DNA of 64,000 nucleotides from NCBI GenBank assembly GCA_964484305.1, contig CAZAEI010000001.1:26936-90935 (forward strand), in the 5' to 3' direction. The DNA comes from an uncultured archaeon. GTDB taxonomy: Archaea > Aenigmatarchaeota > Aenigmatarchaeia > QMZP01. The notes under the pieces were generated by a model. The model ran no database searches. It was given only the letters and a program-made list of their open reading frames with translations, and was not told the DNA's origin. Every line of letters starts with the position of its first letter. The first letter of the stretch is position 1. Shown one piece after another: positions 1 through 64,000 of the stretch. The position numbers and the translations under genes are program-made.

Positions 1-91
1 TCAACTATATTTCCGGTGGGATAAGACCATCTTTTGGCCAGAACCGAACCATTTGCCATATATATTTAAACCACGGGGAGAATGCCTTTTC

Positions 92-922
92 ATGGTCAGC
101 ACAAGGGTATTTTTGAGCGTTGTGGTGGTCTTTGCCGTGGTCACGGTGGGGCTGCTTGCAGGGCTGAATGAGCAGAGGAGCATGATATTCCTCAACCCGT
201 CTCCGGGTGCCAGGATATCGACAGCCTTCTCAGAGGGTTCAGCCATGTTCGGGGGAGTGCTCGCTGCTGAGCAGGTCGCTGACAACACCCTGTTCGTAAG
301 CGGCAGCGCGACTGCCAGCGACAACCCTGACCAGGTCACCATCATGTTCTCGGTTGAGACAGATGATACCAGCGCAAGGGTATCCCAGCAGGAAAACGCA
401 GGGATTACATCCGATGTGCGGGCTGCGCTGATTGCACAGGGCATCGACCCTGAGGATATCGAGACGACCGGTTACAGCCTCTCCCAGATAAGGGAGTATG
501 AACCCGAATCGAGGAAATATGTCGATAAGGGCTTCAGGACCACCCACTCCATGCAGGTTGAGATAAGCGATATCGACAGGGCCGGGGACATAATAGACGC
601 CGTCGTGCTGGCGGGGGCCAACAGGATAAACGGCGTGTACTTCGGTCTATCTGAAAGCAGGATGGAAGGGCTCCGGATGGCCGCGCTGAAGGCTGCCTCA
701 GAGAACGCAAGGGAAAGGGCCGATGCGATTGCTGACGGCCTGGACATCACGATAATCAGGGTAATGAGCGTATCCGAGGGATATAGCTACAGCCCGTCAG
801 TTAGGGCATTCGCAATGGAAGATTCGGCAGTGGGTGAGGGGTCACCGGCCCCCAGCACAGAGATTACCCCGGGCATGGTGCAGGTCTCCTCGAATGTCAA
901 TGTTGTGTTTGAGATTGCTTAA
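92..922 (+). CDS. SIMPL/DUF541-family secreted protein (YggE-like)
   Basis: The ORF-track entry 53..922 starts at a TTG; the first in-frame ATG is at 92, just downstream of a TATA-like atatttaaa at 59-70. The N-terminus is hydrophobic, the body is acidic, and the C-terminus (...VQVSSNVNVVFEIA) matches the conserved end of SIMPL/DUF541 proteins. Confidence 0.7.
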   Translation: MVSTRVFLSVVVVFAVVTVGLLAGLNEQRSMIFLNPSPGARISTAFSEGSAMFGGVLAAEQVADNTLFVSGSATASDNPDQVTIMFSVETDDTSARVSQQENAGITSDVRAALIAQGIDPEDIETTGYSLSQIREYEPESRKYVDKGFRTTHSMQVEISDIDRAGDIIDAVVLAGANRINGVYFGLSESRMEGLRMAALKAASENARERADAIADGLDITIIRVMSVSEGYSYSPSVRAFAMEDSAVGEGSPAPSTEITPGMVQVSSNVNVVFEIA

Positions 923-1022
923 TGCCCAAGCGGGCCTTTAATACATTTCCCCTTTTTTCCCGGCCCACCTTTCTGGATTAAGAATACCATGGCCCCGCAC
1001 GGGCCATCCCACTCCCCGGAGC

Positions 1023-1961
1023 CTATTCCTCAAACAGGTCTATGTCCCCGGGGGAGATTATCGGCTTCTTGAACAGCCTGGCATCCTCCCTTATCCTGGG
1101 GCAGGCCGTGTTGACCAGGGCCTCCACCTTTAGGCCCATGAGCTTGCTTGGGGTGAGCTGGTCTGCCACGAGAATCCAGGCCCTCCTGCCCAGGGCCTCC
1201 AGCTTCTCCCTGGCCTGCTCGGCCTGTTTGGGATGGGCCTGCCCCGGCTTGGTCGAGACCAGGATGGCAAAGCTCCTGGCCTCCGAGGCCTTGGCAATCT
1301 GGGCGTAGCGAATCCTCTGGAGGCTCCTCTTCTCCTGGGCCAGGTCAATCAGTCCCGTGCCCTCAAGGTCCAGGAAGAGGACGGGCTTCTCCACCTCCAG
1401 GGAGAGACCCAGGGGATGGAAGGTCCCTGTTCCCAGGAAGAGGAAGCAGTCCACAGAGGGCTCGATGGATTTTGCTGCGGAGTAGTCGCACCCCAGTATC
1501 TGGCCGGGGTATCTCGCCCTGGTGGGTGCCCCGAGCAAAACCTTCTTGCCATGCCTCTTCAGGAATCCGCTGGCCAGGGCAAGGCCCGGGAGGTACTGCA
1601 CGGTCGTTACAAGGCCAATCCTCCTGAAGGGCTTGAGGTCCGGCAGGCATACCCTCAGGAGCGGGACAGGGTCGAAGTCAATCCTGTACTCCTCATATAT
1701 GACCGGCAGGCAGGCCTTGAGGCCGTAGTCGCTGTGGCCCACGTGGAGCAGGGCGTCGCACCCCAGAAGCCTGGCCTCCCTGTCCCTGATATCGCAGGCC
1801 CCGAAGCAGGGCTCTATGGATATGAAGGTCCTGATACCTGCCTTCTCCAGCTTACTGGCGAAGTCCAGGGCCCTGGTCTTGAGGCCCTCGGGGACCTGGA
1901 TAAAGACACTCTTGGCTCTGAGCCTCTTCAGTTTCGGAAGAATCTTCTGAAGTTCGAGCAT
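1023..1961 (-). CDS. dph2: diphthamide biosynthesis enzyme Dph2 (2-(3-amino-3-carboxypropyl)histidine synthase)
   Basis: 312 aa with an ATG start at 1961. Conserved Cys-containing blocks (EPCFGACD, LGCDYSAAKS) and a size typical of archaeal Dph2. Confidence 0.8.
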   Translation of the reverse strand: MLELQKILPKLKRLRAKSVFIQVPEGLKTRALDFASKLEKAGIRTFISIEPCFGACDIRDREARLLGCDALLHVGHSDYGLKACLPVIYEEYRIDFDPVPLLRVCLPDLKPFRRIGLVTTVQYLPGLALASGFLKRHGKKVLLGAPTRARYPGQILGCDYSAAKSIEPSVDCFLFLGTGTFHPLGLSLEVEKPVLFLDLEGTGLIDLAQEKRSLQRIRYAQIAKASEARSFAILVSTKPGQAHPKQAEQAREKLEALGRRAWILVADQLTPSKLMGLKVEALVNTACPRIREDARLFKKPIISPGDIDLFEE

Positions 1962-1995
1962 ATCACTCCCTCCGGCGCTGTCGCCCCGGTGCGCG

Positions 1996-3228
1996 CTATC
2001 GCCTGACTATCCTTACCCTCTTCACTGTCCTGGAGCTTGCGTCCTCTATTACCATCCTTGCCTGCTTGAATCTCACAACCTCGCCCCTCCTGGGTATCCT
2101 GCCTGTCTTCTTGAGTATAAGGCCTGCAAGGGTTTCGAAGCTCCCCTTCTTCAGGCCCAGGTCAATGTATTCCTCCAGGGCATCTATCGGAGCCCTGCCA
2201 TCCACCAGGAGCTCTTTGGGGTTCAGAACCTTTATGTACATACTGGGCTTCTTGCTCTTGTCAAATATGTCGCCCACAACCTCCTCGAGGACATCATCCA
2301 TGGTGACAAGACCCATGACGTGGCCGTACTCATCAACAACTATTGCCATGGAAATCCCCTTCTCCTCAAAGTCATTTAGCAGGCCCACAATCTCCTTTTT
2401 CTCTGGCACAAAGAACGGCTTCTTGGCTATGGTGGACACCCTCTTCCTGATCTTCCCGGCCTTGACCATGGAGAGTATCTCATCCACATCGACTATGCCG
2501 ATTATGTTGTCCTTGTCTCCGCGGTAGACCGGATACCTTGAGTAGGGGGTCTTTACGACAAAGTCCAGGACGCTCTCGATGCTCTTGTTGGCCTCAAGGG
2601 TGAGCATGTCACTCTCGGGTGTCATTACCTCGTTCACCCGGGTCTTCTCGAACTCTATCAGGCTCTCCATCATGCCTGCCACCTGCTTTCTTATTATACC
2701 CTGCTCAACCCCCATGGTTACAATGGTCTTGAGCTCGTCCTCGGTCAGGGCCTCGGTCCCCTTTGAGCCGAATCGCCTCATCATGAAGCCTGTCAGGGCC
2801 TCGAGTGAGCGGACTACGGGGAAGAGTATCTTGCCCAGTATCTCAATCGGCCTCGCCACCTTCAGGGAAATGCTCACTGCATTCTGGGCGGCATAGGATT
2901 TTGGGGTTATCTCCCCGAAGACCAGAATTAGCAGGGTCATTACCCCTGTGGCTATGCCTATCCCCAGGTCGCCGAACATCCCGTAGGTTATCGATGTCGC
3001 CAGCGCGGCAGCCCCTATGTTTACCAGGTTGTTTCCCACCAGTATGGTTATGAGTAGCCTCTCTGGCCTGTTCTTGAGCCTCTGGAGGGCCTCGGCCCCC
3101 TTCTTCTTCTGTTTTACCAGGGACCTGACCTTGATACTATTCACTGATATCAGGGCAGTCTCGACGCTTGAGAAAAAGGCCGATAATACAAGGAGGGCTA
3201 TGAGAATCAGGATTTGTACTTCCAGCAT
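1996..3228 (-). CDS. CNNM/HlyC/CorC-family transporter (DUF21 TM domain + CBS pair + CorC_HlyC)
   Basis: 410 aa. The N-terminus (MLEVQILILIALLVLSAFFSSVETALISV) matches DUF21, followed by a CBS-pair region and a C-terminal CorC/HlyC transporter-associated domain. Confidence 0.8.
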   Translation of the reverse strand: MLEVQILILIALLVLSAFFSSVETALISVNSIKVRSLVKQKKKGAEALQRLKNRPERLLITILVGNNLVNIGAAALATSITYGMFGDLGIGIATGVMTLLILVFGEITPKSYAAQNAVSISLKVARPIEILGKILFPVVRSLEALTGFMMRRFGSKGTEALTEDELKTIVTMGVEQGIIRKQVAGMMESLIEFEKTRVNEVMTPESDMLTLEANKSIESVLDFVVKTPYSRYPVYRGDKDNIIGIVDVDEILSMVKAGKIRKRVSTIAKKPFFVPEKKEIVGLLNDFEEKGISMAIVVDEYGHVMGLVTMDDVLEEVVGDIFDKSKKPSMYIKVLNPKELLVDGRAPIDALEEYIDLGLKKGSFETLAGLILKKTGRIPRRGEVVRFKQARMVIEDASSRTVKRVRIVRR

Positions 3229-3299
3229 GATATATTATTGTTCACCATGGATTATATTAATGTGAACAACTAGAAAATCTGCATTGTTTCACAACTACA

Positions 3300-3522
3300 C
3301 TGTCCCCTTTGGGGACAGGCAGTACCTGCCAAAGGCGTGACAGCTTTGCTGTCACTACCTGCCAGCGAAGCTGGCAGAGGCAGAGCACTATCGAATCAAC
3401 TTCAGGTGCAGACTATTAAGTTGATTCAGTATAATTTGGCAATCATCGTTGCCAAGAAGGTCCATATTTAAAGGTATGCCTGCAAACCCTGTAAAGGGGT
3501 GCTTGCCTCCTCTTTGAGGAGG
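3300..3522. promoter_or_regulatory. array of six short perfect hairpins in the divergent hlyC-like/hmgA intergenic region
   Basis: Four hairpins with 7-8 bp perfect stems and 3-nt loops:
- 3300-3318 ctgtcccc/ttt/ggggacag
- 3337-3355 gtgacagc/ttt/gctgtcac
- 3359-3377 ctgccagc/gaa/gctggcag
- 3506-3522 cctcctc/ttt/gaggagg
Two further hairpins: 3393-3427 (9-bp stem gaatcaact/agttgattc, 17-nt loop) and 3436-3455 (ttggcaa/tcatcg/ttgccaa). A TATA-like atatttaaa sits at 3464-3472. Confidence 0.4.
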
Positions 3523-3533
3523 GATGTGATAGA

Positions 3534-4832
3534 GTGCCTGCCGTTGCATTGGCAATGGATGGTGAAAACATGGACAAGAGCTCAGAGCTTCCTGGTTTCC
3601 ACAAGCTCAGCCCAGGGGAGAGGCTGGATATTGTCAGGGACTTTGCCGACCTCGGGGAGGAGGACCTGCAGGCCCTGAAGAAGACCGGGAGGCTTGACCT
3701 TGACACAGCAGGCAGGATGATTGAGAACGTGATAGGGACCATGGAGATTCCCCTTGGCGTGGCCACCAATTTCAGGATAAACGGCAGGGATGTCCTCATC
3801 CCCATGGCCATCGAGGAGCCCTCTGTAGTGGCAGCCGCCTCCAACGCGGCAAAGCTTGCCAGGCCTGGCGGGGGCTTCGAGGCCAGCACAGACGAGCCTG
3901 TCATGATTGGCCAGATACAGCTTGTTGGTGTCCCTGACACCGGGGGGGCCAGCAAGGCCATCCTGGACAGGAAGGATGAGATTATCGAGCTCTGCAACAA
4001 GCAGGATGCCACCCTGGTGAGGTTCGGTGGGGGTGCCAGGGATGTCGAGGTGAGGGGCATTGAGACCGAGCAGGGCAGGATGCTTGTCGTCCATATCATG
4101 GTCGATGTGAGGGATGCCATGGGGGCCAATGCAATCAACACCATGGCTGAGAAGATAACCCCCCTCATTGAGGAGCTGTCAGGGGGTAGGGCAAAGCTCA
4201 GGATAATCTCCAACCTTGCGACAAGGAGGCTGGCCCGCGCAAGGGCGGTCTGGAAAAGGGATGTCATCGGCGAGGACACGGTCCAGGGAATCATGGAGGC
4301 CTATGCCTTTGCCTGTGCGGACCAGTACCGGTGCGCCACGCACAACAAGGGCATCATGAACGGCATCGATGCCGTGACCATAGCCACTGGAAACGATTTC
4401 AGGGCAGTGGAGGCAGGGGCGCACTCCTTCGCAGCATTTGAAAGGCCCTACACCTCCCTGACCCGGTACGAGAGGGATGGCGAGGGCAACCTCGTGGGAA
4501 GCATAGAGCTTCCCATCGCAGTGGGCACAGTGGGCGGGGCCACAAGGACCAACCCGGTCGCCAGGGTGGCCCTGAAGATTCTCGGGATAAAATCAGCCCA
4601 GGGGCTTGCCCAGGCAATGGCCTCGGTGGGCCTGGCCCAGAACCTTGCCGCCCTGAGGGCCCTTGCAACAGAGGGTATACAGATTGGTCACATGAAGCTG
4701 CATGCCAGGAACATAGCAGTGACCGCAGGGGCCACGGGAGAGGCCATAGACAGGGTCGCGGCCAGGATGGTCGAGGAGAGGGACATCTCTGTGGCAAGGG
4801 CTGAGCAGATTCTCAAGGAGCTGTCAGGGTAG
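3534..4832 (+). CDS. hmgA: 3-hydroxy-3-methylglutaryl-CoA reductase (class I, archaeal)
   Basis: HMG-CoA reductase catalytic-domain blocks are present (EIPLGVATNFRINGRDVLIPMA, DAMGANAINTMAE, GTVGGAT). The track start at 3534 is GTG; in-frame ATGs at 3555 and 3570 are alternative starts. Confidence 0.9.
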   Translation: MPAVALAMDGENMDKSSELPGFHKLSPGERLDIVRDFADLGEEDLQALKKTGRLDLDTAGRMIENVIGTMEIPLGVATNFRINGRDVLIPMAIEEPSVVAAASNAAKLARPGGGFEASTDEPVMIGQIQLVGVPDTGGASKAILDRKDEIIELCNKQDATLVRFGGGARDVEVRGIETEQGRMLVVHIMVDVRDAMGANAINTMAEKITPLIEELSGGRAKLRIISNLATRRLARARAVWKRDVIGEDTVQGIMEAYAFACADQYRCATHNKGIMNGIDAVTIATGNDFRAVEAGAHSFAAFERPYTSLTRYERDGEGNLVGSIELPIAVGTVGGATRTNPVARVALKILGIKSAQGLAQAMASVGLAQNLAALRALATEGIQIGHMKLHARNIAVTAGATGEAIDRVAARMVEERDISVARAEQILKELSG

Positions 4833-4933
4833 CCCGGACAGGTTTTTTATATTCCCAGTTACTATATATACTGAATCATATCAGCAACACGCCGGGGCTG
4901 ACCCGGCTGTTTCAATATAGTTCAGGTGTTTTC

Positions 4934-6295
4934 ATGCCAAGGGAGCCCGATTCCAGGAAGGTAGAGTCCATATTCAGGGCCTATGACATAAGGGGAATCT
5001 ATGGCAAAACCCTTACCGAGAAGGTCATGGAGGGAATCGGCCGGGCCTTCTCCGGCCTGATAGAGGGCAAGACAGTCATCCTGGCCAGGGACGGCAGGCT
5101 CTCTGGTGAGGGACTTGCCAGGGCCTTTGCAGAGGGGGTCACGTCCACGGGCAAGAACGTGACCGATATCGGAATGCTTCCCCTGGGCACGGGAATGTTC
5201 CATGCCTGGAGGCAGGGCATGACCTATGCCTATGTGACTGCCTCCCATCTCGGAAGCGAATGGAACGGAATCAAGTTCTTCAGGAGTCAGGGGATTGGCT
5301 TCATGGAGGAAGAGCTGGAGAGCCTCAGGAAGGCCTTTCTTGAGGGCAGGCCAGGGGAATCAGGGAGCGGGGAGCTGACCACTGTAAACAGCCGGGATGT
5401 GATAACGGGGTATATTGATTACCTGCTCTCGAAGATAAGGCCCGCCAGGAAGCTGAGGGTCGCCCTTGACACAGGAAACGGCGCGGCAGGCCTGGTCGCT
5501 CGGGAACTCTTCACCAGGGCCGGCTTCGATGTATATGTGGCCCTTGAGGAGGTTGACGGGAACTTCCCCGGCAGGCTACCTGACCCGGTATCAGACCCCC
5601 TCAGAACACTGAAGAGGAGATTGAAGGGCCGCGACCTGGGCATTGCCTATGACGGGGACGGGGACAGAATGGTAATCCTGGATGAGGGGGGTGGGAGGCT
5701 CACGCCCGAGCAGGTGTCCTATGTCATGCTCTCAGAGCTCCTCAGGGAGCAGTCCGGACCCATAGTAGTAAATGTCGAGTCAACCAGGACGATAGACATG
5801 GTTGCAGAGAGATTCAAAAGGCAGGTCCACAGGGTCAGGGTCGGTCACAATCATCTCGTGAAGGGGACACACGACAAAGGGGCATGCTTTGGCATGGAGC
5901 CCTCAGGCCACTACTCTGTCCCGTCGATATTCCCCTTTGACGACTCCCTGGCCATATCCTACTACTTTGCCTGCGCCCTGAGCAGGAGGCAAGAGAGGCT
6001 ATCGGAGCTTGCCGGGGAGATACCGAGCCTTCCCTTTGAGAGGATCAGCTTCGATGTCTCCGATGAGAGGAAGTTCGGGGTCATGGACAGCGTGCGCGAG
6101 GATTTAAGGAAGCGCTACCCCAACATGAACACCATGGACGGGGTCAGGGTGGACTTTGATAACGGCTGGGCCCTTGTGAGGCCCTCCAACACCCAGCCGC
6201 AGATAAGGCTCACGGTGGAGGCCAGGACAGGGGCGGACCTCGAGGCCCTGAAGGGGGAGTTCTCGGGCATAATTAAAAAATATATAAAGACATAG
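4934..6295 (+). CDS. phosphoglucosamine mutase / phosphomannomutase-phosphoglucomutase family protein
   Basis: 453 aa. The active-site serine loop TASHLGSEWNGIKF (TASHxP-like) and metal-binding DGDGDR block indicate an alpha-D-phosphohexomutase. Confidence 0.8.
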   Translation: MPREPDSRKVESIFRAYDIRGIYGKTLTEKVMEGIGRAFSGLIEGKTVILARDGRLSGEGLARAFAEGVTSTGKNVTDIGMLPLGTGMFHAWRQGMTYAYVTASHLGSEWNGIKFFRSQGIGFMEEELESLRKAFLEGRPGESGSGELTTVNSRDVITGYIDYLLSKIRPARKLRVALDTGNGAAGLVARELFTRAGFDVYVALEEVDGNFPGRLPDPVSDPLRTLKRRLKGRDLGIAYDGDGDRMVILDEGGGRLTPEQVSYVMLSELLREQSGPIVVNVESTRTIDMVAERFKRQVHRVRVGHNHLVKGTHDKGACFGMEPSGHYSVPSIFPFDDSLAISYYFACALSRRQERLSELAGEIPSLPFERISFDVSDERKFGVMDSVREDLRKRYPNMNTMDGVRVDFDNGWALVRPSNTQPQIRLTVEARTGADLEALKGEFSGIIKKYIKT

Positions 6296-6319
6296 GTTCA
6301 ACTTGTATAAGGCGATTTC

Positions 6320-6589
6320 ATGGAACTCACAGCAACTGAGAAGGACAAGGAAAAAATAAGGGTCGAGGTCAGGGGAGAGACCCACACCATGCTCAACCTC
6401 ATAAGGGAGAATGCCTGGAAGGCCGGGGCCAGGCAGGCATCCTATATCATCCAGCACCCCTACATATCCCAGCCCGAGATTATCATAAGGTCCAAGAAAC
6501 CGGCCAAGACCCTCCAGGACGCTTCACAGATAGCGATAGACGACAGCAGAGAGTTCTCAAGGGCATTCAAGAGGGCACTGAAGAAATGA
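6320..6589 (+). CDS. rpoL: DNA-directed RNA polymerase subunit L (Rpo11/RpoL)
   Basis: 89 aa. MELTATEKDKEKIRVEVRGETHTMLNLIRE...IQHPYISQPEIII matches the archaeal RpoL pattern (E.EDHTLGN...HP). Confidence 0.75.
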   Translation: MELTATEKDKEKIRVEVRGETHTMLNLIRENAWKAGARQASYIIQHPYISQPEIIIRSKKPAKTLQDASQIAIDDSREFSRAFKRALKK

Positions 6590-6643
6590 ATTTAAATAAG
6601 TTATTTAAACAAGTTTCTACCATAGAGTAACAACGGTGTTTGC

Positions 6644-9085
6644 ATGAAAAGGCTCAATCCCTTAGATGCTCTGAAGAGATACGCCCCCATTTTAATAGTC
6701 TTTGTTAAGAATGCTCTGAAGAGATACGCCCCCCTTATCATACTCCTTGTCATCTTTGCCTCTGCCCTCTGGCTGAGGTCATTTCCCGCAAGGTTCGGGG
6801 AGCTGCAGGCCCTTGACCCGTTCTTCTTCTACAGGATGGGCACGGAGGCCATGCAGAACAACTGGGAGCTCGGCATTGACGAGATGCGATACCACCCGAC
6901 CGGCGTGGATACTGCCCAGTATCACTACCTGCTGCCAATCTATCTGCCTGCCCTTGTCTACACCATCCTGAGCACGCTGGGCATGAACATGCACTACCTG
7001 AACTTTGCGATACTCTGGCCCGCAGTGCTCGGGGCCCTGGCAGTGGCGGTCGTTTACTTCCTTGGGAAGGAGATGTTCAGCAGCAGGAAGGCCGGCCTCT
7101 TTGCGGCATTCTTCCTGGCCACTGTCCCTGCCTTTATCACCAGGACCTCTGCAGGCTTCTTTGAGAAGGAGCCCATAGCCGGGGTATTCATCATAACCTC
7201 TGTGTACTTCTTTGTGAGGGCCTTCAGGAGGAGCTCCTGGCTCAGCGGAATCCTTGCAGGCATCTCGCTTGCAACCACAAGCCTTGCCTGGGGCGGCGTC
7301 CAGTACATCTACATGCTCTATGCAGGCTTCCTGGGACTGGTTTTCGTGGCCAACGGCCTGGTTGTGGTCCTGGACTACCTCTTCTCGGGTTTTGAAGGCT
7401 TCATGAAGACCCTGAACAGGTACATGGGCATCGACATGGTCAAGGCATACCTCCCCCTCATGCTCCTGGGGATATTCATACAGCAGCCCCTGTCCAGGCA
7501 TATAGCGCTGGATCACATCTCTGTAATTGCCTCACTTGCCATGCTCGGTATTCTCGTGGCCAGGTACGGAATCGAGAGGTTCAGCCTGGTAAGGAGGGAT
7601 TACATGCCCTATGTTGTTCCTGTAATCCTCGTGCTCCTGTTCTCCGGCTCCCTGATCGGTGCCATGTTCAGTGATTCCATGGCCAGCAAATTCTCTGCAG
7701 TGACAGGTCTCCTGACCTTCAGCAAGAGCGTGGTCGGCACCACAGTGGCTGAGAACGCCCCCGGGAACTGGGACAACATCGCATCCACAACAGGGACTGG
7801 TTTTGCCACTGCCCTGGTTCCCCAGCTAAGCTCTGTCTCTCCCTACCTTGCCCTCTGGATTTTCATGTTCCTGGGCATGGGCCTCCTCATCTACAGGTTC
7901 TACAGGACCCGTGACTGGATGATGCTCTTCCCTGTGATATGGCTGGCCTCTGGGATGTTCGGTGTGTTCTACTATGTCAGGCTGATATTCCTGGTCGGGC
8001 CGCCCGCTGCCCTTGCAGGCGGCTTCTTCATGGCCTGGGTCGTGGATAGGACCATGAGGCTCAAGCGGATGGAGAAGGTAAGGGAGGCCGGGAACCTCAG
8101 GGAGAGGATAAACATAATATCTGTCCTGCTCGTGGTCTTTGTCTCCCTTGTAGTGGTTGTGAACCTTGCCAGCGCCTATACATACTCACTGAATCTGGGG
8201 CCCTCGATATGCTTCCCCAGGTACAACAGCGACAACCCCTTTGATGTCCAGCCCTGCATCACCATAGACGAGAACGGGGAGGAGGTCCTTGCCCCGAACC
8301 AGCCCTGGTACGAGGCCTTCACCTTTCTGGCCAACGAGACCCCGGAGGGCTCGTCCATACTCTCCTGGTGGGATTTTGGCTACTGGTTCCAGGCCCGCGG
8401 GGAGAGACCCTCCATAGCAGACGGCGGCAACCTCGGCGGCGACTTCGGAAGGACCGACCGCGAGATAGCGAGGTGGTTCACGGATGATGCCGGGAACTGG
8501 GAGAACCACACCGAATGGCTCAGGGACGAGAGGGATACTGACTACATCCTCATGGACTACACCCTTCCGGGCAAGTACGGCGCAATCTCCAAGATATCCT
8601 CGGACGGGGAGCAGATAGTGGGCTTCCTCCAGTTCAGCCAGAAGGGTATCGAGCCCAAGGGTAATGAGAGCGTGTACATATTCAGCAACGGGCCCTATGA
8701 GATATGGCTCCCCCTGAGCCAGGACGGGAACCTTGCGGGCACACCCATGTTCCTGGTCCTCCAGAACGGCCAGTACTTCCAGAAGAGCTACATCAATGAT
8801 GTCTGCACGAGGTCCGGGATAATCAGGGCAGGTGACGAGAGCCCTGCCATACCGGGATGCGTCTCGATATCTGATCTGGGAATCTACTATGTCCCCCCGG
8901 AGGCCGAGCACACCATATTCACGGACCTCATGTTCATGGAGGGCACCGGCCTGCCCGTGGAGAAGGTCTTTGACAACCAGCTGGTCAAGATATACAAGGT
9001 AAGCCACGGGCCCGGGGCGGAAGGCGAAGGGTCAGGCGAAGAGATGTTTGATTTGGGGGACGCCTTTATCTCCGGGACGACCTAG
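6644..9085 (+). CDS. aglB: archaeal oligosaccharyltransferase AglB (STT3 family)
   Basis: 813 aa with a multi-TM N-terminal half. The WWDYG-type motif WWDFGYW is present, followed by a soluble C-terminal domain. ATG start at 6644. Confidence 0.85.
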   Translation: MKRLNPLDALKRYAPILIVFVKNALKRYAPLIILLVIFASALWLRSFPARFGELQALDPFFFYRMGTEAMQNNWELGIDEMRYHPTGVDTAQYHYLLPIYLPALVYTILSTLGMNMHYLNFAILWPAVLGALAVAVVYFLGKEMFSSRKAGLFAAFFLATVPAFITRTSAGFFEKEPIAGVFIITSVYFFVRAFRRSSWLSGILAGISLATTSLAWGGVQYIYMLYAGFLGLVFVANGLVVVLDYLFSGFEGFMKTLNRYMGIDMVKAYLPLMLLGIFIQQPLSRHIALDHISVIASLAMLGILVARYGIERFSLVRRDYMPYVVPVILVLLFSGSLIGAMFSDSMASKFSAVTGLLTFSKSVVGTTVAENAPGNWDNIASTTGTGFATALVPQLSSVSPYLALWIFMFLGMGLLIYRFYRTRDWMMLFPVIWLASGMFGVFYYVRLIFLVGPPAALAGGFFMAWVVDRTMRLKRMEKVREAGNLRERINIISVLLVVFVSLVVVVNLASAYTYSLNLGPSICFPRYNSDNPFDVQPCITIDENGEEVLAPNQPWYEAFTFLANETPEGSSILSWWDFGYWFQARGERPSIADGGNLGGDFGRTDREIARWFTDDAGNWENHTEWLRDERDTDYILMDYTLPGKYGAISKISSDGEQIVGFLQFSQKGIEPKGNESVYIFSNGPYEIWLPLSQDGNLAGTPMFLVLQNGQYFQKSYINDVCTRSGIIRAGDESPAIPGCVSISDLGIYYVPPEAEHTIFTDLMFMEGTGLPVEKVFDNQLVKIYKVSHGPGAEGEGSGEEMFDLGDAFISGTT

Positions 9086-9093
9086 GGCCTGCC

Positions 9094-9549
9094 CTACTGC
9101 TTGTTCCAGGTCTTGTATACAGAATACAGCACCAGCAGAATGACGATTATGCCCACGCCCGTGGCGAATTCCTCCATGGATATCCCGGGCACGTAGTCCT
9201 CCAGGAAGCCAATCCCGTAGTTGGTCAGGAAGAGCAGGAACAGGACAAGCACAATGGCTACGAGGACATAGTCCCTTTCCCCCTTCTCTCCTCCCTTGCC
9301 ACTGAAGAAGCTCAGGGCGAACCCCACAAAGAATATGGCTATGAAGGCCATGATGGCATAGGGGAGGATTCCCATTATGAACCCTGTGATGAATCCCGTG
9401 GTCATGGCCACCAGGGCAAAGCACAGGGAGATTATGAGCTTGACCTGGCTCCTCTTGAAGATGTCCGAGACCTCAAGTGCCCCGTACACCACGGCCAGGA
9501 CAAAGAGGAATGGTATCACAACACTAAGGAGGTCTGCCATGGGAATCAA
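9094..9549 (-). CDS. small integral membrane protein (4 predicted TM helices)
   Basis: 151 aa and hydrophobic. Its start overlaps the stop of the upstream minus-strand gene (an ATGA-type junction at 9546-9549). Confidence 0.4.
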   Translation of the reverse strand: MIPMADLLSVVIPFLFVLAVVYGALEVSDIFKRSQVKLIISLCFALVAMTTGFITGFIMGILPYAIMAFIAIFFVGFALSFFSGKGGEKGERDYVLVAIVLVLFLLFLTNYGIGFLEDYVPGISMEEFATGVGIIVILLVLYSVYKTWNKQ

Positions 9550-10289
9550 GCCGCCTGTTTGTATACTTTCTTGGTTATATCCTCAACTTTTTTATCCAGC
9601 TCCTTGAGCTTATCCTCGTATTCTTTCTCTAACTTCTCGATGTTCCAGTCTATACCAACCACGTTTGCCTTGCCCATTTCCGAAAGCTCATCGGTTAGGG
9701 TCAATATAAACTTTTTATGGTTGTGGTATTCTCCAATCATTTTTGTCATATCAGTGCCTGGGGATGGCTTTTCTAATTCTTTCTCCATGAGGTTGACAGA
9801 GCTTCTGAGGTTGGAAATCTCCTGCTCTATCTGGGTTCTCTTTTTTTTCTCACTTTCTTCCAATTTTCCCCTGACCTTTTTCCCAAAATATCCTAACGGT
9901 CCTGAACCTCCTCCAAATCCGGGCATCTTTCCGCCTGCTCCGCCGCCGCTACCCCCGCCACCGATGAGGTGGCGCATGAAGGCCCAGAGGCCCATCAGGA
10001 TGACCGCGAACAGCCACCAGAACCTGCTCAGGGATACAAACATGGTGTAGAGCCCCTCCATGACTATGAAGGCGTACAGGGTAACAGAGATTAGCAGGCG
10101 CAGGCCCCGGGGCGCGTTCCCGTCCCCCCTGAAGATGAAATTGGTCAGTATGTAGACCAGCAGGATTATGAACACCGTGGGAAAGAAGAACAGGTAGAAC
10201 AGGGCCTCGATCTCAGATGCGTAACCGGTGCACTGCACCACGCTGCAGTTTATCCTGAGGGTATCGATAATAATATCGAGGAGTGCCAT
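9546..10289 (-). CDS. membrane protein with Gly-rich linker and C-terminal coiled coil
   Basis: The track start at 10325 is TTG; the ATG at 10289 (MALLDIII...) leaves a 93-bp AT-rich divergent promoter region. The protein has N-terminal TM helices, a GGGGSGGGAGG...FGGGSG linker and a Lys/Glu-rich heptad-like C-terminus. Confidence 0.4.
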   Translation of the reverse strand: MALLDIIIDTLRINCSVVQCTGYASEIEALFYLFFFPTVFIILLVYILTNFIFRGDGNAPRGLRLLISVTLYAFIVMEGLYTMFVSLSRFWWLFAVILMGLWAFMRHLIGGGGSGGGAGGKMPGFGGGSGPLGYFGKKVRGKLEESEKKKRTQIEQEISNLRSSVNLMEKELEKPSPGTDMTKMIGEYHNHKKFILTLTDELSEMGKANVVGIDWNIEKLEKEYEDKLKELDKKVEDITKKVYKQAA

Positions 10290-10381
10290 GATTCTATTTA
10301 GGAATTCAACTTTAAATAAAAACAAGTGACTATAATATAATCATAGCAGGTTAATTGTAGCAGGCGTTAGTCGGGATTGTC

Positions 10382-13300
10382 ATGAAGGGAGGCCCTGGTG
10401 TTGGCGGAGTTAGGCTGGCGTCTTTAGGTGTTGTTCTCTTGCTGGCCGTGCTGATGGCGGGGTATGCCCTGGCCGGGGAGTTCACTTCTGAGCCATCACC
10501 CTCAACCTACGAGGCTCAGGTGGCACCCAACATAAGCTTCGATGTAACCAACACAGACTCGCTCTATAACATAACAAACATAACCGTAATCTTCCCCTCA
10601 ACCCTCGAATTCGTGACAGGCAGCAATTACACCAACATGTCTAACTCCAGCATATCAAACACGGCAACCTCTTTCATGTGGGGCAACGCCACCCTCTTAG
10701 GAATCCTTCCAAACGGCTCGAGCACCTATCTCAACCTGAGCTTCCATAACATGACCGCTCCGGGAAACTACAGCTTCGAGCTGAACATCACCTTCACTAA
10801 TGGCTCCTATGATAACGAAACTCATAACGTTACCATCCAGGACACAACACCCCCTACAGACATTGTACTCCTAAATCCAGATAATGATACCTGGATAACC
10901 GCCTCCAGCGTATGGATAAATATAAGCTTCACAGAGCTGAATCCCTACAATTGTATATATGAGAACAGCACAGGAGATAACACAACCAACACATCCTCAG
11001 AAAGCCCCTGTCTTATTCTCGTGACAGACTATAACGAAAGCACCTGGACCTACAGTGTCTGGGTGAATGACACATCTGGAAACATTGCCCAAAATGGGGT
11101 ATACTACCTGGGTTACGACATCAGTGACCCTGTAGGCAACTCCCTGGGGCTTTTCTATCAGGGAACCAATGTCTCCAATGGGAGCATAACCGAGCTTGGC
11201 GACGTTGTGATAAGCGTCAACGTGACGGATTCGCTCTCGGGAATCAACACCTCCCTGAATGGTTCGGTCTATGCGAACATAACAAATTCCTCGGGTTATG
11301 TAATGACCATAGTCAACCTGACCCACACCTCGGGTGACATATTCAACGGGACCTGGGATGCGGACCAGTACAGCGCAGGGGGCGACAACTACTCCGTGAA
11401 CGTCACCGCAACCGACATTGCGGGAAACACCAGGATTTCTGCAATATCAACCGCCCTGGAGATAGTGGGTGCTCCCGAGCTCTTCTTGGACTTCTCGGGC
11501 TGGACTTCGGACAATGCTGCCCCGGGGCATCCCCACTACGGCAACAACCTTACGCTCAATGTTACTATATTCAATGGCGGAGAGGAAGACTTTGATGGGT
11601 ATGTTAACGTCACGCTTTCAAGGTCAGGAGTAGGTGAGATAGTAAGAACAAATGTCTCAAACACATCGCTGCAATACGGGGAGAATTACACTGTGGAATT
11701 CACTGTTCTGAGTGGTAACTTTTCTGGCGGCAACGGATACTATCTGTTCACGGCAGAGGTGGATCCGGCCTCAGAGAATGCAGTAGAAGAGAGTTCGGAG
11801 AACAACAACACCGGCACCTTCGGCCTCACCCTGGGATACAATGTGAGCCTCAACAAAATAAACAACGGCTCAGTGAGTTCTGAGCCCCCTGATATTGCGA
11901 ACGCCTTCCCGGACCGGAACGTCACGTTCAACATATCTGTTACATACGCCAATGGGGACCCTGTCTCTGGGATCACAGCAGAGAACCTCACATTCACAAA
12001 CACACCGCATTCAGAGGGTCAAGAAGACAACAGCACCCTAGGTAACAGGAATGCCATAGATTTCATTGGATGTGGTAGCGGTTTTTGCGTATTCAACTTC
12101 ACCACACACCCTCCTACATATGAAGCAGTAAATGAAAACGGAACACGCGCTGATCCGGGACTCAGTACCATGAGTGTCAGCATCTCGGATGGTGGGAACT
12201 ACACTGGGTCAGGAGGTTTTGACTACAACCTCACCGCGCCTGACCTGACAGTCTTAATCTGGGGCAACGGTAGGGATAATGTAATAGGTGATATAGACCT
12301 GGCAGGCTCAAGTTCCAAATGGGTGGAATTCAACATCACAGTAACCAACAATGGGAATGCCCCCGCATATGACATCCTTATTGATGATCCTGATGACTGG
12401 CTTTATGATGAATCTGTTTTTGAAGACCTGGACTCGGATGGTGATATATCACTTTCTGCATTGAACCCAGACGAGTCCCATATCTTCCCTGGTGCAGGTA
12501 AGGACTTGGAGATTAAGGCCATTGGGTTAGCTTCTGGCAGTGATGAGAATCTATATGTGACAGTGCACTACAACGACTCGGTGGATAATGAATATGAAGG
12601 TTTCGACTATGACAAGGTGGGTGTTGGTGACACAGGAAGCGGTGAAGAAGAGGAAGAAAATGGCGGGACAACGGACGGCGGCGACCTGGAGCTCGAGCTC
12701 ACCCTGACGGACTGGGATGACGAGATAGACGGCTACCCTGGGGGCTCGAACACGACCAGGGTGAAGGTCAAGAACACCGGGGACGTTACAGTGGTGGCCA
12801 AGGTGTCCTTCACCTGCGATGTTGTTGAGGATGACCCCACCATAGGGCCAATCTCCAAGAGCCTGGCCGTTGGAACGAGCCAAGAGTTCATAATCGATTT
12901 CAACATCGAGGATGACGCCGAGATAGGTGAGTACGACTGCACGGCAAAGGCCTATGTCTCCTCCTCAGAGGATGACTATGACACAGGGACCATTGTCCTA
13001 AGGGTCCTGGCCACAGGGGAGGTGGCAGAGGAGATAAACCAGAGCTGTCAGAACCTCTCGGCCACCATAGATGGCCTATTTGACAGGTTCTCCCTGATTA
13101 ACAGGGCCCTGGTGAACGACACCAACCTGAGCAGGGTTGAGAACCTCCTCAATACCGCCAACATCACCCTCCAGGACATACTGGATGCCATCGGGGACGG
13201 GGACTACATAACCGCGCATGACCTGATTGAGAGCCTCAACACCTCCCTGGGCAGCATAGAGGATGGCCTGTATGACCTGGAGCTCGAGCAGAGCCTGGGC

Positions 13301-13717
13301 GGCGGTCTGGCCTTCTCGGGGCAATGGTTCTGGTTTTTTATAATAATAGTTGTCGTGATAGCCGTTGCCTTCGTTGCCTACCTCCTCTTCCCCCAGAAGG
13401 GCTACGGCCCCAGGAAGAGCATCACAGACACGCTCAAGGATACCATCAGGATAGGGGCTTCAAGGGCCGGTGAAATCAAGGAAAAGGGCAAGTCGCTCGG
13501 ATCTGGAAGGAAGGAGCCCTTCAGGCCCTCGGGCTATGCAGGGGGTTATGAGAAGCAGGCCCCACCAGCAGCATACGGCTACAGGAAGGGCCCGGCCGGG
13601 AAGATTAAGGGTGCCTTCAGCAGGCTCAAGGAAAAGCTGAAGAGGAGGAAGAAGCCCCAGAAGGAGGTCACCCAGTACTTCGCCAGCTCCTCGAGCAACA
13701 TAATTAACTATTCGTGA
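10382..13717 (+). CDS. cell-surface glycoprotein (putative S-layer protein) with signal peptide, very many N-x-S/T sequons, C-terminal TM anchor and basic tail
   Basis: 1111 aa. N-terminal signal MKGG...LLLAVLMAGYALAGEF. The body is acidic and Asn/Thr/Ser-rich with dozens of NxS/T sites. The C-terminus WFWFFIIIVVVIAVAFVAYLLF is followed by a Lys/Arg-rich tail. The gene lies next to aglB. Confidence 0.6.
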   Translation: MKGGPGVGGVRLASLGVVLLLAVLMAGYALAGEFTSEPSPSTYEAQVAPNISFDVTNTDSLYNITNITVIFPSTLEFVTGSNYTNMSNSSISNTATSFMWGNATLLGILPNGSSTYLNLSFHNMTAPGNYSFELNITFTNGSYDNETHNVTIQDTTPPTDIVLLNPDNDTWITASSVWINISFTELNPYNCIYENSTGDNTTNTSSESPCLILVTDYNESTWTYSVWVNDTSGNIAQNGVYYLGYDISDPVGNSLGLFYQGTNVSNGSITELGDVVISVNVTDSLSGINTSLNGSVYANITNSSGYVMTIVNLTHTSGDIFNGTWDADQYSAGGDNYSVNVTATDIAGNTRISAISTALEIVGAPELFLDFSGWTSDNAAPGHPHYGNNLTLNVTIFNGGEEDFDGYVNVTLSRSGVGEIVRTNVSNTSLQYGENYTVEFTVLSGNFSGGNGYYLFTAEVDPASENAVEESSENNNTGTFGLTLGYNVSLNKINNGSVSSEPPDIANAFPDRNVTFNISVTYANGDPVSGITAENLTFTNTPHSEGQEDNSTLGNRNAIDFIGCGSGFCVFNFTTHPPTYEAVNENGTRADPGLSTMSVSISDGGNYTGSGGFDYNLTAPDLTVLIWGNGRDNVIGDIDLAGSSSKWVEFNITVTNNGNAPAYDILIDDPDDWLYDESVFEDLDSDGDISLSALNPDESHIFPGAGKDLEIKAIGLASGSDENLYVTVHYNDSVDNEYEGFDYDKVGVGDTGSGEEEEENGGTTDGGDLELELTLTDWDDEIDGYPGGSNTTRVKVKNTGDVTVVAKVSFTCDVVEDDPTIGPISKSLAVGTSQEFIIDFNIEDDAEIGEYDCTAKAYVSSSEDDYDTGTIVLRVLATGEVAEEINQSCQNLSATIDGLFDRFSLINRALVNDTNLSRVENLLNTANITLQDILDAIGDGDYITAHDLIESLNTSLGSIEDGLYDLELEQSLGGGLAFSGQWFWFFIIIVVVIAVAFVAYLLFPQKGYGPRKSITDTLKDTIRIGASRAGEIKEKGKSLGSGRKEPFRPSGYAGGYEKQAPPAAYGYRKGPAGKIKGAFSRLKEKLKRRKKPQKEVTQYFASSSSNIINYS

Positions 13718-13781
13718 TCTAAGAAATCCTTATAAATAGTACATTTAACAAATATGTGAAAGGAGTTCATGCGGTGTCAAT

Positions 13782-14066
13782 ATGTCTATACATTTCACTA
13801 ACATCAGAGATGATGAAAAAATAATCCTTCTAGACGTTTTAGGATATGAGGTTGCTAAAGACGGGCTAATCTTATCGAAGGATACTAAGAAACCACATAT
13901 TTGTCCCATAACTCAAGAGAAAGTCCATTTTAAAAATGTCTCTATTCTGCCCTGGAACTCTAGTATAGTCATAAATACTTCAGCTTTAAGCATCTCTGAG
14001 TATTTGTCTAGATTATCAGAAAGGTGTGATCATCATGGGCGAAACTCAAGAGATCGAGCAACTTAA
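13782..14066 (+). CDS. hypothetical protein (AT-rich islet ORF 1)
   Basis: 94-aa ORF in an abruptly AT-rich stretch with no recognisable motifs. It overlaps the next ORF by about 40 nt. Confidence 0.3.
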   Translation: MSIHFTNIRDDEKIILLDVLGYEVAKDGLILSKDTKKPHICPITQEKVHFKNVSILPWNSSIVINTSALSISEYLSRLSERCDHHGRNSRDRAT

Positions 14067-14745
14067 AACACTTTTGGAATTGTACAAAATAGGTAAAGAT
14101 GTAAAAAGAAAGATAATTGGGATTCTTGACAAAAAGAAATACGGATTTGTCCCCAATACAACAGAAGCTAATTCTTTGCAGAGGATAAATGAAAGTCCAA
14201 TTTTCTGTAGACTTAAGGAATGTGCCGGGAATCATTGGTCACTAAATCTTGTAAAGGTTGGGATATATATTATGGAGTTGAATGATGAAGATGAAAGGAT
14301 ACTCGTTAGAGAAATACGTGATAGGATTCATAAACAACATGGTCCAAAGGGGATGAAGATATTAAATCTTGGTAGCACTGGTGTTATACTGGATGTAATT
14401 GAATACCTAGATGATTTGAAGACGAGGAAGGGTTATGGGGAAGAGCATATAGCTTCAGAATTCGATAGAATTCTCGAGAATTGGGAGCAAATATCAATAT
14501 TTGTCCGTTCAGAACATGATGAAAATGCTCTCTACGATGAAATATTAACACACATGTATAGAAAAATCCATATTTTCTTTGTTTTTGCTTATGGGACTGC
14601 ATGTAAGGTCGCAATGACAACGATTGCAGAGATGAATAATGAAGGTATGATTACTGAGAGATATGGCTACTTGTTCTGGGTTAAACCTGGGAAGGATAGA
14701 GCAGGAAAAATAAAATATACGTGGGAATTTGAACTTTGTACATAG
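14026..14745 (+). CDS. hypothetical protein (AT-rich islet ORF 2)
   Basis: 239-aa ORF, Lys/Glu/Ile-rich, with AT-rich codon usage unlike the surrounding genes. No family recognised. Confidence 0.4.
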   Translation: MIIMGETQEIEQLKTLLELYKIGKDVKRKIIGILDKKKYGFVPNTTEANSLQRINESPIFCRLKECAGNHWSLNLVKVGIYIMELNDEDERILVREIRDRIHKQHGPKGMKILNLGSTGVILDVIEYLDDLKTRKGYGEEHIASEFDRILENWEQISIFVRSEHDENALYDEILTHMYRKIHIFFVFAYGTACKVAMTTIAEMNNEGMITERYGYLFWVKPGKDRAGKIKYTWEFELCT

Positions 14746-14778
14746 GGTTGTCTCATCTTAACGAACTACAGGAATCAG

Positions 14779-16575
14779 TCAGTCTTTGTTCATGGCCTCC
14801 ACTATCCTGGCATAGGCCGGCCTCGTGATGAGGATGCCCACCAGGACACCCACTATCGTGGTTATTGCGAAGCCCCTCAGGAATCCGATGCCTATCGTCA
14901 TGAGGGGGACCATGGCCGCTATGCTAGTGGCAGCGGCCCCGAATATTATGAAGAAGGCCCTATTTATCTTCTCCTTCAGGGTATAGGAGCGCCTATCCTT
15001 CCTGCCTGTCAGGGTCTCGTCTGCGATGATTATCTGGTGGTCCACCCCTGTTCCTATGGCTGCTATTATCCCGCCTATTGCGGGCAGGTCTATTGTCCAT
15101 GAGGCCATGCCCAGGAGCGGAATCAGGAGCACGCCCGCCCATGCATAGAGGTCTATCTCGTGCTTCTTCCACCAGGCTGTGGCCACGAAGAGGAAGGCCA
15201 GGACCATAACGGTCCCCCATATCACGGAGTCGTTTATGGCAGCTATCCCGAGGATTACGACAACCTCGGAGAGGCCAATCAGGACCATGGGTATGGCCAC
15301 CTTGAGGGTCCTGTACCTGATGAATACTATCACTATCACCAGGGCGGCGGCAAAGATGGCGGCATACATAGTGGAATGGAGGAACTCCCCTCCCAGGGCC
15401 GGGGACATGATGTCCACGCTCACTGCCTCAAGTGAGGTTGGAAGCGCCCCTGACCTGAGTATGGTCTGGAGCCTGAGCTTCTCCTGAATCGCATCCTCCT
15501 GCTCTGTCCTGCTCCCTGTGACCTGGGGGTTCTGGACCAGGCGCCCACCAAGGTCAGAGGATATCCTCAGGTCAGAAACCAGCTGGTCATCCAGGTATAG
15601 GAAGAGCACGCTCTCCAGATATCGCTCCCCTGACTGGAGGTCCAGGTAGCTCAGTGATCCTGACGTGATGTCTGCAAACCTCTGGGCCCCATCTGTGGAC
15701 ACCAGCACGCCAAAGAAGAACTTGTAGCCCCCCTGTATGGGTATCACCCCGGAGCTCTGTGGGTCGGTATAGACCAACTCTATGTCATTGCTGTCATAGG
15801 CCTTGCCCATAAAGAGCAGGACATTCTCAGCTGTCTTGTTTACATACTCAAACTCAATGCCGCCCAGGGTGTGGTTGTCCCCGGTCCCCATGGCATGGCC
15901 ATCGAGCTCGATTGTATCGTTCCCAGTAAGCCTGACGGGGAAGGTCTCGTCCCCCAGCTGGAAGCTCCCATCTCCCACCACCAGGTGGACGTGCTTGGAT
16001 ATCTTGGCCTCAAAGTTCCCCTGAGTGGAGAGCAGGTCGTCCACGATGTCGCGGCTTATCCCCGCTACCTCTATCAGGACGTAGTATTCGCCCTGGGCAT
16101 CCCTGACCGGGATGAAGTTCATCTCCCTCAGGCCGTAGAGGTTGGCCCTGGTCTGGAGCGTGGATATCACCTGGTCTATGGTCTCCTTGGTGGCGTTGTC
16201 CTTGGGCTTGAGGACTATGCGGGTTCCTCCACGGAGGTCGAGGCCGAAGTTCAGGTTGCTCTTCTCTATATCGACAACATCGATGCCCAGGGTCTCATTA
16301 ACAGTGAATGTGTATTTCCTGCCATCTGCCACAAACTCTACCTCTCCTGTGAGCCCCTTGGTCAGCTCCTCCCATCCCGATAGGCCGTTCACAGTTTGGC
16401 CATTTACAGTGGATATGACCATGCCCTGCTCAAGGACCCCGCGCGCGGGGGATTCATCAGAGAAGTATACAATCTCCACTGCATTGCGGCCGTAGGGGTA
16501 TGTCTTGAAGCCTATGGCCAGGACTGAGCCGAACACGACCAGTACCAGCAGCCATATCCTCCAGTACTTGAGCAT
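14779..16575 (-). CDS. secD: protein-export membrane protein SecD
   Basis: SecD-type periplasmic domain followed by a 6-TM C-terminus (IIIADETLTGRK...ITRPAY). The track start at 16602 is GTG; the ATG at 16575 gives an ATGA overlap with the secF stop. Confidence 0.85.
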   Translation of the reverse strand: MLKYWRIWLLVLVVFGSVLAIGFKTYPYGRNAVEIVYFSDESPARGVLEQGMVISTVNGQTVNGLSGWEELTKGLTGEVEFVADGRKYTFTVNETLGIDVVDIEKSNLNFGLDLRGGTRIVLKPKDNATKETIDQVISTLQTRANLYGLREMNFIPVRDAQGEYYVLIEVAGISRDIVDDLLSTQGNFEAKISKHVHLVVGDGSFQLGDETFPVRLTGNDTIELDGHAMGTGDNHTLGGIEFEYVNKTAENVLLFMGKAYDSNDIELVYTDPQSSGVIPIQGGYKFFFGVLVSTDGAQRFADITSGSLSYLDLQSGERYLESVLFLYLDDQLVSDLRISSDLGGRLVQNPQVTGSRTEQEDAIQEKLRLQTILRSGALPTSLEAVSVDIMSPALGGEFLHSTMYAAIFAAALVIVIVFIRYRTLKVAIPMVLIGLSEVVVILGIAAINDSVIWGTVMVLAFLFVATAWWKKHEIDLYAWAGVLLIPLLGMASWTIDLPAIGGIIAAIGTGVDHQIIIADETLTGRKDRRSYTLKEKINRAFFIIFGAAATSIAAMVPLMTIGIGFLRGFAITTIVGVLVGILITRPAYARIVEAMNKD

Positions 16576-17432
16576 CACAATCCCTTCCTTTCCGCATACC
16601 ACCTTATTATCGTGGCGTTCATCAGCCAGGTGTTGATTATGTCTATCGCGAGGCCCAGTAACAGGACAGATGCTATTGCGAACAGAACCGGAGAGGTTGT
16701 TGTCAGGATGATGGCTGCCATCACACCAAGCGTCGTCAGTGTCATGGTCATGCCTGTCTTGAAGGCGCCCCGGGTCCTTGCGGCCACGGAGTCCTCCCGG
16801 GTCCTGATGACCCTGGTAGTCAGGAGTATGTCGGTGTCAATGGAATATCCTATAAGCATCAGCAGGGCAGCAAAGCTCGCCAGGGAGAGTTCTATTGAGA
16901 AGACTTGCATGAGTGCCAGGGTAACTATGATATCAAAGACAGCGGCAAGTATGACCGCTGTTGACGGGACGAATGTCCTGAATATCACAAACACTATGAT
17001 GCCCATGAGTATGAAGGCTACCACAAGGCTTATCTGGGCCTGTATCCAGAAGCTCTCCCCCAGGGAGGGCCCTATGGTCTCAACAGAGGTGTCGCTCGTG
17101 TCCACCCCCAGGGACTCCAGGCTTGACCTGACCTCATCAACATCAACCCCTGATTCCACCTGCACGCTGAGGCCGAACCCGGAGAAGCTCCTCAGTTCCC
17201 TGACAACGACCTGGCCGAACCGCTCTGAGAGGCCCTCCTCGATGAGGCCCAGGTCATGCGGTGAATCGGTCCTGATGGAGAGCAGGGTCCCGCCCTTCAG
17301 GTCAATAGACCTCTGGAACCACTCCCCTGTCTGGCTGTAGTTATAGGACAGCAGGCCTGCGGCCAGGACCAGCAGCAGGATAGGTACTGCAAGAAGGGGT
17401 TTGTAGGCTCCAATGCCCTTCTCCTCAGACAT
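16575..17432 (-). CDS. secF: protein-export membrane protein SecF
   Basis: SecF topology and motifs, immediately upstream of secD on the same strand. The track start at 17441 is GTG; the ATG at 17432 is used here. Confidence 0.85.
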   Translation of the reverse strand: MSEEKGIGAYKPLLAVPILLLVLAAGLLSYNYSQTGEWFQRSIDLKGGTLLSIRTDSPHDLGLIEEGLSERFGQVVVRELRSFSGFGLSVQVESGVDVDEVRSSLESLGVDTSDTSVETIGPSLGESFWIQAQISLVVAFILMGIIVFVIFRTFVPSTAVILAAVFDIIVTLALMQVFSIELSLASFAALLMLIGYSIDTDILLTTRVIRTREDSVAARTRGAFKTGMTMTLTTLGVMAAIILTTTSPVLFAIASVLLLGLAIDIINTWLMNATIIRWYAERKGL

Positions 17433-17534
17433 CACAATCACTCGGTTGCAGAATATACAAGCGTAATTATATACAATATGTTTTAGGTAATAAATAACGA
17501 GTATTGTTTATAAGCTTGGGGGGAAGATTTTATC

Positions 17535-18569
17535 ATGCACGACGTGGTTGTTGTGGGTGCCGGGCCTGCCGGACTGATGTGCGCGAGCCTGTGCGAGAAA
17601 TCGGGCCTGGACGTGCTTGTCCTAGAGAGGAAGCCCAAGATAGGACTGCCTGTCCAGTGCTCTGGCCTCATATCAAGGAATATTGACAGGCTTGTCAGGC
17701 CTCCAGGGAACTGCATAGAGCACAGGGTGAATGGGGCCATTGTCCACGGCCCTGGCGGAAGGGATATCAGGCTCGAGAAGCCCGGAACCGCTGCCTACGT
17801 AATAGACAGGGCTGCTTTTGATGTATTCCTGGCAGGGAGGGTGAAGTCAGAAATCCGCATGAAGACCGAGGTCAGGGGGCTCCAGTACAGCGGGGATGGC
17901 GTGAAGGTCTCCACCAGCAGGAGCGAGGTCATGGCCCGGGCTGTCCTGGGGTGCGATGGACCCTCGTCTGTTGTGGCCAGGCACTTCGGGCAAAGAAGAC
18001 CCAGGGAGATGCTCCAGGGCGTGATAATCCTCGAGAAGAAACCGGACAGGTCTGGTTTCGTGGAGCTCTGGCTGGACAGGAAGCTCTGCGACGGCTTCCT
18101 GTGGAGGATTCCCCGGGGGAAATCTGTCGAGTACGGCATGCTCGGGAGCAGGGCCGGCTTCAGGCAACTCGAGAAATTCTTTGGTGTTGGTGAGGGCCTG
18201 GAGAAGCGGGCCGGCCTGATTCCCATAGGCCCCGGCAAGACCTACTTTGACAGGACCCTGCTCGTGGGCGACGCAGCTGCCCAGACCAAGCCCTGGTCAG
18301 GGGGCGGGGTTGTCTACGGCCTGACAGCAGCGGGCCACGCAGCCAGGACCATCAGGCAGGCCCTTGCAAGAAATGATTTGTCAGAGAAGGCCCTGGCAGG
18401 CTATGAGCATGCCTGGAGGGCTGAGCTGGACAGGCCCATCCAGATGGGTATGATGGCCAGGGAGCTCTACAGGGAGATGGACAACAGGCAGCTCGGCGAG
18501 TTCCTTGACAGGCTAGCCGGGATTGATTTGAACAGCCTGGACATGGACTTCCCTGCCCTGGGGTTCTGA
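17535..18569 (+). CDS. FAD-dependent oxidoreductase, geranylgeranyl reductase family
   Basis: N-terminal Rossmann motif VVVVGAGPAGLMCAS..LERK together with a GD-type FAD motif (LLVGDAAAQTKPWSGGG). 344 aa. Confidence 0.7.
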   Translation: MHDVVVVGAGPAGLMCASLCEKSGLDVLVLERKPKIGLPVQCSGLISRNIDRLVRPPGNCIEHRVNGAIVHGPGGRDIRLEKPGTAAYVIDRAAFDVFLAGRVKSEIRMKTEVRGLQYSGDGVKVSTSRSEVMARAVLGCDGPSSVVARHFGQRRPREMLQGVIILEKKPDRSGFVELWLDRKLCDGFLWRIPRGKSVEYGMLGSRAGFRQLEKFFGVGEGLEKRAGLIPIGPGKTYFDRTLLVGDAAAQTKPWSGGGVVYGLTAAGHAARTIRQALARNDLSEKALAGYEHAWRAELDRPIQMGMMARELYREMDNRQLGEFLDRLAGIDLNSLDMDFPALGF

Positions 18570-18635
18570 ATCCCCAGGCAGCAATATTTAAGGGCTCAGG
18601 ACAACATCTTTCTGTCTATACATGGAGGTTGTTAA

Positions 18636-18965
18636 ATGCCAGAGCAGAAGGGGATTAACCTGAACCTGTCACCGAATGTCATGCCCATACACGCGGACGA
18701 GGCCATGATTCACACAAAGATAAGGGCCAAGAAGGATGGTGACGGCGTCAAAAAGATAGGCCACCTGAGAATATGGTTCATAGACACCCTCGCGAACAGG
18801 GTAGTTTCTGACATCGTGATTGACATGGGTCTCGCTGAATCATTATCAGGGCTTCTGAAAGGGAAGACCACCGAGCTGATAGAGGAACTGAAGAGCGACA
18901 AGCTGCCGGAACCGCAGAAGAAGCCGGCAACCACATCAGGCAGGGAAACAAGCTATATAGGGTGA
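18636..18965 (+). CDS. hypothetical protein (possibly DUF3467-like)
   Basis: 109 aa. Only weak resemblance to the small archaeal/bacterial DUF3467 family; no motif-level support. Confidence 0.3.
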   Translation: MPEQKGINLNLSPNVMPIHADEAMIHTKIRAKKDGDGVKKIGHLRIWFIDTLANRVVSDIVIDMGLAESLSGLLKGKTTELIEELKSDKLPEPQKKPATTSGRETSYIG

Positions 18966-19030
18966 ATGGCCAAAGTCTGTGGATTGTGGTTTCAAGATTA
19001 CTAATAAATATCTTGGCCATAATTTTAATC

Positions 19031-19399
19031 ATGGTCGGGATAAATGAGGGACTAAAGAAGCTGATTGAAGGGAATGCCTTGGCATTTGCGAGTATTGATG
19101 ATTCTGGAAACCCCCATTGCATTGCCGTTGCTGACGTGAAGGTTGCCTCCAAAAACCAAATTCTTATCGGAGATAATTACATTGTTGAGACACTAAAGAA
19201 TATCAAGCGAAACAAGAATGTTGCCTTGGCGGTCTGGAACAGAAACTGGGAAGAGGAGTGTGTAGGTTACGAATTAAAGGGAACTGCTGATTATTTCACA
19301 GGAGGCAGGTGGCACGAAATGGTCAAAGAACTTCATAAAGGATTTCCTGCAAAGGGCGCAATCCTAATAACAGTAAACAAAATTAAAAAATTGGCATAA
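19031..19399 (+). CDS. pyridoxamine 5'-phosphate oxidase-family FMN-binding protein
   Basis: The track ORF 18962..19399 starts at a GTG with a hydrophobic leader; the ATG at 19031 gives about 122 aa. Its pattern (LAFASIDDSGNPHCIAV...KNVALAVWN) is typical of PPOX-like split-barrel proteins. The gene is AT-rich relative to its neighbours. Confidence 0.5.
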   Translation: MVGINEGLKKLIEGNALAFASIDDSGNPHCIAVADVKVASKNQILIGDNYIVETLKNIKRNKNVALAVWNRNWEEECVGYELKGTADYFTGGRWHEMVKELHKGFPAKGAILITVNKIKKLA

Positions 19400-19417
19400 C
19401 TGCCACTGAGCCCTGCA

Positions 19418-20884
19418 CTATTTCTTGAGTGAAAAAACGATGGTATCGAGCTTGGTCATCTCGTCTATGGAGTGGCCGATGCCCTCGCGGCCAAGGCCGG
19501 AGTCCTTGTCGCCGCCGAAGGGGAAGTTCCCCAGGCCGTGGGCCGGGTGGCCGTTGATTGTCACAGTGCCGTCCTCGAGGGCCCTGGCCGTCTTTATGGC
19601 CTTGTCGATGTCCTGGGTGAACACGCTGGCGTCCAGGCCATACCTGGACTGGTTGGCCACCCTGATGGCCTCTGCCTGGTCCCTGACCCTCATAATCGTG
19701 ACAACAGGGCCAAAGGTCTCCTCCCAGGCAATCCTCATGTCAGTGGTGACATGGTCTAGAACAGTGGGCGGGTAGTAGAGACCCTTCAGGCGCTTACCTC
19801 CCAGGAGGACTCTTGCTCCCTTCTCCCTGGCATCCCCCACAAGGGATTCCACCTTTTCAAGGGCCCCCCTGTTAATCAGGGGGCCTATCATGGTCTTGGG
19901 GTTCGGGGTCGGGCCGACCCTCCAGGACTTGGCGCCCCTGACCAGGAGCCTGGTGAATTTATCGGCTATCTTCTTTTCCACGATTATCCTGGAGAGGGCG
20001 TCGCACCTCTGGCCAGAGTACTTGAGCGCGCCGCTGAGGCATTCCCTGGTTGCCAGGTCGAGGTCAGCGTCCGCAAATACCAGGGCAGGGCCCTTGCCCC
20101 CAAGCTCCAGGTGGAGCTTCTTCATCCCGGCCTTGGTGGCTATGCGCTTTCCTACCTGGGTGCTGCCTGTGAAGGATATCATGTTTACCCTGGGGTGGGT
20201 TACAAGGAAGTCCCCTATCTCGGAGCTGGAGCCTGTTATGACATTGAAGACCCCCTTGGGAACCCCGGCCAGCTCGGCCAGCCTTGCGAACATGAGCATG
20301 CATATGGGGTCATCTGAGGCTGCCTTGAGGACAACGGAATTCCCGGCTGCCAGGGCAGGGGCCACCTTGGATATGCTTATGAAGAGCGGGTAGTTGAAGG
20401 GTGATATTGCAAGGACCACCCCGAGGGGTTTTCTGGTAACAATGGCCATCCTGTGTGAGGTCCCTGGAACCAGGTCCCCGGGGATGAACTCTGTTGAGAA
20501 CTTCCTGGCCTCCTCAGCTGCCAGGTGGAGCCTCTCGGCCGTAGCCTTAACCTCGCCCTCTGCGTAGTGGACTGGCTTTCCGGCCTCCCTGGATATGGTC
20601 TTTACAAGGTCGTTCCTGTGCTCCCTGACGAGCTCTGATATCCTGTCAAGGAGCTCCACCCTCTCCACGGTGTCCATGCCAGCTATTGCGGGTCTCGCCC
20701 TGAAGGCCGCGTTTACTGCGGCATCGGCGTCCTTCTTGAGCGCAGAGGGAACCCTTCCCACAAGGGAGCTGTCAGAGGGGTCCCTTACCTCAAAACTCTG
20801 CCCCCCAGAGGCCCTGACCCACCGGCCGCCAATGAACATCTTGTAATCTTTTCCGGCCCTCACGGGCTTCCAGATGTCTGCCAT
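19418..20884 (-). CDS. NAD(P)-dependent aldehyde dehydrogenase (GAPN/lactaldehyde dehydrogenase-like)
   Basis: ALDH catalytic motifs ELGGKGPALVF and FNYPLFISISKVAPALAAGNSVVLK are present, along with the active-site Cys region. The track start at 20941 is TTG; the in-frame ATG at 20884 (MADIWKPV...) gives about 488 aa. Confidence 0.8.
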   Translation of the reverse strand: MADIWKPVRAGKDYKMFIGGRWVRASGGQSFEVRDPSDSSLVGRVPSALKKDADAAVNAAFRARPAIAGMDTVERVELLDRISELVREHRNDLVKTISREAGKPVHYAEGEVKATAERLHLAAEEARKFSTEFIPGDLVPGTSHRMAIVTRKPLGVVLAISPFNYPLFISISKVAPALAAGNSVVLKAASDDPICMLMFARLAELAGVPKGVFNVITGSSSEIGDFLVTHPRVNMISFTGSTQVGKRIATKAGMKKLHLELGGKGPALVFADADLDLATRECLSGALKYSGQRCDALSRIIVEKKIADKFTRLLVRGAKSWRVGPTPNPKTMIGPLINRGALEKVESLVGDAREKGARVLLGGKRLKGLYYPPTVLDHVTTDMRIAWEETFGPVVTIMRVRDQAEAIRVANQSRYGLDASVFTQDIDKAIKTARALEDGTVTINGHPAHGLGNFPFGGDKDSGLGREGIGHSIDEMTKLDTIVFSLKK

Positions 20885-20974
20885 ACCATCAGTTAATATT
20901 TGGATGGGGTCTGTTATAAGCTTTGGTTCCAGGGCTGCCAAAGATATATATATCTGCAGGGGGAATTATAACCC

Positions 20975-22084
20975 ATGGCAGAGAACAGGATTACTCTTTC
21001 TGTGGTGAAAGCTGACATTGGTTCAATAGGCGGCCATATCAAGCCGAGCCAGGAGCTAATCAATACTGTCAGGAAGCATGTCGAGGAGAGCGGGGCAGGC
21101 CTGCTCAGGGACTTCTGTGTGAGCTCAACGGGAGATGACATTGCAATACTCATGACCCATGACCATGGCAAGGCCAGCAAGGATGTGCATAAGCTGGCCT
21201 GGGACGCCTTCCTGGAAGGGACAGAGGTTGCCAAGGAGCAGGGCCTCTATGGAGCAGGCCAGGACCTGCTCAAGAGCTCGTTCTCTGGGAACGTAAAGGG
21301 TATGGGGCCTGCTGTGTGCGAGATGGAGATAAGGGAGAGGCCGAACGAGCCCTTCCTGTTCTTTGCAGCAGACAAGACCGACCCGGGGGCCTACAACCTT
21401 CCGCTCTTCCTGAGTTTCTCTGACCCAATGCACTGCGCAGGGCTCCTGCTTTCCCCGAAACTGAACAAGGGATTCACGTTCAATGTAATGGATGTAAACC
21501 ACACCAAAGGCGACAGGGTGATACCACTCAATACCCCGGAGGAGATATACGATCTCGCGGCCCTTTTACGGGATAATGAAAGGTTTGTAGTGGAGTCCAT
21601 CTTCACGAGGTCCTCGAATGAGCAGGCTGCTGTAGTGAGCACCACCAGATTGCACAACATCGCAGGCAAGTACACAGGAAAGGACGACCCTGTAATGCTT
21701 GTGAGAACCCAGAAGAACTTTCCTGCAACAGGGGAGGTCCTCTCACCGTACAACATAGGCCACCTTGTGGCGGGCTTCATGAGAGGCTCCCATGTAGGGC
21801 CGCTCATGCCAGTGAAGCTCAACTCGACAATATCGTACTTTGACGGCCCGCCCGTGGTGACATGCGCTGCGTTCTGCATGCACAATGGCAAGCTGACAGA
21901 GCCAGTGGATGCATTTGACCATCCCTACTGGGACTATGTAAGAGGGGAAGTCTCAAGGAAGGCCACTGATATCAGGAGGCAGGGATTCTCTGGCGCAGCC
22001 ATGCTCCCATACAGCGAGCTCGAGTACGGGGGGATAGTTGATATACTCAAGAGGCTTGACAAGAGGTTCAGCATAAAGAAGTAA
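20975..22084 (+). CDS. fbp: fructose-1,6-bisphosphate aldolase/phosphatase (class V FBPase)
   Basis: 369 aa. The N-terminus TLSVVKADIGSIGGH is the hallmark of the bifunctional archaeal FBP aldolase/phosphatase. Confidence 0.9.
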   Translation: MAENRITLSVVKADIGSIGGHIKPSQELINTVRKHVEESGAGLLRDFCVSSTGDDIAILMTHDHGKASKDVHKLAWDAFLEGTEVAKEQGLYGAGQDLLKSSFSGNVKGMGPAVCEMEIRERPNEPFLFFAADKTDPGAYNLPLFLSFSDPMHCAGLLLSPKLNKGFTFNVMDVNHTKGDRVIPLNTPEEIYDLAALLRDNERFVVESIFTRSSNEQAAVVSTTRLHNIAGKYTGKDDPVMLVRTQKNFPATGEVLSPYNIGHLVAGFMRGSHVGPLMPVKLNSTISYFDGPPVVTCAAFCMHNGKLTEPVDAFDHPYWDYVRGEVSRKATDIRRQGFSGAAMLPYSELEYGGIVDILKRLDKRFSIKK

Positions 22085-22132
22085 CGTGTTCTTACTGTCG
22101 TTTTTTAATATCCCTGGTTATAATTATTTACA

Positions 22133-24427
22133 ATGAAAACCAGGTTCGTTCTGTGGTTCGAGGAGATAGGCAGAGGGGATGTCAACCTTGTTGGCGGGAA
22201 GTGTGCCAGCCTCGGTGAGCTCTCCAGGAAGACAGGAGTGCCCACGCTTCCCGGGTTTGCAATAACAGCGGATGCCTACAGCCATTTTCTTGAGAAGGCC
22301 AGGCTCAGGGATTTCATAAGGAAGTCCCTGGAGGGCCTGGACACCCACAACCTCAGGGACCTTGCCAGGAGGGGCAAGGCCATAAGGAGAAGGATTTCGG
22401 CGGCGGCCATTCCGCCAGAGATTGACGGGGAGATAAAGAGGGCCTACCAGAGGCTCGGAGCAAGACTGGGAATAGCGAACCCCTATGTGGCAGTGAGGTC
22501 ATCTGCCACTGCCGAGGACCTTCCCGGTGCGAGCTTTGCAGGCCAGCAGGAGACCTATCTCAATGTGGAGGGGGAGGCAGACCTTATAAACAAGGTCAAG
22601 CTCTGCATAGCATCGCTCTTTACAGACAGGTCGATATCCTACAGGGTGGATAAGGGCTTCGACCACCTCAAGGTCAAGCTCTCTGTGGGGGTCCAGAAGA
22701 TGGGGAGAAGCGACATTGGCTCTGCAGGGGTGATGTTCACCATAGACCCTGACTCGGGTTTTGACAAGGTCGTGGTCATAAACGGCTCCTATGGACTGGG
22801 TGAATACCTTGTTCAGGGCAAGATCATTCCGGATGAGTTCATGGTATTCAAGCCCACAATGAAGCTCCTGGAAAGGATTCTGGGAAAAAAGAGGATAAAG
22901 CTGGTCAGGGGCGGACGGGGCAACATCGAGGAGAGGGTTAGCCCAGAGGACCAGGCCGAGTTCTGCCTCACTGACGAGCAGGTAGTGGAGCTTGCAAGAC
23001 ACGCTGTCAGCATAGAGAAGCACTACAAGTCCCCCATGGACATCGAGTGGGTGCTGGACGGGGAATCCGGTAAGATGTACATAGTCCAGGCCAGGCCTGA
23101 GACCGTCTACTCCCAGAAAAAAAAGAACATAATAAAGGATTATGTCCTCAAGGAGGAGGGCAAGCTCCTTCTGGCAGGCACGGCAATAGGGAGGAAGATA
23201 GGTGTGGGAAGGGTCAATGTCATTAAGAGCACCAGGCATATTAACAGGTTCAAGGTTGGTGAGGTCCTGGTCACTGACATGACTGACCCTGACTGGGAGC
23301 CCATCATGAAGATGGCCTCTGCAATAATAACCAATAAAGGGAGTAAGACCTCGCACGCAGCGATTGTATCCAGGGAGCTTGGGGTGCCCTGCATCGTAGG
23401 GACACTGAACGCAACAGATGTCCTGAAGAACGGCCAGGAGTTGACAGTGGACTGCTCAACAGGCCAGGGCAGGATATTCAGGGGCTTCATGAAGTTCGAG
23501 GTTCTGGAAAAGGATGTCAGCAGGATTCCCAGGACAAGGACCAGGGTGATGATTAACACAGGAGAGCCCAACAAGGCGTTCAGCCTTGCAAGGCTCCCTG
23601 TGGATGGGGTGGGCCTCGCAAGGGAGGAGTTCATAATATCCAGCTATGTTGGCGAGCATCCCCTTCACCTCCTCAATACAGGCCAGGGAGGGAGGTACAT
23701 AGACGCCCTGGCCAGGGGCATAGGCAAGATAGCGGCTGCATTCTATCCGAGGCCGGTGATAGTGAGGCTCTCGGACTTCAAGTCAGATGAGTATGCAAAC
23801 CTAAAGGGTGGGAGGGAATTCGAGCCCGAGGAGGCAAACCCCATGATAGGGTGGAGGGGGGCCTCCAGGTACACTGACAAGGTCTTCTACCTCGCATTCG
23901 AGCTGGAGTGCAGGGCCCTGAAGAGGGTGAGGGAGAAGATGGGTCTCAAGAATATTATAGTTATGGTTCCATTCTGCAGGACCCCTGAGGAGGGCAGGGA
24001 TGTCCTCAAGATGATGTCCAGGTTCGGCCTCACCAGGAAGGCTGGCTGGAGGTTCTATGTTATGGCAGAGATACCCAGCAACATCATCCTTGCGGAGGAG
24101 TATGCCAGGATATTCGACGGCTTCAGCATAGGGAGCAACGACCTCACCCAGCTCACCCTGGGTCTGGACAGGAACTCCCAGAGACTGCAGTACCTCTTTG
24201 ATGAGAGGCACCCGGCTGTAAAGAAGTCCATAAGTATGCTTATAGAGAAGGCGCATAAGAACAGGCCCCCCAGGCCAGTGGGGATATGCGGGGAGGCCCC
24301 GTCAAACTACCCTGACTTCACGGAGTTCCTGGTTAAGGAAGGCATAGACGCAATTTCAGTTGAGCCTGACATGGCCCTGAAGACCATCCTCCTGGTGAAC
24401 AGGGTGGAGAAGAGGCTCAGGAAGTAG
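22133..24427 (+). CDS. ppsA: phosphoenolpyruvate synthase (pyruvate, water dikinase)
   Basis: 764 aa with the PEP-utilising enzyme domain order. It contains the ATP-grasp N-terminus GGKCASLGEL and a central phospho-His region. Confidence 0.9.
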   Translation: MKTRFVLWFEEIGRGDVNLVGGKCASLGELSRKTGVPTLPGFAITADAYSHFLEKARLRDFIRKSLEGLDTHNLRDLARRGKAIRRRISAAAIPPEIDGEIKRAYQRLGARLGIANPYVAVRSSATAEDLPGASFAGQQETYLNVEGEADLINKVKLCIASLFTDRSISYRVDKGFDHLKVKLSVGVQKMGRSDIGSAGVMFTIDPDSGFDKVVVINGSYGLGEYLVQGKIIPDEFMVFKPTMKLLERILGKKRIKLVRGGRGNIEERVSPEDQAEFCLTDEQVVELARHAVSIEKHYKSPMDIEWVLDGESGKMYIVQARPETVYSQKKKNIIKDYVLKEEGKLLLAGTAIGRKIGVGRVNVIKSTRHINRFKVGEVLVTDMTDPDWEPIMKMASAIITNKGSKTSHAAIVSRELGVPCIVGTLNATDVLKNGQELTVDCSTGQGRIFRGFMKFEVLEKDVSRIPRTRTRVMINTGEPNKAFSLARLPVDGVGLAREEFIISSYVGEHPLHLLNTGQGGRYIDALARGIGKIAAAFYPRPVIVRLSDFKSDEYANLKGGREFEPEEANPMIGWRGASRYTDKVFYLAFELECRALKRVREKMGLKNIIVMVPFCRTPEEGRDVLKMMSRFGLTRKAGWRFYVMAEIPSNIILAEEYARIFDGFSIGSNDLTQLTLGLDRNSQRLQYLFDERHPAVKKSISMLIEKAHKNRPPRPVGICGEAPSNYPDFTEFLVKEGIDAISVEPDMALKTILLVNRVEKRLRK

Positions 24428-24824
24428 GATAAAGGGACAGAACCTTATCTCTGATGATATCTCTTATCTCCCTGATTTTACGGATATCCTTATTATGCGG
24501 GTCCTCTATGTCCCAAAAAGTAACCTTTTCGGATTCCTTCATGTATTCGGGGCAGACATCCCTCCTGGCCATGAAAAGGCATCTGTCGCAATCGTCAAAC
24601 ATATCCCTTGTCAGGAGTTTGGGTCTCTGGCCTGAAATGTCTATCCCGGCCTCAGACATGAGCTTGATTAACCCGTCCGGCAGGATTTTGTATCTTTCTG
24701 CTGCATGCGGATTCAATCCTGCGCTGGATGCAGAGCTAAAACCACTATAAAACTTGTTATGGAAACCCTCTGCCATCTGGCTCCTGCCTACATTCCCGCT
24801 GCATATATAAAGAACCCTTTCCAT
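24417..24824 (-). CDS. low-molecular-weight protein-tyrosine phosphatase / ArsC-type arsenate reductase family protein
   Basis: 135 aa with a CX5R P-loop (ICSGNVGRSQM) at the N-terminus. Confidence 0.7.
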   Translation of the reverse strand: MERVLYICSGNVGRSQMAEGFHNKFYSGFSSASSAGLNPHAAERYKILPDGLIKLMSEAGIDISGQRPKLLTRDMFDDCDRCLFMARRDVCPEYMKESEKVTFWDIEDPHNKDIRKIREIRDIIRDKVLSLYPTS

Positions 24825-24857
24825 GCAAAAACAATGACCATAAAGAATAAAAGCAGA

Positions 24858-25352
24858 TTATTTCTTGAGTATATCTGCGTGCCTCATTATCCTCTTATAG
24901 GTCTGGTCAAGGGTCTCGGGCATGACCTTGGTACCCATCAGGGATTCCATGAAGCCGGCCTCCTTTGCATACCTCGGGACTATCTGGAAGTGCAGGTGGG
25001 TTATTGACTGTCCGGAGGAGCTTCCAAGGTTCATGCCTGCATTGAATCCCACCGGGCTGAGGGCCTTCCTGAGGAGCCTGATTGTTCTCTTAATCATGTC
25101 ACAGAAATGGGTGAACTCCTCTTCAGTGAGCTGCTCAGGCCACTCAACGTGGCGGAGAGGCACGACCTGGAGGTGGCCCACATTGTAGGGAAAGATGTTC
25201 ATGATGACCATGAGCAGACTGTCCCTGTATATAACCTTCTTGGGAACCCTGGGGTCGTCCCTGGCAATGCCGCAGAAGACACAGCCCTTGTAGGGCTTCC
25301 TCTTTCCGACCCACTTCATCCTGCCTGGTGACCAGAGATAGTCCCTGTACAT
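24858..25352 (-). CDS. HIT-superfamily protein (ATP adenylyltransferase/GalT-like HxHxQ variant)
   Basis: The THLHFQIVPR motif is present, with a Cys-rich N-terminal segment. The track start at 25361 is TTG; the ATG at 25352 abuts the tpiA stop. Confidence 0.55.
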   Translation of the reverse strand: MYRDYLWSPGRMKWVGKRKPYKGCVFCGIARDDPRVPKKVIYRDSLLMVIMNIFPYNVGHLQVVPLRHVEWPEQLTEEEFTHFCDMIKRTIRLLRKALSPVGFNAGMNLGSSSGQSITHLHFQIVPRYAKEAGFMESLMGTKVMPETLDQTYKRIMRHADILKK

Positions 25353-25353
25353 G

Positions 25354-26019
25354 CTAACCAAACCCCTTTAACAATTCCTTGACTGCACGCTCCGGCCTGG
25401 GTGACTTGATCACAGAGGAGGCGACCAAAACCCCACATGTCCCGAGCTCCAGGGCCCTGGAAACATCCTCACCTGTTGATATGCCTGCGCCGCACAGCAC
25501 CCTGTTTCTGGGGTTGGCCCTGCGGGCAATCTCCACTGACCTGCCTATCACATGGGGCTTGGCCTGGGAGACCGAAACCCCTGTCCCTATTAGCTCAGGG
25601 GGCTCGACTGCAATGTAGTCTGGCTTCATGGCCGCTATCCTGCTCACCATGACTGTATAGGGAGCACAGCACACTGTTGTTAACTTATTCTCCCTGGCCC
25701 TTTTTATCCGTTCCCCTATCTCATGGAGGTTCAGGCGCCTCTCAGAGTGGTTTATCAGGGTCCCGCTTGCTCCGGCCGCCTTCACGGCTTCTGGGAGTAT
25801 ATGCCCTGTATGGGCACCGGGCCTGACTGCATCGATATGCTGGGCAAATGTGGGGGTTATTTTGGAAACTGGTGCTATGTCCGGGGGCTGGACAGAAAGG
25901 ATAATCTCTGCCATGGATGTTCTGGAGAGCCTCCTGCATATTTGTGCAAGCCTGAGGGCATGCCTGCCGATGCCCTGCCCGTAGGCCTTGGTGTTGATAA
26001 GAAGGATGTACTTCTTCAT
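25354..26019 (-). CDS. tpiA: triosephosphate isomerase (archaeal short form)
   Basis: 221 aa. N-terminus MKKYILLINTKAY..., catalytic region AVEPPELIGTG. The short length is typical of archaeal TIM. Confidence 0.85.
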   Translation of the reverse strand: MKKYILLINTKAYGQGIGRHALRLAQICRRLSRTSMAEIILSVQPPDIAPVSKITPTFAQHIDAVRPGAHTGHILPEAVKAAGASGTLINHSERRLNLHEIGERIKRARENKLTTVCCAPYTVMVSRIAAMKPDYIAVEPPELIGTGVSVSQAKPHVIGRSVEIARRANPRNRVLCGAGISTGEDVSRALELGTCGVLVASSVIKSPRPERAVKELLKGFG

Positions 26020-26079
26020 TGTTATATTAATATCCCAGCTGCTTAATAAAACCCCGTGGATTGCCCTGCCCTGGGAATC

Positions 26080-26286
26080 CTATTTCTTAAGTTTCTCCAG
26101 AAGCCTTCGTTTCACAAGGGGCCCGCGCTCTTTCCTGGCGCGCTCGCCGGCAAGCTTTATCAGTCCCAGACCTATAACCATGGAGCCAAACAAGAGGTTG
26201 AAGGTAGTTGCCTCCTCGAAGATAAGCAGCAGGGCAAGCATTGCGGTAATGACAAACCACAACCAGAAGAGTTTGTCCCACATCAT
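26080..26286 (-). CDS. small membrane protein (2 TM)
   Basis: 68 aa and hydrophobic. It overlaps the upstream small ORF by 4 nt. Confidence 0.3.
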   Translation of the reverse strand: MMWDKLFWLWFVITAMLALLLIFEEATTFNLLFGSMVIGLGLIKLAGERARKERGPLVKRRLLEKLKK

Positions 26287-26468
26287 TTCCCCCCCAGAAC
26301 CTTCAAAACAGACTTATCCATCTTGATGCCGCTCTGCCTGGCGGCCTTGAGCGATGCAAGCTCCCTCTCAAGTCGCCTGATGGCCCCTTCATGCTCTTTA
26401 AGGCGCCTGTTCAGGGCAGTCACCAGCTCGTCCAGAAACGCCTCGAGGTCTATTTTCTCGTCTGACAT
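26283..26468 (-). CDS. small coiled-coil protein
   Basis: 61 aa, charged and helical with a heptad pattern. It is followed by the 2-TM ORF with a 4-nt overlap. Confidence 0.3.
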   Translation of the reverse strand: MSDEKIDLEAFLDELVTALNRRLKEHEGAIRRLERELASLKAARQSGIKMDKSVLKVLGGK

Positions 26469-26539
26469 AGCATTTCTTTTAGTAAATAGAGGAAAGCTTT
26501 TTTAGCCTACCAGGCCCCTCCAGGCTTAAGGGGGAGCCA

Positions 26540-26743
26540 TCAGATGAGCTCGAACTTGCCCTTCACTGACTTCGGGTTGATGGGCCGGACCTTTCCCTCC
26601 CTGGCCAGCCAGCCGAGCCCCATGCTGACCTCCTTCAGGGTCAGACCAGTAGTCTTCTGGAGCTGGGTCAGGGTGTTGCTGCCCTTGCTGAGGGCCTCCC
26701 AGACCCTTCCGGCATTGACCCCAAAGTATTCATTAGCCTCCAT
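26540..26743 (-). CDS. small winged-helix DNA-binding protein, candidate ParA partner (SegB/centromere-binding-like)
   Basis: The track ORF 26540..26857 overlaps parA. The internal ATG at 26743 lies 1 nt after the parA stop (tga at 26745-26747). The resulting 68-aa product carries a wHTH-like helix (TLTQLQKTTGLTLKEVSMGLGWLAREGKV). Confidence 0.45.
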   Translation of the reverse strand: MEANEYFGVNAGRVWEALSKGSNTLTQLQKTTGLTLKEVSMGLGWLAREGKVRPINPKSVKGKFELI

Positions 26744-26744
26744 G

Positions 26745-27488
26745 TCAACCTCCAAGAAATTCCTCAGTAAGCCGCTGGTAGGCATAAGCCCCCCGGCTCT
26801 CCTTGTTGTAGAGCATAATGGGCATGTTGCTTCTCGGTGCCTCGGCAAGGTCCACATTTATGGGTATCACTGTATCAAAGACTCCCCTTCCATAGACCTT
26901 CCTAATCTCCCCCTCCATCCTGGCTGTGAGGTTGTTTCTCCTGTCGTGCATGGTGAGGACGTAGCCCCTCACCGACAGCCCGGGGTTTATCTCCCTCTTC
27001 ACCATATTCACGGTGTTCATGAGCTGCTCCACACCCCTGGTGGCCAGGTGGTGGACCTGCACAGGAACGAGAACAGAGTCAGATGCAGTAAGCGCATTCA
27101 CAGTAAGCATGCCCAGGGAGGGTGGGGTGTCTATCAGAACATAGTCATATGCATGGCTCTTGAGCTTCCTCTTGAGCTTGAACTGCATGCCGGGGTCGTT
27201 CATAATCTCGACCTGGGCGGCGCTCAGTTTCTGGCTGGCTGGCACAAGGTGGAGGTTCTTTATGCTGGTTGGAACAGCCACGTCCCTTAGCCTGGTCCTG
27301 TCATCGGCCAGGAGCATACTGGAATCCCTTTTGTGCGGCCTGCCTGAGAGATACTCCGTGGTATTGGCCTGGGGATCGAGGTCAAGAACCAGAACCTTCT
27401 TGCCTCTCTGGGCAAGACTGGATGCAAGATTGACGCACAAATCTGTTTTTCCGACACCGCCCTTCTGATTTGCAACAGTGATTATCAT
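26745..27488 (-). CDS. parA: ParA/MinD-family partition ATPase
   Basis: Deviant Walker A KGGVGKT near the N-terminus (ITVANQKGGVGKTDLCVNLA). 247 aa. Confidence 0.8.
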   Translation of the reverse strand: MIITVANQKGGVGKTDLCVNLASSLAQRGKKVLVLDLDPQANTTEYLSGRPHKRDSSMLLADDRTRLRDVAVPTSIKNLHLVPASQKLSAAQVEIMNDPGMQFKLKRKLKSHAYDYVLIDTPPSLGMLTVNALTASDSVLVPVQVHHLATRGVEQLMNTVNMVKREINPGLSVRGYVLTMHDRRNNLTARMEGEIRKVYGRGVFDTVIPINVDLAEAPRSNMPIMLYNKESRGAYAYQRLTEEFLGG

Positions 27489-27638
27489 GTTTTATATTAT
27501 TATACGGCCTGGCTTAAATGTTTTCACTGGAATTGAGCACAAATCGCTGTTTTTGTTTAAACAAAGCTTTATCTTGGCCGGGGGGTATAATATAACTATA
27601 CATGATCAGCGTCGGGTGCGGATTAGATGGAGTAGGAA

Positions 27639-28838
27639 ATGAAGGTATTGATGTTGGGGTGGGAATTCCCCCCCTTTAGTTCTGGCGGTCTGGGCACGCA
27701 TTGCTATAACATCACAAGGGCCCTGAGCAAGAGGGGTGTGGATGTAACCTTTGTCATGCCCGGCTCCTCTGATGACGTGCACTCTGATTTTGTCAGGATA
27801 ATCAGTGCAGGAAAACAGAAGCTGATAAAGGTCGGGGTCTCCCTCAAGCCCTACCTGCCGAGCCTTCCGATAACAGCGGCCAGGAATTCCAGGGTTAGCA
27901 ACGACAAGGTTTACGGGTATGGGTTCTTTGAGGACGTCCGCAGGTATACAGAGATGGCCTCCCAGGCAGTCAGGGATGTGGATTGCGATGTGATTCACTG
28001 CCATGACTGGATGACCTTCCCTGCGGGGATAAGGGCAAAGGAGGAGAAGGAGAAACCACTTGTTGTCACCGTACACTCCACTGAATTCGACAGGAGCGGC
28101 TCGCTGTGCCCCAACCCATGGATATCGGATATCGAGTGGAAGGGGATGTACCACGCTGACAGGGTTATTACTGTCAGCAGATACATGAAGAACCAGATTA
28201 TGGAGAGGTATGGTGTGCCCGGGGACAAGATAGAGGTTGTCCACAATTCAATCGATATGGGGCGCTACTCAAAAAGGAAAATCCGGTTCGGTCTTGACGA
28301 GAAGATTGTGCTCTTCCTGGGAAGGCTGACCCTCCAGAAGGGACCCGACTACTTCCTCCGGGCAGCCAAGAGGGTCCTGGATAATTATAAGAGCGTCAGG
28401 TTCATTGTGGTGGGAACAGGGGATATGCTTCCCCAGCTTATTGATTCAAGTATAAATATGGGCATAAGCAACAGGGTTATATTCACCGGTTTCCAGGAAG
28501 AGATAGATGATTACTACAGAATGGCTGACCTCTATGTGATGCCCTCGGTATCAGAGCCCTTTGGCATAACCGCCCTGGAGGCCATGGCCTCGGAAACACC
28601 CGTCATAGTTTCCAGGCAGTCCGGGGTCTCAGAGGTTGTAAACCACAAGCTCTCTGTTGATTTCTGGGATGTAGACGAACTCGCGAGCAAGATGCTGGGA
28701 ACCCTCAGGTATGAATGCGTCAGGAGGGAGATGGGCAGCAACGGCCACAGGGAGGTCAGCAGGATGAGCTGGCTTGACGTGGCAGACAGGACCATGGAGG
28801 TCTATTCAGAAACCATGAAGTGCCACCCAGCAGGTTGA
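27639..28838 (+). CDS. GT-B glycosyltransferase (GT4/GT5), archaeal glycogen synthase-like
   Basis: N-terminus MKVLMLGWEFPPFSSGGLG. Near the C-terminus is an E-x7-E block, EPFGITALEAMASETPVIVS. The gene heads a glycogen-metabolism cluster. Confidence 0.7.
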   Translation: MKVLMLGWEFPPFSSGGLGTHCYNITRALSKRGVDVTFVMPGSSDDVHSDFVRIISAGKQKLIKVGVSLKPYLPSLPITAARNSRVSNDKVYGYGFFEDVRRYTEMASQAVRDVDCDVIHCHDWMTFPAGIRAKEEKEKPLVVTVHSTEFDRSGSLCPNPWISDIEWKGMYHADRVITVSRYMKNQIMERYGVPGDKIEVVHNSIDMGRYSKRKIRFGLDEKIVLFLGRLTLQKGPDYFLRAAKRVLDNYKSVRFIVVGTGDMLPQLIDSSINMGISNRVIFTGFQEEIDDYYRMADLYVMPSVSEPFGITALEAMASETPVIVSRQSGVSEVVNHKLSVDFWDVDELASKMLGTLRYECVRREMGSNGHREVSRMSWLDVADRTMEVYSETMKCHPAG

Positions 28839-28894
28839 GTGTCTTCGGCTCGGTCAAGTATAAATTGAGCCAAGATAATATTTTAGTGGATTCA

Positions 28895-30115
28895 ATGCCA
28901 TCAATTTGCATATATTTCCAGGTCCACCAGCCCATGAGGCTCAGGGGATTCAGCGCCTTTGATATAGGAAAATCCAGGGAATACTTTGACAGTGATAAGA
29001 ACCGGTTCTATCTCGAGAGGGTGTCCAGGAAGTGCTATCTTCCCACCAACAGAAGGATTCTTGAGCTGATAAGCAAGACTGATGGGAGATTCAGGTTCTC
29101 ATTCAGCATCACAGGCATCCTCCTGGAAGAGCTCGAGAGGGGGTTTCCCAAGGTCCTGGACTCCTTCAGGAGGCTTGTCGATACCGGCTCGGTGGAGCTG
29201 TTCAATGAGACCTACTACCACAGCCTGGCCTACCTTGTTTCAGAGAGGGAGTTCAGGGAACAGGTAAAACTTCACAGGGAGAAGCTGTGGGACATCTTTG
29301 GTGTGAAGCCCAGGATTTTCAGGAATACCGAGGCCATGTACGGGAACGATGTCGCAAGGCTGGCCCGGAGGATGGGCTTCAGGGGCATCGTGGCTGAGGG
29401 CCTCTCCCATGTCCTTGGGTGGAGGTCTCCAAACTACCTCTATACCCCGCCCGACTCTGACATCAGGGTATTCCTCAGGAACTACAAGCTGAGCGATGAC
29501 ATAGGCTTCAGGTTCTCGTGCAGGGAGTGGCCTGAGTGGCCGCTGACAGCGGACAAATATGCCAACTGGCTGAGCAGGGCCGGCGGGGATGTTGTAAACA
29601 TCTTCATAGACTACGAGACCTTTGGGGAACACCAGTGGCAGGAAACCGGTATCTTTGATTTCCTGATGCACCTTCCCCAGGAGGTTCTCGAGCACGAGGG
29701 CCTGCAGTTCATGACCCCGAGTGAGATACTGAAGGCAAAGACGCCCGTGGGTGTCTATGACGTGCCCTATCTGACATCTTGGGCCGACGTCCACAGGGAC
29801 CTCAGCGCCTGGCTTGAGAACTCCATGCAGCAGCAGGCCTTCAGCGAGGTGAAGGCCCTCGAGCCCCTGGTGAGAAGGAGGAAGCATCTTCTGGATGCCT
29901 GGAGGAAGCTCCAGACCAGTGACCATTTCTACTACATGTGCACAAAGTGGTTCGCTGACGGGGATGTGCACAAGTACTTCAACTACTATGAGACCCCTTA
30001 TGATGCATTCCTGAACTTCATGAACATCCTGACCGATTTAAAGAGCAGGGTGCAGAAAAAACCCAAACCATCCTATAGTGCTCCAAATAATAAACCTGGC
30101 TATTATAGTACCTGA
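28895..30115 (+). CDS. glycoside hydrolase family 57 protein (alpha-amylase/alpha-glucan-processing)
   Basis: The ATG at 28895 gives MPSICIYFQVHQPMRL, the characteristic GH57 N-terminus. The track ORF starts upstream at 28820. Confidence 0.75.
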   Translation: MPSICIYFQVHQPMRLRGFSAFDIGKSREYFDSDKNRFYLERVSRKCYLPTNRRILELISKTDGRFRFSFSITGILLEELERGFPKVLDSFRRLVDTGSVELFNETYYHSLAYLVSEREFREQVKLHREKLWDIFGVKPRIFRNTEAMYGNDVARLARRMGFRGIVAEGLSHVLGWRSPNYLYTPPDSDIRVFLRNYKLSDDIGFRFSCREWPEWPLTADKYANWLSRAGGDVVNIFIDYETFGEHQWQETGIFDFLMHLPQEVLEHEGLQFMTPSEILKAKTPVGVYDVPYLTSWADVHRDLSAWLENSMQQQAFSEVKALEPLVRRRKHLLDAWRKLQTSDHFYYMCTKWFADGDVHKYFNYYETPYDAFLNFMNILTDLKSRVQKKPKPSYSAPNNKPGYYST

Positions 30116-30140
30116 CATAACTTTTTGGAATAATGTCAGG
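30111..30140. terminator. hairpin with T5 run between convergent GH57 and GT3 genes
   Basis: cctgacat / aactttttggaataa / atgtcagg. The 8-bp stem encloses the GH57 stop codon, and an oligo-T run sits in the loop. Confidence 0.3.
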
Positions 30141-30276
30141 TACAACTAGCAAAGGACACTTTCCAATTTATTATGCCCTTTACTATAATTGTTGAGAGCA
30201 CAACCAGCAAACCAAATCCAAGCAGAGATTATTTATTTGGTTTACTACAGTGTTCCAAGGGAACAGTGCACTCAAA

Positions 30277-32133
30277 CTACGAAAGGTTGTCGGAAGGGAT
30301 TATTTCCTTGTTTGGCTGTCTGGACAGTGCCATGTCATAGACCTTGATGTAGTTCTTTATGAGGTTTCCCCAGTCAGCAAGCATGGAGAGCTGCTTGGCC
30401 CTTATCTTGAACTGCCCCCTCTGCCTCTTGCTCATGTTGTATATACTGAGGAGCTGCTCCTCAAGGCAGGACACGCTCTGTTCATAGGTCTTGCCCTCCC
30501 TGGGAACAACCACTATGCTGCAGTCATCCTTTCTCAGATGAGGCTTGATGAACCTTCCGTATCCTGCAAGGTCGGTGGTGATGCTCTGGCATCCTAGGGC
30601 GGCTGCCTCGAGGGGGGTGTATCCCCAGGGCTCATAGTAGGAGGGGAAAACCCCTGCATGGCAGCCTATAATGGCATTGTAGTAGTTCAGTCCAAGGATG
30701 CCGTCTGTTGAGGAGAGGTAGGTTGGATAGTATATGACCTTCACCCTGTCCTTGGGGTGGTTAAGGAGGTTGTTTCTCTCCAGGCTGTGTGTTATTTCAT
30801 TGGGCTCGACCTCGAAGGGTGAGATTGGGGGCTGTCCCTTCTTCCAGAGATAGAGACCTGTTTTCTTGAGCTCGTGAACAAAGGGCTCATCGATTATATT
30901 GGAGTACTTCACCGATTTTCTCTGGGCAAAGGCGCTCATTATATTTTCCCCTATCTTCTTGGATTCCTTCTTGATGGCTTCTTCAAGGTCCTCAAAGAGG
31001 GCGAGGTTCTCCATGATGTCCGGGAGCCTGCCTCTGACATGGCAGGGAACCCAGATAAAGGCAACCACTGTCTTCTTGGATTTAGTCTTCATGAGCCTTT
31101 TGTTAAGCCTGCCCAGGGCATCCAGAAAGAGGTCGATGCCCTTGTTGTGGAATTCGAACCTTCCTGAGATAAAGTATAGTATTGTGTTCTTGGTGTCTAT
31201 GGGATAGTAGGGGGAGAAAAAGGCTGTCACGAATTTCCTTATGTGGTCGCGGTGGGTGATATGCAGGCTCGAGAGGTCTTCCATGGCATGGAACTTGGTC
31301 ATGTCAAGGCCGTTGTGTATGATTAGGTCGGGCTTCCTGCCCAGGATGAACTCACACTCCCTGCCAAGGATGTCCGAGACTGTGGTGAATACATCGGAGT
31401 TCTGGGCAGAGGCGCGCTCCATGCTGTGCTTGTCCATGAGCTGGTACTCCCTGGCCTTGTCGTCAGAGACTGTCTGTTTCTCGGAGAGGCCCGAGTTTAT
31501 CAGGGTATAGATATCCTCCCTGCCGGTCCCTGCAATGGACCTTCCCAGCATGGTCGCATGGGTCGTGAAGACCGTCTTCACCGGGACCTTCTTCTCCTTG
31601 ATATAGAGGAGGCCGGCCCCTGAAAGCCACTCATGGAAGTGGGCAACCACCCTGCCCCCTATTGCGCTGCTCCTCAGTAGCTCCTCTACCAGAAAGCCCG
31701 TTGTCCGTGACCATGGAAGGGGCTCGTCATAGAACCAGGAGGTGTTGAGAGAATCCACCCCCGCAAAATCCCAGAGCTCTTCCTTGATTTTGTTGATGCT
31801 CGCCCTGTAGCCTGCGGGGTCTATAAGTATGGTCAGTGGCCTCTCCCTGAGAAGCTTATGGCCCCTGATAAGCCACCGGCCGTAATAGCAGTTGATTCCG
31901 TACTTCTTGTGAAGCGCGTTGAAGGCCTTCTGGAACTTCAGGGGCGGCTTCTCCTGCTCGAATTCCAGAGAGGCCTGTTTCTCATAATAAGGGCCCACTG
32001 CAATGTAGTTCTGGATGCTTTCCATCATCCTGGACATCTTGGATGTTATGACGGTGTAGATGCCCCCTGCCTTGTTGCACACCTCGTAGCTTACTTCAAG
32101 AACCGTGATGTCCTTCTTTGCATTGTCTGGCAT
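30277..32133 (-). CDS. glycogen synthase, eukaryote-like GT3 family
   Basis: The N-terminus VLEVSYEVCNKAGGIYTVITSK matches the GT3 glycogen synthase signature (EV.WEV.NKVGGIYTV). 618 aa. Confidence 0.75.
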   Translation of the reverse strand: MPDNAKKDITVLEVSYEVCNKAGGIYTVITSKMSRMMESIQNYIAVGPYYEKQASLEFEQEKPPLKFQKAFNALHKKYGINCYYGRWLIRGHKLLRERPLTILIDPAGYRASINKIKEELWDFAGVDSLNTSWFYDEPLPWSRTTGFLVEELLRSSAIGGRVVAHFHEWLSGAGLLYIKEKKVPVKTVFTTHATMLGRSIAGTGREDIYTLINSGLSEKQTVSDDKAREYQLMDKHSMERASAQNSDVFTTVSDILGRECEFILGRKPDLIIHNGLDMTKFHAMEDLSSLHITHRDHIRKFVTAFFSPYYPIDTKNTILYFISGRFEFHNKGIDLFLDALGRLNKRLMKTKSKKTVVAFIWVPCHVRGRLPDIMENLALFEDLEEAIKKESKKIGENIMSAFAQRKSVKYSNIIDEPFVHELKKTGLYLWKKGQPPISPFEVEPNEITHSLERNNLLNHPKDRVKVIYYPTYLSSTDGILGLNYYNAIIGCHAGVFPSYYEPWGYTPLEAAALGCQSITTDLAGYGRFIKPHLRKDDCSIVVVPREGKTYEQSVSCLEEQLLSIYNMSKRQRGQFKIRAKQLSMLADWGNLIKNYIKVYDMALSRQPNKEIIPSDNLS

Positions 32134-32196
32134 GCTTAATATTTGGCTCGGCTGGCTAATAAATCAGACTGACACGCGGTCTCATAAAGCCTGCAG

Positions 32197-32633
32197 GTGT
32201 CTATAGGGAAGGTTTATTATGCAAATAAGCCCTATCTTAACACGAGGGTTGCTGTTCGTGGGATGGGCGAGGCCAGGAGTAATGTAATACTGCTTTCTGT
32301 TTTCAGTTTCCTGCTCTGGGCCTCTCTTGGGGCACTGGCGCCGATAGAGTTCCTTTTCCTGGGTTCCCTGGTCGAAAATGTTGCCATAAGGGGCCTGATA
32401 TTGGGCATACCAGGTCTGGTCATCATGGTCTTTGCTCCATGTGCAATAAAAAATCTGTATACTTTGGCTATTCCTCCAGCCTGGGCTCACTGGGCGGCAT
32501 CATTGGCGCAGTCATATCCGGCTTTCTGGTATATTTTTTCGGGGTCGAGATGACCGTCCTGATGCTTGGCCTGTTTGTTCTGTTGCCGCCGATTCCCTTT
32601 CTGGCTGCCTACCTGCTGAAAGGGTTGCCCTGA
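32197..32633 (+). pseudogene. possible MFS-type transporter gene remnant split over two frames
   Basis: Two adjacent or overlapping ORFs in different frames (32197..32553 and 32439..32633) encode hydrophobic TM-like segments (..LGSLGGIIGAVISGFLVYFFGVEMTVLMLGLFVLLPP..). No full-length partner is present. Confidence 0.3.
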
Positions 32634-32648
32634 CTGTATATTGGACAG

Positions 32649-34583
32649 TCACTTCCTGATTATCCTGAATCTCCTGTCAGAACAGGAGACCCTGACTGAT
32701 TTGCCTGACTTTCTGAAGCCGAGTCTGAGCAGGCCATGGCCTGTCCTTCGGAGGCGCTCTATCCTGTTTATCCCGGGAGGGAGCCTAGGGGAGACTGTTA
32801 TGGTCCTTTTCAGGGAGTTGATTTCGATGCCGAGCATGAACTCGTCAACAAGCCTTGGGATGAAACCAGAGCCCCAGAGCTGCAGGGGGCATCCCGACAG
32901 GGTGAGGTTCGAGGAGTTCCAGCACTCCCCTATGCAGCCCAGGGAGTCCCTATCCATGTCTTCAAGAAGAATCTTGAGGTATTTCCAGCCCCCCGCAGGC
33001 CTGCCTGAAAGGAACTCTGCCGCGCAGGCCCAGGCAGTGGTCAGGGACCATGCCGCCCCTGTGTGGTAGCCACCGGGGTCGAATTCTGCCTCGCCACCTG
33101 CCCTGCTCCTGACCCCCCTCCTGGTTGTGAAGGGCTCGGACTCGATTGCCTCCAGAACCTCCCTTGCATGCCTCCGGAAGCCGCAAAGCAGCGGGACCAG
33201 GGCGTTGGCTGTTCTGATTGCAACGGCCTGCTTCCAGAAGAGCCTGTCCGCAAAGAAGCCGTTGTGGAAGAAGTCCCTCTCGAGGTTCTCCCTCAGAATG
33301 CCTGCCGTGGAGGATACCTCTTCAACAAGGCCATTCCTGTCAGGGAGCAGGGAGAGCATGTGCCGGGCAGAGAGCAGGGCCCTGTAATAGAGGGCCTGGA
33401 TATCCACCGCCCTGGAATCCCTCTTCAGGGTGTCCATCCATGTCTCTGGGAAATCCAGGTCGTGCTCTATATAGCCGTCACCGTCGGTGTCGTGTGAAAG
33501 GAGAAAGCGCGTGCTGGTCTCCAGGTAAGGCCTCATCCTCCTAAGAAAGGCGAGGTCTCCTGAGTTCATGACATAATTTTCGAGGGAGATTATCCAGAGG
33601 GGTGTGGGGTCAAGGGCGTTCATGTGCCTCCCCTCGGTCTCTGATACCTGGTTTGGGATCCTTCCCTTCTCAGAGGATGCGGCAAAGAATTCCAGGGTTT
33701 TCCTGACATCCTCGAAGTATCCCAGGGCTGTCAGGGAGGGGATTACCCAGAAGGTGTCGCGGGCCCAGAAATGCTGGAACCAGGGGAGGCCTGCATACCA
33801 GCCAGCCTGGCCGGGGCCCTCCTTTCTGCAGAGCTCAGTGGCCAGGATGCTCCATGAGAATCCCCTCTTTAGGAGTTTGTTATCGGTTTTTATGATTCCC
33901 TGAAGGGCAGAAAGGCGACGCTGCCTCTCAAGGAGGGATTTTGACAGGTTCCCCGGGGGTGGCAACCGCTCTGGATTTAATGAGGGTGTGAATACAAGGG
34001 TAAGTCTCTTGCCAGAAGCGGCTATCCTGCCCGGGGTGAAGTAGTTCTGTGGCTCCCCTGAGGGGCAGTGCTCCCTGTAGGTTGGGCCTTCCTCGAATAT
34101 CAGGCCGGGAACCCCCGAGGCCCTGAGGGAGCCAAGGCTATTGTAGACCGTGACAGTGTTCCCTGACTTCCTTACAGAATATGGCCTGTCTGTCCTGTTC
34201 TCTGAGCGCCTCCTTATGTTGACAGCGAGCTCGAGCTCGAATTCCGCCGGTTTCCTGGCAGACAGCTCCATGACCAGGTGGCCTGTCTCTGGAAGGAACA
34301 ATGCCTGTGTTATCAGGTTGCCATGGCTCTTGAAGGTATGGGTTGCCTTTAAACCATCATAGACTAGGCCCCTACAGTTTCTTTCAGAGAGCCACTCCCC
34401 GCCGGCCTTCAGGGCAAGGAACTCCAAGAATTTGGTCTCCCTGTGCCAGAGGCCTGTCCACTTGTTCCTAAACCCCGAGTCTGCAAAGCGGTGGAAGAAG
34501 CAGGATTTGTTCGAGAGGAAATAGGAATTCTTCCAGAGGCCCGACCTTCTCACAAACTCCATATATAAGAAATGGTTTCCCAC
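32649..34583 (-). CDS. glycogen debranching enzyme (amylo-alpha-1,6-glucosidase, GDE_C six-hairpin domain)
   Basis: The FWARDTFW motif and a large (alpha/alpha)6-type C-terminal domain are present. The track start at 34583 is GTG; the ATG at 34562 is an alternative start. Confidence 0.75.
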   Translation of the reverse strand: MGNHFLYMEFVRRSGLWKNSYFLSNKSCFFHRFADSGFRNKWTGLWHRETKFLEFLALKAGGEWLSERNCRGLVYDGLKATHTFKSHGNLITQALFLPETGHLVMELSARKPAEFELELAVNIRRRSENRTDRPYSVRKSGNTVTVYNSLGSLRASGVPGLIFEEGPTYREHCPSGEPQNYFTPGRIAASGKRLTLVFTPSLNPERLPPPGNLSKSLLERQRRLSALQGIIKTDNKLLKRGFSWSILATELCRKEGPGQAGWYAGLPWFQHFWARDTFWVIPSLTALGYFEDVRKTLEFFAASSEKGRIPNQVSETEGRHMNALDPTPLWIISLENYVMNSGDLAFLRRMRPYLETSTRFLLSHDTDGDGYIEHDLDFPETWMDTLKRDSRAVDIQALYYRALLSARHMLSLLPDRNGLVEEVSSTAGILRENLERDFFHNGFFADRLFWKQAVAIRTANALVPLLCGFRRHAREVLEAIESEPFTTRRGVRSRAGGEAEFDPGGYHTGAAWSLTTAWACAAEFLSGRPAGGWKYLKILLEDMDRDSLGCIGECWNSSNLTLSGCPLQLWGSGFIPRLVDEFMLGIEINSLKRTITVSPRLPPGINRIERLRRTGHGLLRLGFRKSGKSVRVSCSDRRFRIIRK

Positions 34584-34602
34584 ATTATATTAGTGGTGCC
34601 TG

Positions 34603-35514
34603 ATGGGAAGGGTATTTGTTCTGGGGGACCTCAACGTGGACATGCTCTGCCATGTTAAAGCCATGCCTGCTAGGGGGGGTGAGGTCCATGCTGATTCCAT
34701 CAGGTTCTCCATAGGCGGGAACGCGGCCAACTTCGCGGTTGCTCTGGGCAGGCTCGGTGTCCGGCCCGAGTTCTATTCCTGCATAGGTGATGACTTCTCA
34801 TCGGATTTCCTGAGAAGGGAGCTTAAATCCTCGGGTGTGAAGCCAGTGCTCAGGGAGGTTCCCGGGAGCAGCGGCTACACAGTTGCATTTGTTCTCAGGA
34901 GCGGTAACAGAAGGTTCGTGTCCAATAAGGGTGCGTCAGGGCTGCTGAAGGCGCAGGATTTGAAGCCCATCCTGGAGGGGGTAAGGCCCGGGGACATTGT
35001 CTACACGGGTGGGCTGTTCCACCTTCCGGGCCTGGCCAGGGGCTTTGCGGGATTTGCGAGGGCTGCCAGGAAGAGGGGAGCGACCCTGATGCTTGACTTC
35101 AGCTTTGATGAGACCGGATGCTTCAGTGGGTTTGAGGGCCTTGCCAGGCACCTGGACATGGTATTCATGAACGAGAGCGAGCTCAAGCGATTCGGCAGGG
35201 GTGACCTCAGAAAGTCCCTCGGGGGGGTCTCGGGCCTCGGAATCAGGGATGTCATAGTCAAGCTGGGAAGCAGGGGCTCCCTGTTCTATACAAACGGCAT
35301 GCTGAAGAAAGAGCCTGCGAGAAGGGTGAAGGTTTTGGATACCACCGGTGCGGGGGATGTCTTCAATGCCGCCTTTGTCTACGGGTTCATGAGCGGCCTC
35401 CTGCCGGAGCAGTGCCTTAGGCTTGGCAACTGGGTGGCTGCATGGAAGGTGGCCCGTACAGGAATAACCGTGCCGCCAAGGGAAGGTATTTCTGACTTTC
35501 TGAGGAAGCTGTAG
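34603..35514 (+). CDS. PfkB-family carbohydrate kinase
   Basis: An N-terminal GG-type motif (VLGDLNVDM) and a C-terminal DTTGAGDVFNAAF motif mark a ribokinase/PfkB kinase. Confidence 0.8.
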   Translation: MGRVFVLGDLNVDMLCHVKAMPARGGEVHADSIRFSIGGNAANFAVALGRLGVRPEFYSCIGDDFSSDFLRRELKSSGVKPVLREVPGSSGYTVAFVLRSGNRRFVSNKGASGLLKAQDLKPILEGVRPGDIVYTGGLFHLPGLARGFAGFARAARKRGATLMLDFSFDETGCFSGFEGLARHLDMVFMNESELKRFGRGDLRKSLGGVSGLGIRDVIVKLGSRGSLFYTNGMLKKEPARRVKVLDTTGAGDVFNAAFVYGFMSGLLPEQCLRLGNWVAAWKVARTGITVPPREGISDFLRKL

Positions 35515-35526
35515 TGCTCCTCTGCT

Positions 35527-36417
35527 TTAGAATGAGAAGATTGTCTTGTTTCTCTCCTCCGATTCTGCCCTTTCCCTCACCATCTGTGAGAACCTTTCTA
35601 CTATCCATTCATAGTATTCGGGGGGCATGGCCTTCTTCTGGACCTCGGGGAGGTCATTGAAGGCGTCTATCAAAAAGGGGTTTCCGTCGATGTCTATTGA
35701 CCATTCCAAGGCATTGAAGTCAAGGTCCAGGCTGGAGTTCAGTTTTATGGTCCACTTGGAAAGCTTGTCCACAAGGCCCTCTATCGGCTTCAGGTCAGAC
35801 CATATATATTCCCCCCCACACCCGGGTCTCGGGTTGTACTTAACAAAAAGAACCTCTCCTTTGCCAACACAGAATACTCGATAGTAATCCTTGTGCTCGA
35901 TTTTTTCCTGGACCAGGAGCACGTGCTTGCTCTTCAGGGAGTCATAGAGATTCCTGAGCTCGTTCATGCTGTTCACGAAGTAGACATTCTCCCATGCAAA
36001 GCCGTTGTGGGGCTTGAGGACGCACGGGAACCCTATCTCCTTCCCTACATGCCCCAGGTTCGGCTCCCTGACGCTGTCGCCTACATCCCACTCATCGTTA
36101 ATGAGGGGCAGCACCATGGTCCTGGGGTGCGGTATGCCGAGGGCACTGCATATCCTGGTGTCCACTATCTTGTTGGTGGCGGTGAAAGAGAACGGGTTGT
36201 TTATCACATAGGCCCCGCCAAGGGAAAGGCTCTTCACGGCCTCCAAGAGAAAGGGGTGGTTGTAGCTCATCCTGTCAACCACAACGCTATAATCCAGATT
36301 AGGGGGTATGCTGACCTCCCGGAGGGAGATGAAGTCTGTCTCCAGGTCAGAGAGTTTCGATACAATGTCTTTTATGAACTCATCGTCCCTGAGCTCCAGG
36401 ATTCCTACACTGGCCAT
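35527..36417 (-). CDS. ATP-grasp domain protein
   Basis: 296 aa. An FPCVLKPHNGFAWENVYFV-type ATP-grasp core is present. The substrate is unknown. Confidence 0.5.
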   Translation of the reverse strand: MASVGILELRDDEFIKDIVSKLSDLETDFISLREVSIPPNLDYSVVVDRMSYNHPFLLEAVKSLSLGGAYVINNPFSFTATNKIVDTRICSALGIPHPRTMVLPLINDEWDVGDSVREPNLGHVGKEIGFPCVLKPHNGFAWENVYFVNSMNELRNLYDSLKSKHVLLVQEKIEHKDYYRVFCVGKGEVLFVKYNPRPGCGGEYIWSDLKPIEGLVDKLSKWTIKLNSSLDLDFNALEWSIDIDGNPFLIDAFNDLPEVQKKAMPPEYYEWIVERFSQMVRERAESEERNKTIFSF

Positions 36418-36616
36418 TGGCGCACCGGATTCTTCTATATTTGATTATGGTTGAGGTCTATTAAAAGTGCAGGGGGTTAATGCTATCAGAATGCTAAGTG
36501 GAATAGCCATGCCGCCTGTGGAGAAGGTCTCGGGCTTTCTGAAGGGGTTTTAGGCCTGTTTCTCTTTACCTTTAATTGGTTAACTGTTCGAATTGCTTAG
36601 TTAACAGAAGCGTTAG

Positions 36617-36660
36617 TTTTATATGGGGGCTCTGACTAATCATTAATAATCATCATTAAT
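36617..36660 (+). promoter_or_regulatory. TATA-like box plus 9-bp direct repeats (ATCATTAAT x2) upstream of the wHTH/giant-gene pair
   Basis: ttttatatg at 36617-36625. atcattaat occurs at 36639-36647 and again at 36652-36660, a 13-bp period, between the TATA box and the ATG at 36670. Confidence 0.35.
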
Positions 36661-36669
36661 GCTGATTAA

Positions 36670-36897
36670 ATGAAGCGGCAGGATGGCGACATAAAGGGAA
36701 GAATTCTTAAGCTTATCTCTAGGAAGCCATATGGTCTGAGCATTGAGGAGATTTCGAGAGAGCTGAAAATAAACAGGGCCACTACTGTAAAATATCTTGC
36801 GTTTCTGGAAGGCCAGGGGCGGATTCTTGTGAGGGAGCTGGGCAAGGCCAAGCTACACTATCCAAGGACGAGGAGGGTTGAGGCATGGCTGCTCTAG
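36670..36897 (+). CDS. small winged-helix transcriptional regulator
   Basis: 75 aa. Its pattern (GRILKLISRKPYGLSIEEISRELKINRATTVKYLAFLEGQGRIL) is a typical ArsR/TrmB-like wHTH. Its 3' end overlaps the giant ORF's start by 13 nt. Confidence 0.6.
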   Translation: MKRQDGDIKGRILKLISRKPYGLSIEEISRELKINRATTVKYLAFLEGQGRILVRELGKAKLHYPRTRRVEAWLL

Positions 36898-39800
36898 AGC
36901 TTTCCCCCGGAACGGCAACGCCAGGCAGGAGAATGAAGAGCAGCCTCAAGAGCTCAGCCGGCATTATAGGTCTGTTATCGCTGATTCTGGCCGTGGGGTG
37001 TGTCTGGCTGCTGGTGGTCAATACGGCAGTTTCCCAGAAGGGTGTCGAGATTGTCACCGATAAGGAGGCATATAAGCAGGGGGAAGTTGTATCTGCCTTC
37101 ATATCAGGCCCTGCCAACATCAGCTTCAGCCTGGATATATTCGAGCCGGACAACCAGAGCATATTCCAGCTAAGGAACGAGAGCCTCAATGAAGAGGGTG
37201 AATTCAATCTCTACATCATGGCATATGAGAAACCGGGCATGTATGAAATCATTGTCTGGAACGAGAACCTTGCATTATCATGCACATTCGATGTGCTGAG
37301 ACCGGAGGGTATGTGGGGAGTAAATGGCTCTGGGAACCAGACCCCTGAGAATAAGACTTCAGGAGAGATTAACATCACCCTGGATATGGGTAACCAGACT
37401 GATAATGAGACCGGGCAGGAGAACCAGGGTGTTGTGGACATAATTAAACAGGTTCTTGAGATTCCGGAGAACAGGAGCCTGACTGCTGGAATTCAGGAGA
37501 CAGTTAACCTCTCTGAAACAGACTCCAATGAGAGTCTTTCTGAGTGTTTCAGGGAAAACGTAACAGGACCTGTCGATAACGCCTCCCTCGAAGTTAACCT
37601 GACCCTGGATGAGTCTGTTGTTCTGAGATCTGAGTCGCTGGAGGAGCTTGTACAGGGCGAGGCTTTTGTGGGCAGGCCTGTGAGATGGGTGAAGAAGATA
37701 ATGATGCCTGTACCAAGCAACATAAAGGTAGAGATTCCTGAACATGCATTTAATGTGAGTGTCTCTAGGGTTGCTGGGGGGATGAGGCAGAGAATTGAGG
37801 AGCAGGGACTGAAGAGAGTCCATGATACCCTAGAGCTAGACAATGCCACAGAGGTGGAGGTTGAATACTTCACAGAGCCGCCACAAGTCATGGAAGACGT
37901 CATCTCACAATACAGGAAGAGGATAACAGTCTATTCTGACATGCACTATGAAAACGTCCTGGCCTGGACAGAGATAGAGGAATTCCCTGAGGACAGTATC
38001 AGCCTTTACTGGTTCAGAGACGGGGAGAGGGAGCTTGTCGGAAGTGTCGATTACATCGACAGCAACGGAAACGGTATGATAGACAGGCTGGAATGGGTTG
38101 TTCCGCACCTGAGCAACCAGACATATGAGGTGGATATAGCCATACTCAACGTCCAGAGCTATCCTTCACTCTACGGCAACTGGACCGTGATGTTCAGCAC
38201 GACCGGGCAAGCGAACCTGACCATCACTGCTGTTAACGGGACGTCATGGAGCGATTCAGTTGGGGATAATGAGATGATGTTCCTTGAAATCAGGTGTGGT
38301 GATGAGGTTCTCGAATATGAGTGGATAGACAACGGCCCCTACAACTCATCCGTATTCATCGAGGATTATTCCTGCAATGAAACGGGCCATGAAACCAGCA
38401 TGGTCCTAGATGCAGGCAAGCACATGCTAGAGTTCAGGTTCGGAAACCTTGTTGGATATGCCTACAACTCCCTGGGAAGCCCCGTGTTCGAGACATATTC
38501 GGAGGCAGGATCGCCCGGCAATGTGTATTCGGTTGACGTCGACCCGCCATCCGGGACAGAAGGGGGTGACCTGCTTCTGGCTGTCTTCACCCACGACAGC
38601 ACATCAGGAACGCTCAGCTCTCCTGGCGACTGGACTGACCTCATGAGCAGCACCAGCACAGACGGCAGCACCTTCCTCATATCATACAAGGTAGCAGGCA
38701 GCGACGAAACCGGACCCTACACGTTCTCGAGCACTGACACCGACCAGCTTGCAGTTGGTGTGGCAAGGTTCAGCAACGTCGATCCCAGCAACCCCATAAA
38801 CTGCCAGTCCAGCGTAAGCATAGGGAACAGCAATGCCCCGCAGGCCCTGGCATGCACGACTAACATGGACGAAACCCTCGTTGTCAGGATGATGGCCGCG
38901 GACGATGACGACTACGGCACCCCGGGCAACTATCCCGGGGGGCACACGGGCGCGTTCACCGTGCAGTCGACAGGGAGTTCTGGTGAAACCCACTGCGCAA
39001 TGGCATATACGGATCAGGCCCTGGCCGGCTCGACAGGGACAGCATCATTCAGCATGAGCGCAAGAGAGCAGTGGGGAACGCTCACCGTCGCCCTGACTCC
39101 CATAGACGTAACGCCGCCGAACATAACAGACGCCCGGTTCGAGCAGACCCTGGTCATCATGAACGATGCGATCCTGTTCAACGTCAGCGTGGATGACAAC
39201 AAGTCAAGCGTGGACAAGGTCATCGCAACCTTCAGATATCCCAACGACACAAGGGTTAACGTGACCATGAATCATGACAGCGGGCCCCAGCCCCCCTGGG
39301 ATTCCACTGACATGGAAAGCAAGGAGCGTCAGGCAAAGGCAATGGATTCCACCATGGCCGAGGCCAACTACGATTTCAGCACGGGTGGGGGAACCGACAA
39401 GTTCGGCTGGAGCCACAACAACGTCGATGCAGGAGAGAGCGTGCCTCCCTTCCAGTCAATAAGCCCATGGAACTACGTCTACACCCAGATGTACAGCGAG
39501 GCAGGCTATGCCGCCCTTGGTAGCATGGACCAGAGCTTTTATGCCTGCATTGACCCAGGCTTCGGGGATTATTCTGTTCTTGCGCTCGACTTCATTGGCA
39601 TTGCAGAAGACCCCTCGGACATCAATGAAATCAACATCTCGTGGATTGGATACAGGCAGACATCGAACTACATGAAGGTGATGCTCAGAAACCAGACAGA
39701 GGGGAGCTGGGATTACACGGAATGGGATATAACCTCAACCTCCTCGCCAGGAGAGTACCATGAATGGGTTCTGAGCGGTGAGGATTTCGAGAAGTATGTC

Positions 39801-42800
39801 GTGGATGGAAGGCTTCTCATGATGCTCACTGTTGATGACGAGACCAACCAGCAGTTCTGGACGGATTTCGTGAACCTCAATGTAAGCTACGGGAAGCCCG
39901 GGGTGGATGATGACGGCAACTCCTCGTGGAGGGAATATTCGTTCACGAGCGCGGACGATTTTGACAAGATTACCGCAATCGAAATCCAGACCGAGGTGAG
40001 CTACTATGACCCGAGGGGCTCATACACCGGGGGAAGCAGCCTCCCTGACCTGGAGGTGCAGGCATGGGACGGAGACAGCTATGAGCCGGTGTTTCTCTAT
40101 GACATCAGCAGCTTGATGGGGGACGAGACCTACAACACCACAGATACCAATTTCACGGAGAACATCACGGATTCTGCCATAATGGATGCCTGGGAAACTG
40201 CAGACAACAGGAGGATAAGAATCAGGGGAGTCTACATGGACATGAACGGCGGCTACAACGACACCATGAACTGGACAGGTGTGTGGGCAACGATACACTA
40301 CGAGAACACGAGCGGCTACTTCCTCTACAACTGGGCTGATACAGCATCACTCGGGATATACAACGTCACGGACATCTATGCCAATGACACCTACAACAAC
40401 GTAAACCACACGACCTACACTGACCTATATTTCGAGGTCGTGACTGCGCCACCAATATGGAGAAACCAGGGAACTAGTGAAATCGAGGATACCATAGAAC
40501 TCGGTGATTCAATGACACTGTATGCGCAGGGAAGCGATGACTTCGGCCTCTGGGAGGCCATCCTGGCAACGGATGAGAGCGGGGAGTGGGTAAACCACTC
40601 TGGCGTCTACGGCTCGCCAATGAATCTGGGCAATGTCACTGACTGGGTCTGGTCAAACTTCACCTGGAATAACGCATCCTTCCCGACAGGAGCAACGATT
40701 TCATGGAGGATATGGTACAAGGACAACACCTCGAACTGGAACGCCACCAACATCCTGACCTTCGACATTGTTGATACGACCCCGCCTGGCTATCAGTATG
40801 ACTCGGACAACTCATCCGGCGCTGCATCAGAGAAGGATACTGTATCGGCATCGGCTTACTGGAGCGATGTGGGTGATTTGGACTATGCAATTTTGAGGAG
40901 CAATGAGAGTGGAGGCTGGGTTAACACGAGCTATTACGGGTTTGGCGAAAATCCGGAGTATTCCAACTTCAGCATTGACACTACAGGGCATCCTGATGAA
41001 ACCATATGCTGGGTTATCTGGGCCAATGACACGAGTGGGAATTTGAATGATTCGATGAGTCAGCACTGCTTTGATGTGAGGGACACTGCTCCGCCGGAAT
41101 ATGAATGTGATTCGGATGATTCGGGCGGGAGCGTGGATGAGGAAGTGAATGTAAAGGCATCTGCATACTGGGATGACAGCCTGGATCTGGATTATGCGAT
41201 ATTGAGGAGCAACGAGACAAGTAGCTGGTTGAACACGAGCGAGTATGATTTCTTTTTGACGCCTGATTATTCCAACTTCACTATCGGCACTTCAGGTCAT
41301 CCCGGGGAAACTATATGCTGGGTTATCTGGGCCAACGACACTTCGGGGAACCTGAATGATTCAATGAGTCAGCATTGCTTTGATGTCAATGATGTAAGTC
41401 CGCCTACTTATATGTATGACCAGGATGACTCTGGTGGGGCAGTGGATGACGGGGAAACCGTTGGGGTATCTGCATACTGGGATGACAACCTCGAGCTGGA
41501 AACTGCCATGTTGAGGAGCAACGAGACCGGGGGCTGGGTGAACACTAGCGGGTATGAGTTCACGGGGACCCCTCAGTATTCGAACTTCAGCATTGACAGC
41601 AGCGATCATCCTGGGGAGACAATCTGCTGGGTTATCTGGGCCAATGACACCAGCGGGAATTTGAATGAGAGCATGGAGCAGCACTGTTTCTTTGTTAATG
41701 ATATCACGCCGCCTTCCTATCTGTATGATTTGGATAATTCGAGCGGGTCGGTTGATGATGGTGAGACTGTCCAGGCTTCGGCGTATTGGGATGATGACGT
41801 TGAATTGGACAGCGCTGTGCTGAGGAGTAATGAAACGGGTAGCTGGGTTAACACGAGTTATTATGGATTTGGTTCAACGCCTGGGTATTCGAACTTCAGT
41901 ATTGACAACAGTGGTCATCCTGGGGAGACAATCTGCTGGGTTATCTGGGCCAATGATACTTCGAGTAATTTGAATGTGAGTATGGGTCAGCACTGTTTCG
42001 ATGTCAGGGATGTGACGCCGCCTACGTATCTCTATGACCAGGATGACAGCGGGGGTCTGGCGACTGAGGGTCAGGTCGTGCAGGTTTCTGCTTACTGGGA
42101 TGATGACCTTGAACTGGAGAGTGCTGTGTTGAGGAGTAATGAAACCGGGGGCTGGTTGAACACGAGCTACTATGGGTTCACTGGTAAGCCTCAGTATTCG
42201 AACTTCTCGATTGACAGCAGTGGTCATCCTGGGGAGACAATATGTTGGATCATCTGGGCCAATGATACTTCGGGTAATTTGAATGGGAGTATGGGTCAGC
42301 ATTGCTTCTACGTAAACAAGCCGCCACAGATAAATTCTGCAGAGTTCAATCAGACCACGATAAACCAGTACGAGAGCGTGCTGCTCACCGTGAACGTGAC
42401 TGACCCGGATGGTGTGAGTATGGTCATAGCAACCTTCCAGTACCCTGATTTGAGCACGGTCAATACCACCCTTAGCCAAGATGCAGGGGACAACTATACA
42501 TACGAGTGGATCGACACGTCGCTTGCAGGGAACTACAACGTCACCATAGTGTATGCGAACGATGGCTTTGATAGCTGGAATTCCACCATATACACAACTC
42601 TGGGATTCGATGTAGTTGGTGATGCACCACCCACTTCCACGCTTAATGTGCCTGATAATGGGAATATAACCAGGACCACCACAACGGTTGTGTTCAACTG
42701 CAGCGGATACGATGAAGTCAACCTGATAAACGTGACGCTGTGGGGAGACTGGCTCGGCTGGCACGCAAACGAGACCAACACCTCAGGCTATGATGATGCT

Positions 42801-45800
42801 GACTACATGTTCACCAAGACCATACCCGATGGCGACTATGTGTGGAACTGCTATGTTTGTGACTCTTTGGACCAGTGCTCTTTCGCTCCTGAGAACTACA
42901 CCTTCAGTGTGAACAGGTATCCCTACTATGAGAACGATGTTGACAACTCGAGTGGGGCAGTGGATGACGGAGAGGCTGTGGGGGCTTCGGCGTACTGGTA
43001 TGACCCCTACGGTGACCTGGATACCGCTATATTGAGGAGTAATGAAACGGGTTCGTGGGTTAACAGCAGCTATTACGGGTTCAGTTCGACGCCTGAGTAT
43101 TCCAACTTCACCATTGACACCACAGGGAATCCGAATGAAACCATCTGCTGGGTCATCTGGGTCAATGACACGGTCGGTAACCTGAACTCGAGCATGGGTC
43201 AGCACTGCTTCTTTGTTAACGATGTGAATTCACCGCAGTTCAGCAGTGCACAGACCAACCACACCTCTGTCACAAAGGGGGCCGTCCTGCTGGAGATGAC
43301 GGTTAATGATGATGTGAGTGTTAACAGCGTGTTGTTCGATATCAATTCAACGAATTACAGCTATTCCGGGGTGAGTGGTGATGTCTATGAGTATTACTTT
43401 GACTGCCAGGTGTTCGGCTCAGGAACGTGGCACTGGAACGCCACTTGGGCTATTGACGGCTCCGGTAACCAGAACTACACCATGGGTGAGGGCCTTCCCC
43501 AGTGGTTTGAATGCGATGCCGATGCCCCATCAGTAGGTGGGGAACAGGTCGATGTGGGCGCCAGCAACAGCGTGGTAAGGCTCAACCTGACTGTCACTGA
43601 CAACTTCGGAGTAGACACCGTGGTTTTTGAATTGGATGAGACAGGCGCTGGGTTAGGAGTGAACAACTACACCCAGACTGGCAGTTCCGGGGATGAGTGG
43701 TATCTTGTTTATGACTGCACCTCTACGGGAACGGTCTACTGGAACGGGGTTTATGCCAATGACACTGCAGGGAATTATGACTCAAACCTGAGCGTGGGGC
43801 TTTCCTTCTACTGCGACCTGGATGAGCCCGGGTGGTCCGGGCAGGGCCAGAACAGCAGCAACCCGGTTGCAGGGGAGGATGTCAGCGTGCATGCGTACTG
43901 GACAGATAACTATCTGCTGGGAAGCGCCCTGCTCGAGACCAACAGGAGCGGCTCACGGGTGAACGAGTCGTATCTGAGTCTGAGCGGGGCTGGGGACTGG
44001 AGCAACTTCACCGTGGACACCACAGGGCATGACGGGAAAACCGTTGCATGGAGAATATATGCAAACGACACCTTCGGGAACCTTAATGCCACGGATGACA
44101 TGAGCTTTGATGTCAGGCACGCATCGACATCGGGGATTCTCTACCAGAACGAGTCCGCGGACGTGACCGGGATAACCCAGACCGATTACAAGCATTACAA
44201 CATCACGCTGGAATTCAACAACACCGGGAACGAGTTTGCATATTCAGCCAGCCTCTCCCTAAGCCTGCCAGGCGGCTGGAGCGCCTACCCGGCCGTGCAC
44301 GAGTGCAGCGATGTCGGGAGCGGCCAGGCCTGCGGGCAGGATTTCAACGTGACCGTGCCTGCAGGAACAGGGCCTGGTGATTATTACGTGTATGGCTATG
44401 CCAACTGGAGCAACCCTGACTCCTCCAAAGGCTCGGCAGAGAACGATACTGTTTTCTCGGTTGAGTCCAACCCGGTTCTTGAGGTTCCAGAGACCGGGCT
44501 GTCAGACACTGTCAGTCACAACAACGAGGAGGTTGTTGGCTCGTTCACTGCCAACTCCACAGGCAATGACAACGTTGTTGGTATAGAGTTCAACTGCACT
44601 GGCGGGAACCTGAGCTATGACTGGGTTGAGTATGACCCCGTTAACATAACCAATCTCGCTGCTGGATATGAGCAGTCTGTAGAGGTAAGCGTGACCGTGC
44701 CTGCAGGCCAGGCTCCCGGGGAATACGGCTGCGTGATAAACGTATCTTCAGCGAACGGCGGACAGGACAGCCTGAACCTCAACACAACAGTTCCCGTTGA
44801 CGACTCGTGGACGAGGAGTCCGGCAACGTGCTCGAAGTCTGCTGCAGTAAATTCGACAGGAACGGTCTGCCAGGTCGTGATACAAAATACGGGCAACGTA
44901 CTGCTCAACGTCACGATAGAGCCTGTTGGCATGACCAACTACACCAATGCAAGCAAGAGTATGTTCCTCGTGGATGCACAGGGTTCGGACTCATTCAACA
45001 TAAACTACAACACCACCGGAGGGGTTGTAGGGTATGAGAACGTGACCACGTACAACATATCCGTCAACGGGACGCCCTACTACCAGCTGACCGAGGTTAC
45101 CCTGATTATAACCCAGGTCCCCTGGTGGAACTCGGAGTGGACCCACAGGAAGCAGATTCTCATATCCGAAAGCATGAACGTCGAAAGGGTGAATGACGTC
45201 ATAATGGTCAACGTGACAGACCTTGACGGGAAAATCAGCAGCTGCGAGAACGAGATAAGGGTTATCTCGATAGAGACCGGTGAGAACGTGGAGGTAACGA
45301 GGCAGATACTTGACGGTGATGATTCGAGCTGGTGTTATGTTGTCTTCCTGGGCAACGTCTCGGCCAGCGCGAGTGATGAGAAGCAATATTATGTTTATTA
45401 TAATAACTCCCAGGCCAGCGCACCCAGCTATGCAGACCCAATGGATTCTTACACTGACTCCGGCGGTTGGTATATGTTCAGCGGCCTGATAGAGTGGAAC
45501 TATTCCTGGTCAGGCGGCAGGGGCGGCGGGCCGATGAGGTCAAGGATAACCACCCCTGAGGGGCAGGAGGTGCTGAGTTCAACCACCTATGACGATGACA
45601 GCTTCCAGAACACGGACACCTTCATATCATTCACCACGGATGTGGACGGGCCCGTGTTCAAGCAGTTCACCCTCACGTCAAGCCTGAGGGGCACCCAGGT
45701 CATGAAGGTTTACGCATACCAGAACTGGTATGAGATAAACAACACGTACACATGCGCATCGGGCTGCGGTGATTACCACATTGTCGGCATAGGTGGGACA

Positions 45801-48800
45801 GACACCACGGGGAGGGGCTGGTATGATTTCTCTTCAACGACCGGGACTGGAGAGCAGACGGCAACGAACTTCTTCTTCGTGGATGACGGGGCGAACAACT
45901 GGGGTGTCGGCGTTGCAGTGAGCGGTGTGCCTGACCAGCCGTTTGACTCGGGAACTGCAAGCGACCTGGATTTCCACACATCAGTGGACGGCTGGTACAT
46001 AAACAACGACCCCTACACCGGCGGCTATCCCTTCTGGATTTTCACCACGGATTACGGAACCACGGGCTCGAACACCACGGCTACCAAGGTGAAGAACCCG
46101 CCCTCTGCATCAGAGGGTGGTGAGGAAAGGCTCATCATCCCTGAGATAGAATCGATAAGGGTGTACAACGTGACCGGACTGGGTGACACTCATTCAGGAG
46201 GGAGTCTGGTGGTGTCTGGCCTGAACGAGAGCTACAACGTAACCCTCAACGAGACCGGGCACGGCTATTACAGGGTCGAGATAAACGTGAGCGTGAGCGC
46301 TGACTGGAACATATCGGTCCTGACAAGGGCATACCATGAGGGCCTTGATTCGGGCTGGCAGGTGGCTTCGAATGACATATGGTACAGCATGGGCGCAGGG
46401 GACTACACCGGCGGCACGCTCTCCGCAGGGAAGGTTACCTGGGACACGGTCCAGGACGGCTCTGTTGAGGCAGGCGGGCACGTCACCTTCTATTACGTGC
46501 TCAACGCGAGCGGTGTGCCTGGCCAGGCAGGGGTACACTTCGTCATAAACGAGACCAATTATGAGAGGGCGAACGGCCTCTCAGTGGATGGGGATTGCTC
46601 TACCTTCATGGTGGAAGACGTGAACTCGCCCCTGTGGAGATACCAGGGCTCGAACGCGACCGTACTGGAGGCAGGCAGCTCGATACTCCTCTATGCCCAG
46701 GCCAGGGACTATGTGGGTCTGGACTACGCTGTCCTGGTAACAAACGAGAGCGGGTCTTGGGTCAACCAATCCGGTGTATACGACTCGCCCATGGATATGC
46801 AGGATGCAGTTGCCTGGGTCTGGTCGAACTTCACCTGGCAGAACTCCTCTGTTGCCGACGGCACCGTGGTGGGCTGGAAGGTGTGGTATAATGATACATC
46901 AGGGAACCTGAACTCAACAGACGAGTCAACCTTCCTGGTAATCTCCCCGCCGAAGTGGTCTGATAACAGGACCTATCCTTTGTCGCCGGCAACCTATGCC
47001 CCCGGACAGGCCTACATGTTCAACATCACCTGGACTGGATACGGAATTGATGACGTAACATTTGAATTCGATGGGGTGAACTATACCTACAAGTCCGGGC
47101 AGGTATCCAAGGATGGGGATGAGTACTACATAACCCTTACTGACTTATCTGTCGGTTCCTACAGCTACAGGTGGTATGCCAACAACACTGCAGCACAGTG
47201 GAACTCCACTGACCAGTCAACCTATTATGTTGAGAAGTCCTCCACATCGATTGGCCTGCTCCTGAACGGGAGCAGTGACAGGACATACCATTACGGAGAG
47301 ACAGCAAACCTCACGGCTGACCTGGACGTCAGCGGCAAGGACATCGATATATGGACGAATCTCTCCGGAAGCTATGAACTCTGGGACTCCGGGCCCGGGC
47401 CACTGGAGAACATCACCGTACTGGGATATGGGCTGGGCTACTACAACGTCACGGCCAACTTCTCCGGTGACGACAACTACACGGCATCGTATGATTCGCA
47501 CACCCTTACCCTGATTGGATGGTCCAGCATCTCCTGGGATTCGCCTGACGGGGGGACAGGCACCCCTGGTGACGTGATTGAACTGGGCTGCCTGGTCAGT
47601 GATGCTAACACGTCATCCCTCATAGGGAACTACCCTGTCACGTTCTACAACGTCACGGGTTCTGGTGAGAGTGAGATAGGGGTTAACTACACCAACTCCT
47701 CTGGCCAGGCTGTCTGGTACTGGGACACATCCGGGCTTCCTGCCGGGGCCTACTATCCGAAGTGTAACATAACGGACAACGAGACCCTGCTCTACAACGA
47801 GACTGACGAGAACGAGGGCAACACGACCTATTACCTGGTTACCCTAGGAACTCCGGTTCTGACCGTGGAGACCCCTGACCTTCTCATAGGTAAGGGCAAC
47901 CCAGGAGACAATGCAACCGTGAGCTGCAGCATCGACTGCTCCGGCGGGAGCTGCCTGGGACTGCAGCTCGGCCTGCAGTACGAGAACGCATCCGGATGGC
48001 ACTGGATAGGCAATGACGGCAACCTGGAGATAAACCACACCAACCCAAAGGACTGTGGGGACGCCCCCTCGTGCTCGGATACCTGGGACATATTCGGCAA
48101 GGTCAATGGAAGCTTTAACCTGAGGTGCAATGCCACTGCCTCGACACCCCTGGAGAGCAACATCAATTCAGGCAGCAACGTCCTGGAGATATACACTGGT
48201 TCCCTGTCCATAGAGTCATGGACGCCTGCGAGCAGTCCATATGACCTCTCCATCTATGACGCCTTTGATATAGACCCTGTGATAAGGTGCACTGCACCCG
48301 AGGGGACAAGGGCAGGATGTGGTGATGTCTTGATGTATGCGAGGACCAACCAGACCGGCTCCCCTGCCACTGACCCCATATCTGGCTCGACTGACATCAG
48401 ACTCGAGAGCGGAAGTGTGGAGCAGTACTACGGCTCGCAATATCCAGGAAGTGATGGGGGATACTACGAGATTCCATTCTCTGCAATAACGGTCAACATG
48501 ACTGTGGGGGGCGATGCAGGGGGCACGGCAAGGCTTTATGACGTCAAGGTAAACTCAAGTGATGCTGACGTTGACGAGGTTGACCCGTCCGACAGGGTGG
48601 CCGTAGGCCATACAGGCCAGATAACCATTGAGATGTACGATGTATCCAGCACCATTGACGAGGGCTTTGACATCATATACAACATATCATGTTCTGGCTA
48701 CAGGTGCCTGGACGTGGAGCTCTGGGCCAGGTATAACGCCACAGGTTCTGATGCAGACACCCTAGCTCCTGTATCACCGAGCCCGGCTGTGTTCAACGTC

Positions 48801-51800
48801 TCCCAGCAGCCAGTAAGGACCCTGAGCATGAGTGCTGGGGAGAGCCAGATTGCGATGACCATATCCGCAGGTGCGGGCTCCAGCCCTGGGGAGTGGAAGA
48901 TTGATTTGTTCGGGAACTCGAGTTATGCAGAAACTGCTGATGAGGACCCCACAGACGGTGTACTAAAGCTCACATCTGTTTCCATAACTGCAGACCTGGC
49001 TTCCCTTTCACCATCCAACATAATGGAGGGTGGGAACTCTGCTGCAAGCGGCTACTGTGAATGCGCTGGCGCGTGCACGAACACCGTGATTTACGTGCAG
49101 TTCAGCGACGGGGACTGGAAGAACATACCCACGGACATCAGTGAGGAGTTGAGCTCCAACGTGACAAGCTACTTCATAGGTTCGCTGAGCGGGACGTCTG
49201 GAACATATGAGTTCAATCTCACTGGACTGGTTGGTGGGAACTACTCTGTCAGGGTGAGGTGTGATTCAACCGATGATGCTGACAACTCATACAACATCAC
49301 CCTTGAGTTGGATGACTATCCAGACTTCTCAGGGTTTGCAGTGAACTCATCTCTGCTCTACAGTGGTCAGGCTGCCAGGTTCAACGTCTCCATACAGGAT
49401 GAAGCTGGGGTGACGTATGCAAACTTCACCATAAACGGCGTGACGTATGACGCAGTCCAGGGCTCTGGAAACGAGTGGTACTATGACTGGGTGTGCTCTG
49501 CATCTGATGCTGACGTGGACTGGACATATGCAGGGGCGAATGACACAGAAGGATACTGGAACGATACATCAGTTATATCCGTATCAACAGAGTGTGATGC
49601 CCAGGCGCCAACAATAACCGGTCCTGTCATCAACGACAGCTCTACAGTAAACCTGGGTACCTGGGTCAGGGTCAATGCTTCCATATCAGACCCAGAGGGC
49701 CACCTGAACACCGTACTGCTCATGGTTGACAGGCCAACATCCTCTGACTACAACATCACGCCAAACGTCAACGGTGATGAATACTACTATGAGTTCGAGT
49801 TGGATGAGACCGGGCAGTGGAGGTTTGAGTTCTTTGCAAACGACACTGGAAACCAGGTCTCCACTGACTATGCAGAGGATGGTCTGAGCAACGAGTACAT
49901 AGATGTCCAGGATATCGAGAGTCCTGTCATCTCTGGCGAGCAGGTCAACACGAGTGTGAGCAACGGGTGGGTTAGGCTCAACGTGACTGCCACTGACAAC
50001 GTCGGGGTAGACACCGTGGTCTTTGAGCTGGACGAAACAGGTGTTGGGTTGGGAGTGAACAACTACACACAGACCGGCAGCTCAGGGGATGAGTGGTACT
50101 ATGAATACCAGTGCACTGCCTCTGGGACGGCCTACTGGAACGAGGTCTATGCCAATGACTCTGCAGGGAATTATGACTCAAACATGAGCGTAGGGCTTTC
50201 CTTCTATTGCGACATGGATGAACCAGAGTGGTCCGGGCAGGGCCAGAACGAGAGCAACCCGGTTTCAGGGGATGCCGTGAGTGTCTACTCCTACTGGACA
50301 GATAACAATGAGCTTGAGAGCGCAGTGCTCAAGACAAATAGTAGCGGTTCCTGGGTGAACGAGTCGTATCTGGGTTTGAGCGGGGCTTCGGGCTGGAGCA
50401 ACTTTACCGTGGACGCCACAGGGCACGACAGCGAGACCATTGCATGGAGGATATACGTTAATGACACTGCAGGCAACCTCAACGTGACTGCTGATATGAG
50501 CTTCAATGTCAGGTATGCCTCTACCTCAGGCATCCTGTACCAGAATGAGAGCGTTGACGTGAGCGGAATAACCCAGTCTGCTTCAATGGACTACAACATC
50601 ACTCTGGAGTTCAACAACACAGGCAACGAGGTTGCATACTCAACAGAGCTCTCCCTGAGCCTGCCATCGGGCTGGAGCGCATACCCCTCGTTGTACGCGT
50701 GCGGTGATGTGGAGAGCGGCCAGTCATGTAAGCAGGATTTCAACGTCACAGTGCCTGCTGGCACGTCTCCTGGTGATTACTACGTGTATGGATATGCAAA
50801 TTGGACCAATCCTGACTCATCGCTGGGTTCAGCAGAGAACCAGACCACCTTCTCGGTGGAGTCCAGCCCGATTCTCGATGTTCCGGAGACCGGTCTGGCA
50901 GACACAGTGAGCCACGGCACTGAAGAGACTGTGGGTACCTTTACGGCAAACTCCACAGGTAACGATGACGTTACTGGGATAGAATTCAACTGCACGGACG
51001 GGAACCTGAGCTATGAGTGGGTAGAGTATGAGCCAGTGAACATAACTACGCTTGGTGCTGGCTCTGAGCAGGCTGTACAGGTTAACGTGACTGTGCCTGC
51101 AGGCCAGGTTCCAGGAGAATACAGTTGTGTGATAAACGTGTCTTCAGCCAACGGGGGACAGGACGGCCTGAACCTCAACGTGACCGTGCCTGTTGATGAC
51201 TCATGGACCAGGAGTCCGGCAACCTGCTCCAAATCAGTGACCGTGAACGAAACCGGTTTGGTCTGCCAGGTCGTGACAGAGAATACGGGCAACGTGCTGC
51301 TCAACGCCACGATAGAGCCAGTGGGCATGACCAACTACACCAATGCCAGCGAGACAATGCTCCTGATTGGTGCACAGGGCTCGGATTCCTTCAACATCAA
51401 CTACAACACCACCGGAGGGTTTGTTGGATACGAGAACGTGACTACGTACAATATATCTGTCAACGGGACGCCATACTACCAGACAGTTGAGGTGACGCTG
51501 AGGATTGTGAAACCCATATGGTGGAATTCATACTGGAATTACAAGCAGAGGCTGAACATCACGAACAGTAATGACACCGACACCCTGATAGAGAATTATA
51601 CAATCAATCTGGCCCTGGACACGGCATCGCTTGTCTCGCTGGGCAAGCTGATGGTAAACGGCTCTGACCTTAGGATAGTCTACTACAATGGCTCTGAATA
51701 CACCGAGCTGGACAGGATAAACACCACTCCATTCAACACGGCAAGCACCACCATACTGTTCAGGCTGCAGAAGAACGTATCTGCTGGTGATTCTGATACA

Positions 51801-54800
51801 AGCTACTATGTATACTACGGAAACCCAGCTGCCTCTGATCCACCAACAGAGGAGAGCAACATATACGCCCTCTGGAGGGATTTCGACAGCGATACTGTTG
51901 ACCAGCAGCCTCCTGGGTGGAGCCTGGCAGAAGACGTGACAGCCCTGAACGTGAGGGACGAGGGATGCTACAGCCCGTCGCAAAGCCTTGATATCGATGC
52001 ATCTGCAAACACATATGCCTGGATTACTTCTCCCGGTCTTTACGGGAATGACTACATAATGGAGGCAAGGGTGAACTACACAGCATCCAACACAAGGCAC
52101 GGCATTGCTGGAAGGGCTTCATCATCAGGAACATATGCCCTGATTCTCTACACGGGTGGTGTGCCTGCACCAGGACTGAGGCTTTCGAGAATAAGCTACA
52201 CGGGCGGCGAGAACGTCATTGTAACCGACACCACTACGAGTCCCTATGACAACATCTGGTATAACGTGAAGTTGCTCATGTATGGAACGAGTATAAAGGG
52301 TAAGTTCTGGAACGTGACAGAATCCGAGCCATCGGGGTGGCAGGTTGATGAGACGGACAGCAACATAGCATCGGGTAGCGTCGGTGTGTACTCGTACTCG
52401 AACGATGACGGATACATAGATGACCTCTCTGTAAGGTACTATCTCGAGCCAGAGCCCACAGCATCCTTCCTGGGTGAGGAAAGGCTCATCATCCCTGAGA
52501 TAGAATCGATAAGGGTGTACAACGTGACCGGACTGGGTGACACTCATTCAGGAGGGAGTCTGGTGGTGTCTGGCCTGAACGAGAGCTACAACGTAACCCT
52601 CAACGAGACCGGGCACGGCTATTATAGGATCGAGATAAACATTAGCGTAAGTGCTGACTGGAACCTGTCTGTCCTGACAAAGGCATATCATGAGGGCCTT
52701 GATTCGGGCTGGGAAGTGGACACTACCAATGACGTCTGGTACAGCATGGGCGCAGGAGACTACACAGGCGGCACGCTCTCTGCTGGGAAGGTTACCTGGG
52801 ACACGGTCCAGGATGGGTCTGTTGATGCAGGGGGTCACGTCACCTTCTATTACGTGCTCAATGCCACTGGAGTGCCTGGGGAAGAGGGGGTTCACTTCGT
52901 TATCAATGAGGCCAACTACGAGAGGGCCAATGGGCTCTCTGTGGATGATGACTACTCCACAATCAGGGTCGATGACGTTACTCCACCAACTTATCTGTAT
53001 GATGGTGACAACTCAAGCGGTTCTGTCAATGATGGCGAGACCGTGGAGGCGTCTGCGTACTGGGACGATGGGGTTGGGCTTGATTATGCAACATTGAGTA
53101 GTAATGAGACAGGGAGTTGGGTTAACAGCAGTTATTATGATTTCGTTGGGACACCCGGTTATTCGAACTTCTCAATTGATAGCAGTGGTCATCCTGGGGA
53201 GACCATATGCTGGGTCATCTGGGCTAATGACACCAGCGGGAATTTGAATGGGAGTATGGGTCAGCACTGCTTTGATGTGAATGATGTCACACCGCCCTAT
53301 TACCAGTATGACCAGGATGACTTGAGCGGGGCAGTTGATGACGGTGAGACTGTTGATGTGTCTGCCTATTGGGATGATGCAACATCTTCACTGTCAACTG
53401 CTGTGATGAGGAGCAACGAAACGGGTAGCTGGGTGAACACCAGTTATTTCCAGTTCACGGGTAAGCCTCAGTACTCAAACTTCTCGGTTGACAGTTCAGG
53501 GCATCCTGGAGAGACCATATGTTGGGTCATCTGGGCTAATGACACATCAGGTAATTTGAATGGGTGTATGGGTCAGCACTGTTTTGATGTTAGTGATGTG
53601 ACACCGCCTTACTATATATATGACCAGGATGACTCTAGTGGGGTAGTGGATGATGGAGATACTGTGCAGGTTTCTGCTTACTGGGATGATGCTATCTCTT
53701 CTCTGGACAGCGCTGTGTTGAGGAGTAATGAGACAGGGAGTTGGGTTAACAGCAGTTATTATGATTTCGTTGGGACACCCGGTTATTCGAACTTCTCAAT
53801 TGATAGCAGTGGTCATCCTGGGGAGACCATATGCTGGGTCATCTGGGCTAATGACACCAGCGGGAATTTGAATGGGAGTATGGGTCAGCACTGCTTTGAT
53901 GTGAATGATGTCACGCCACCTAGTTATCTGTATGACCAGGATAATTCGAGTGGAGCAGTTGATGATGGGGGGACTGTTGAAGTGTCTGCTTACTGGAACG
54001 ATGATGTTGAATTGGAGAGTGCAGTATTGAGGAGCAATGAAACAGGTAGTTGGGTTAACACGAGCTATTATGACTTCGTTGGAACACCTGAGTATTCGAA
54101 CTTCTCGATTGACACTACAGGGCATCCGAACGAGACAATATGCTGGGTTATATGGGCTAATGATACTTCAGGTAACCTGAATTCGAGTATGGGGCAGCAT
54201 TGCTTTGACGTCAGGGATGATACTCCCCCACAGTTCATGGATGCACAAACAAACTACACGAGTATAACAAACCAGGCATTGGAGCTCAACATCACGGTCA
54301 CTGATGACATTGGAGTTAGTGGTGTGTGGTTTGACATAAACGGTACGAACTACAGCTATGACAGCAGCTCTGGTGATTACTACTACTATTACTTCGACTG
54401 CCAGGTGTTCGGTTCAGGGATGTGGCACTGGAACGCTACATGGACAGATGATGTTTCAGGCAACCTTAACTACACCATGGGTGAGGGTCTGCCGCAGTGG
54501 TTCGAATGCGACGTGGACTACCCATACTACAGCCAGGATGTTGACAACAGTTCTGGATCCGTTCAAATCGGAGAGATAGTCAACATGAGCGCATACTGGC
54601 AGGATGGGTATGGCAGCCTTGACACGGCATTGTTGAGAACCAACCAGACAGGGAGCTGGACAGATGAGCAGGATTACTCCTTTGCTTCAACTCCTGAGCA
54701 GGTAATGTTCATGTTTGACACAACAGGACACCTTGATGAGACCATATGCTGGGTCATATGGTCTAACGATACTGTTGGGAACCTCAACAACTCAATGGGA

Positions 54801-57800
54801 CAGCACTGCTTTGACGTGGGGGACTCTATACCGCCCACATATATGTATGACCAGGATAACAGCAGCGGGCTTTTAACAGAGGGTTATTCCGTGGAGGCCT
54901 CTGCATACTGGAACGACAACCTGGAGCTTGAAACTGCGGTGCTGAGGAGTAATGAAACAGGGAGTTGGGTTAACAGCAGCTACTATGATTTCGTTGGTAC
55001 ACCAGGTTATTCGAACTTCTCAGTTGATAGCACAGAGCATGCTGGTCAGACAGTCTGTTGGGTTATCTGGGCGAATGATACCTCAGGGAACTTGAATTCG
55101 AGTATGGGACAGCACTGCTTTGATGTAAACAAGCCGCCACAGATAAATTCTGCAGAGTTCAACCAGACTACGATAAACCAATATGAGAGCGTTCTGCTCA
55201 CAGTGAACGTGACTGATTCGGACGGGGTTAGTATGGTTATAGCGACGTTCCAGTATCCTGATTTGGGCACATTAAATGTCACGCTAAGTCATGATGTTGG
55301 GGATAACTACACCTATGAATGGACAGACACCTCAGTGGCAGGCACTTACAACGTCACTGTTGTATATGCGAATGATACGTTTGATCGCTGGAATTCCAGC
55401 ATATATACATCATTGAGTTTCGAAGTAGTTGGTGATGCACCGCCCACATCCACACTGAATGCGCCTGCGAATGGGAACATCACAAGGACCACCACAACGG
55501 TTGTGTTCAACTGCAGCGGTTATGATGAGGTGGATTTGGTAAATGTATCGCTATATGGTAACTGGTCGGGTGGATGGCACGAGAACGAGACCAACACCTC
55601 GGGTTATGATGCCTCTGACTACATGTTCACCAAGACAATTCCGGATGGTGACTATGTCTGGAACTGCTACGTATGTGATTCCATAGGACAGTGCTCGTTC
55701 GCTCCAGAGAACTACACCTTCAGTGTGAACAGGTATCCTTACTATGAGAACGATGCTGATAACTCGAGCGGAGCTGTGAATGATGGAGAGACCGTGGAGG
55801 CGTCTGCATATTGGGATGACCCACATGGGGACCTGGATACTGCTATATTGAGGAGCAATGAAACAGGCTCGTGGGTGAACACCAGCTACTATGGGTTTGG
55901 TTCGACTCCAGAGTATTCGAACTTCACGATTGATACCACGGGGCACCCGAACGAGACAATATGCTGGGTCATCTGGGTGAATGACACTATTGGGAACTTC
56001 AACAGCTCAATGGGTCAGCATTGCTTTGACGTGAGCGATGTGAGCCCGCCTTACTATGTGTATGATGAAGATAATAGCAGCGGGGCAGTAGATGATGGAG
56101 AGACCGTGGAGGCGTCTGCCTACTGGGATGATGACGTTGAGTTGGAGAGCGCTGTGTTGAGGAGCAATGAGACAGGTTCGTGGGTGAACAGCAGCTACTT
56201 CGATTTCACGGGTAAGCCTCAGTACTCAAACTTCTCGGTTGACAGTTCAGGGCATCCTGGAGAGACCATATGTTGGGTCATCTGGGCTAATGACACATCG
56301 GGGAATTTGAATGGTTCGATGGAACAGCACTGTTTTGATGTAGGGGATGTTAGTCCGCCTAGTTATCTGTATGACCAGGACAACTCGAGCGGGGCAGTAG
56401 ATGATGGAGAGACCGTGGAGGCGTCTGCCTACTGGGATGATGACGTTGAGTTGGAGAGCGCTGTGTTGAGGAGCAATGAAACAGGGAGTTGGGTTAATAC
56501 AAGCTACTATGGATTTGGTTCAACGCCCGATTATTCCAACTTTAGCATTGACAGCACAGACCACCCTGGGGAGACTATATGCTGGGTTATCTGGGCGAAT
56601 GATACATCGGGGAATTTGAATAGCAGCATAGGCCAGCACTGCTTCGATGTTAGTGATGTTACGCCGCCTGCATATCTATATGACCAGGATGATTCTGGTG
56701 GGGCAGTGGATGATGGAGATACTATGCAGGTTTCTGCCTACTGGAATGATGACCTTGAGTTGGACAGCGCTGTGTTGAGGAGCAATGAGACAGGTTCATG
56801 GGTGAACAGCAGCTACTTCCAGTTCGCTGGTGCTCCGCAGTATTCGAACTTCTCAGTTGATAGCACAGGGCATTTTGGTGAAACTGTTTGTTGGGTTATA
56901 TGGGCGAATGATACATCGGGGAATTTGAATAGCAGCATGGGTCAGCACTGCTTTGACGTTGTTGATAACACACCACCGGTTTACCAGTACGATGGTGATG
57001 ACAGTTCGGGGGAGATTGAATCAGGCGATGCTGTGGAGGTATCTGCCTACTGGAATGATACAGCATCCGGCCTTGGCACGGCCGCGTTGAGAACGAACGA
57101 GAGCGGCTCATGGGCAGCCAGGGATTATCACCCGTTCTCGGCAGCCCCCGAATACTCCAACTTTACCATGCAGATAACAGACCATGTTGATGAAACCATA
57201 TGCTGGGTTATATGGGCTAATGACACGGTTGGAAACCTTAATGATTCAATGGGCCAGCACTGCTTTGACGTTGCTGACACAACGCCCCCGGTGTGGTCCC
57301 AGAACTCGACCGACTCGACTGTGGCTGATTCCCTTGTTGAGCACAGGCTGTACTGGGAGGATGCCGGCGGCCTGGCAGGATATATATTCTCCTTTGACAA
57401 CTGCATAGGCAGCTTTGTTAATGACAGCTGGATTCCGATGACAGGGCCTGCAAACTGGAGCAATGTGACAAAATACATCAGTGATACAGTGGGGTGCACG
57501 GTAAGGTGGAGGGTCTATGCAAATGATACCAAGGGCCAGTGGAACGATACGGGCATCATAAGTTATCAGACAACAGAGGACAATCCCCCCTACTGGTATG
57601 ACAATTCAACGAATTCGTCCCTGGCTGGAAGGGCTATACAGCACAGCGTGAAGTGGACCGAGGACAGCGAGCTGTCGGGGTATATATTCTCCTGGCACAA
57701 CGGGGCGAACTGGACTCTGGAGAGTGATAAGGAAGTTGGGACAGGGACGATTCAGATAAGGTTAAATGTAACAGAGAATGTCGATGTTCCAACCAGCTGC

Positions 57801-60800
57801 AGGGACGGGAGCTATGGCAGCGGCCAGAACTATGAGCTCTACAGTAGATGGACCACCCCGGATTCCGGTGAGGTCACGGTCTCGGGCCTGAGATTCTATG
57901 ATTCAGAGGCAAGCCTGTCGAGTAGCGAGAGCATAGAGGTTGCGCTTTACAATGAAAGCGGGGACAGAATAACTGAAATCGTTATCATAACAGGAACCGG
58001 TTCACAGGAATGGCTGACAGGGAAGCTGTCAACCACGGTGAATATCACGCTTGGTGAGAACTACACCATAGGTGTGGGGCCATCAGGCGGTTCAAGCTAT
58101 GCCATTGGCAGGGACACGAGTGCTGACTGCTCCAACTATCCCCCGACAGGGGCAGGAAGCCTGTACGAATCAGCGAGCGGTGGACTGAATGACCAGGTTC
58201 CCGGGAGCCAGCACTCCGATAAATTCAGTTTCTGGGGCATAGAGTACGAGGTCCCGGAAAAGGATGGAAACACGACATATTCCACATACCAGGATGTGGA
58301 TTCGGACCATGAAAGGGTGCTTAACATAACGGTTAAAATCGAGATTGACTCCTACAACCCGGAGGCCTCTGTAAACCAGTCAACAGGCGACCCTGACCTG
58401 GAAGTGGAGTTCTATGATGGAACCGGTTTCGTGAGCATAGGGGTGCTGAACCTGAACGAGAGCTATACAGGAGACACCCTGAACACCACCAATGCCAACT
58501 TCACCCTGACCACGACCGATTCCTCAATCATGGAGGCTTGGGAAACCGCGGATAACCAGGACCTCAGGATAAGGGGTATCTACATGGATTCTGTGAATTC
58601 CACACTTTACGATGAGATTAATTACACGAACGTGTGGGTCACCATCTACCATGAGCAGGAATTCCTTAACGATTCCTGGATGGAGATGACAGGGCAGGTC
58701 AACTGGAGCAATGTAACAAAGGTCGTGAACTCAACAGTCGGGGCAACGATTAAGTGGATTGTGTATGCCAACGACACCACTGACAACTGGAATGCTACGG
58801 ATGTCTTTGTTTATATAACGATAGAGGATACGGAGCCGCCCTACTACCTCTATGACCAGGACAACTCCTCGGGTTCGGTGGTGGTTGGGGACACCGTGCT
58901 GGCGTCCACCCTCTGGAACGACTCTATAAATGAGAATTCCCTCTCAACAGCCATATTGAGGACCAATAAAACAGGCTCCTTCGTCAATGAATCCTATTAC
59001 TCGTTCTCCACAAAGCCCGAATATTCGAACTTCAGCATTAACAGCACTGGGCATTTTGGCGAGACCATATGCTGGGTTATATGGGCAAATGACACTTCAG
59101 GGAATTTGAATTCAAGTATGGTTGAGCGCTGCTTTAATGTCGTTGACATCGAGGCCCCTGCATGGTACCAGAACCAGACCAGCATCGTATCAGTATACTC
59201 CCCGTCACAGCTGTCACTCTTCAACATAACCTGGGTTGATGAGGCAACATCGGTCCACACGGTTTATATAGAGGGGAATTGGTCTGGCTCTCCAGGGAAC
59301 TACACCATGTACATGGAGGGGGACGGGGTATACCAGCACAATCTTACCCTGCATGCTGGCAGCTTCTACTGGAGGTCCTGGGCGAACGACTCCGCAGGCA
59401 ACCTCAATGTCTCGGACACCTGGGAGTTCACTGTGTCCAAGGCAGACATCCTGGTCTGGTTGTTCCTGAACGGCACAGAAGGTGACTTCGGCATGACGTA
59501 CGGGGAGACATCCAATGCCAGCACCTATTCCTCGGCAGGCACGGTGCAGCTCTGGAGGAACGGGTCCCAGGTCGGGAACCCCGAGGTTGAGGTCTTGGGT
59601 GCTGGCTACTGGGAGTATCATGCCAATGCGACAGGTGACCAGAATTATACTGATAACTCCAGCGGGGTGACGTACTACCTGACAGTGGACCAGGCTGCCT
59701 CGTCAGCGGAACTCTATGTGAACGGCTCCAGGGACAACATGGCCCAGGGATATGGGGACAGTGTGAACGTGTCGGGTTACTGCGATTACGGCTCTGTGAG
59801 CCTGTGGAGGAATGAAAGCAGTGTGGCTAACCCGTACAGGGATGTGCTGGGCGCGGGATACTGGAACTTCACCGCGTACTGCTCAGGGGACGGCAACCAC
59901 ACCGGGAGCACGGAGCAGTGGTTCGTGACCGTGAACAGGGCATCCATGCCATTGTATCTGTATATAAACGACTCTGCAGACAACGTGACGCTCACCTATG
60001 GGAACACAACCAATGTGAGCGGGTACAAGGAATATGTAGAGGGTTCACTGGAGCTCCTGCTCAATGGCTCGGCAGGGAGCAATCCTGATATAGACAACCT
60101 GGGTACGGGTTACTGGAACTACACCCTGGTTTTTGACAAGACCCAGAACTACACTGCGAATTCAACAAGCCTGTTCATAACAATGAAGAAGAGGGCATCC
60201 CAAGCAACGCTCACGCTCCTGCCTGAGTCCCCTGTGGCTTATGACACATCCACCACTGCAACATGTGAAGTCACCAACCCCGAGGCAGCAGGCATTCTGT
60301 GGAGGAACGGCACGGACGTGAGCGGGGAGAATGGAACTGCAGTTACACTTGGAGCAGGATACTGGGAGTATGTTTGCAATGTCTCAGAGACAGGGAACTA
60401 CACATCTGCAGAGGACAGCTCGGGCTATACAGTGAACACGGCATCCTGCGGGATAGAACTCTACCTGAATTCAGGGGCTGTTAATCAGGACAACACAATA
60501 ATCTACGGGACCGATGCAAACGCAACAGCATACATCAATTTCACGCAATCTGTCTGGCATCTCGAGAGGAACGGAAGTGTCGTGGATTCAGGAACAGGCA
60601 GCATGCTTCAGGAGATAGAAGGTCTCGGGACCGGCTACTGGAACTACACCGCATTCTGGGACGGTAACGAGAACTGCACTAGCTGCCTTGAGATGTCCTT
60701 CCTCACCGTCCAGAAGGCGGTTTCGGGTACAGAGGTATACATAAACGGGTCAAGGGACAACCTCACCCAGACCTATGGGGAGAGTGTCAATGTTACTGCT

Positions 60801-63800
60801 TACTGTGACTATGGCTCAATAAGCCTGTGGAGGAACGATACTGAGATTGGGAGCCCTTACGGGGATGTGCTGGGCGCGGGATACTGGAACTTCACCGCGT
60901 ACTGCTCAGGGGACGGCAACCACACCGGGAGCACGGAGCAGTGGTTCGTGACCGTGGAGAAGGGGACCACATGGATAGGGCTTGAGGTGAGTCCCGAGGG
61001 GCCGGTAACCTATGAGACCCAGAGCACGGCTACCTGCCAGGTGAACAACACCGAGGTCTCTGCAGTGCTGTGGAGGAACGGCACGGACGTGAGCGGGGAG
61101 AACGGCAGCGCCGTGACGCTGGGTGCGGGGGGATGGGAGTACGTGTGCAACTGCTCGGAAACCCAGAACTACACCGCGGCGAGCAACACGAGTTATTACG
61201 TGGTTGATAAGTACCAGAAGGCTGTCGGGTTCTACCTGAATGGGAGCCAGGACAACCTGAGCATTGACTATCCGGATTCGGTCAATGCATCTGCCTACAC
61301 GGACAGGGGCTCGGTCACCCTCCTCATGAACGGCTCCTCTGTCGGAAATCCATACGAGGAGGTCATGACAGCAGGCTACACCTACAACTTCACTGCTGTA
61401 TCAGACGGGGACGACAATTACACAGTGGACACGGAGACCTTCTTTCTGGATGTCAACCAGGCTAGTTCGGAGATTGTCCTGATGCTGAATGGCTCTTCAG
61501 ATGACATCTATATAATAGGGGACGAGACCGTCAACCACACCGCCTACCTGAACGCTTCAGGGACGATATACATGTACATGAACGACAGCCTGATGCAATC
61601 GGGCTCGTCACCGCTCGTCAATATATCTGATTACCCGGATGTGGGGACATTCAATATTTCAGTCAACTATTCAGGGGATGTTAACCATACCGGGGCGTTT
61701 GATTTTCATCTTGTGAATGTTGTGTCAGGGGATGTTAAGCCCCCTGAAATTGAGATTGAGTCGCCGCTCAACGGCTCTTATCACAACATCACGTCTGTAT
61801 ATGCGAACGTTACAACGGATGAAACAGTAGACTGGTGCGGCTACTCCCTGGACGGGCAGGACGATGTGAGCATGAACAATGATTATGGAGACCACTGGAC
61901 TGACCTGCTCACAAGCCTTTCAGATGGGGAGCACAACCTGACCTTCTGGTGCAACGATACTGTAGGGAACATGAACTGGACTGAATCGATATTCTTCGTG
62001 GATTTGACAGAACCCTTTGTTGAGGTTCTCTATCCTGAGAATGTGAGCTATCCAGAGGACATGGGTGTGATAAACTACAGCTTCTCGGACAGTCTGGGAG
62101 GTTGCGGATGGTCTGCTTACTCCCTGAACAGTGGGAGCAACGTTTCCCTGGGCTGCGGGAATTATTCGGGTTCTGCCCTGGGTTCACAGCAGGGCCTGAA
62201 CAACCTTACTGTCTGGGCAAGGGACGAGGCATGGAACCTGAACCATTCCCTGGTCTTTTATACCTATGACAGCGTGCCTCCGCAGTATTCGGGCCTGAAG
62301 GAAAATGTTTCCAACCAGTCCAAGTATGCGCCGGTCAGGACCTACCAGTTCAACGTTACCTGGAGTGATGCTGTTTCATGGGTGGACACTGTCCTTATTA
62401 ACTGGGACGGGGTCAACTATACCAGCTCGTACAACACCTCCACGAAGTGGGTATTCGAGATAGACAGCCTCGCTGCAGGGGAGCATTCCTACTACTGGTT
62501 CGCAAACGACAGCCTGGGGAATGCGAACCAGACCGGGACCTTCACCTATGATGTGGTGAAGGCTGACAATGCGATATGGCTCTACCTGAACGGGTCTGGC
62601 CAGAACATCACGGCTGTCTACGGGGAGTCGGTCAATGCGAGCGCCTATGCGGAGCAGGGTTTGGTGGAGCTGTACAGGAACGACACCCCTGTGAGCAATC
62701 CTGAGGAGGAGGTCCTGCATGTGGGGGTGCACATATACAGGGCCTATGCACCGGGGAACCAGAACTACTCAAGCAATGAGACTGTTTTGAATGTAACTGT
62801 GGAGAAGGCCACCACAGAGATTGACCTTGTCCTAAGCCCCGGTTCCCCGGTGACATATGGGGTTCAGAGCACTGCCACCTGCCAGGTGAACAACACAGAG
62901 GTCTCTGCGGTGCTGTGGAGGAACGGAACAGATGTGAGCGGGGAGAACGGGACAGGGGTGACGCTGGGTGCGGGGGGATGGGAGTACGTGTGCAACTGCT
63001 CGGAAACCCAGAACTACACCGCGGCGAGCAACACGAGCTATTATGCGGTCAGCCAGGCAGACATACTGGTCTGGCTGTTCCTTAACGGGAGCGAAGGGAA
63101 TTTCGGGATTGGTTATGGGGAAACCTCGAATGCGAGCGCCTATACTGACTTCGGGACGGTTGAATTGTGGAGGAACGGGACGCAGGTGGGCAATCCCGAG
63201 GTAGAGACCCTAGGGGCAGGCCTCTGGGTCTACATTGCAAACACCACGGGGGATGACAATCACACGGCAAACGAGAGTGTCTGGAACCTTACTGTGTCAA
63301 AGATTGCATCCGCGATGACCCTGCTGCTGAACGGCACGGACGGGGATTTCAATGCCTACACATATGATTTCATCAACATCACCGTCTACATGAACCATGA
63401 CGGAAGCATCAGCCTCTACAGCAACAGGAGCCTTGCGGATTCCGGGCAGAGCCCGCTTGTGAACATAAGCAGATATACAGATGCAGGGAAGCTGAACATA
63501 ACGGCCAACTACTCCGGTGACGGCAACCACACACCTGCAGAGGCATGGCATATCCTCAATATCTCTTCTGAGACGGTGGCCCCCCTGTGGTATGACCAGA
63601 ACCAGACATCGGGGGGCGTCTATGTTAGCGTGCTCTTCAGGGGGGAATCCGCGAACCTCTCTGCATCATGGAGCAATGCCGCCCTTGACACGGCCTGGCT
63701 CGAGACAAACGAGACCGGGACCTGGGAGAACAAGTCAGCATACGGCTCGCCTAAGGAGATTACAGGCGAGGTTAATGAGAGTGTCTTCCAGTGGTCCAAC

Positions 63801-64000
63801 TACTCTGTTAATCCCGGCGTTAGCATGGCCTGGAGGATATATGCGAACGACACGTCAGGCAACCTCAACGCCACGGATATCATGAGCCTCGATGTGTGGG
63901 GATATGCCAATGTAAGCATAGGTTTGGATGCGGGGAGCGTCCTGAAGAACGACCCTCTTGCTGTCTCTTGCCTTGTCAGGGATTCGAACACAAGCCAGGA
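36885..64000 (+). CDS. giant secreted/surface repeat glycoprotein, 5' part only (>9,000 codons, open to window end)
   Basis: - **Open frame.** Frame 0 opens after the tga at 36879-36881 and is then free of stops to position 64000. It was checked codon by codon from 36885 to about 41010, and the remainder was read in triplets with conserved motifs recurring in frame.
- **Start.** The ATG at 36885 has an AGGAGG 7 nt upstream. The ATG at 36933 begins a classic signal peptide, MKSSLKSSAGIIGLLSLILAVGCVWLLVVNTAVSQ.
- **ORF track.** The supplied track contains no plus-strand ORF in this frame anywhere in 37-64 kb, and all minus-strand entries there are short antisense fragments.
- **Product.** An acidic, Asn/Ser/Thr/Trp/Tyr-rich, sequon-dense protein built from repeated modules. 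Confidence 0.85.
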   Translation, partial: MAALELSPGTATPGRRMKSSLKSSAGIIGLLSLILAVGCVWLLVVNTAVSQKGVEIVTDKEAYKQGEVVSAFISGPANISFSLDIFEPDNQSIFQLRNESLNEEGEFNLYIMAYEKPGMYEIIVWNENLALSCTFDVLRPEGMWGVNGSGNQTPENKTSGEINITLDMGNQTDNETGQENQGVVDIIKQVLEIPENRSLTAGIQETVNLSETDSNESLSECFRENVTGPVDNASLEVNLTLDESVVLRSESLEELVQGEAFVGRPVRWVKKIMMPVPSNIKVEIPEHAFNVSVSRVAGGMRQRIEEQGLKRVHDTLELDNATEVEVEYFTEPPQVMEDVISQYRKRITVYSDMHYENVLAWTEIEEFPEDSISLYWFRDGERELVGSVDYIDSNGNGMIDRLEWVVPHLSNQTYEVDIAILNVQSYPSLYGNWTVMFSTTGQANLTITAVNGTSWSDSVGDNEMMFLEIRCGDEVLEYEWIDNGPYNSSVFIEDYSCNETGHETSMVLDAGKHMLEFRFGNLVGYAYNSLGSPVFETYSEAGSPGNVYSVDVDPPSGTEGGDLLLAVFTHDSTSGTLSSPGDWTDLMSSTSTDGSTFLISYKVAGSDETGPYTFSSTDTDQLAVGVARFSNVDPSNPINCQSSVSIGNSNAPQALACTTNMDETLVVRMMAADDDDYGTPGNYPGGHTGAFTVQSTGSSGETHCAMAYTDQALAGSTGTASFSMSAREQWGTLTVALTPIDVTPPNITDARFEQTLVIMNDAILFNVSVDDNKSSVDKVIATFRYPNDTRVNVTMNHDSGPQPPWDSTDMESKERQAKAMDSTMAEANYDFSTGGGTDKFGWSHNNVDAGESVPPFQSISPWNYVYTQMYSEAGYAALGSMDQSFYACIDPGFGDYSVLALDFIGIAEDPSDINEINISWIGYRQTSNYMKVMLRNQTEGSWDYTEWDITSTSSPGEYHEWVLSGEDFEKYVVDGRLLMMLTVDDETNQQFWTDFVNLNVSYGKPGVDDDGNSSWREYSFTSADDFDKITAIEIQTEVSYYDPRGSYTGGSSLPDLEVQAWDGDSYEPVFLYDISSLMGDETYNTTDTNFTENITDSAIMDAWETADNRRIRIRGVYMDMNGGYNDTMNWTGVWATIHYENTSGYFLYNWADTASLGIYNVTDIYANDTYNNVNHTTYTDLYFEVVTAPPIWRNQGTSEIEDTIELGDSMTLYAQGSDDFGLWEAILATDESGEWVNHSGVYGSPMNLGNVTDWVWSNFTWNNASFPTGATISWRIWYKDNTSNWNATNILTFDIVDTTPPGYQYDSDNSSGAASEKDTVSASAYWSDVGDLDYAILRSNESGGWVNTSYYGFGENPEYSNFSIDTTGHPDETICWVIWANDTSGNLNDSMSQHCFDVRDTAPPEYECDSDDSGGSVDEEVNVKASAYWDDSLDLDYAILRSNETSSWLNTSEYDFFLTPDYSNFTIGTSGHPGETICWVIWANDTSGNLNDSMSQHCFDVNDVSPPTYMYDQDDSGGAVDDGETVGVSAYWDDNLELETAMLRSNETGGWVNTSGYEFTGTPQYSNFSIDSSDHPGETICWVIWANDTSGNLNESMEQHCFFVNDITPPSYLYDLDNSSGSVDDGETVQASAYWDDDVELDSAVLRSNETGSWVNTSYYGFGSTPGYSNFSIDNSGHPGETICWVIWANDTSSNLNVSMGQHCFDVRDVTPPTYLYDQDDSGGLATEGQVVQVSAYWDDDLELESAVLRSNETGGWLNTSYYGFTGKPQYSNFSIDSSGHPGETICWIIWANDTSGNLNGSMGQHCFYVNKPPQINSAEFNQTTINQYESVLLTVNVTDPDGVSMVIATFQYPDLSTVNTTLSQDAGDNYTYEWIDTSLAGNYNVTIVYANDGFDSWNSTIYTTLGFDVVGDAPPTSTLNVPDNGNITRTTTTVVFNCSGYDEVNLINVTLWGDWLGWHANETNTSGYDDADYMFTKTIPDGDYVWNCYVCDSLDQCSFAPENYTFSVNRYPYYENDVDNSSGAVDDGEAVGASAYWYDPYGDLDTAILRSNETGSWVNSSYYGFSSTPEYSNFTIDTTGNPNETICWVIWVNDTVGNLNSSMGQHCFFVNDVNSPQFSSAQTNHTSVTKGAVLLEMTVNDDVSVNSVLFDINSTNYSYSGVSGDVYEYYFDCQVFGSGTWHWNATWAIDGSGNQNYTMGEGLPQWFECDADAPSVGGEQVDVGASNSVVRLNLTVTDNFGVDTVVFELDETGAGLGVNNYTQTGSSGDEWYLVYDCTSTGTVYWNGVYANDTAGNYDSNLSVGLSFYCDLDEPGWSGQGQNSSNPVAGEDVSVHAYWTDNYLLGSALLETNRSGSRVNESYLSLSGAGDWSNFTVDTTGHDGKTVAWRIYANDTFGNLNATDDMSFDVRHASTSGILYQNESADVTGITQTDYKHYNITLEFNNTGNEFAYSASLSLSLPGGWSAYPAVHECSDVGSGQACGQDFNVTVPAGTGPGDYYVYGYANWSNPDSSKGSAENDTVFSVESNPVLEVPETGLSDTVSHNNEEVVGSFTANSTGNDNVVGIEFNCTGGNLSYDWVEYDPVNITNLAAGYEQSVEVSVTVPAGQAPGEYGCVINVSSANGGQDSLNLNTTVPVDDSWTRSPATCSKSAAVNSTGTVCQVVIQNTGNVLLNVTIEPVGMTNYTNASKSMFLVDAQGSDSFNINYNTTGGVVGYENVTTYNISVNGTPYYQLTEVTLIITQVPWWNSEWTHRKQILISESMNVERVNDVIMVNVTDLDGKISSCENEIRVISIETGENVEVTRQILDGDDSSWCYVVFLGNVSASASDEKQYYVYYNNSQASAPSYADPMDSYTDSGGWYMFSGLIEWNYSWSGGRGGGPMRSRITTPEGQEVLSSTTYDDDSFQNTDTFISFTTDVDGPVFKQFTLTSSLRGTQVMKVYAYQNWYEINNTYTCASGCGDYHIVGIGGTDTTGRGWYDFSSTTGTGEQTATNFFFVDDGANNWGVGVAVSGVPDQPFDSGTASDLDFHTSVDGWYINNDPYTGGYPFWIFTTDYGTTGSNTTATKVKNPPSASEGGEERLIIPEIESIRVYNVTGLGDTHSGGSLVVSGLNESYNVTLNETGHGYYRVEINVSVSADWNISVLTRAYHEGLDSGWQVASNDIWYSMGAGDYTGGTLSAGKVTWDTVQDGSVEAGGHVTFYYVLNASGVPGQAGVHFVINETNYERANGLSVDGDCSTFMVEDVNSPLWRYQGSNATVLEAGSSILLYAQARDYVGLDYAVLVTNESGSWVNQSGVYDSPMDMQDAVAWVWSNFTWQNSSVADGTVVGWKVWYNDTSGNLNSTDESTFLVISPPKWSDNRTYPLSPATYAPGQAYMFNITWTGYGIDDVTFEFDGVNYTYKSGQVSKDGDEYYITLTDLSVGSYSYRWYANNTAAQWNSTDQSTYYVEKSSTSIGLLLNGSSDRTYHYGETANLTADLDVSGKDIDIWTNLSGSYELWDSGPGPLENITVLGYGLGYYNVTANFSGDDNYTASYDSHTLTLIGWSSISWDSPDGGTGTPGDVIELGCLVSDANTSSLIGNYPVTFYNVTGSGESEIGVNYTNSSGQAVWYWDTSGLPAGAYYPKCNITDNETLLYNETDENEGNTTYYLVTLGTPVLTVETPDLLIGKGNPGDNATVSCSIDCSGGSCLGLQLGLQYENASGWHWIGNDGNLEINHTNPKDCGDAPSCSDTWDIFGKVNGSFNLRCNATASTPLESNINSGSNVLEIYTGSLSIESWTPASSPYDLSIYDAFDIDPVIRCTAPEGTRAGCGDVLMYARTNQTGSPATDPISGSTDIRLESGSVEQYYGSQYPGSDGGYYEIPFSAITVNMTVGGDAGGTARLYDVKVNSSDADVDEVDPSDRVAVGHTGQITIEMYDVSSTIDEGFDIIYNISCSGYRCLDVELWARYNATGSDADTLAPVSPSPAVFNVSQQPVRTLSMSAGESQIAMTISAGAGSSPGEWKIDLFGNSSYAETADEDPTDGVLKLTSVSITADLASLSPSNIMEGGNSAASGYCECAGACTNTVIYVQFSDGDWKNIPTDISEELSSNVTSYFIGSLSGTSGTYEFNLTGLVGGNYSVRVRCDSTDDADNSYNITLELDDYPDFSGFAVNSSLLYSGQAARFNVSIQDEAGVTYANFTINGVTYDAVQGSGNEWYYDWVCSASDADVDWTYAGANDTEGYWNDTSVISVSTECDAQAPTITGPVINDSSTVNLGTWVRVNASISDPEGHLNTVLLMVDRPTSSDYNITPNVNGDEYYYEFELDETGQWRFEFFANDTGNQVSTDYAEDGLSNEYIDVQDIESPVISGEQVNTSVSNGWVRLNVTATDNVGVDTVVFELDETGVGLGVNNYTQTGSSGDEWYYEYQCTASGTAYWNEVYANDSAGNYDSNMSVGLSFYCDMDEPEWSGQGQNESNPVSGDAVSVYSYWTDNNELESAVLKTNSSGSWVNESYLGLSGASGWSNFTVDATGHDSETIAWRIYVNDTAGNLNVTADMSFNVRYASTSGILYQNESVDVSGITQSASMDYNITLEFNNTGNEVAYSTELSLSLPSGWSAYPSLYACGDVESGQSCKQDFNVTVPAGTSPGDYYVYGYANWTNPDSSLGSAENQTTFSVESSPILDVPETGLADTVSHGTEETVGTFTANSTGNDDVTGIEFNCTDGNLSYEWVEYEPVNITTLGAGSEQAVQVNVTVPAGQVPGEYSCVINVSSANGGQDGLNLNVTVPVDDSWTRSPATCSKSVTVNETGLVCQVVTENTGNVLLNATIEPVGMTNYTNASETMLLIGAQGSDSFNINYNTTGGFVGYENVTTYNISVNGTPYYQTVEVTLRIVKPIWWNSYWNYKQRLNITNSNDTDTLIENYTINLALDTASLVSLGKLMVNGSDLRIVYYNGSEYTELDRINTTPFNTASTTILFRLQKNVSAGDSDTSYYVYYGNPAASDPPTEESNIYALWRDFDSDTVDQQPPGWSLAEDVTALNVRDEGCYSPSQSLDIDASANTYAWITSPGLYGNDYIMEARVNYTASNTRHGIAGRASSSGTYALILYTGGVPAPGLRLSRISYTGGENVIVTDTTTSPYDNIWYNVKLLMYGTSIKGKFWNVTESEPSGWQVDETDSNIASGSVGVYSYSNDDGYIDDLSVRYYLEPEPTASFLGEERLIIPEIESIRVYNVTGLGDTHSGGSLVVSGLNESYNVTLNETGHGYYRIEINISVSADWNLSVLTKAYHEGLDSGWEVDTTNDVWYSMGAGDYTGGTLSAGKVTWDTVQDGSVDAGGHVTFYYVLNATGVPGEEGVHFVINEANYERANGLSVDDDYSTIRVDDVTPPTYLYDGDNSSGSVNDGETVEASAYWDDGVGLDYATLSSNETGSWVNSSYYDFVGTPGYSNFSIDSSGHPGETICWVIWANDTSGNLNGSMGQHCFDVNDVTPPYYQYDQDDLSGAVDDGETVDVSAYWDDATSSLSTAVMRSNETGSWVNTSYFQFTGKPQYSNFSVDSSGHPGETICWVIWANDTSGNLNGCMGQHCFDVSDVTPPYYIYDQDDSSGVVDDGDTVQVSAYWDDAISSLDSAVLRSNETGSWVNSSYYDFVGTPGYSNFSIDSSGHPGETICWVIWANDTSGNLNGSMGQHCFDVNDVTPPSYLYDQDNSSGAVDDGGTVEVSAYWNDDVELESAVLRSNETGSWVNTSYYDFVGTPEYSNFSIDTTGHPNETICWVIWANDTSGNLNSSMGQHCFDVRDDTPPQFMDAQTNYTSITNQALELNITVTDDIGVSGVWFDINGTNYSYDSSSGDYYYYYFDCQVFGSGMWHWNATWTDDVSGNLNYTMGEGLPQWFECDVDYPYYSQDVDNSSGSVQIGEIVNMSAYWQDGYGSLDTALLRTNQTGSWTDEQDYSFASTPEQVMFMFDTTGHLDETICWVIWSNDTVGNLNNSMGQHCFDVGDSIPPTYMYDQDNSSGLLTEGYSVEASAYWNDNLELETAVLRSNETGSWVNSSYYDFVGTPGYSNFSVDSTEHAGQTVCWVIWANDTSGNLNSSMGQHCFDVNKPPQINSAEFNQTTINQYESVLLTVNVTDSDGVSMVIATFQYPDLGTLNVTLSHDVGDNYTYEWTDTSVAGTYNVTVVYANDTFDRWNSSIYTSLSFEVVGDAPPTSTLNAPANGNITRTTTTVVFNCSGYDEVDLVNVSLYGNWSGGWHENETNTSGYDASDYMFTKTIPDGDYVWNCYVCDSIGQCSFAPENYTFSVNRYPYYENDADNSSGAVNDGETVEASAYWDDPHGDLDTAILRSNETGSWVNTSYYGFGSTPEYSNFTIDTTGHPNETICWVIWVNDTIGNFNSSMGQHCFDVSDVSPPYYVYDEDNSSGAVDDGETVEASAYWDDDVELESAVLRSNETGSWVNSSYFDFTGKPQYSNFSVDSSGHPGETICWVIWANDTSGNLNGSMEQHCFDVGDVSPPSYLYDQDNSSGAVDDGETVEASAYWDDDVELESAVLRSNETGSWVNTSYYGFGSTPDYSNFSIDSTDHPGETICWVIWANDTSGNLNSSIGQHCFDVSDVTPPAYLYDQDDSGGAVDDGDTMQVSAYWNDDLELDSAVLRSNETGSWVNSSYFQFAGAPQYSNFSVDSTGHFGETVCWVIWANDTSGNLNSSMGQHCFDVVDNTPPVYQYDGDDSSGEIESGDAVEVSAYWNDTASGLGTAALRTNESGSWAARDYHPFSAAPEYSNFTMQITDHVDETICWVIWANDTVGNLNDSMGQHCFDVADTTPPVWSQNSTDSTVADSLVEHRLYWEDAGGLAGYIFSFDNCIGSFVNDSWIPMTGPANWSNVTKYISDTVGCTVRWRVYANDTKGQWNDTGIISYQTTEDNPPYWYDNSTNSSLAGRAIQHSVKWTEDSELSGYIFSWHNGANWTLESDKEVGTGTIQIRLNVTENVDVPTSCRDGSYGSGQNYELYSRWTTPDSGEVTVSGLRFYDSEASLSSSESIEVALYNESGDRITEIVIITGTGSQEWLTGKLSTTVNITLGENYTIGVGPSGGSSYAIGRDTSADCSNYPPTGAGSLYESASGGLNDQVPGSQHSDKFSFWGIEYEVPEKDGNTTYSTYQDVDSDHERVLNITVKIEIDSYNPEASVNQSTGDPDLEVEFYDGTGFVSIGVLNLNESYTGDTLNTTNANFTLTTTDSSIMEAWETADNQDLRIRGIYMDSVNSTLYDEINYTNVWVTIYHEQEFLNDSWMEMTGQVNWSNVTKVVNSTVGATIKWIVYANDTTDNWNATDVFVYITIEDTEPPYYLYDQDNSSGSVVVGDTVLASTLWNDSINENSLSTAILRTNKTGSFVNESYYSFSTKPEYSNFSINSTGHFGETICWVIWANDTSGNLNSSMVERCFNVVDIEAPAWYQNQTSIVSVYSPSQLSLFNITWVDEATSVHTVYIEGNWSGSPGNYTMYMEGDGVYQHNLTLHAGSFYWRSWANDSAGNLNVSDTWEFTVSKADILVWLFLNGTEGDFGMTYGETSNASTYSSAGTVQLWRNGSQVGNPEVEVLGAGYWEYHANATGDQNYTDNSSGVTYYLTVDQAASSAELYVNGSRDNMAQGYGDSVNVSGYCDYGSVSLWRNESSVANPYRDVLGAGYWNFTAYCSGDGNHTGSTEQWFVTVNRASMPLYLYINDSADNVTLTYGNTTNVSGYKEYVEGSLELLLNGSAGSNPDIDNLGTGYWNYTLVFDKTQNYTANSTSLFITMKKRASQATLTLLPESPVAYDTSTTATCEVTNPEAAGILWRNGTDVSGENGTAVTLGAGYWEYVCNVSETGNYTSAEDSSGYTVNTASCGIELYLNSGAVNQDNTIIYGTDANATAYINFTQSVWHLERNGSVVDSGTGSMLQEIEGLGTGYWNYTAFWDGNENCTSCLEMSFLTVQKAVSGTEVYINGSRDNLTQTYGESVNVTAYCDYGSISLWRNDTEIGSPYGDVLGAGYWNFTAYCSGDGNHTGSTEQWFVTVEKGTTWIGLEVSPEGPVTYETQSTATCQVNNTEVSAVLWRNGTDVSGENGSAVTLGAGGWEYVCNCSETQNYTAASNTSYYVVDKYQKAVGFYLNGSQDNLSIDYPDSVNASAYTDRGSVTLLMNGSSVGNPYEEVMTAGYTYNFTAVSDGDDNYTVDTETFFLDVNQASSEIVLMLNGSSDDIYIIGDETVNHTAYLNASGTIYMYMNDSLMQSGSSPLVNISDYPDVGTFNISVNYSGDVNHTGAFDFHLVNVVSGDVKPPEIEIESPLNGSYHNITSVYANVTTDETVDWCGYSLDGQDDVSMNNDYGDHWTDLLTSLSDGEHNLTFWCNDTVGNMNWTESIFFVDLTEPFVEVLYPENVSYPEDMGVINYSFSDSLGGCGWSAYSLNSGSNVSLGCGNYSGSALGSQQGLNNLTVWARDEAWNLNHSLVFYTYDSVPPQYSGLKENVSNQSKYAPVRTYQFNVTWSDAVSWVDTVLINWDGVNYTSSYNTSTKWVFEIDSLAAGEHSYYWFANDSLGNANQTGTFTYDVVKADNAIWLYLNGSGQNITAVYGESVNASAYAEQGLVELYRNDTPVSNPEEEVLHVGVHIYRAYAPGNQNYSSNETVLNVTVEKATTEIDLVLSPGSPVTYGVQSTATCQVNNTEVSAVLWRNGTDVSGENGTGVTLGAGGWEYVCNCSETQNYTAASNTSYYAVSQADILVWLFLNGSEGNFGIGYGETSNASAYTDFGTVELWRNGTQVGNPEVETLGAGLWVYIANTTGDDNHTANESVWNLTVSKIASAMTLLLNGTDGDFNAYTYDFINITVYMNHDGSISLYSNRSLADSGQSPLVNISRYTDAGKLNITANYSGDGNHTPAEAWHILNISSETVAPLWYDQNQTSGGVYVSVLFRGESANLSASWSNAALDTAWLETNETGTWENKSAYGSPKEITGEVNESVFQWSNYSVNPGVSMAWRIYANDTSGNLNATDIMSLDVWGYANVSIGLDAGSVLKNDPLAVSCLVRDSNTSQ
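40776..42320 (+). repeat. tandem array A1: five 309-bp (103-aa) coding repeats inside the giant ORF
   Basis: The unit is xPPxYxYDxDxSSGxVDDGETVxASAYWDDxLELxSAxLRSNETGSWVNTSYYxFxxTPxYSNFSIDSxGHPGETICWVIWANDTSGNLNxSMxQHCFDVxD. TGC/TGT codons of the CWVIW motif sit at 41007, 41316, 41625, 41934 and 42243. Copies are roughly 75-85 % identical. A sixth copy lies at about 42900-43210. Confidence 0.8.
46120..46600 (+). repeat. ~480-bp near-identical intragenic duplicate (partner at 52483-52960)
   Basis: The first ~170 nt are identical, starting gaggaaaggctcatcatccctgagatagaatcgataagggtgtacaacgtgaccggactgggtgacactcattcaggagggagtctggtggtgtctggcctgaacgag. Identity then drops to about 90 %. The offset of 6363 nt is a multiple of 3. 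Confidence 0.85.
52483..52960 (+). repeat. partner copy of the 46120-46600 near-identical duplicate
   Basis: See the 46120-46600 feature. It encodes GEERLIIPEIESIRVYNVTGLGDTHSGGSLVVSGLNESYNVTLNETGHGYY... Confidence 0.85.
52975..54215 (+). repeat. tandem array A2: four 309-312-bp copies of the 103-aa module
   Basis: CWVIW codons sit at 53208, 53520, 53832 and 54141. Two more copies follow at about 54500-55130. Confidence 0.8.
55740..57275 (+). repeat. tandem array A3: five further copies of the 103-aa module
   Basis: CWVIW codons sit at 55962, 56271, 56580, 56889 and 57201. Divergent relatives of the module follow up to about 57.8 kb, and one more canonical copy lies at about 58840-59150. 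Confidence 0.8.
59400..63500 (+). repeat. second repeat family (~75-85-aa 'LxLNGS...YGESVNxSAY...LWRNG...NP...LGAGYWNYTA...GDxNYT' modules) in the C-terminal-ward part of the giant ORF
   Basis: Near-identical pairs are visible:
- 59780-59940 with 60800-60960
- 60990-61200 with 62840-63050
- 59440-59600 with 63055-63210 (about 80 % identity). Confidence 0.7.

Follow-up and report, generated by a model that had tools for sequence, protein, structure and literature searches.

Internal duplications and short identical tracts in a giant DPANN gene for a putative surface protein

The question raised by this locus is how a single giant gene came to hold kilobase-scale blocks in two copies, one pair of which opens with a stretch of perfectly identical nucleotides. 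The original prediction listed five block pairs said to recur in the same order, and proposed intragenic recombination or gene conversion, or else a local mis-assembly, as the cause. The blocks were mapped by comparison of the gene with itself, then examined for divergence, domain content, exact repeats and agreement with other assemblies.

The giant gene and its repeated blocks

An ORF scan of the window, which is the whole 64,000-nt stretch of DNA that was analysed, found one open frame of ~27 kb on the + strand running across all of the blocks. The claim that they sit inside one giant gene is therefore correct, and the gene is likewise called in six independent contigs. At the N-terminus the translation shows a hydrophobic stretch, MKSSLKSSAGIIGLLSLILAVGCVWLLVV (counted from the second ATG, at 36933), which would act as a signal or anchor. 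The protein has 18 clear 103-aa repeat units. Its NPCBM_assoc β-sandwich domains score above their cut-off; a Big_7 match, at 18.8 bits, falls short of the 24.1 required. The product appears to be a giant membrane-anchored extracellular protein composed almost wholly of β-sandwich domains. N-x-S/T sequons number 477, compared with 146 expected from composition, and an AglB/STT3 gene is located in the window at 6644-9085; the protein is probably heavily N-glycosylated. Among named sequences, the PEP synthase is closest to those of Aenigmatarchaeota (70%) and other DPANN archaea. The host is a sediment DPANN archaeon closer to Aenigmatarchaeota and no halophile.

The features of the gene are as follows.

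36885-63998, + strand: giant ORF of >9,039 codons, start at 36882/36885, extending past the end of the window
40785-42326, + strand: Ig-like repeat array 1, five 103-aa (309-nt) units, R1-R5
42327-42920, + strand: block U1, 198 aa, KPPQINSAEFNQ...FNCSGYDEV; partner U1' at 55140-55736
42921-43232, + strand: Ig-like unit R6; partner R13 at 55737-56048, 86% aa identity
43233-43514, + strand: block U2, 94 aa, ending ...FDCQVFGSGTWHWNATW; partner U2' at 54228-54521
43515-45122, + strand: block C copy 1, 536 aa; partner at 49911-51518
45123-45425, + strand: DUF2341-like domain of cassette 1 (WWNSEWTHRK...); counterpart in copy 2 at 32% aa identity
45426-46118, + strand: domain X1 of cassette 1, ~230 aa; homologue P0040
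46119-46270, + strand: head tract of block D copy 1, 152 nt, equal to 52473-52624
46271-46628, + strand: rest of block D copy 1, without a family match; partner at 52625-52985
46947-49703, + strand: spacer of ~2.8 kb between the two units, with no block-level duplicate inside
49911-51518, + strand: block C copy 2, located by self-comparison
51519-51842, + strand: DUF2341 domain of cassette 2 (PF10102, 20.1-20.3 bits)
51843-52472, + strand: domain X2 of cassette 2, ~205 aa, with a CBM66 profile match
52473-52985, + strand: block D copy 2, its first 152 nt (52473-52624) identical to copy 1
52986-54227, + strand: Ig-like array 2, R7-R10, holding the 191-nt exact repeat
54228-57287, + strand: U2' (54228-54521), R11-R12, U1' (55140-55736) and Ig-like array 3, R13-R17 (55737-57287)

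Block C copy 1 comprises a diverged Ig-like domain followed by two NPCBM_assoc (PF10633) β-sandwich domains. The first ~600 nt of the spacer show weak domain-level similarity (30-39% aa) to distant parts of the gene.

Each peptide motif quoted for the blocks occurs exactly twice, in the places assigned to it. Of the five pairs listed, four are genuine; the fifth, 45.12-46.10 kb with 51.52-52.45 kb, is not. All blocks have the same orientation in both copies. Their order is Ig5–U1–Ig–U2–C–cassette–D in copy 1 and C'–cassette'–D'–Ig4–U2'–Ig2–U1'–Ig5 in copy 2. The claim of conserved order thus applies to C, the cassette and D, but U1 and U2 are swapped and relocated (U1-U2-C-X-D versus C-X-D-U2-U1). 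A simple collinear segmental duplication was rejected, since U1 and U2 have traded places and, in copy 2, follow the unit instead of preceding it, and the central X domains are non-homologous.

Divergence of the blocks and the central cassettes

Self-BLASTN aligned 43563-45086 with 49959-51482 at 80.0% over 1,524 nt without gaps, 41868-43227 with 54681-56043 at 77.7%, 42942-43516 with 53940-54511 at 72.4%, and 46119-46621 with 52473-52978 at 88.1% over 506 nt. The U1, U2, C and D pairs are 72-88% identical in DNA. The comparison of synonymous and non-synonymous divergence proposed in the original prediction gave dS values of 0.8-1.4 and dN/dS ratios of 0.04-0.17 for these pairs; the Ig pairs fall within the same dN/dS range. 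The individual values were 85% aa, dS 1.09 and dN/dS 0.075 for U1/U1'; 71% aa, dS 1.38 and dN/dS 0.17 for U2/U2'; 78% aa, 80% nt, dS 0.86 and dN/dS 0.16 for the two copies of C; and 83% aa, dS 0.83 and dN/dS 0.10 for the D tails (46271-46628 and 52625-52985). The Ig unit pair R6/R13 has a dS of 2.0, which is near saturation. The high dS and low dN/dS mark the U1, U2, C and D pairs as old duplications in which purifying selection maintains each copy.

The pairs other than D had been put at roughly 80% identity; U1, U2 and C are at 72-80%, but the DUF2341–X pair is not near this value. DNA identity between 45.12-46.10 kb and 51.52-52.45 kb is at chance level. This pair had been described as a duplicated DUF2341-like plus LamG-like block. 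Both cassettes open with a WWNxxW motif, and the DUF2341-like parts, the first ~100 aa, are their sole homologous stretch (32% aa, hhalign 99%). The ~200-230 aa that follow are unrelated. X1 and X2 (231 and 210 aa) gave BLASTP E>1 on cores of 221 and 200 aa, and a profile-profile (hhalign) probability of 0.1%. As judged by these comparisons, X1 and X2 are unrelated domains.

PF10102 matched cassette 2 at 20.1-20.3 bits (E 8e-4), under its gathering score of 23.4, and did not match cassette 1. The cassette-2 homologues P0042-P0046 pass PF10102, and 4/6 members of the alignment match it, the best at 3.2e-8. Cassette 2 has a homologue of its own (P0041, 31%). The X2 family is widespread, with 519 homologues, yet X2 occurs once in the giant protein. 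A profile of 19 X2 homologues matches the CBM66 of the B. subtilis levanase (4AZZ, 4B1L, 4B1M) at E 1e-6, which makes X2 a putative sugar-binding domain of CBM66/ConA-like type. X1 matched neither the X2 family profile nor any ConA-like protein of solved structure. The Pfam Laminin_G models hit neither X1 nor X2, and the LamG and DUF1080 models likewise gave no match to X2. The predicted structures of both cassettes have pLDDT values of 39-42, too low to establish how X1, X2 and D fold.

Could the two cassettes nevertheless be true duplicates, diverged past recognition under strong diversifying selection with no replacement? The DUF2341-like parts are still homologous at an hhalign probability of 99%, the cassettes are flanked by scaffold blocks of equal age, and rapid evolution is common in the head domains of surface proteins. 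Even so, we regard such a history as quite unlikely. X2 belongs to a family of 519 with a CBM66 match, while X1 matches neither X2 nor its profile and has a separate homologue, P0040, at 45% over aa 2707-3080. P0001, a protein of another organism that serves as the outgroup, is a homologue of the C–DUF2341–X–D module and carries a third kind of X. Its DUF2341 domain is ~60% identical to that of cassette 1 and 26% identical to that of cassette 2, the opposite of what a split after the duplication would leave. The preferred reading is a conserved C–[DUF2341–X]–D module whose head domain was probably replaced in one copy, most likely through a cassette swap by recombination with another DUF2341-containing module.

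Exact tracts, the assembly and co-occurring haplotypes

The D pair had been called near-identical over ~480 bp, with about 170 identical nucleotides at its start. There is indeed an exact run, but it measures 152 nt, and just the first third of the pair is near-identical. Positions 46119-46270 and 52473-52624 agree at every base, in frame, at an offset of 6354; identity then falls to 86% over 95 nt and to 82% over the final 256 nt, and the background as a whole lies at 82-87%. The left edge of the tract is the end of homology, beside the non-homologous X domains. All third codon positions of the tract are identical (50/50), whereas the adjoining blocks have 51/85 and 323/508, and the flanking D and C sequence has a dS of 0.8-1.0 (0.83-0.96 in the comparison used to judge conversion). 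When the columns of the D alignment were permuted, 0/20,000 permutations reached a run of 152 nt, the maximum being 103. The proposal of intragenic gene conversion is thus well supported at this tract, which is probably a product of short-tract gene conversion, a mechanism we infer from the pattern of identity.

Conversion is more general than first thought. Further exact repeats of 191, 95, 95, 92 and 80 nt occur among the Ig-like repeats, so that with the head of D the gene holds at least six tracts of 80-191 nt. All third positions are identical within these five as well. The longest in the whole gene, at 191 nt, pairs 53100-53290 with 53724-53914; others include 56079-56170 with 56388-56479 and 56205-56299 with 53454-53548.

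Identity at silent sites might instead reflect selection on the nucleotide sequence itself, for instance to preserve a structured RNA, an antisense transcript, or a signal for regulation or recoding. The start of the D tract coincides with a domain boundary, and the tract spans the part of D that is best conserved, where the protein sequence of P0001 is conserved too. However, its predicted RNA folding energy is ordinary (z = -0.62), Rfam finds no family in the window, and promoter-like sites are not above shuffled expectation, with none inside the tract. The five other exact tracts lie in different domains and positions, and one element cannot account for them. Finally, a second haplotype described below (haplotype B) has two changes within the tract, one of them non-synonymous. 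We consider selection of this kind highly improbable, and gene conversion stays the preferred reading.

The assembly itself was the second concern. The sequence is a metagenome assembly of a repeat-rich gene, in which a short-read assembler could have collapsed or chimerised near-identical repeat paths, giving false identity or a false second copy. Six contigs of other assemblies match the window at 99.96% identity or more, and contigs of these assemblies break within repeats, at 41036, 46185, 53290 and 56272. The end at 53290 is the last base of the 191-nt repeat, while those at 56272 and 46185 lie 67-68 nt into exact tracts. In addition, the window allele at 46205/46213 equals the state of the paralogue. 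A scan of a metagenome contig collection returned no match.

A single locus assembled in duplicate is an unlikely explanation: X1 and X2, which flank the copies upstream, are unrelated, the downstream sequence differs, and the junction of X1 with D copy 1 is reproduced in three contigs from other samples. The reading frame of the 27-kb ORF is also kept through both copies. The other-sample contig ending at 53290, at the boundary of the downstream exact repeat, must span both D copies with the same spacing if it is collinear; for the two long contigs collinearity rests on their lengths and end positions. Bubble collapse removes a few SNPs and cannot make sequences with ~17% divergence identical, and a patch of low divergence would remain in any case. 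An artefact is accordingly improbable, though the exactness of the 152 nt may be overstated, as a bubble-popping assembler may have erased a few true differences.

Haplotype B is represented by contigs from three other samples. The co-occurring haplotypes differ by clustered SNP pairs within repeats. At 41651 and 41654 the B alleles equal those of unit R1 and the window alleles those of R7/R9. At 46205 and 46213, within the tract of D copy 1, the window allele is the state of D copy 2, in a comparison that covers the D copy 1 side of haplotype B. The same match is also expected from cross-talk between copies in a consensus. An adjacent SNP pair is found in a non-repeated gene too (25913/25914), so the clustering of SNPs alone is weak evidence. 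No orthologous giant gene was retrieved from any related species.

Proposed history and comparison with known systems

We think it likely that old domain-bounded duplications, purifying selection, cassette replacement and short-tract conversion together shaped this giant DPANN surface gene. The gene would have grown by several old internal duplications bounded by domains, involving arrays of 103-aa Ig-like units, the single blocks U1 and U2, and one 3.4-kb C–[DUF2341–X]–D module. The scaffold blocks C and D are paralogous, while the central DUF2341–X head differs, with a putative sugar-binding domain of CBM66/ConA-like type in one copy and an unrelated domain in the other. Homologous recombination among in-frame repeats probably keeps copying tracts of 80-190 nt by gene conversion, and the tract at the head of D would be one such event, its left end set by the start of homology.

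A more speculative reading, towards which we lean rather less than against, is that this host-contact protein is a self-templated variation system, with exchangeable heads in the C…D slot and new alleles made by conversion. If true, host or glycan recognition could be tuned without dedicated machinery. Two observations touch this subject: the three known instances of the module carry three different X domains, and the SNP-cluster states of the haplotypes match paralogous repeats.

Tandem ~100-aa β-sandwich domains in a huge ORF are known from the Bap/Esp/Rib/alpha-C family, SasG/Aap, SiiE, LapA, the ice-binding MpIBP and the halomucin of Haloquadratum walsbyi. In such repeat-rich adhesins, in-frame copies are homogenised or changed in number by recombination, lectin-like domains are interspersed, and the repeats are often nearly identical over their full length. 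The present gene differs from the bacterial adhesins in that it is archaeal and its units, 55-88% identical in aa, share exact sequence only in short patches, so that conversion acts over short tracts and at a low rate compared with divergence. CBM66 is a ConA-like β-jelly-roll lectin module, broadly the LamG-like domain of the original prediction. The likeness to the CBM66 of levanase SacC (4AZZ, 4B1L, 4B1M) covers ~105 residues, about half of X2, and X1 has no such match.

Diversity-generating retroelements (DGRs) occur in DPANN archaea, and a ~150-nt repeat pair, one within a surface-protein gene, resembles their template and variable repeats. Here, however, both repeats are in frame in one ORF. 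No reverse transcriptase was found among the neighbouring genes scanned. The 13 mismatches in 46119-46365 are not adenine-specific (C>T 3, G>A 5, G>T 2, A>C 1, A>G 1, C>G 1), and a DGR was rejected.

The closest parallel by description is with the SPEARE proteins of nanohaloarchaea, giant membrane-anchored extracellular proteins such as SVXNc_0300 (9,409 aa) and BNXNv_0298 (8,880 aa) (PMC10266531). Those hosts are halophiles, whereas the present one is a sediment DPANN archaeon nearer Aenigmatarchaeota. SPEARE proteins end in an ATPase domain of VirB4/TraG-like type, and a gene for a VirB4-like ATPase lies downstream (PMC10266531). No ATPase domain was found in the available 9,039 aa of the present protein, the gene of which continues beyond the window at 64000. 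The C–DUF2341–X–D module is not known to have been reported for SPEARE proteins. In common are a DPANN host and a single gene of ~27-28 kb or more, and the N-terminal signal or anchor of SPEARE proteins, followed by runs of tandem Ig-like β-sandwich domains, has a putative counterpart here; a single ORF of >5,000 aa in a DPANN genome, the mark of a SPEARE-type gene, is present here. The presumed role in host-cell contact is also shared. Some related strains of the SPEARE organisms have a 529-aa stretch of tandem Ig-like domains that others lack (PMC10266531), which is the same kind of repeat-mediated change. The product looks like an ordinary giant DPANN surface protein that has evolved by the usual route of repeat-rich giant genes.

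The giant gene and its neighbourhood

The giant ORF and the features around it are listed below by window position.

Giant ORF and neighbouring features
36882 to the window end, + strand: giant ORF, >9,039 codons with no stop; first ATG 36885, second ATG 36933
36670-36897, + strand: 75-aa ORF with a weak HTH_11 match, directly upstream of the giant gene and overlapping its first ATG by 13 nt; called in all independent contigs
6644-9085: AglB/STT3 oligosaccharyltransferase gene, 28 kb upstream of the giant ORF
10382-13717, + strand: 1,111-aa ORF without a Pfam match (E≤1e-5); seven publicly assembled contigs carry the identical protein
22133-24427: PEP synthase gene, product without a DUF2582 domain
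about 26540-26785: separate 81-aa DUF2582 gene, about 2 kb from the PEP synthase gene and adjoining parA

Counted from the second ATG, the product opens with the hydrophobic stretch MKSSLKSSAGIIGLLSLILAVGCVWLLVV. The 75-aa ORF may encode a regulator, or else the giant gene truly starts at 36933. The product has a high S, T, G, N and D content, and its only confident Pfam matches are to NPCBM_assoc beta-sandwich domains. It contains 477 N-x-S/T sequons where 146 are predicted from composition (3.3-fold excess), which together with the AglB/STT3 gene suggests very dense N-glycosylation. The neighbours are ordinary archaeal chromosomal genes, including HMG-CoA reductase, STT3/AglB, class V FBP aldolase/phosphatase, PEP synthase and glycogen metabolism genes. 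The closest named relatives of the PEP synthase are from Aenigmatarchaeota (70%), followed by other DPANN archaea including nanohaloarchaea (about 61%); the nanohaloarchaeal homologues carry an N-terminal DUF2582 (PF10771) fusion. In a related species, on contigs carrying P0198-P0201, the PEP synthase is 85-91% identical. A giant, probably glycosylated surface protein of a DPANN archaeon is therefore the best reading of the gene.

Duplicated blocks and their cassettes

The gene was mapped with an HMM of its 103-aa (309-nt) Ig-like repeat, units R1 to R17, and with BLASTP of overlapping 200-aa chunks of the protein. Blocks present twice are U1, U2, C and D, primed in copy 2. The cassette between C and D consists of a DUF2341-like domain followed by a second domain, X1 in copy 1 and X2 in copy 2.

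Domain map of the duplicated region (all within the giant ORF, + strand)
40785-42326: copy 1, R1-R5
42327-42920: copy 1, U1, followed by R6
43233-43514: copy 1, U2
43515-45122: copy 1, C
45123-46118: copy 1, cassette 1 (X1 at 45426-46118)
46119-46628: copy 1, D, followed by a diverged Ig-like domain
between the copies: spacer of about 2.8 kb without a block-level duplicate
49911-51518: copy 2, C'
51519-52472: copy 2, cassette 2 (X2 at 51843-52472)
52473-52985: copy 2, D', followed by R7-R10
54228-54521: copy 2, U2', followed by R11-R12
55140-55736: copy 2, U1', followed by R13-R17

The original prediction held that five block pairs recur in the same order, most of them roughly 80% identical. 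The peptide motifs it quoted each occur exactly twice, where it had placed them, and self-BLASTN recovered four of the five pairs at 72.4-88.1% identity: 43563-45086 with 49959-51482 (80.0% over 1,524 ungapped nt), 41868-43227 with 54681-56043 (77.7%), 42942-43516 with 53940-54511 (72.4%) and 46119-46621 with 52473-52978 (88.1% over 506 nt). The fifth, 45.12-46.10 kb with 51.52-52.45 kb, is at chance DNA identity in a global alignment. The common order extends only to C–cassette–D; in copy 2, U1 and U2 have changed places and are found on the opposite side of this unit. One segmental duplication does not account for this arrangement, which calls for several separate domain-bounded events. A second, different repeat family occupies the 3' part (59700-63100, aa about 7490-8940), with units 35-59% identical and no Pfam family match.

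The synonymous versus non-synonymous comparison called for earlier was run on codon alignments of the block pairs (Nei-Gojobori), giving dS 0.83-1.38 and dN/dS 0.07-0.17 overall. The values were dS 1.09 and dN/dS 0.075 for U1, 1.38 and 0.17 for U2, 0.86 and 0.16 for C, and 0.83-0.96 and 0.07-0.10 for the D tail. The duplicates are old, their silent sites are nearly saturated, and both copies are under purifying selection, which argues that the giant ORF is a real gene.

The fifth pair had been described as a duplicated DUF2341-like plus LamG-like block. What the two cassettes share is the DUF2341-like part: both start with a WWNS.W motif, and remote homology is evident over the first ~100 aa (32% aa identity; hhalign 99%, E 3e-18). 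Against the DUF2341 Pfam model cassette 2 scored 20.1-20.3 bits, under the 23.4-bit cut-off, and cassette 1 had no match; 4/6 members of the cassette-2 alignment matched the model. X1 and X2, which make up the next ~200-230 aa, are unrelated (BLASTP E>1; profile-profile probability 0.1%). The outside relatives of the two cassettes differ as well, P0040 being 45% identical to cassette 1 over aa 2707-3080 and P0041 31% identical to cassette 2 over aa 4863-5200.

The X2 family is widespread, with 519 homologues (E≤1e-3) among 1.84 billion representatives, and at E 1e-6 its profile also finds the levanase CBM66 module of B. subtilis (PDB 4AZZ, 4B1L, 4B1M). The same profile has a single match in the giant protein, and run against X1, P0040 and the homologous fragment P0001 it gave none. 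CBM66 has a ConA-like lectin fold; 'LamG-like', used broadly in that sense, is therefore a reasonable name for X2 only. Pfam identified no family in ten short X2 homologues, and PDB searches for the cassettes and D, by sequence and by profile, gave marginal hits or none, the deeper X2 profile being the exception. AlphaFold2 models of the two cassettes, built from shallow alignments, were too poor for use (pLDDT 41.7 and 39.4).

A homologue search with the C–X–D module gave 12 matches, with the giant gene absent among them. P0001, from another organism, keeps the C–DUF2341–X–D order; its DUF2341 domain is about 60% identical to that of cassette 1 versus 26% to that of cassette 2, and its X domain is of a third kind. 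The simplest reading would be that C and D form a conserved scaffold offering a slot for a DUF2341–X head, cassette 2 having probably been imported from another DUF2341 module after the duplication.

Exact tracts and haplotypes

The D pair opens with an exact, in-frame run of 152 nt (46119-46270 = 52473-52624, offset 6354), shorter than the predicted ~170 nt. The supposed ~480-bp near-identical pair is exact over this tract only, identity dropping to 86% and then 82%. Third codon positions are identical at 50/50 sites in the tract versus 51/85 in the D tail and 323/508 in C; background dS is about 0.8-1.0, and the tract has no differences. When the columns of the D alignment were permuted 20,000 times, no run of this length arose. 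The left edge of the tract is the exact start of homology, adjoining the unrelated X domains, where a heteroduplex would have to stop.

The tract is not a special element. Its RNA folding is ordinary (z = -0.62), Rfam and tRNA scans of the whole window were empty, and a promoter and terminator scan found no feature relevant to it. A diversity-generating (DGR) repeat pair was also considered; mismatches neighbouring the tract are not adenine-specific, and this explanation is therefore ruled out.

Further exact repeats were found elsewhere in the gene.

Exact repeats within the giant ORF (+ strand)
53100-53290 = 53724-53914: 191 nt, R7 with R9, the longest in the gene, exceeding the D-head tract
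53454-53548 = 56205-56299: 95 nt
56079-56170 = 56388-56479: 92 nt
41606-41647 = 41915-41956: exact tract
59839-59933 = 60862-60956: 95 nt, 3' repeat family
61113-61192 = 62958-63037: 80 nt, 3' repeat family

The repeats of 191, 95, 95, 92 and 80 nt join units that are otherwise 70-85% identical, and every third position inside them is identical. Short-tract gene conversion among paralogous repeats classically leaves such a mosaic. The intragenic conversion first proposed for the D pair is thus supported, and these five tracts extend it.

Six contigs carrying the neighbouring gene (five JGI samples, 3300031355, 3300031356, 3300031365, 3300031551 and 3300031654, and one SRA run, SRR9707468) are ≥99.96% identical to the window. 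A metagenome contig collection without these six had no match to a 600-aa unique piece or to a 47-nt exact pattern from the tract. A scan of genome contigs found no orthologous giant gene and yielded only Ig-domain matches, located on two short contigs from one Nanohalarchaeota MAG.

It had been suggested that the near-identical copies are one locus assembled twice. The X1→D1 junction is reproduced in 3/6 contigs. The end of one contig, placed like the others by collinearity, falls exactly at 53290, the final base of the 191-nt repeat; this indicates collinearity with the window through both D copies, and a locus assembled twice is therefore unlikely. Two other contigs end at 56272 and 46185, 68 and 67 nt into exact tracts, and another at 41036 within an Ig unit. 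A narrower possibility is that an assembler removed a few genuine differences from within the tracts. Contigs L001 and L002, from different samples, both end exactly at 45818, inside X1, a site sharing no 16-mer with the rest of the window and hence without a repeat there; the cause of this double stop could be a strain-level branch or a repeat shared with the part of the gene past 64000.

The few differences among contigs represent a second haplotype common to several samples. At 41651 and 41654 its alleles are those of R1 and the window alleles those of R7/R9. At 46205 and 46213, inside the D1 tract, it differs from the window, whose allele is that of D2, and one change is V→G; D1 is therefore a locus with variation of its own. 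The polymorphism looks as if templated by paralogues. Nowhere in the window is there a donor for the C/G state at 46205/46213; a third D or cassette copy past 64000 might supply it, and might also account for the double stop at 45818. Differences between the co-occurring haplotypes come as tight pairs (46205/46213, 41651/41654 and 25913/25914). The last pair, adjacent SNPs, lies in the non-repeated TIM gene and shows that SNP clustering alone proves little.

Relation to known giant surface proteins

In bacterial giant adhesins it is well known that beta-sandwich repeats of ~100 aa duplicate within a gene and are homogenised. The feature is real, although its description as collinear duplications of roughly 80% identity holds only in part; the phenomenon is ordinary for such genes, and no new kind of system is revealed. 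What is modestly new is the proposed scaffold with its exchangeable heads, together with the trace that conversion has left in the population.

Genome-reduced DPANN archaea are presumed to rely mainly on giant surface proteins for attaching to hosts and exploiting them, and little is known of how these proteins diversify. The gene offers a clean, quantified example of old module duplications maintained by selection, of a putative scaffold whose head domain differs between copies and is in one copy a putative sugar binder resembling CBM66, and of what appears to be ongoing short-tract conversion visible as population polymorphism. There is also a practical warning: at exact repeats of 80-190 nt, short-read assemblies of such genes break, and where they do so is predictable.

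Membrane-anchored giant surface proteins, 8,880-9,409 aa long, are also encoded by nanohaloarchaea, which are DPANN archaea too; they combine a Sec signal with tandem Ig-like domains, and strains differ by a 529-aa block of these domains (PMC10266531). The giant gene is an object of the same kind from another DPANN lineage. The hallmark of the nanohaloarchaeal family is a VirB4/TraG-like ATPase end, which here would fall beyond the window.
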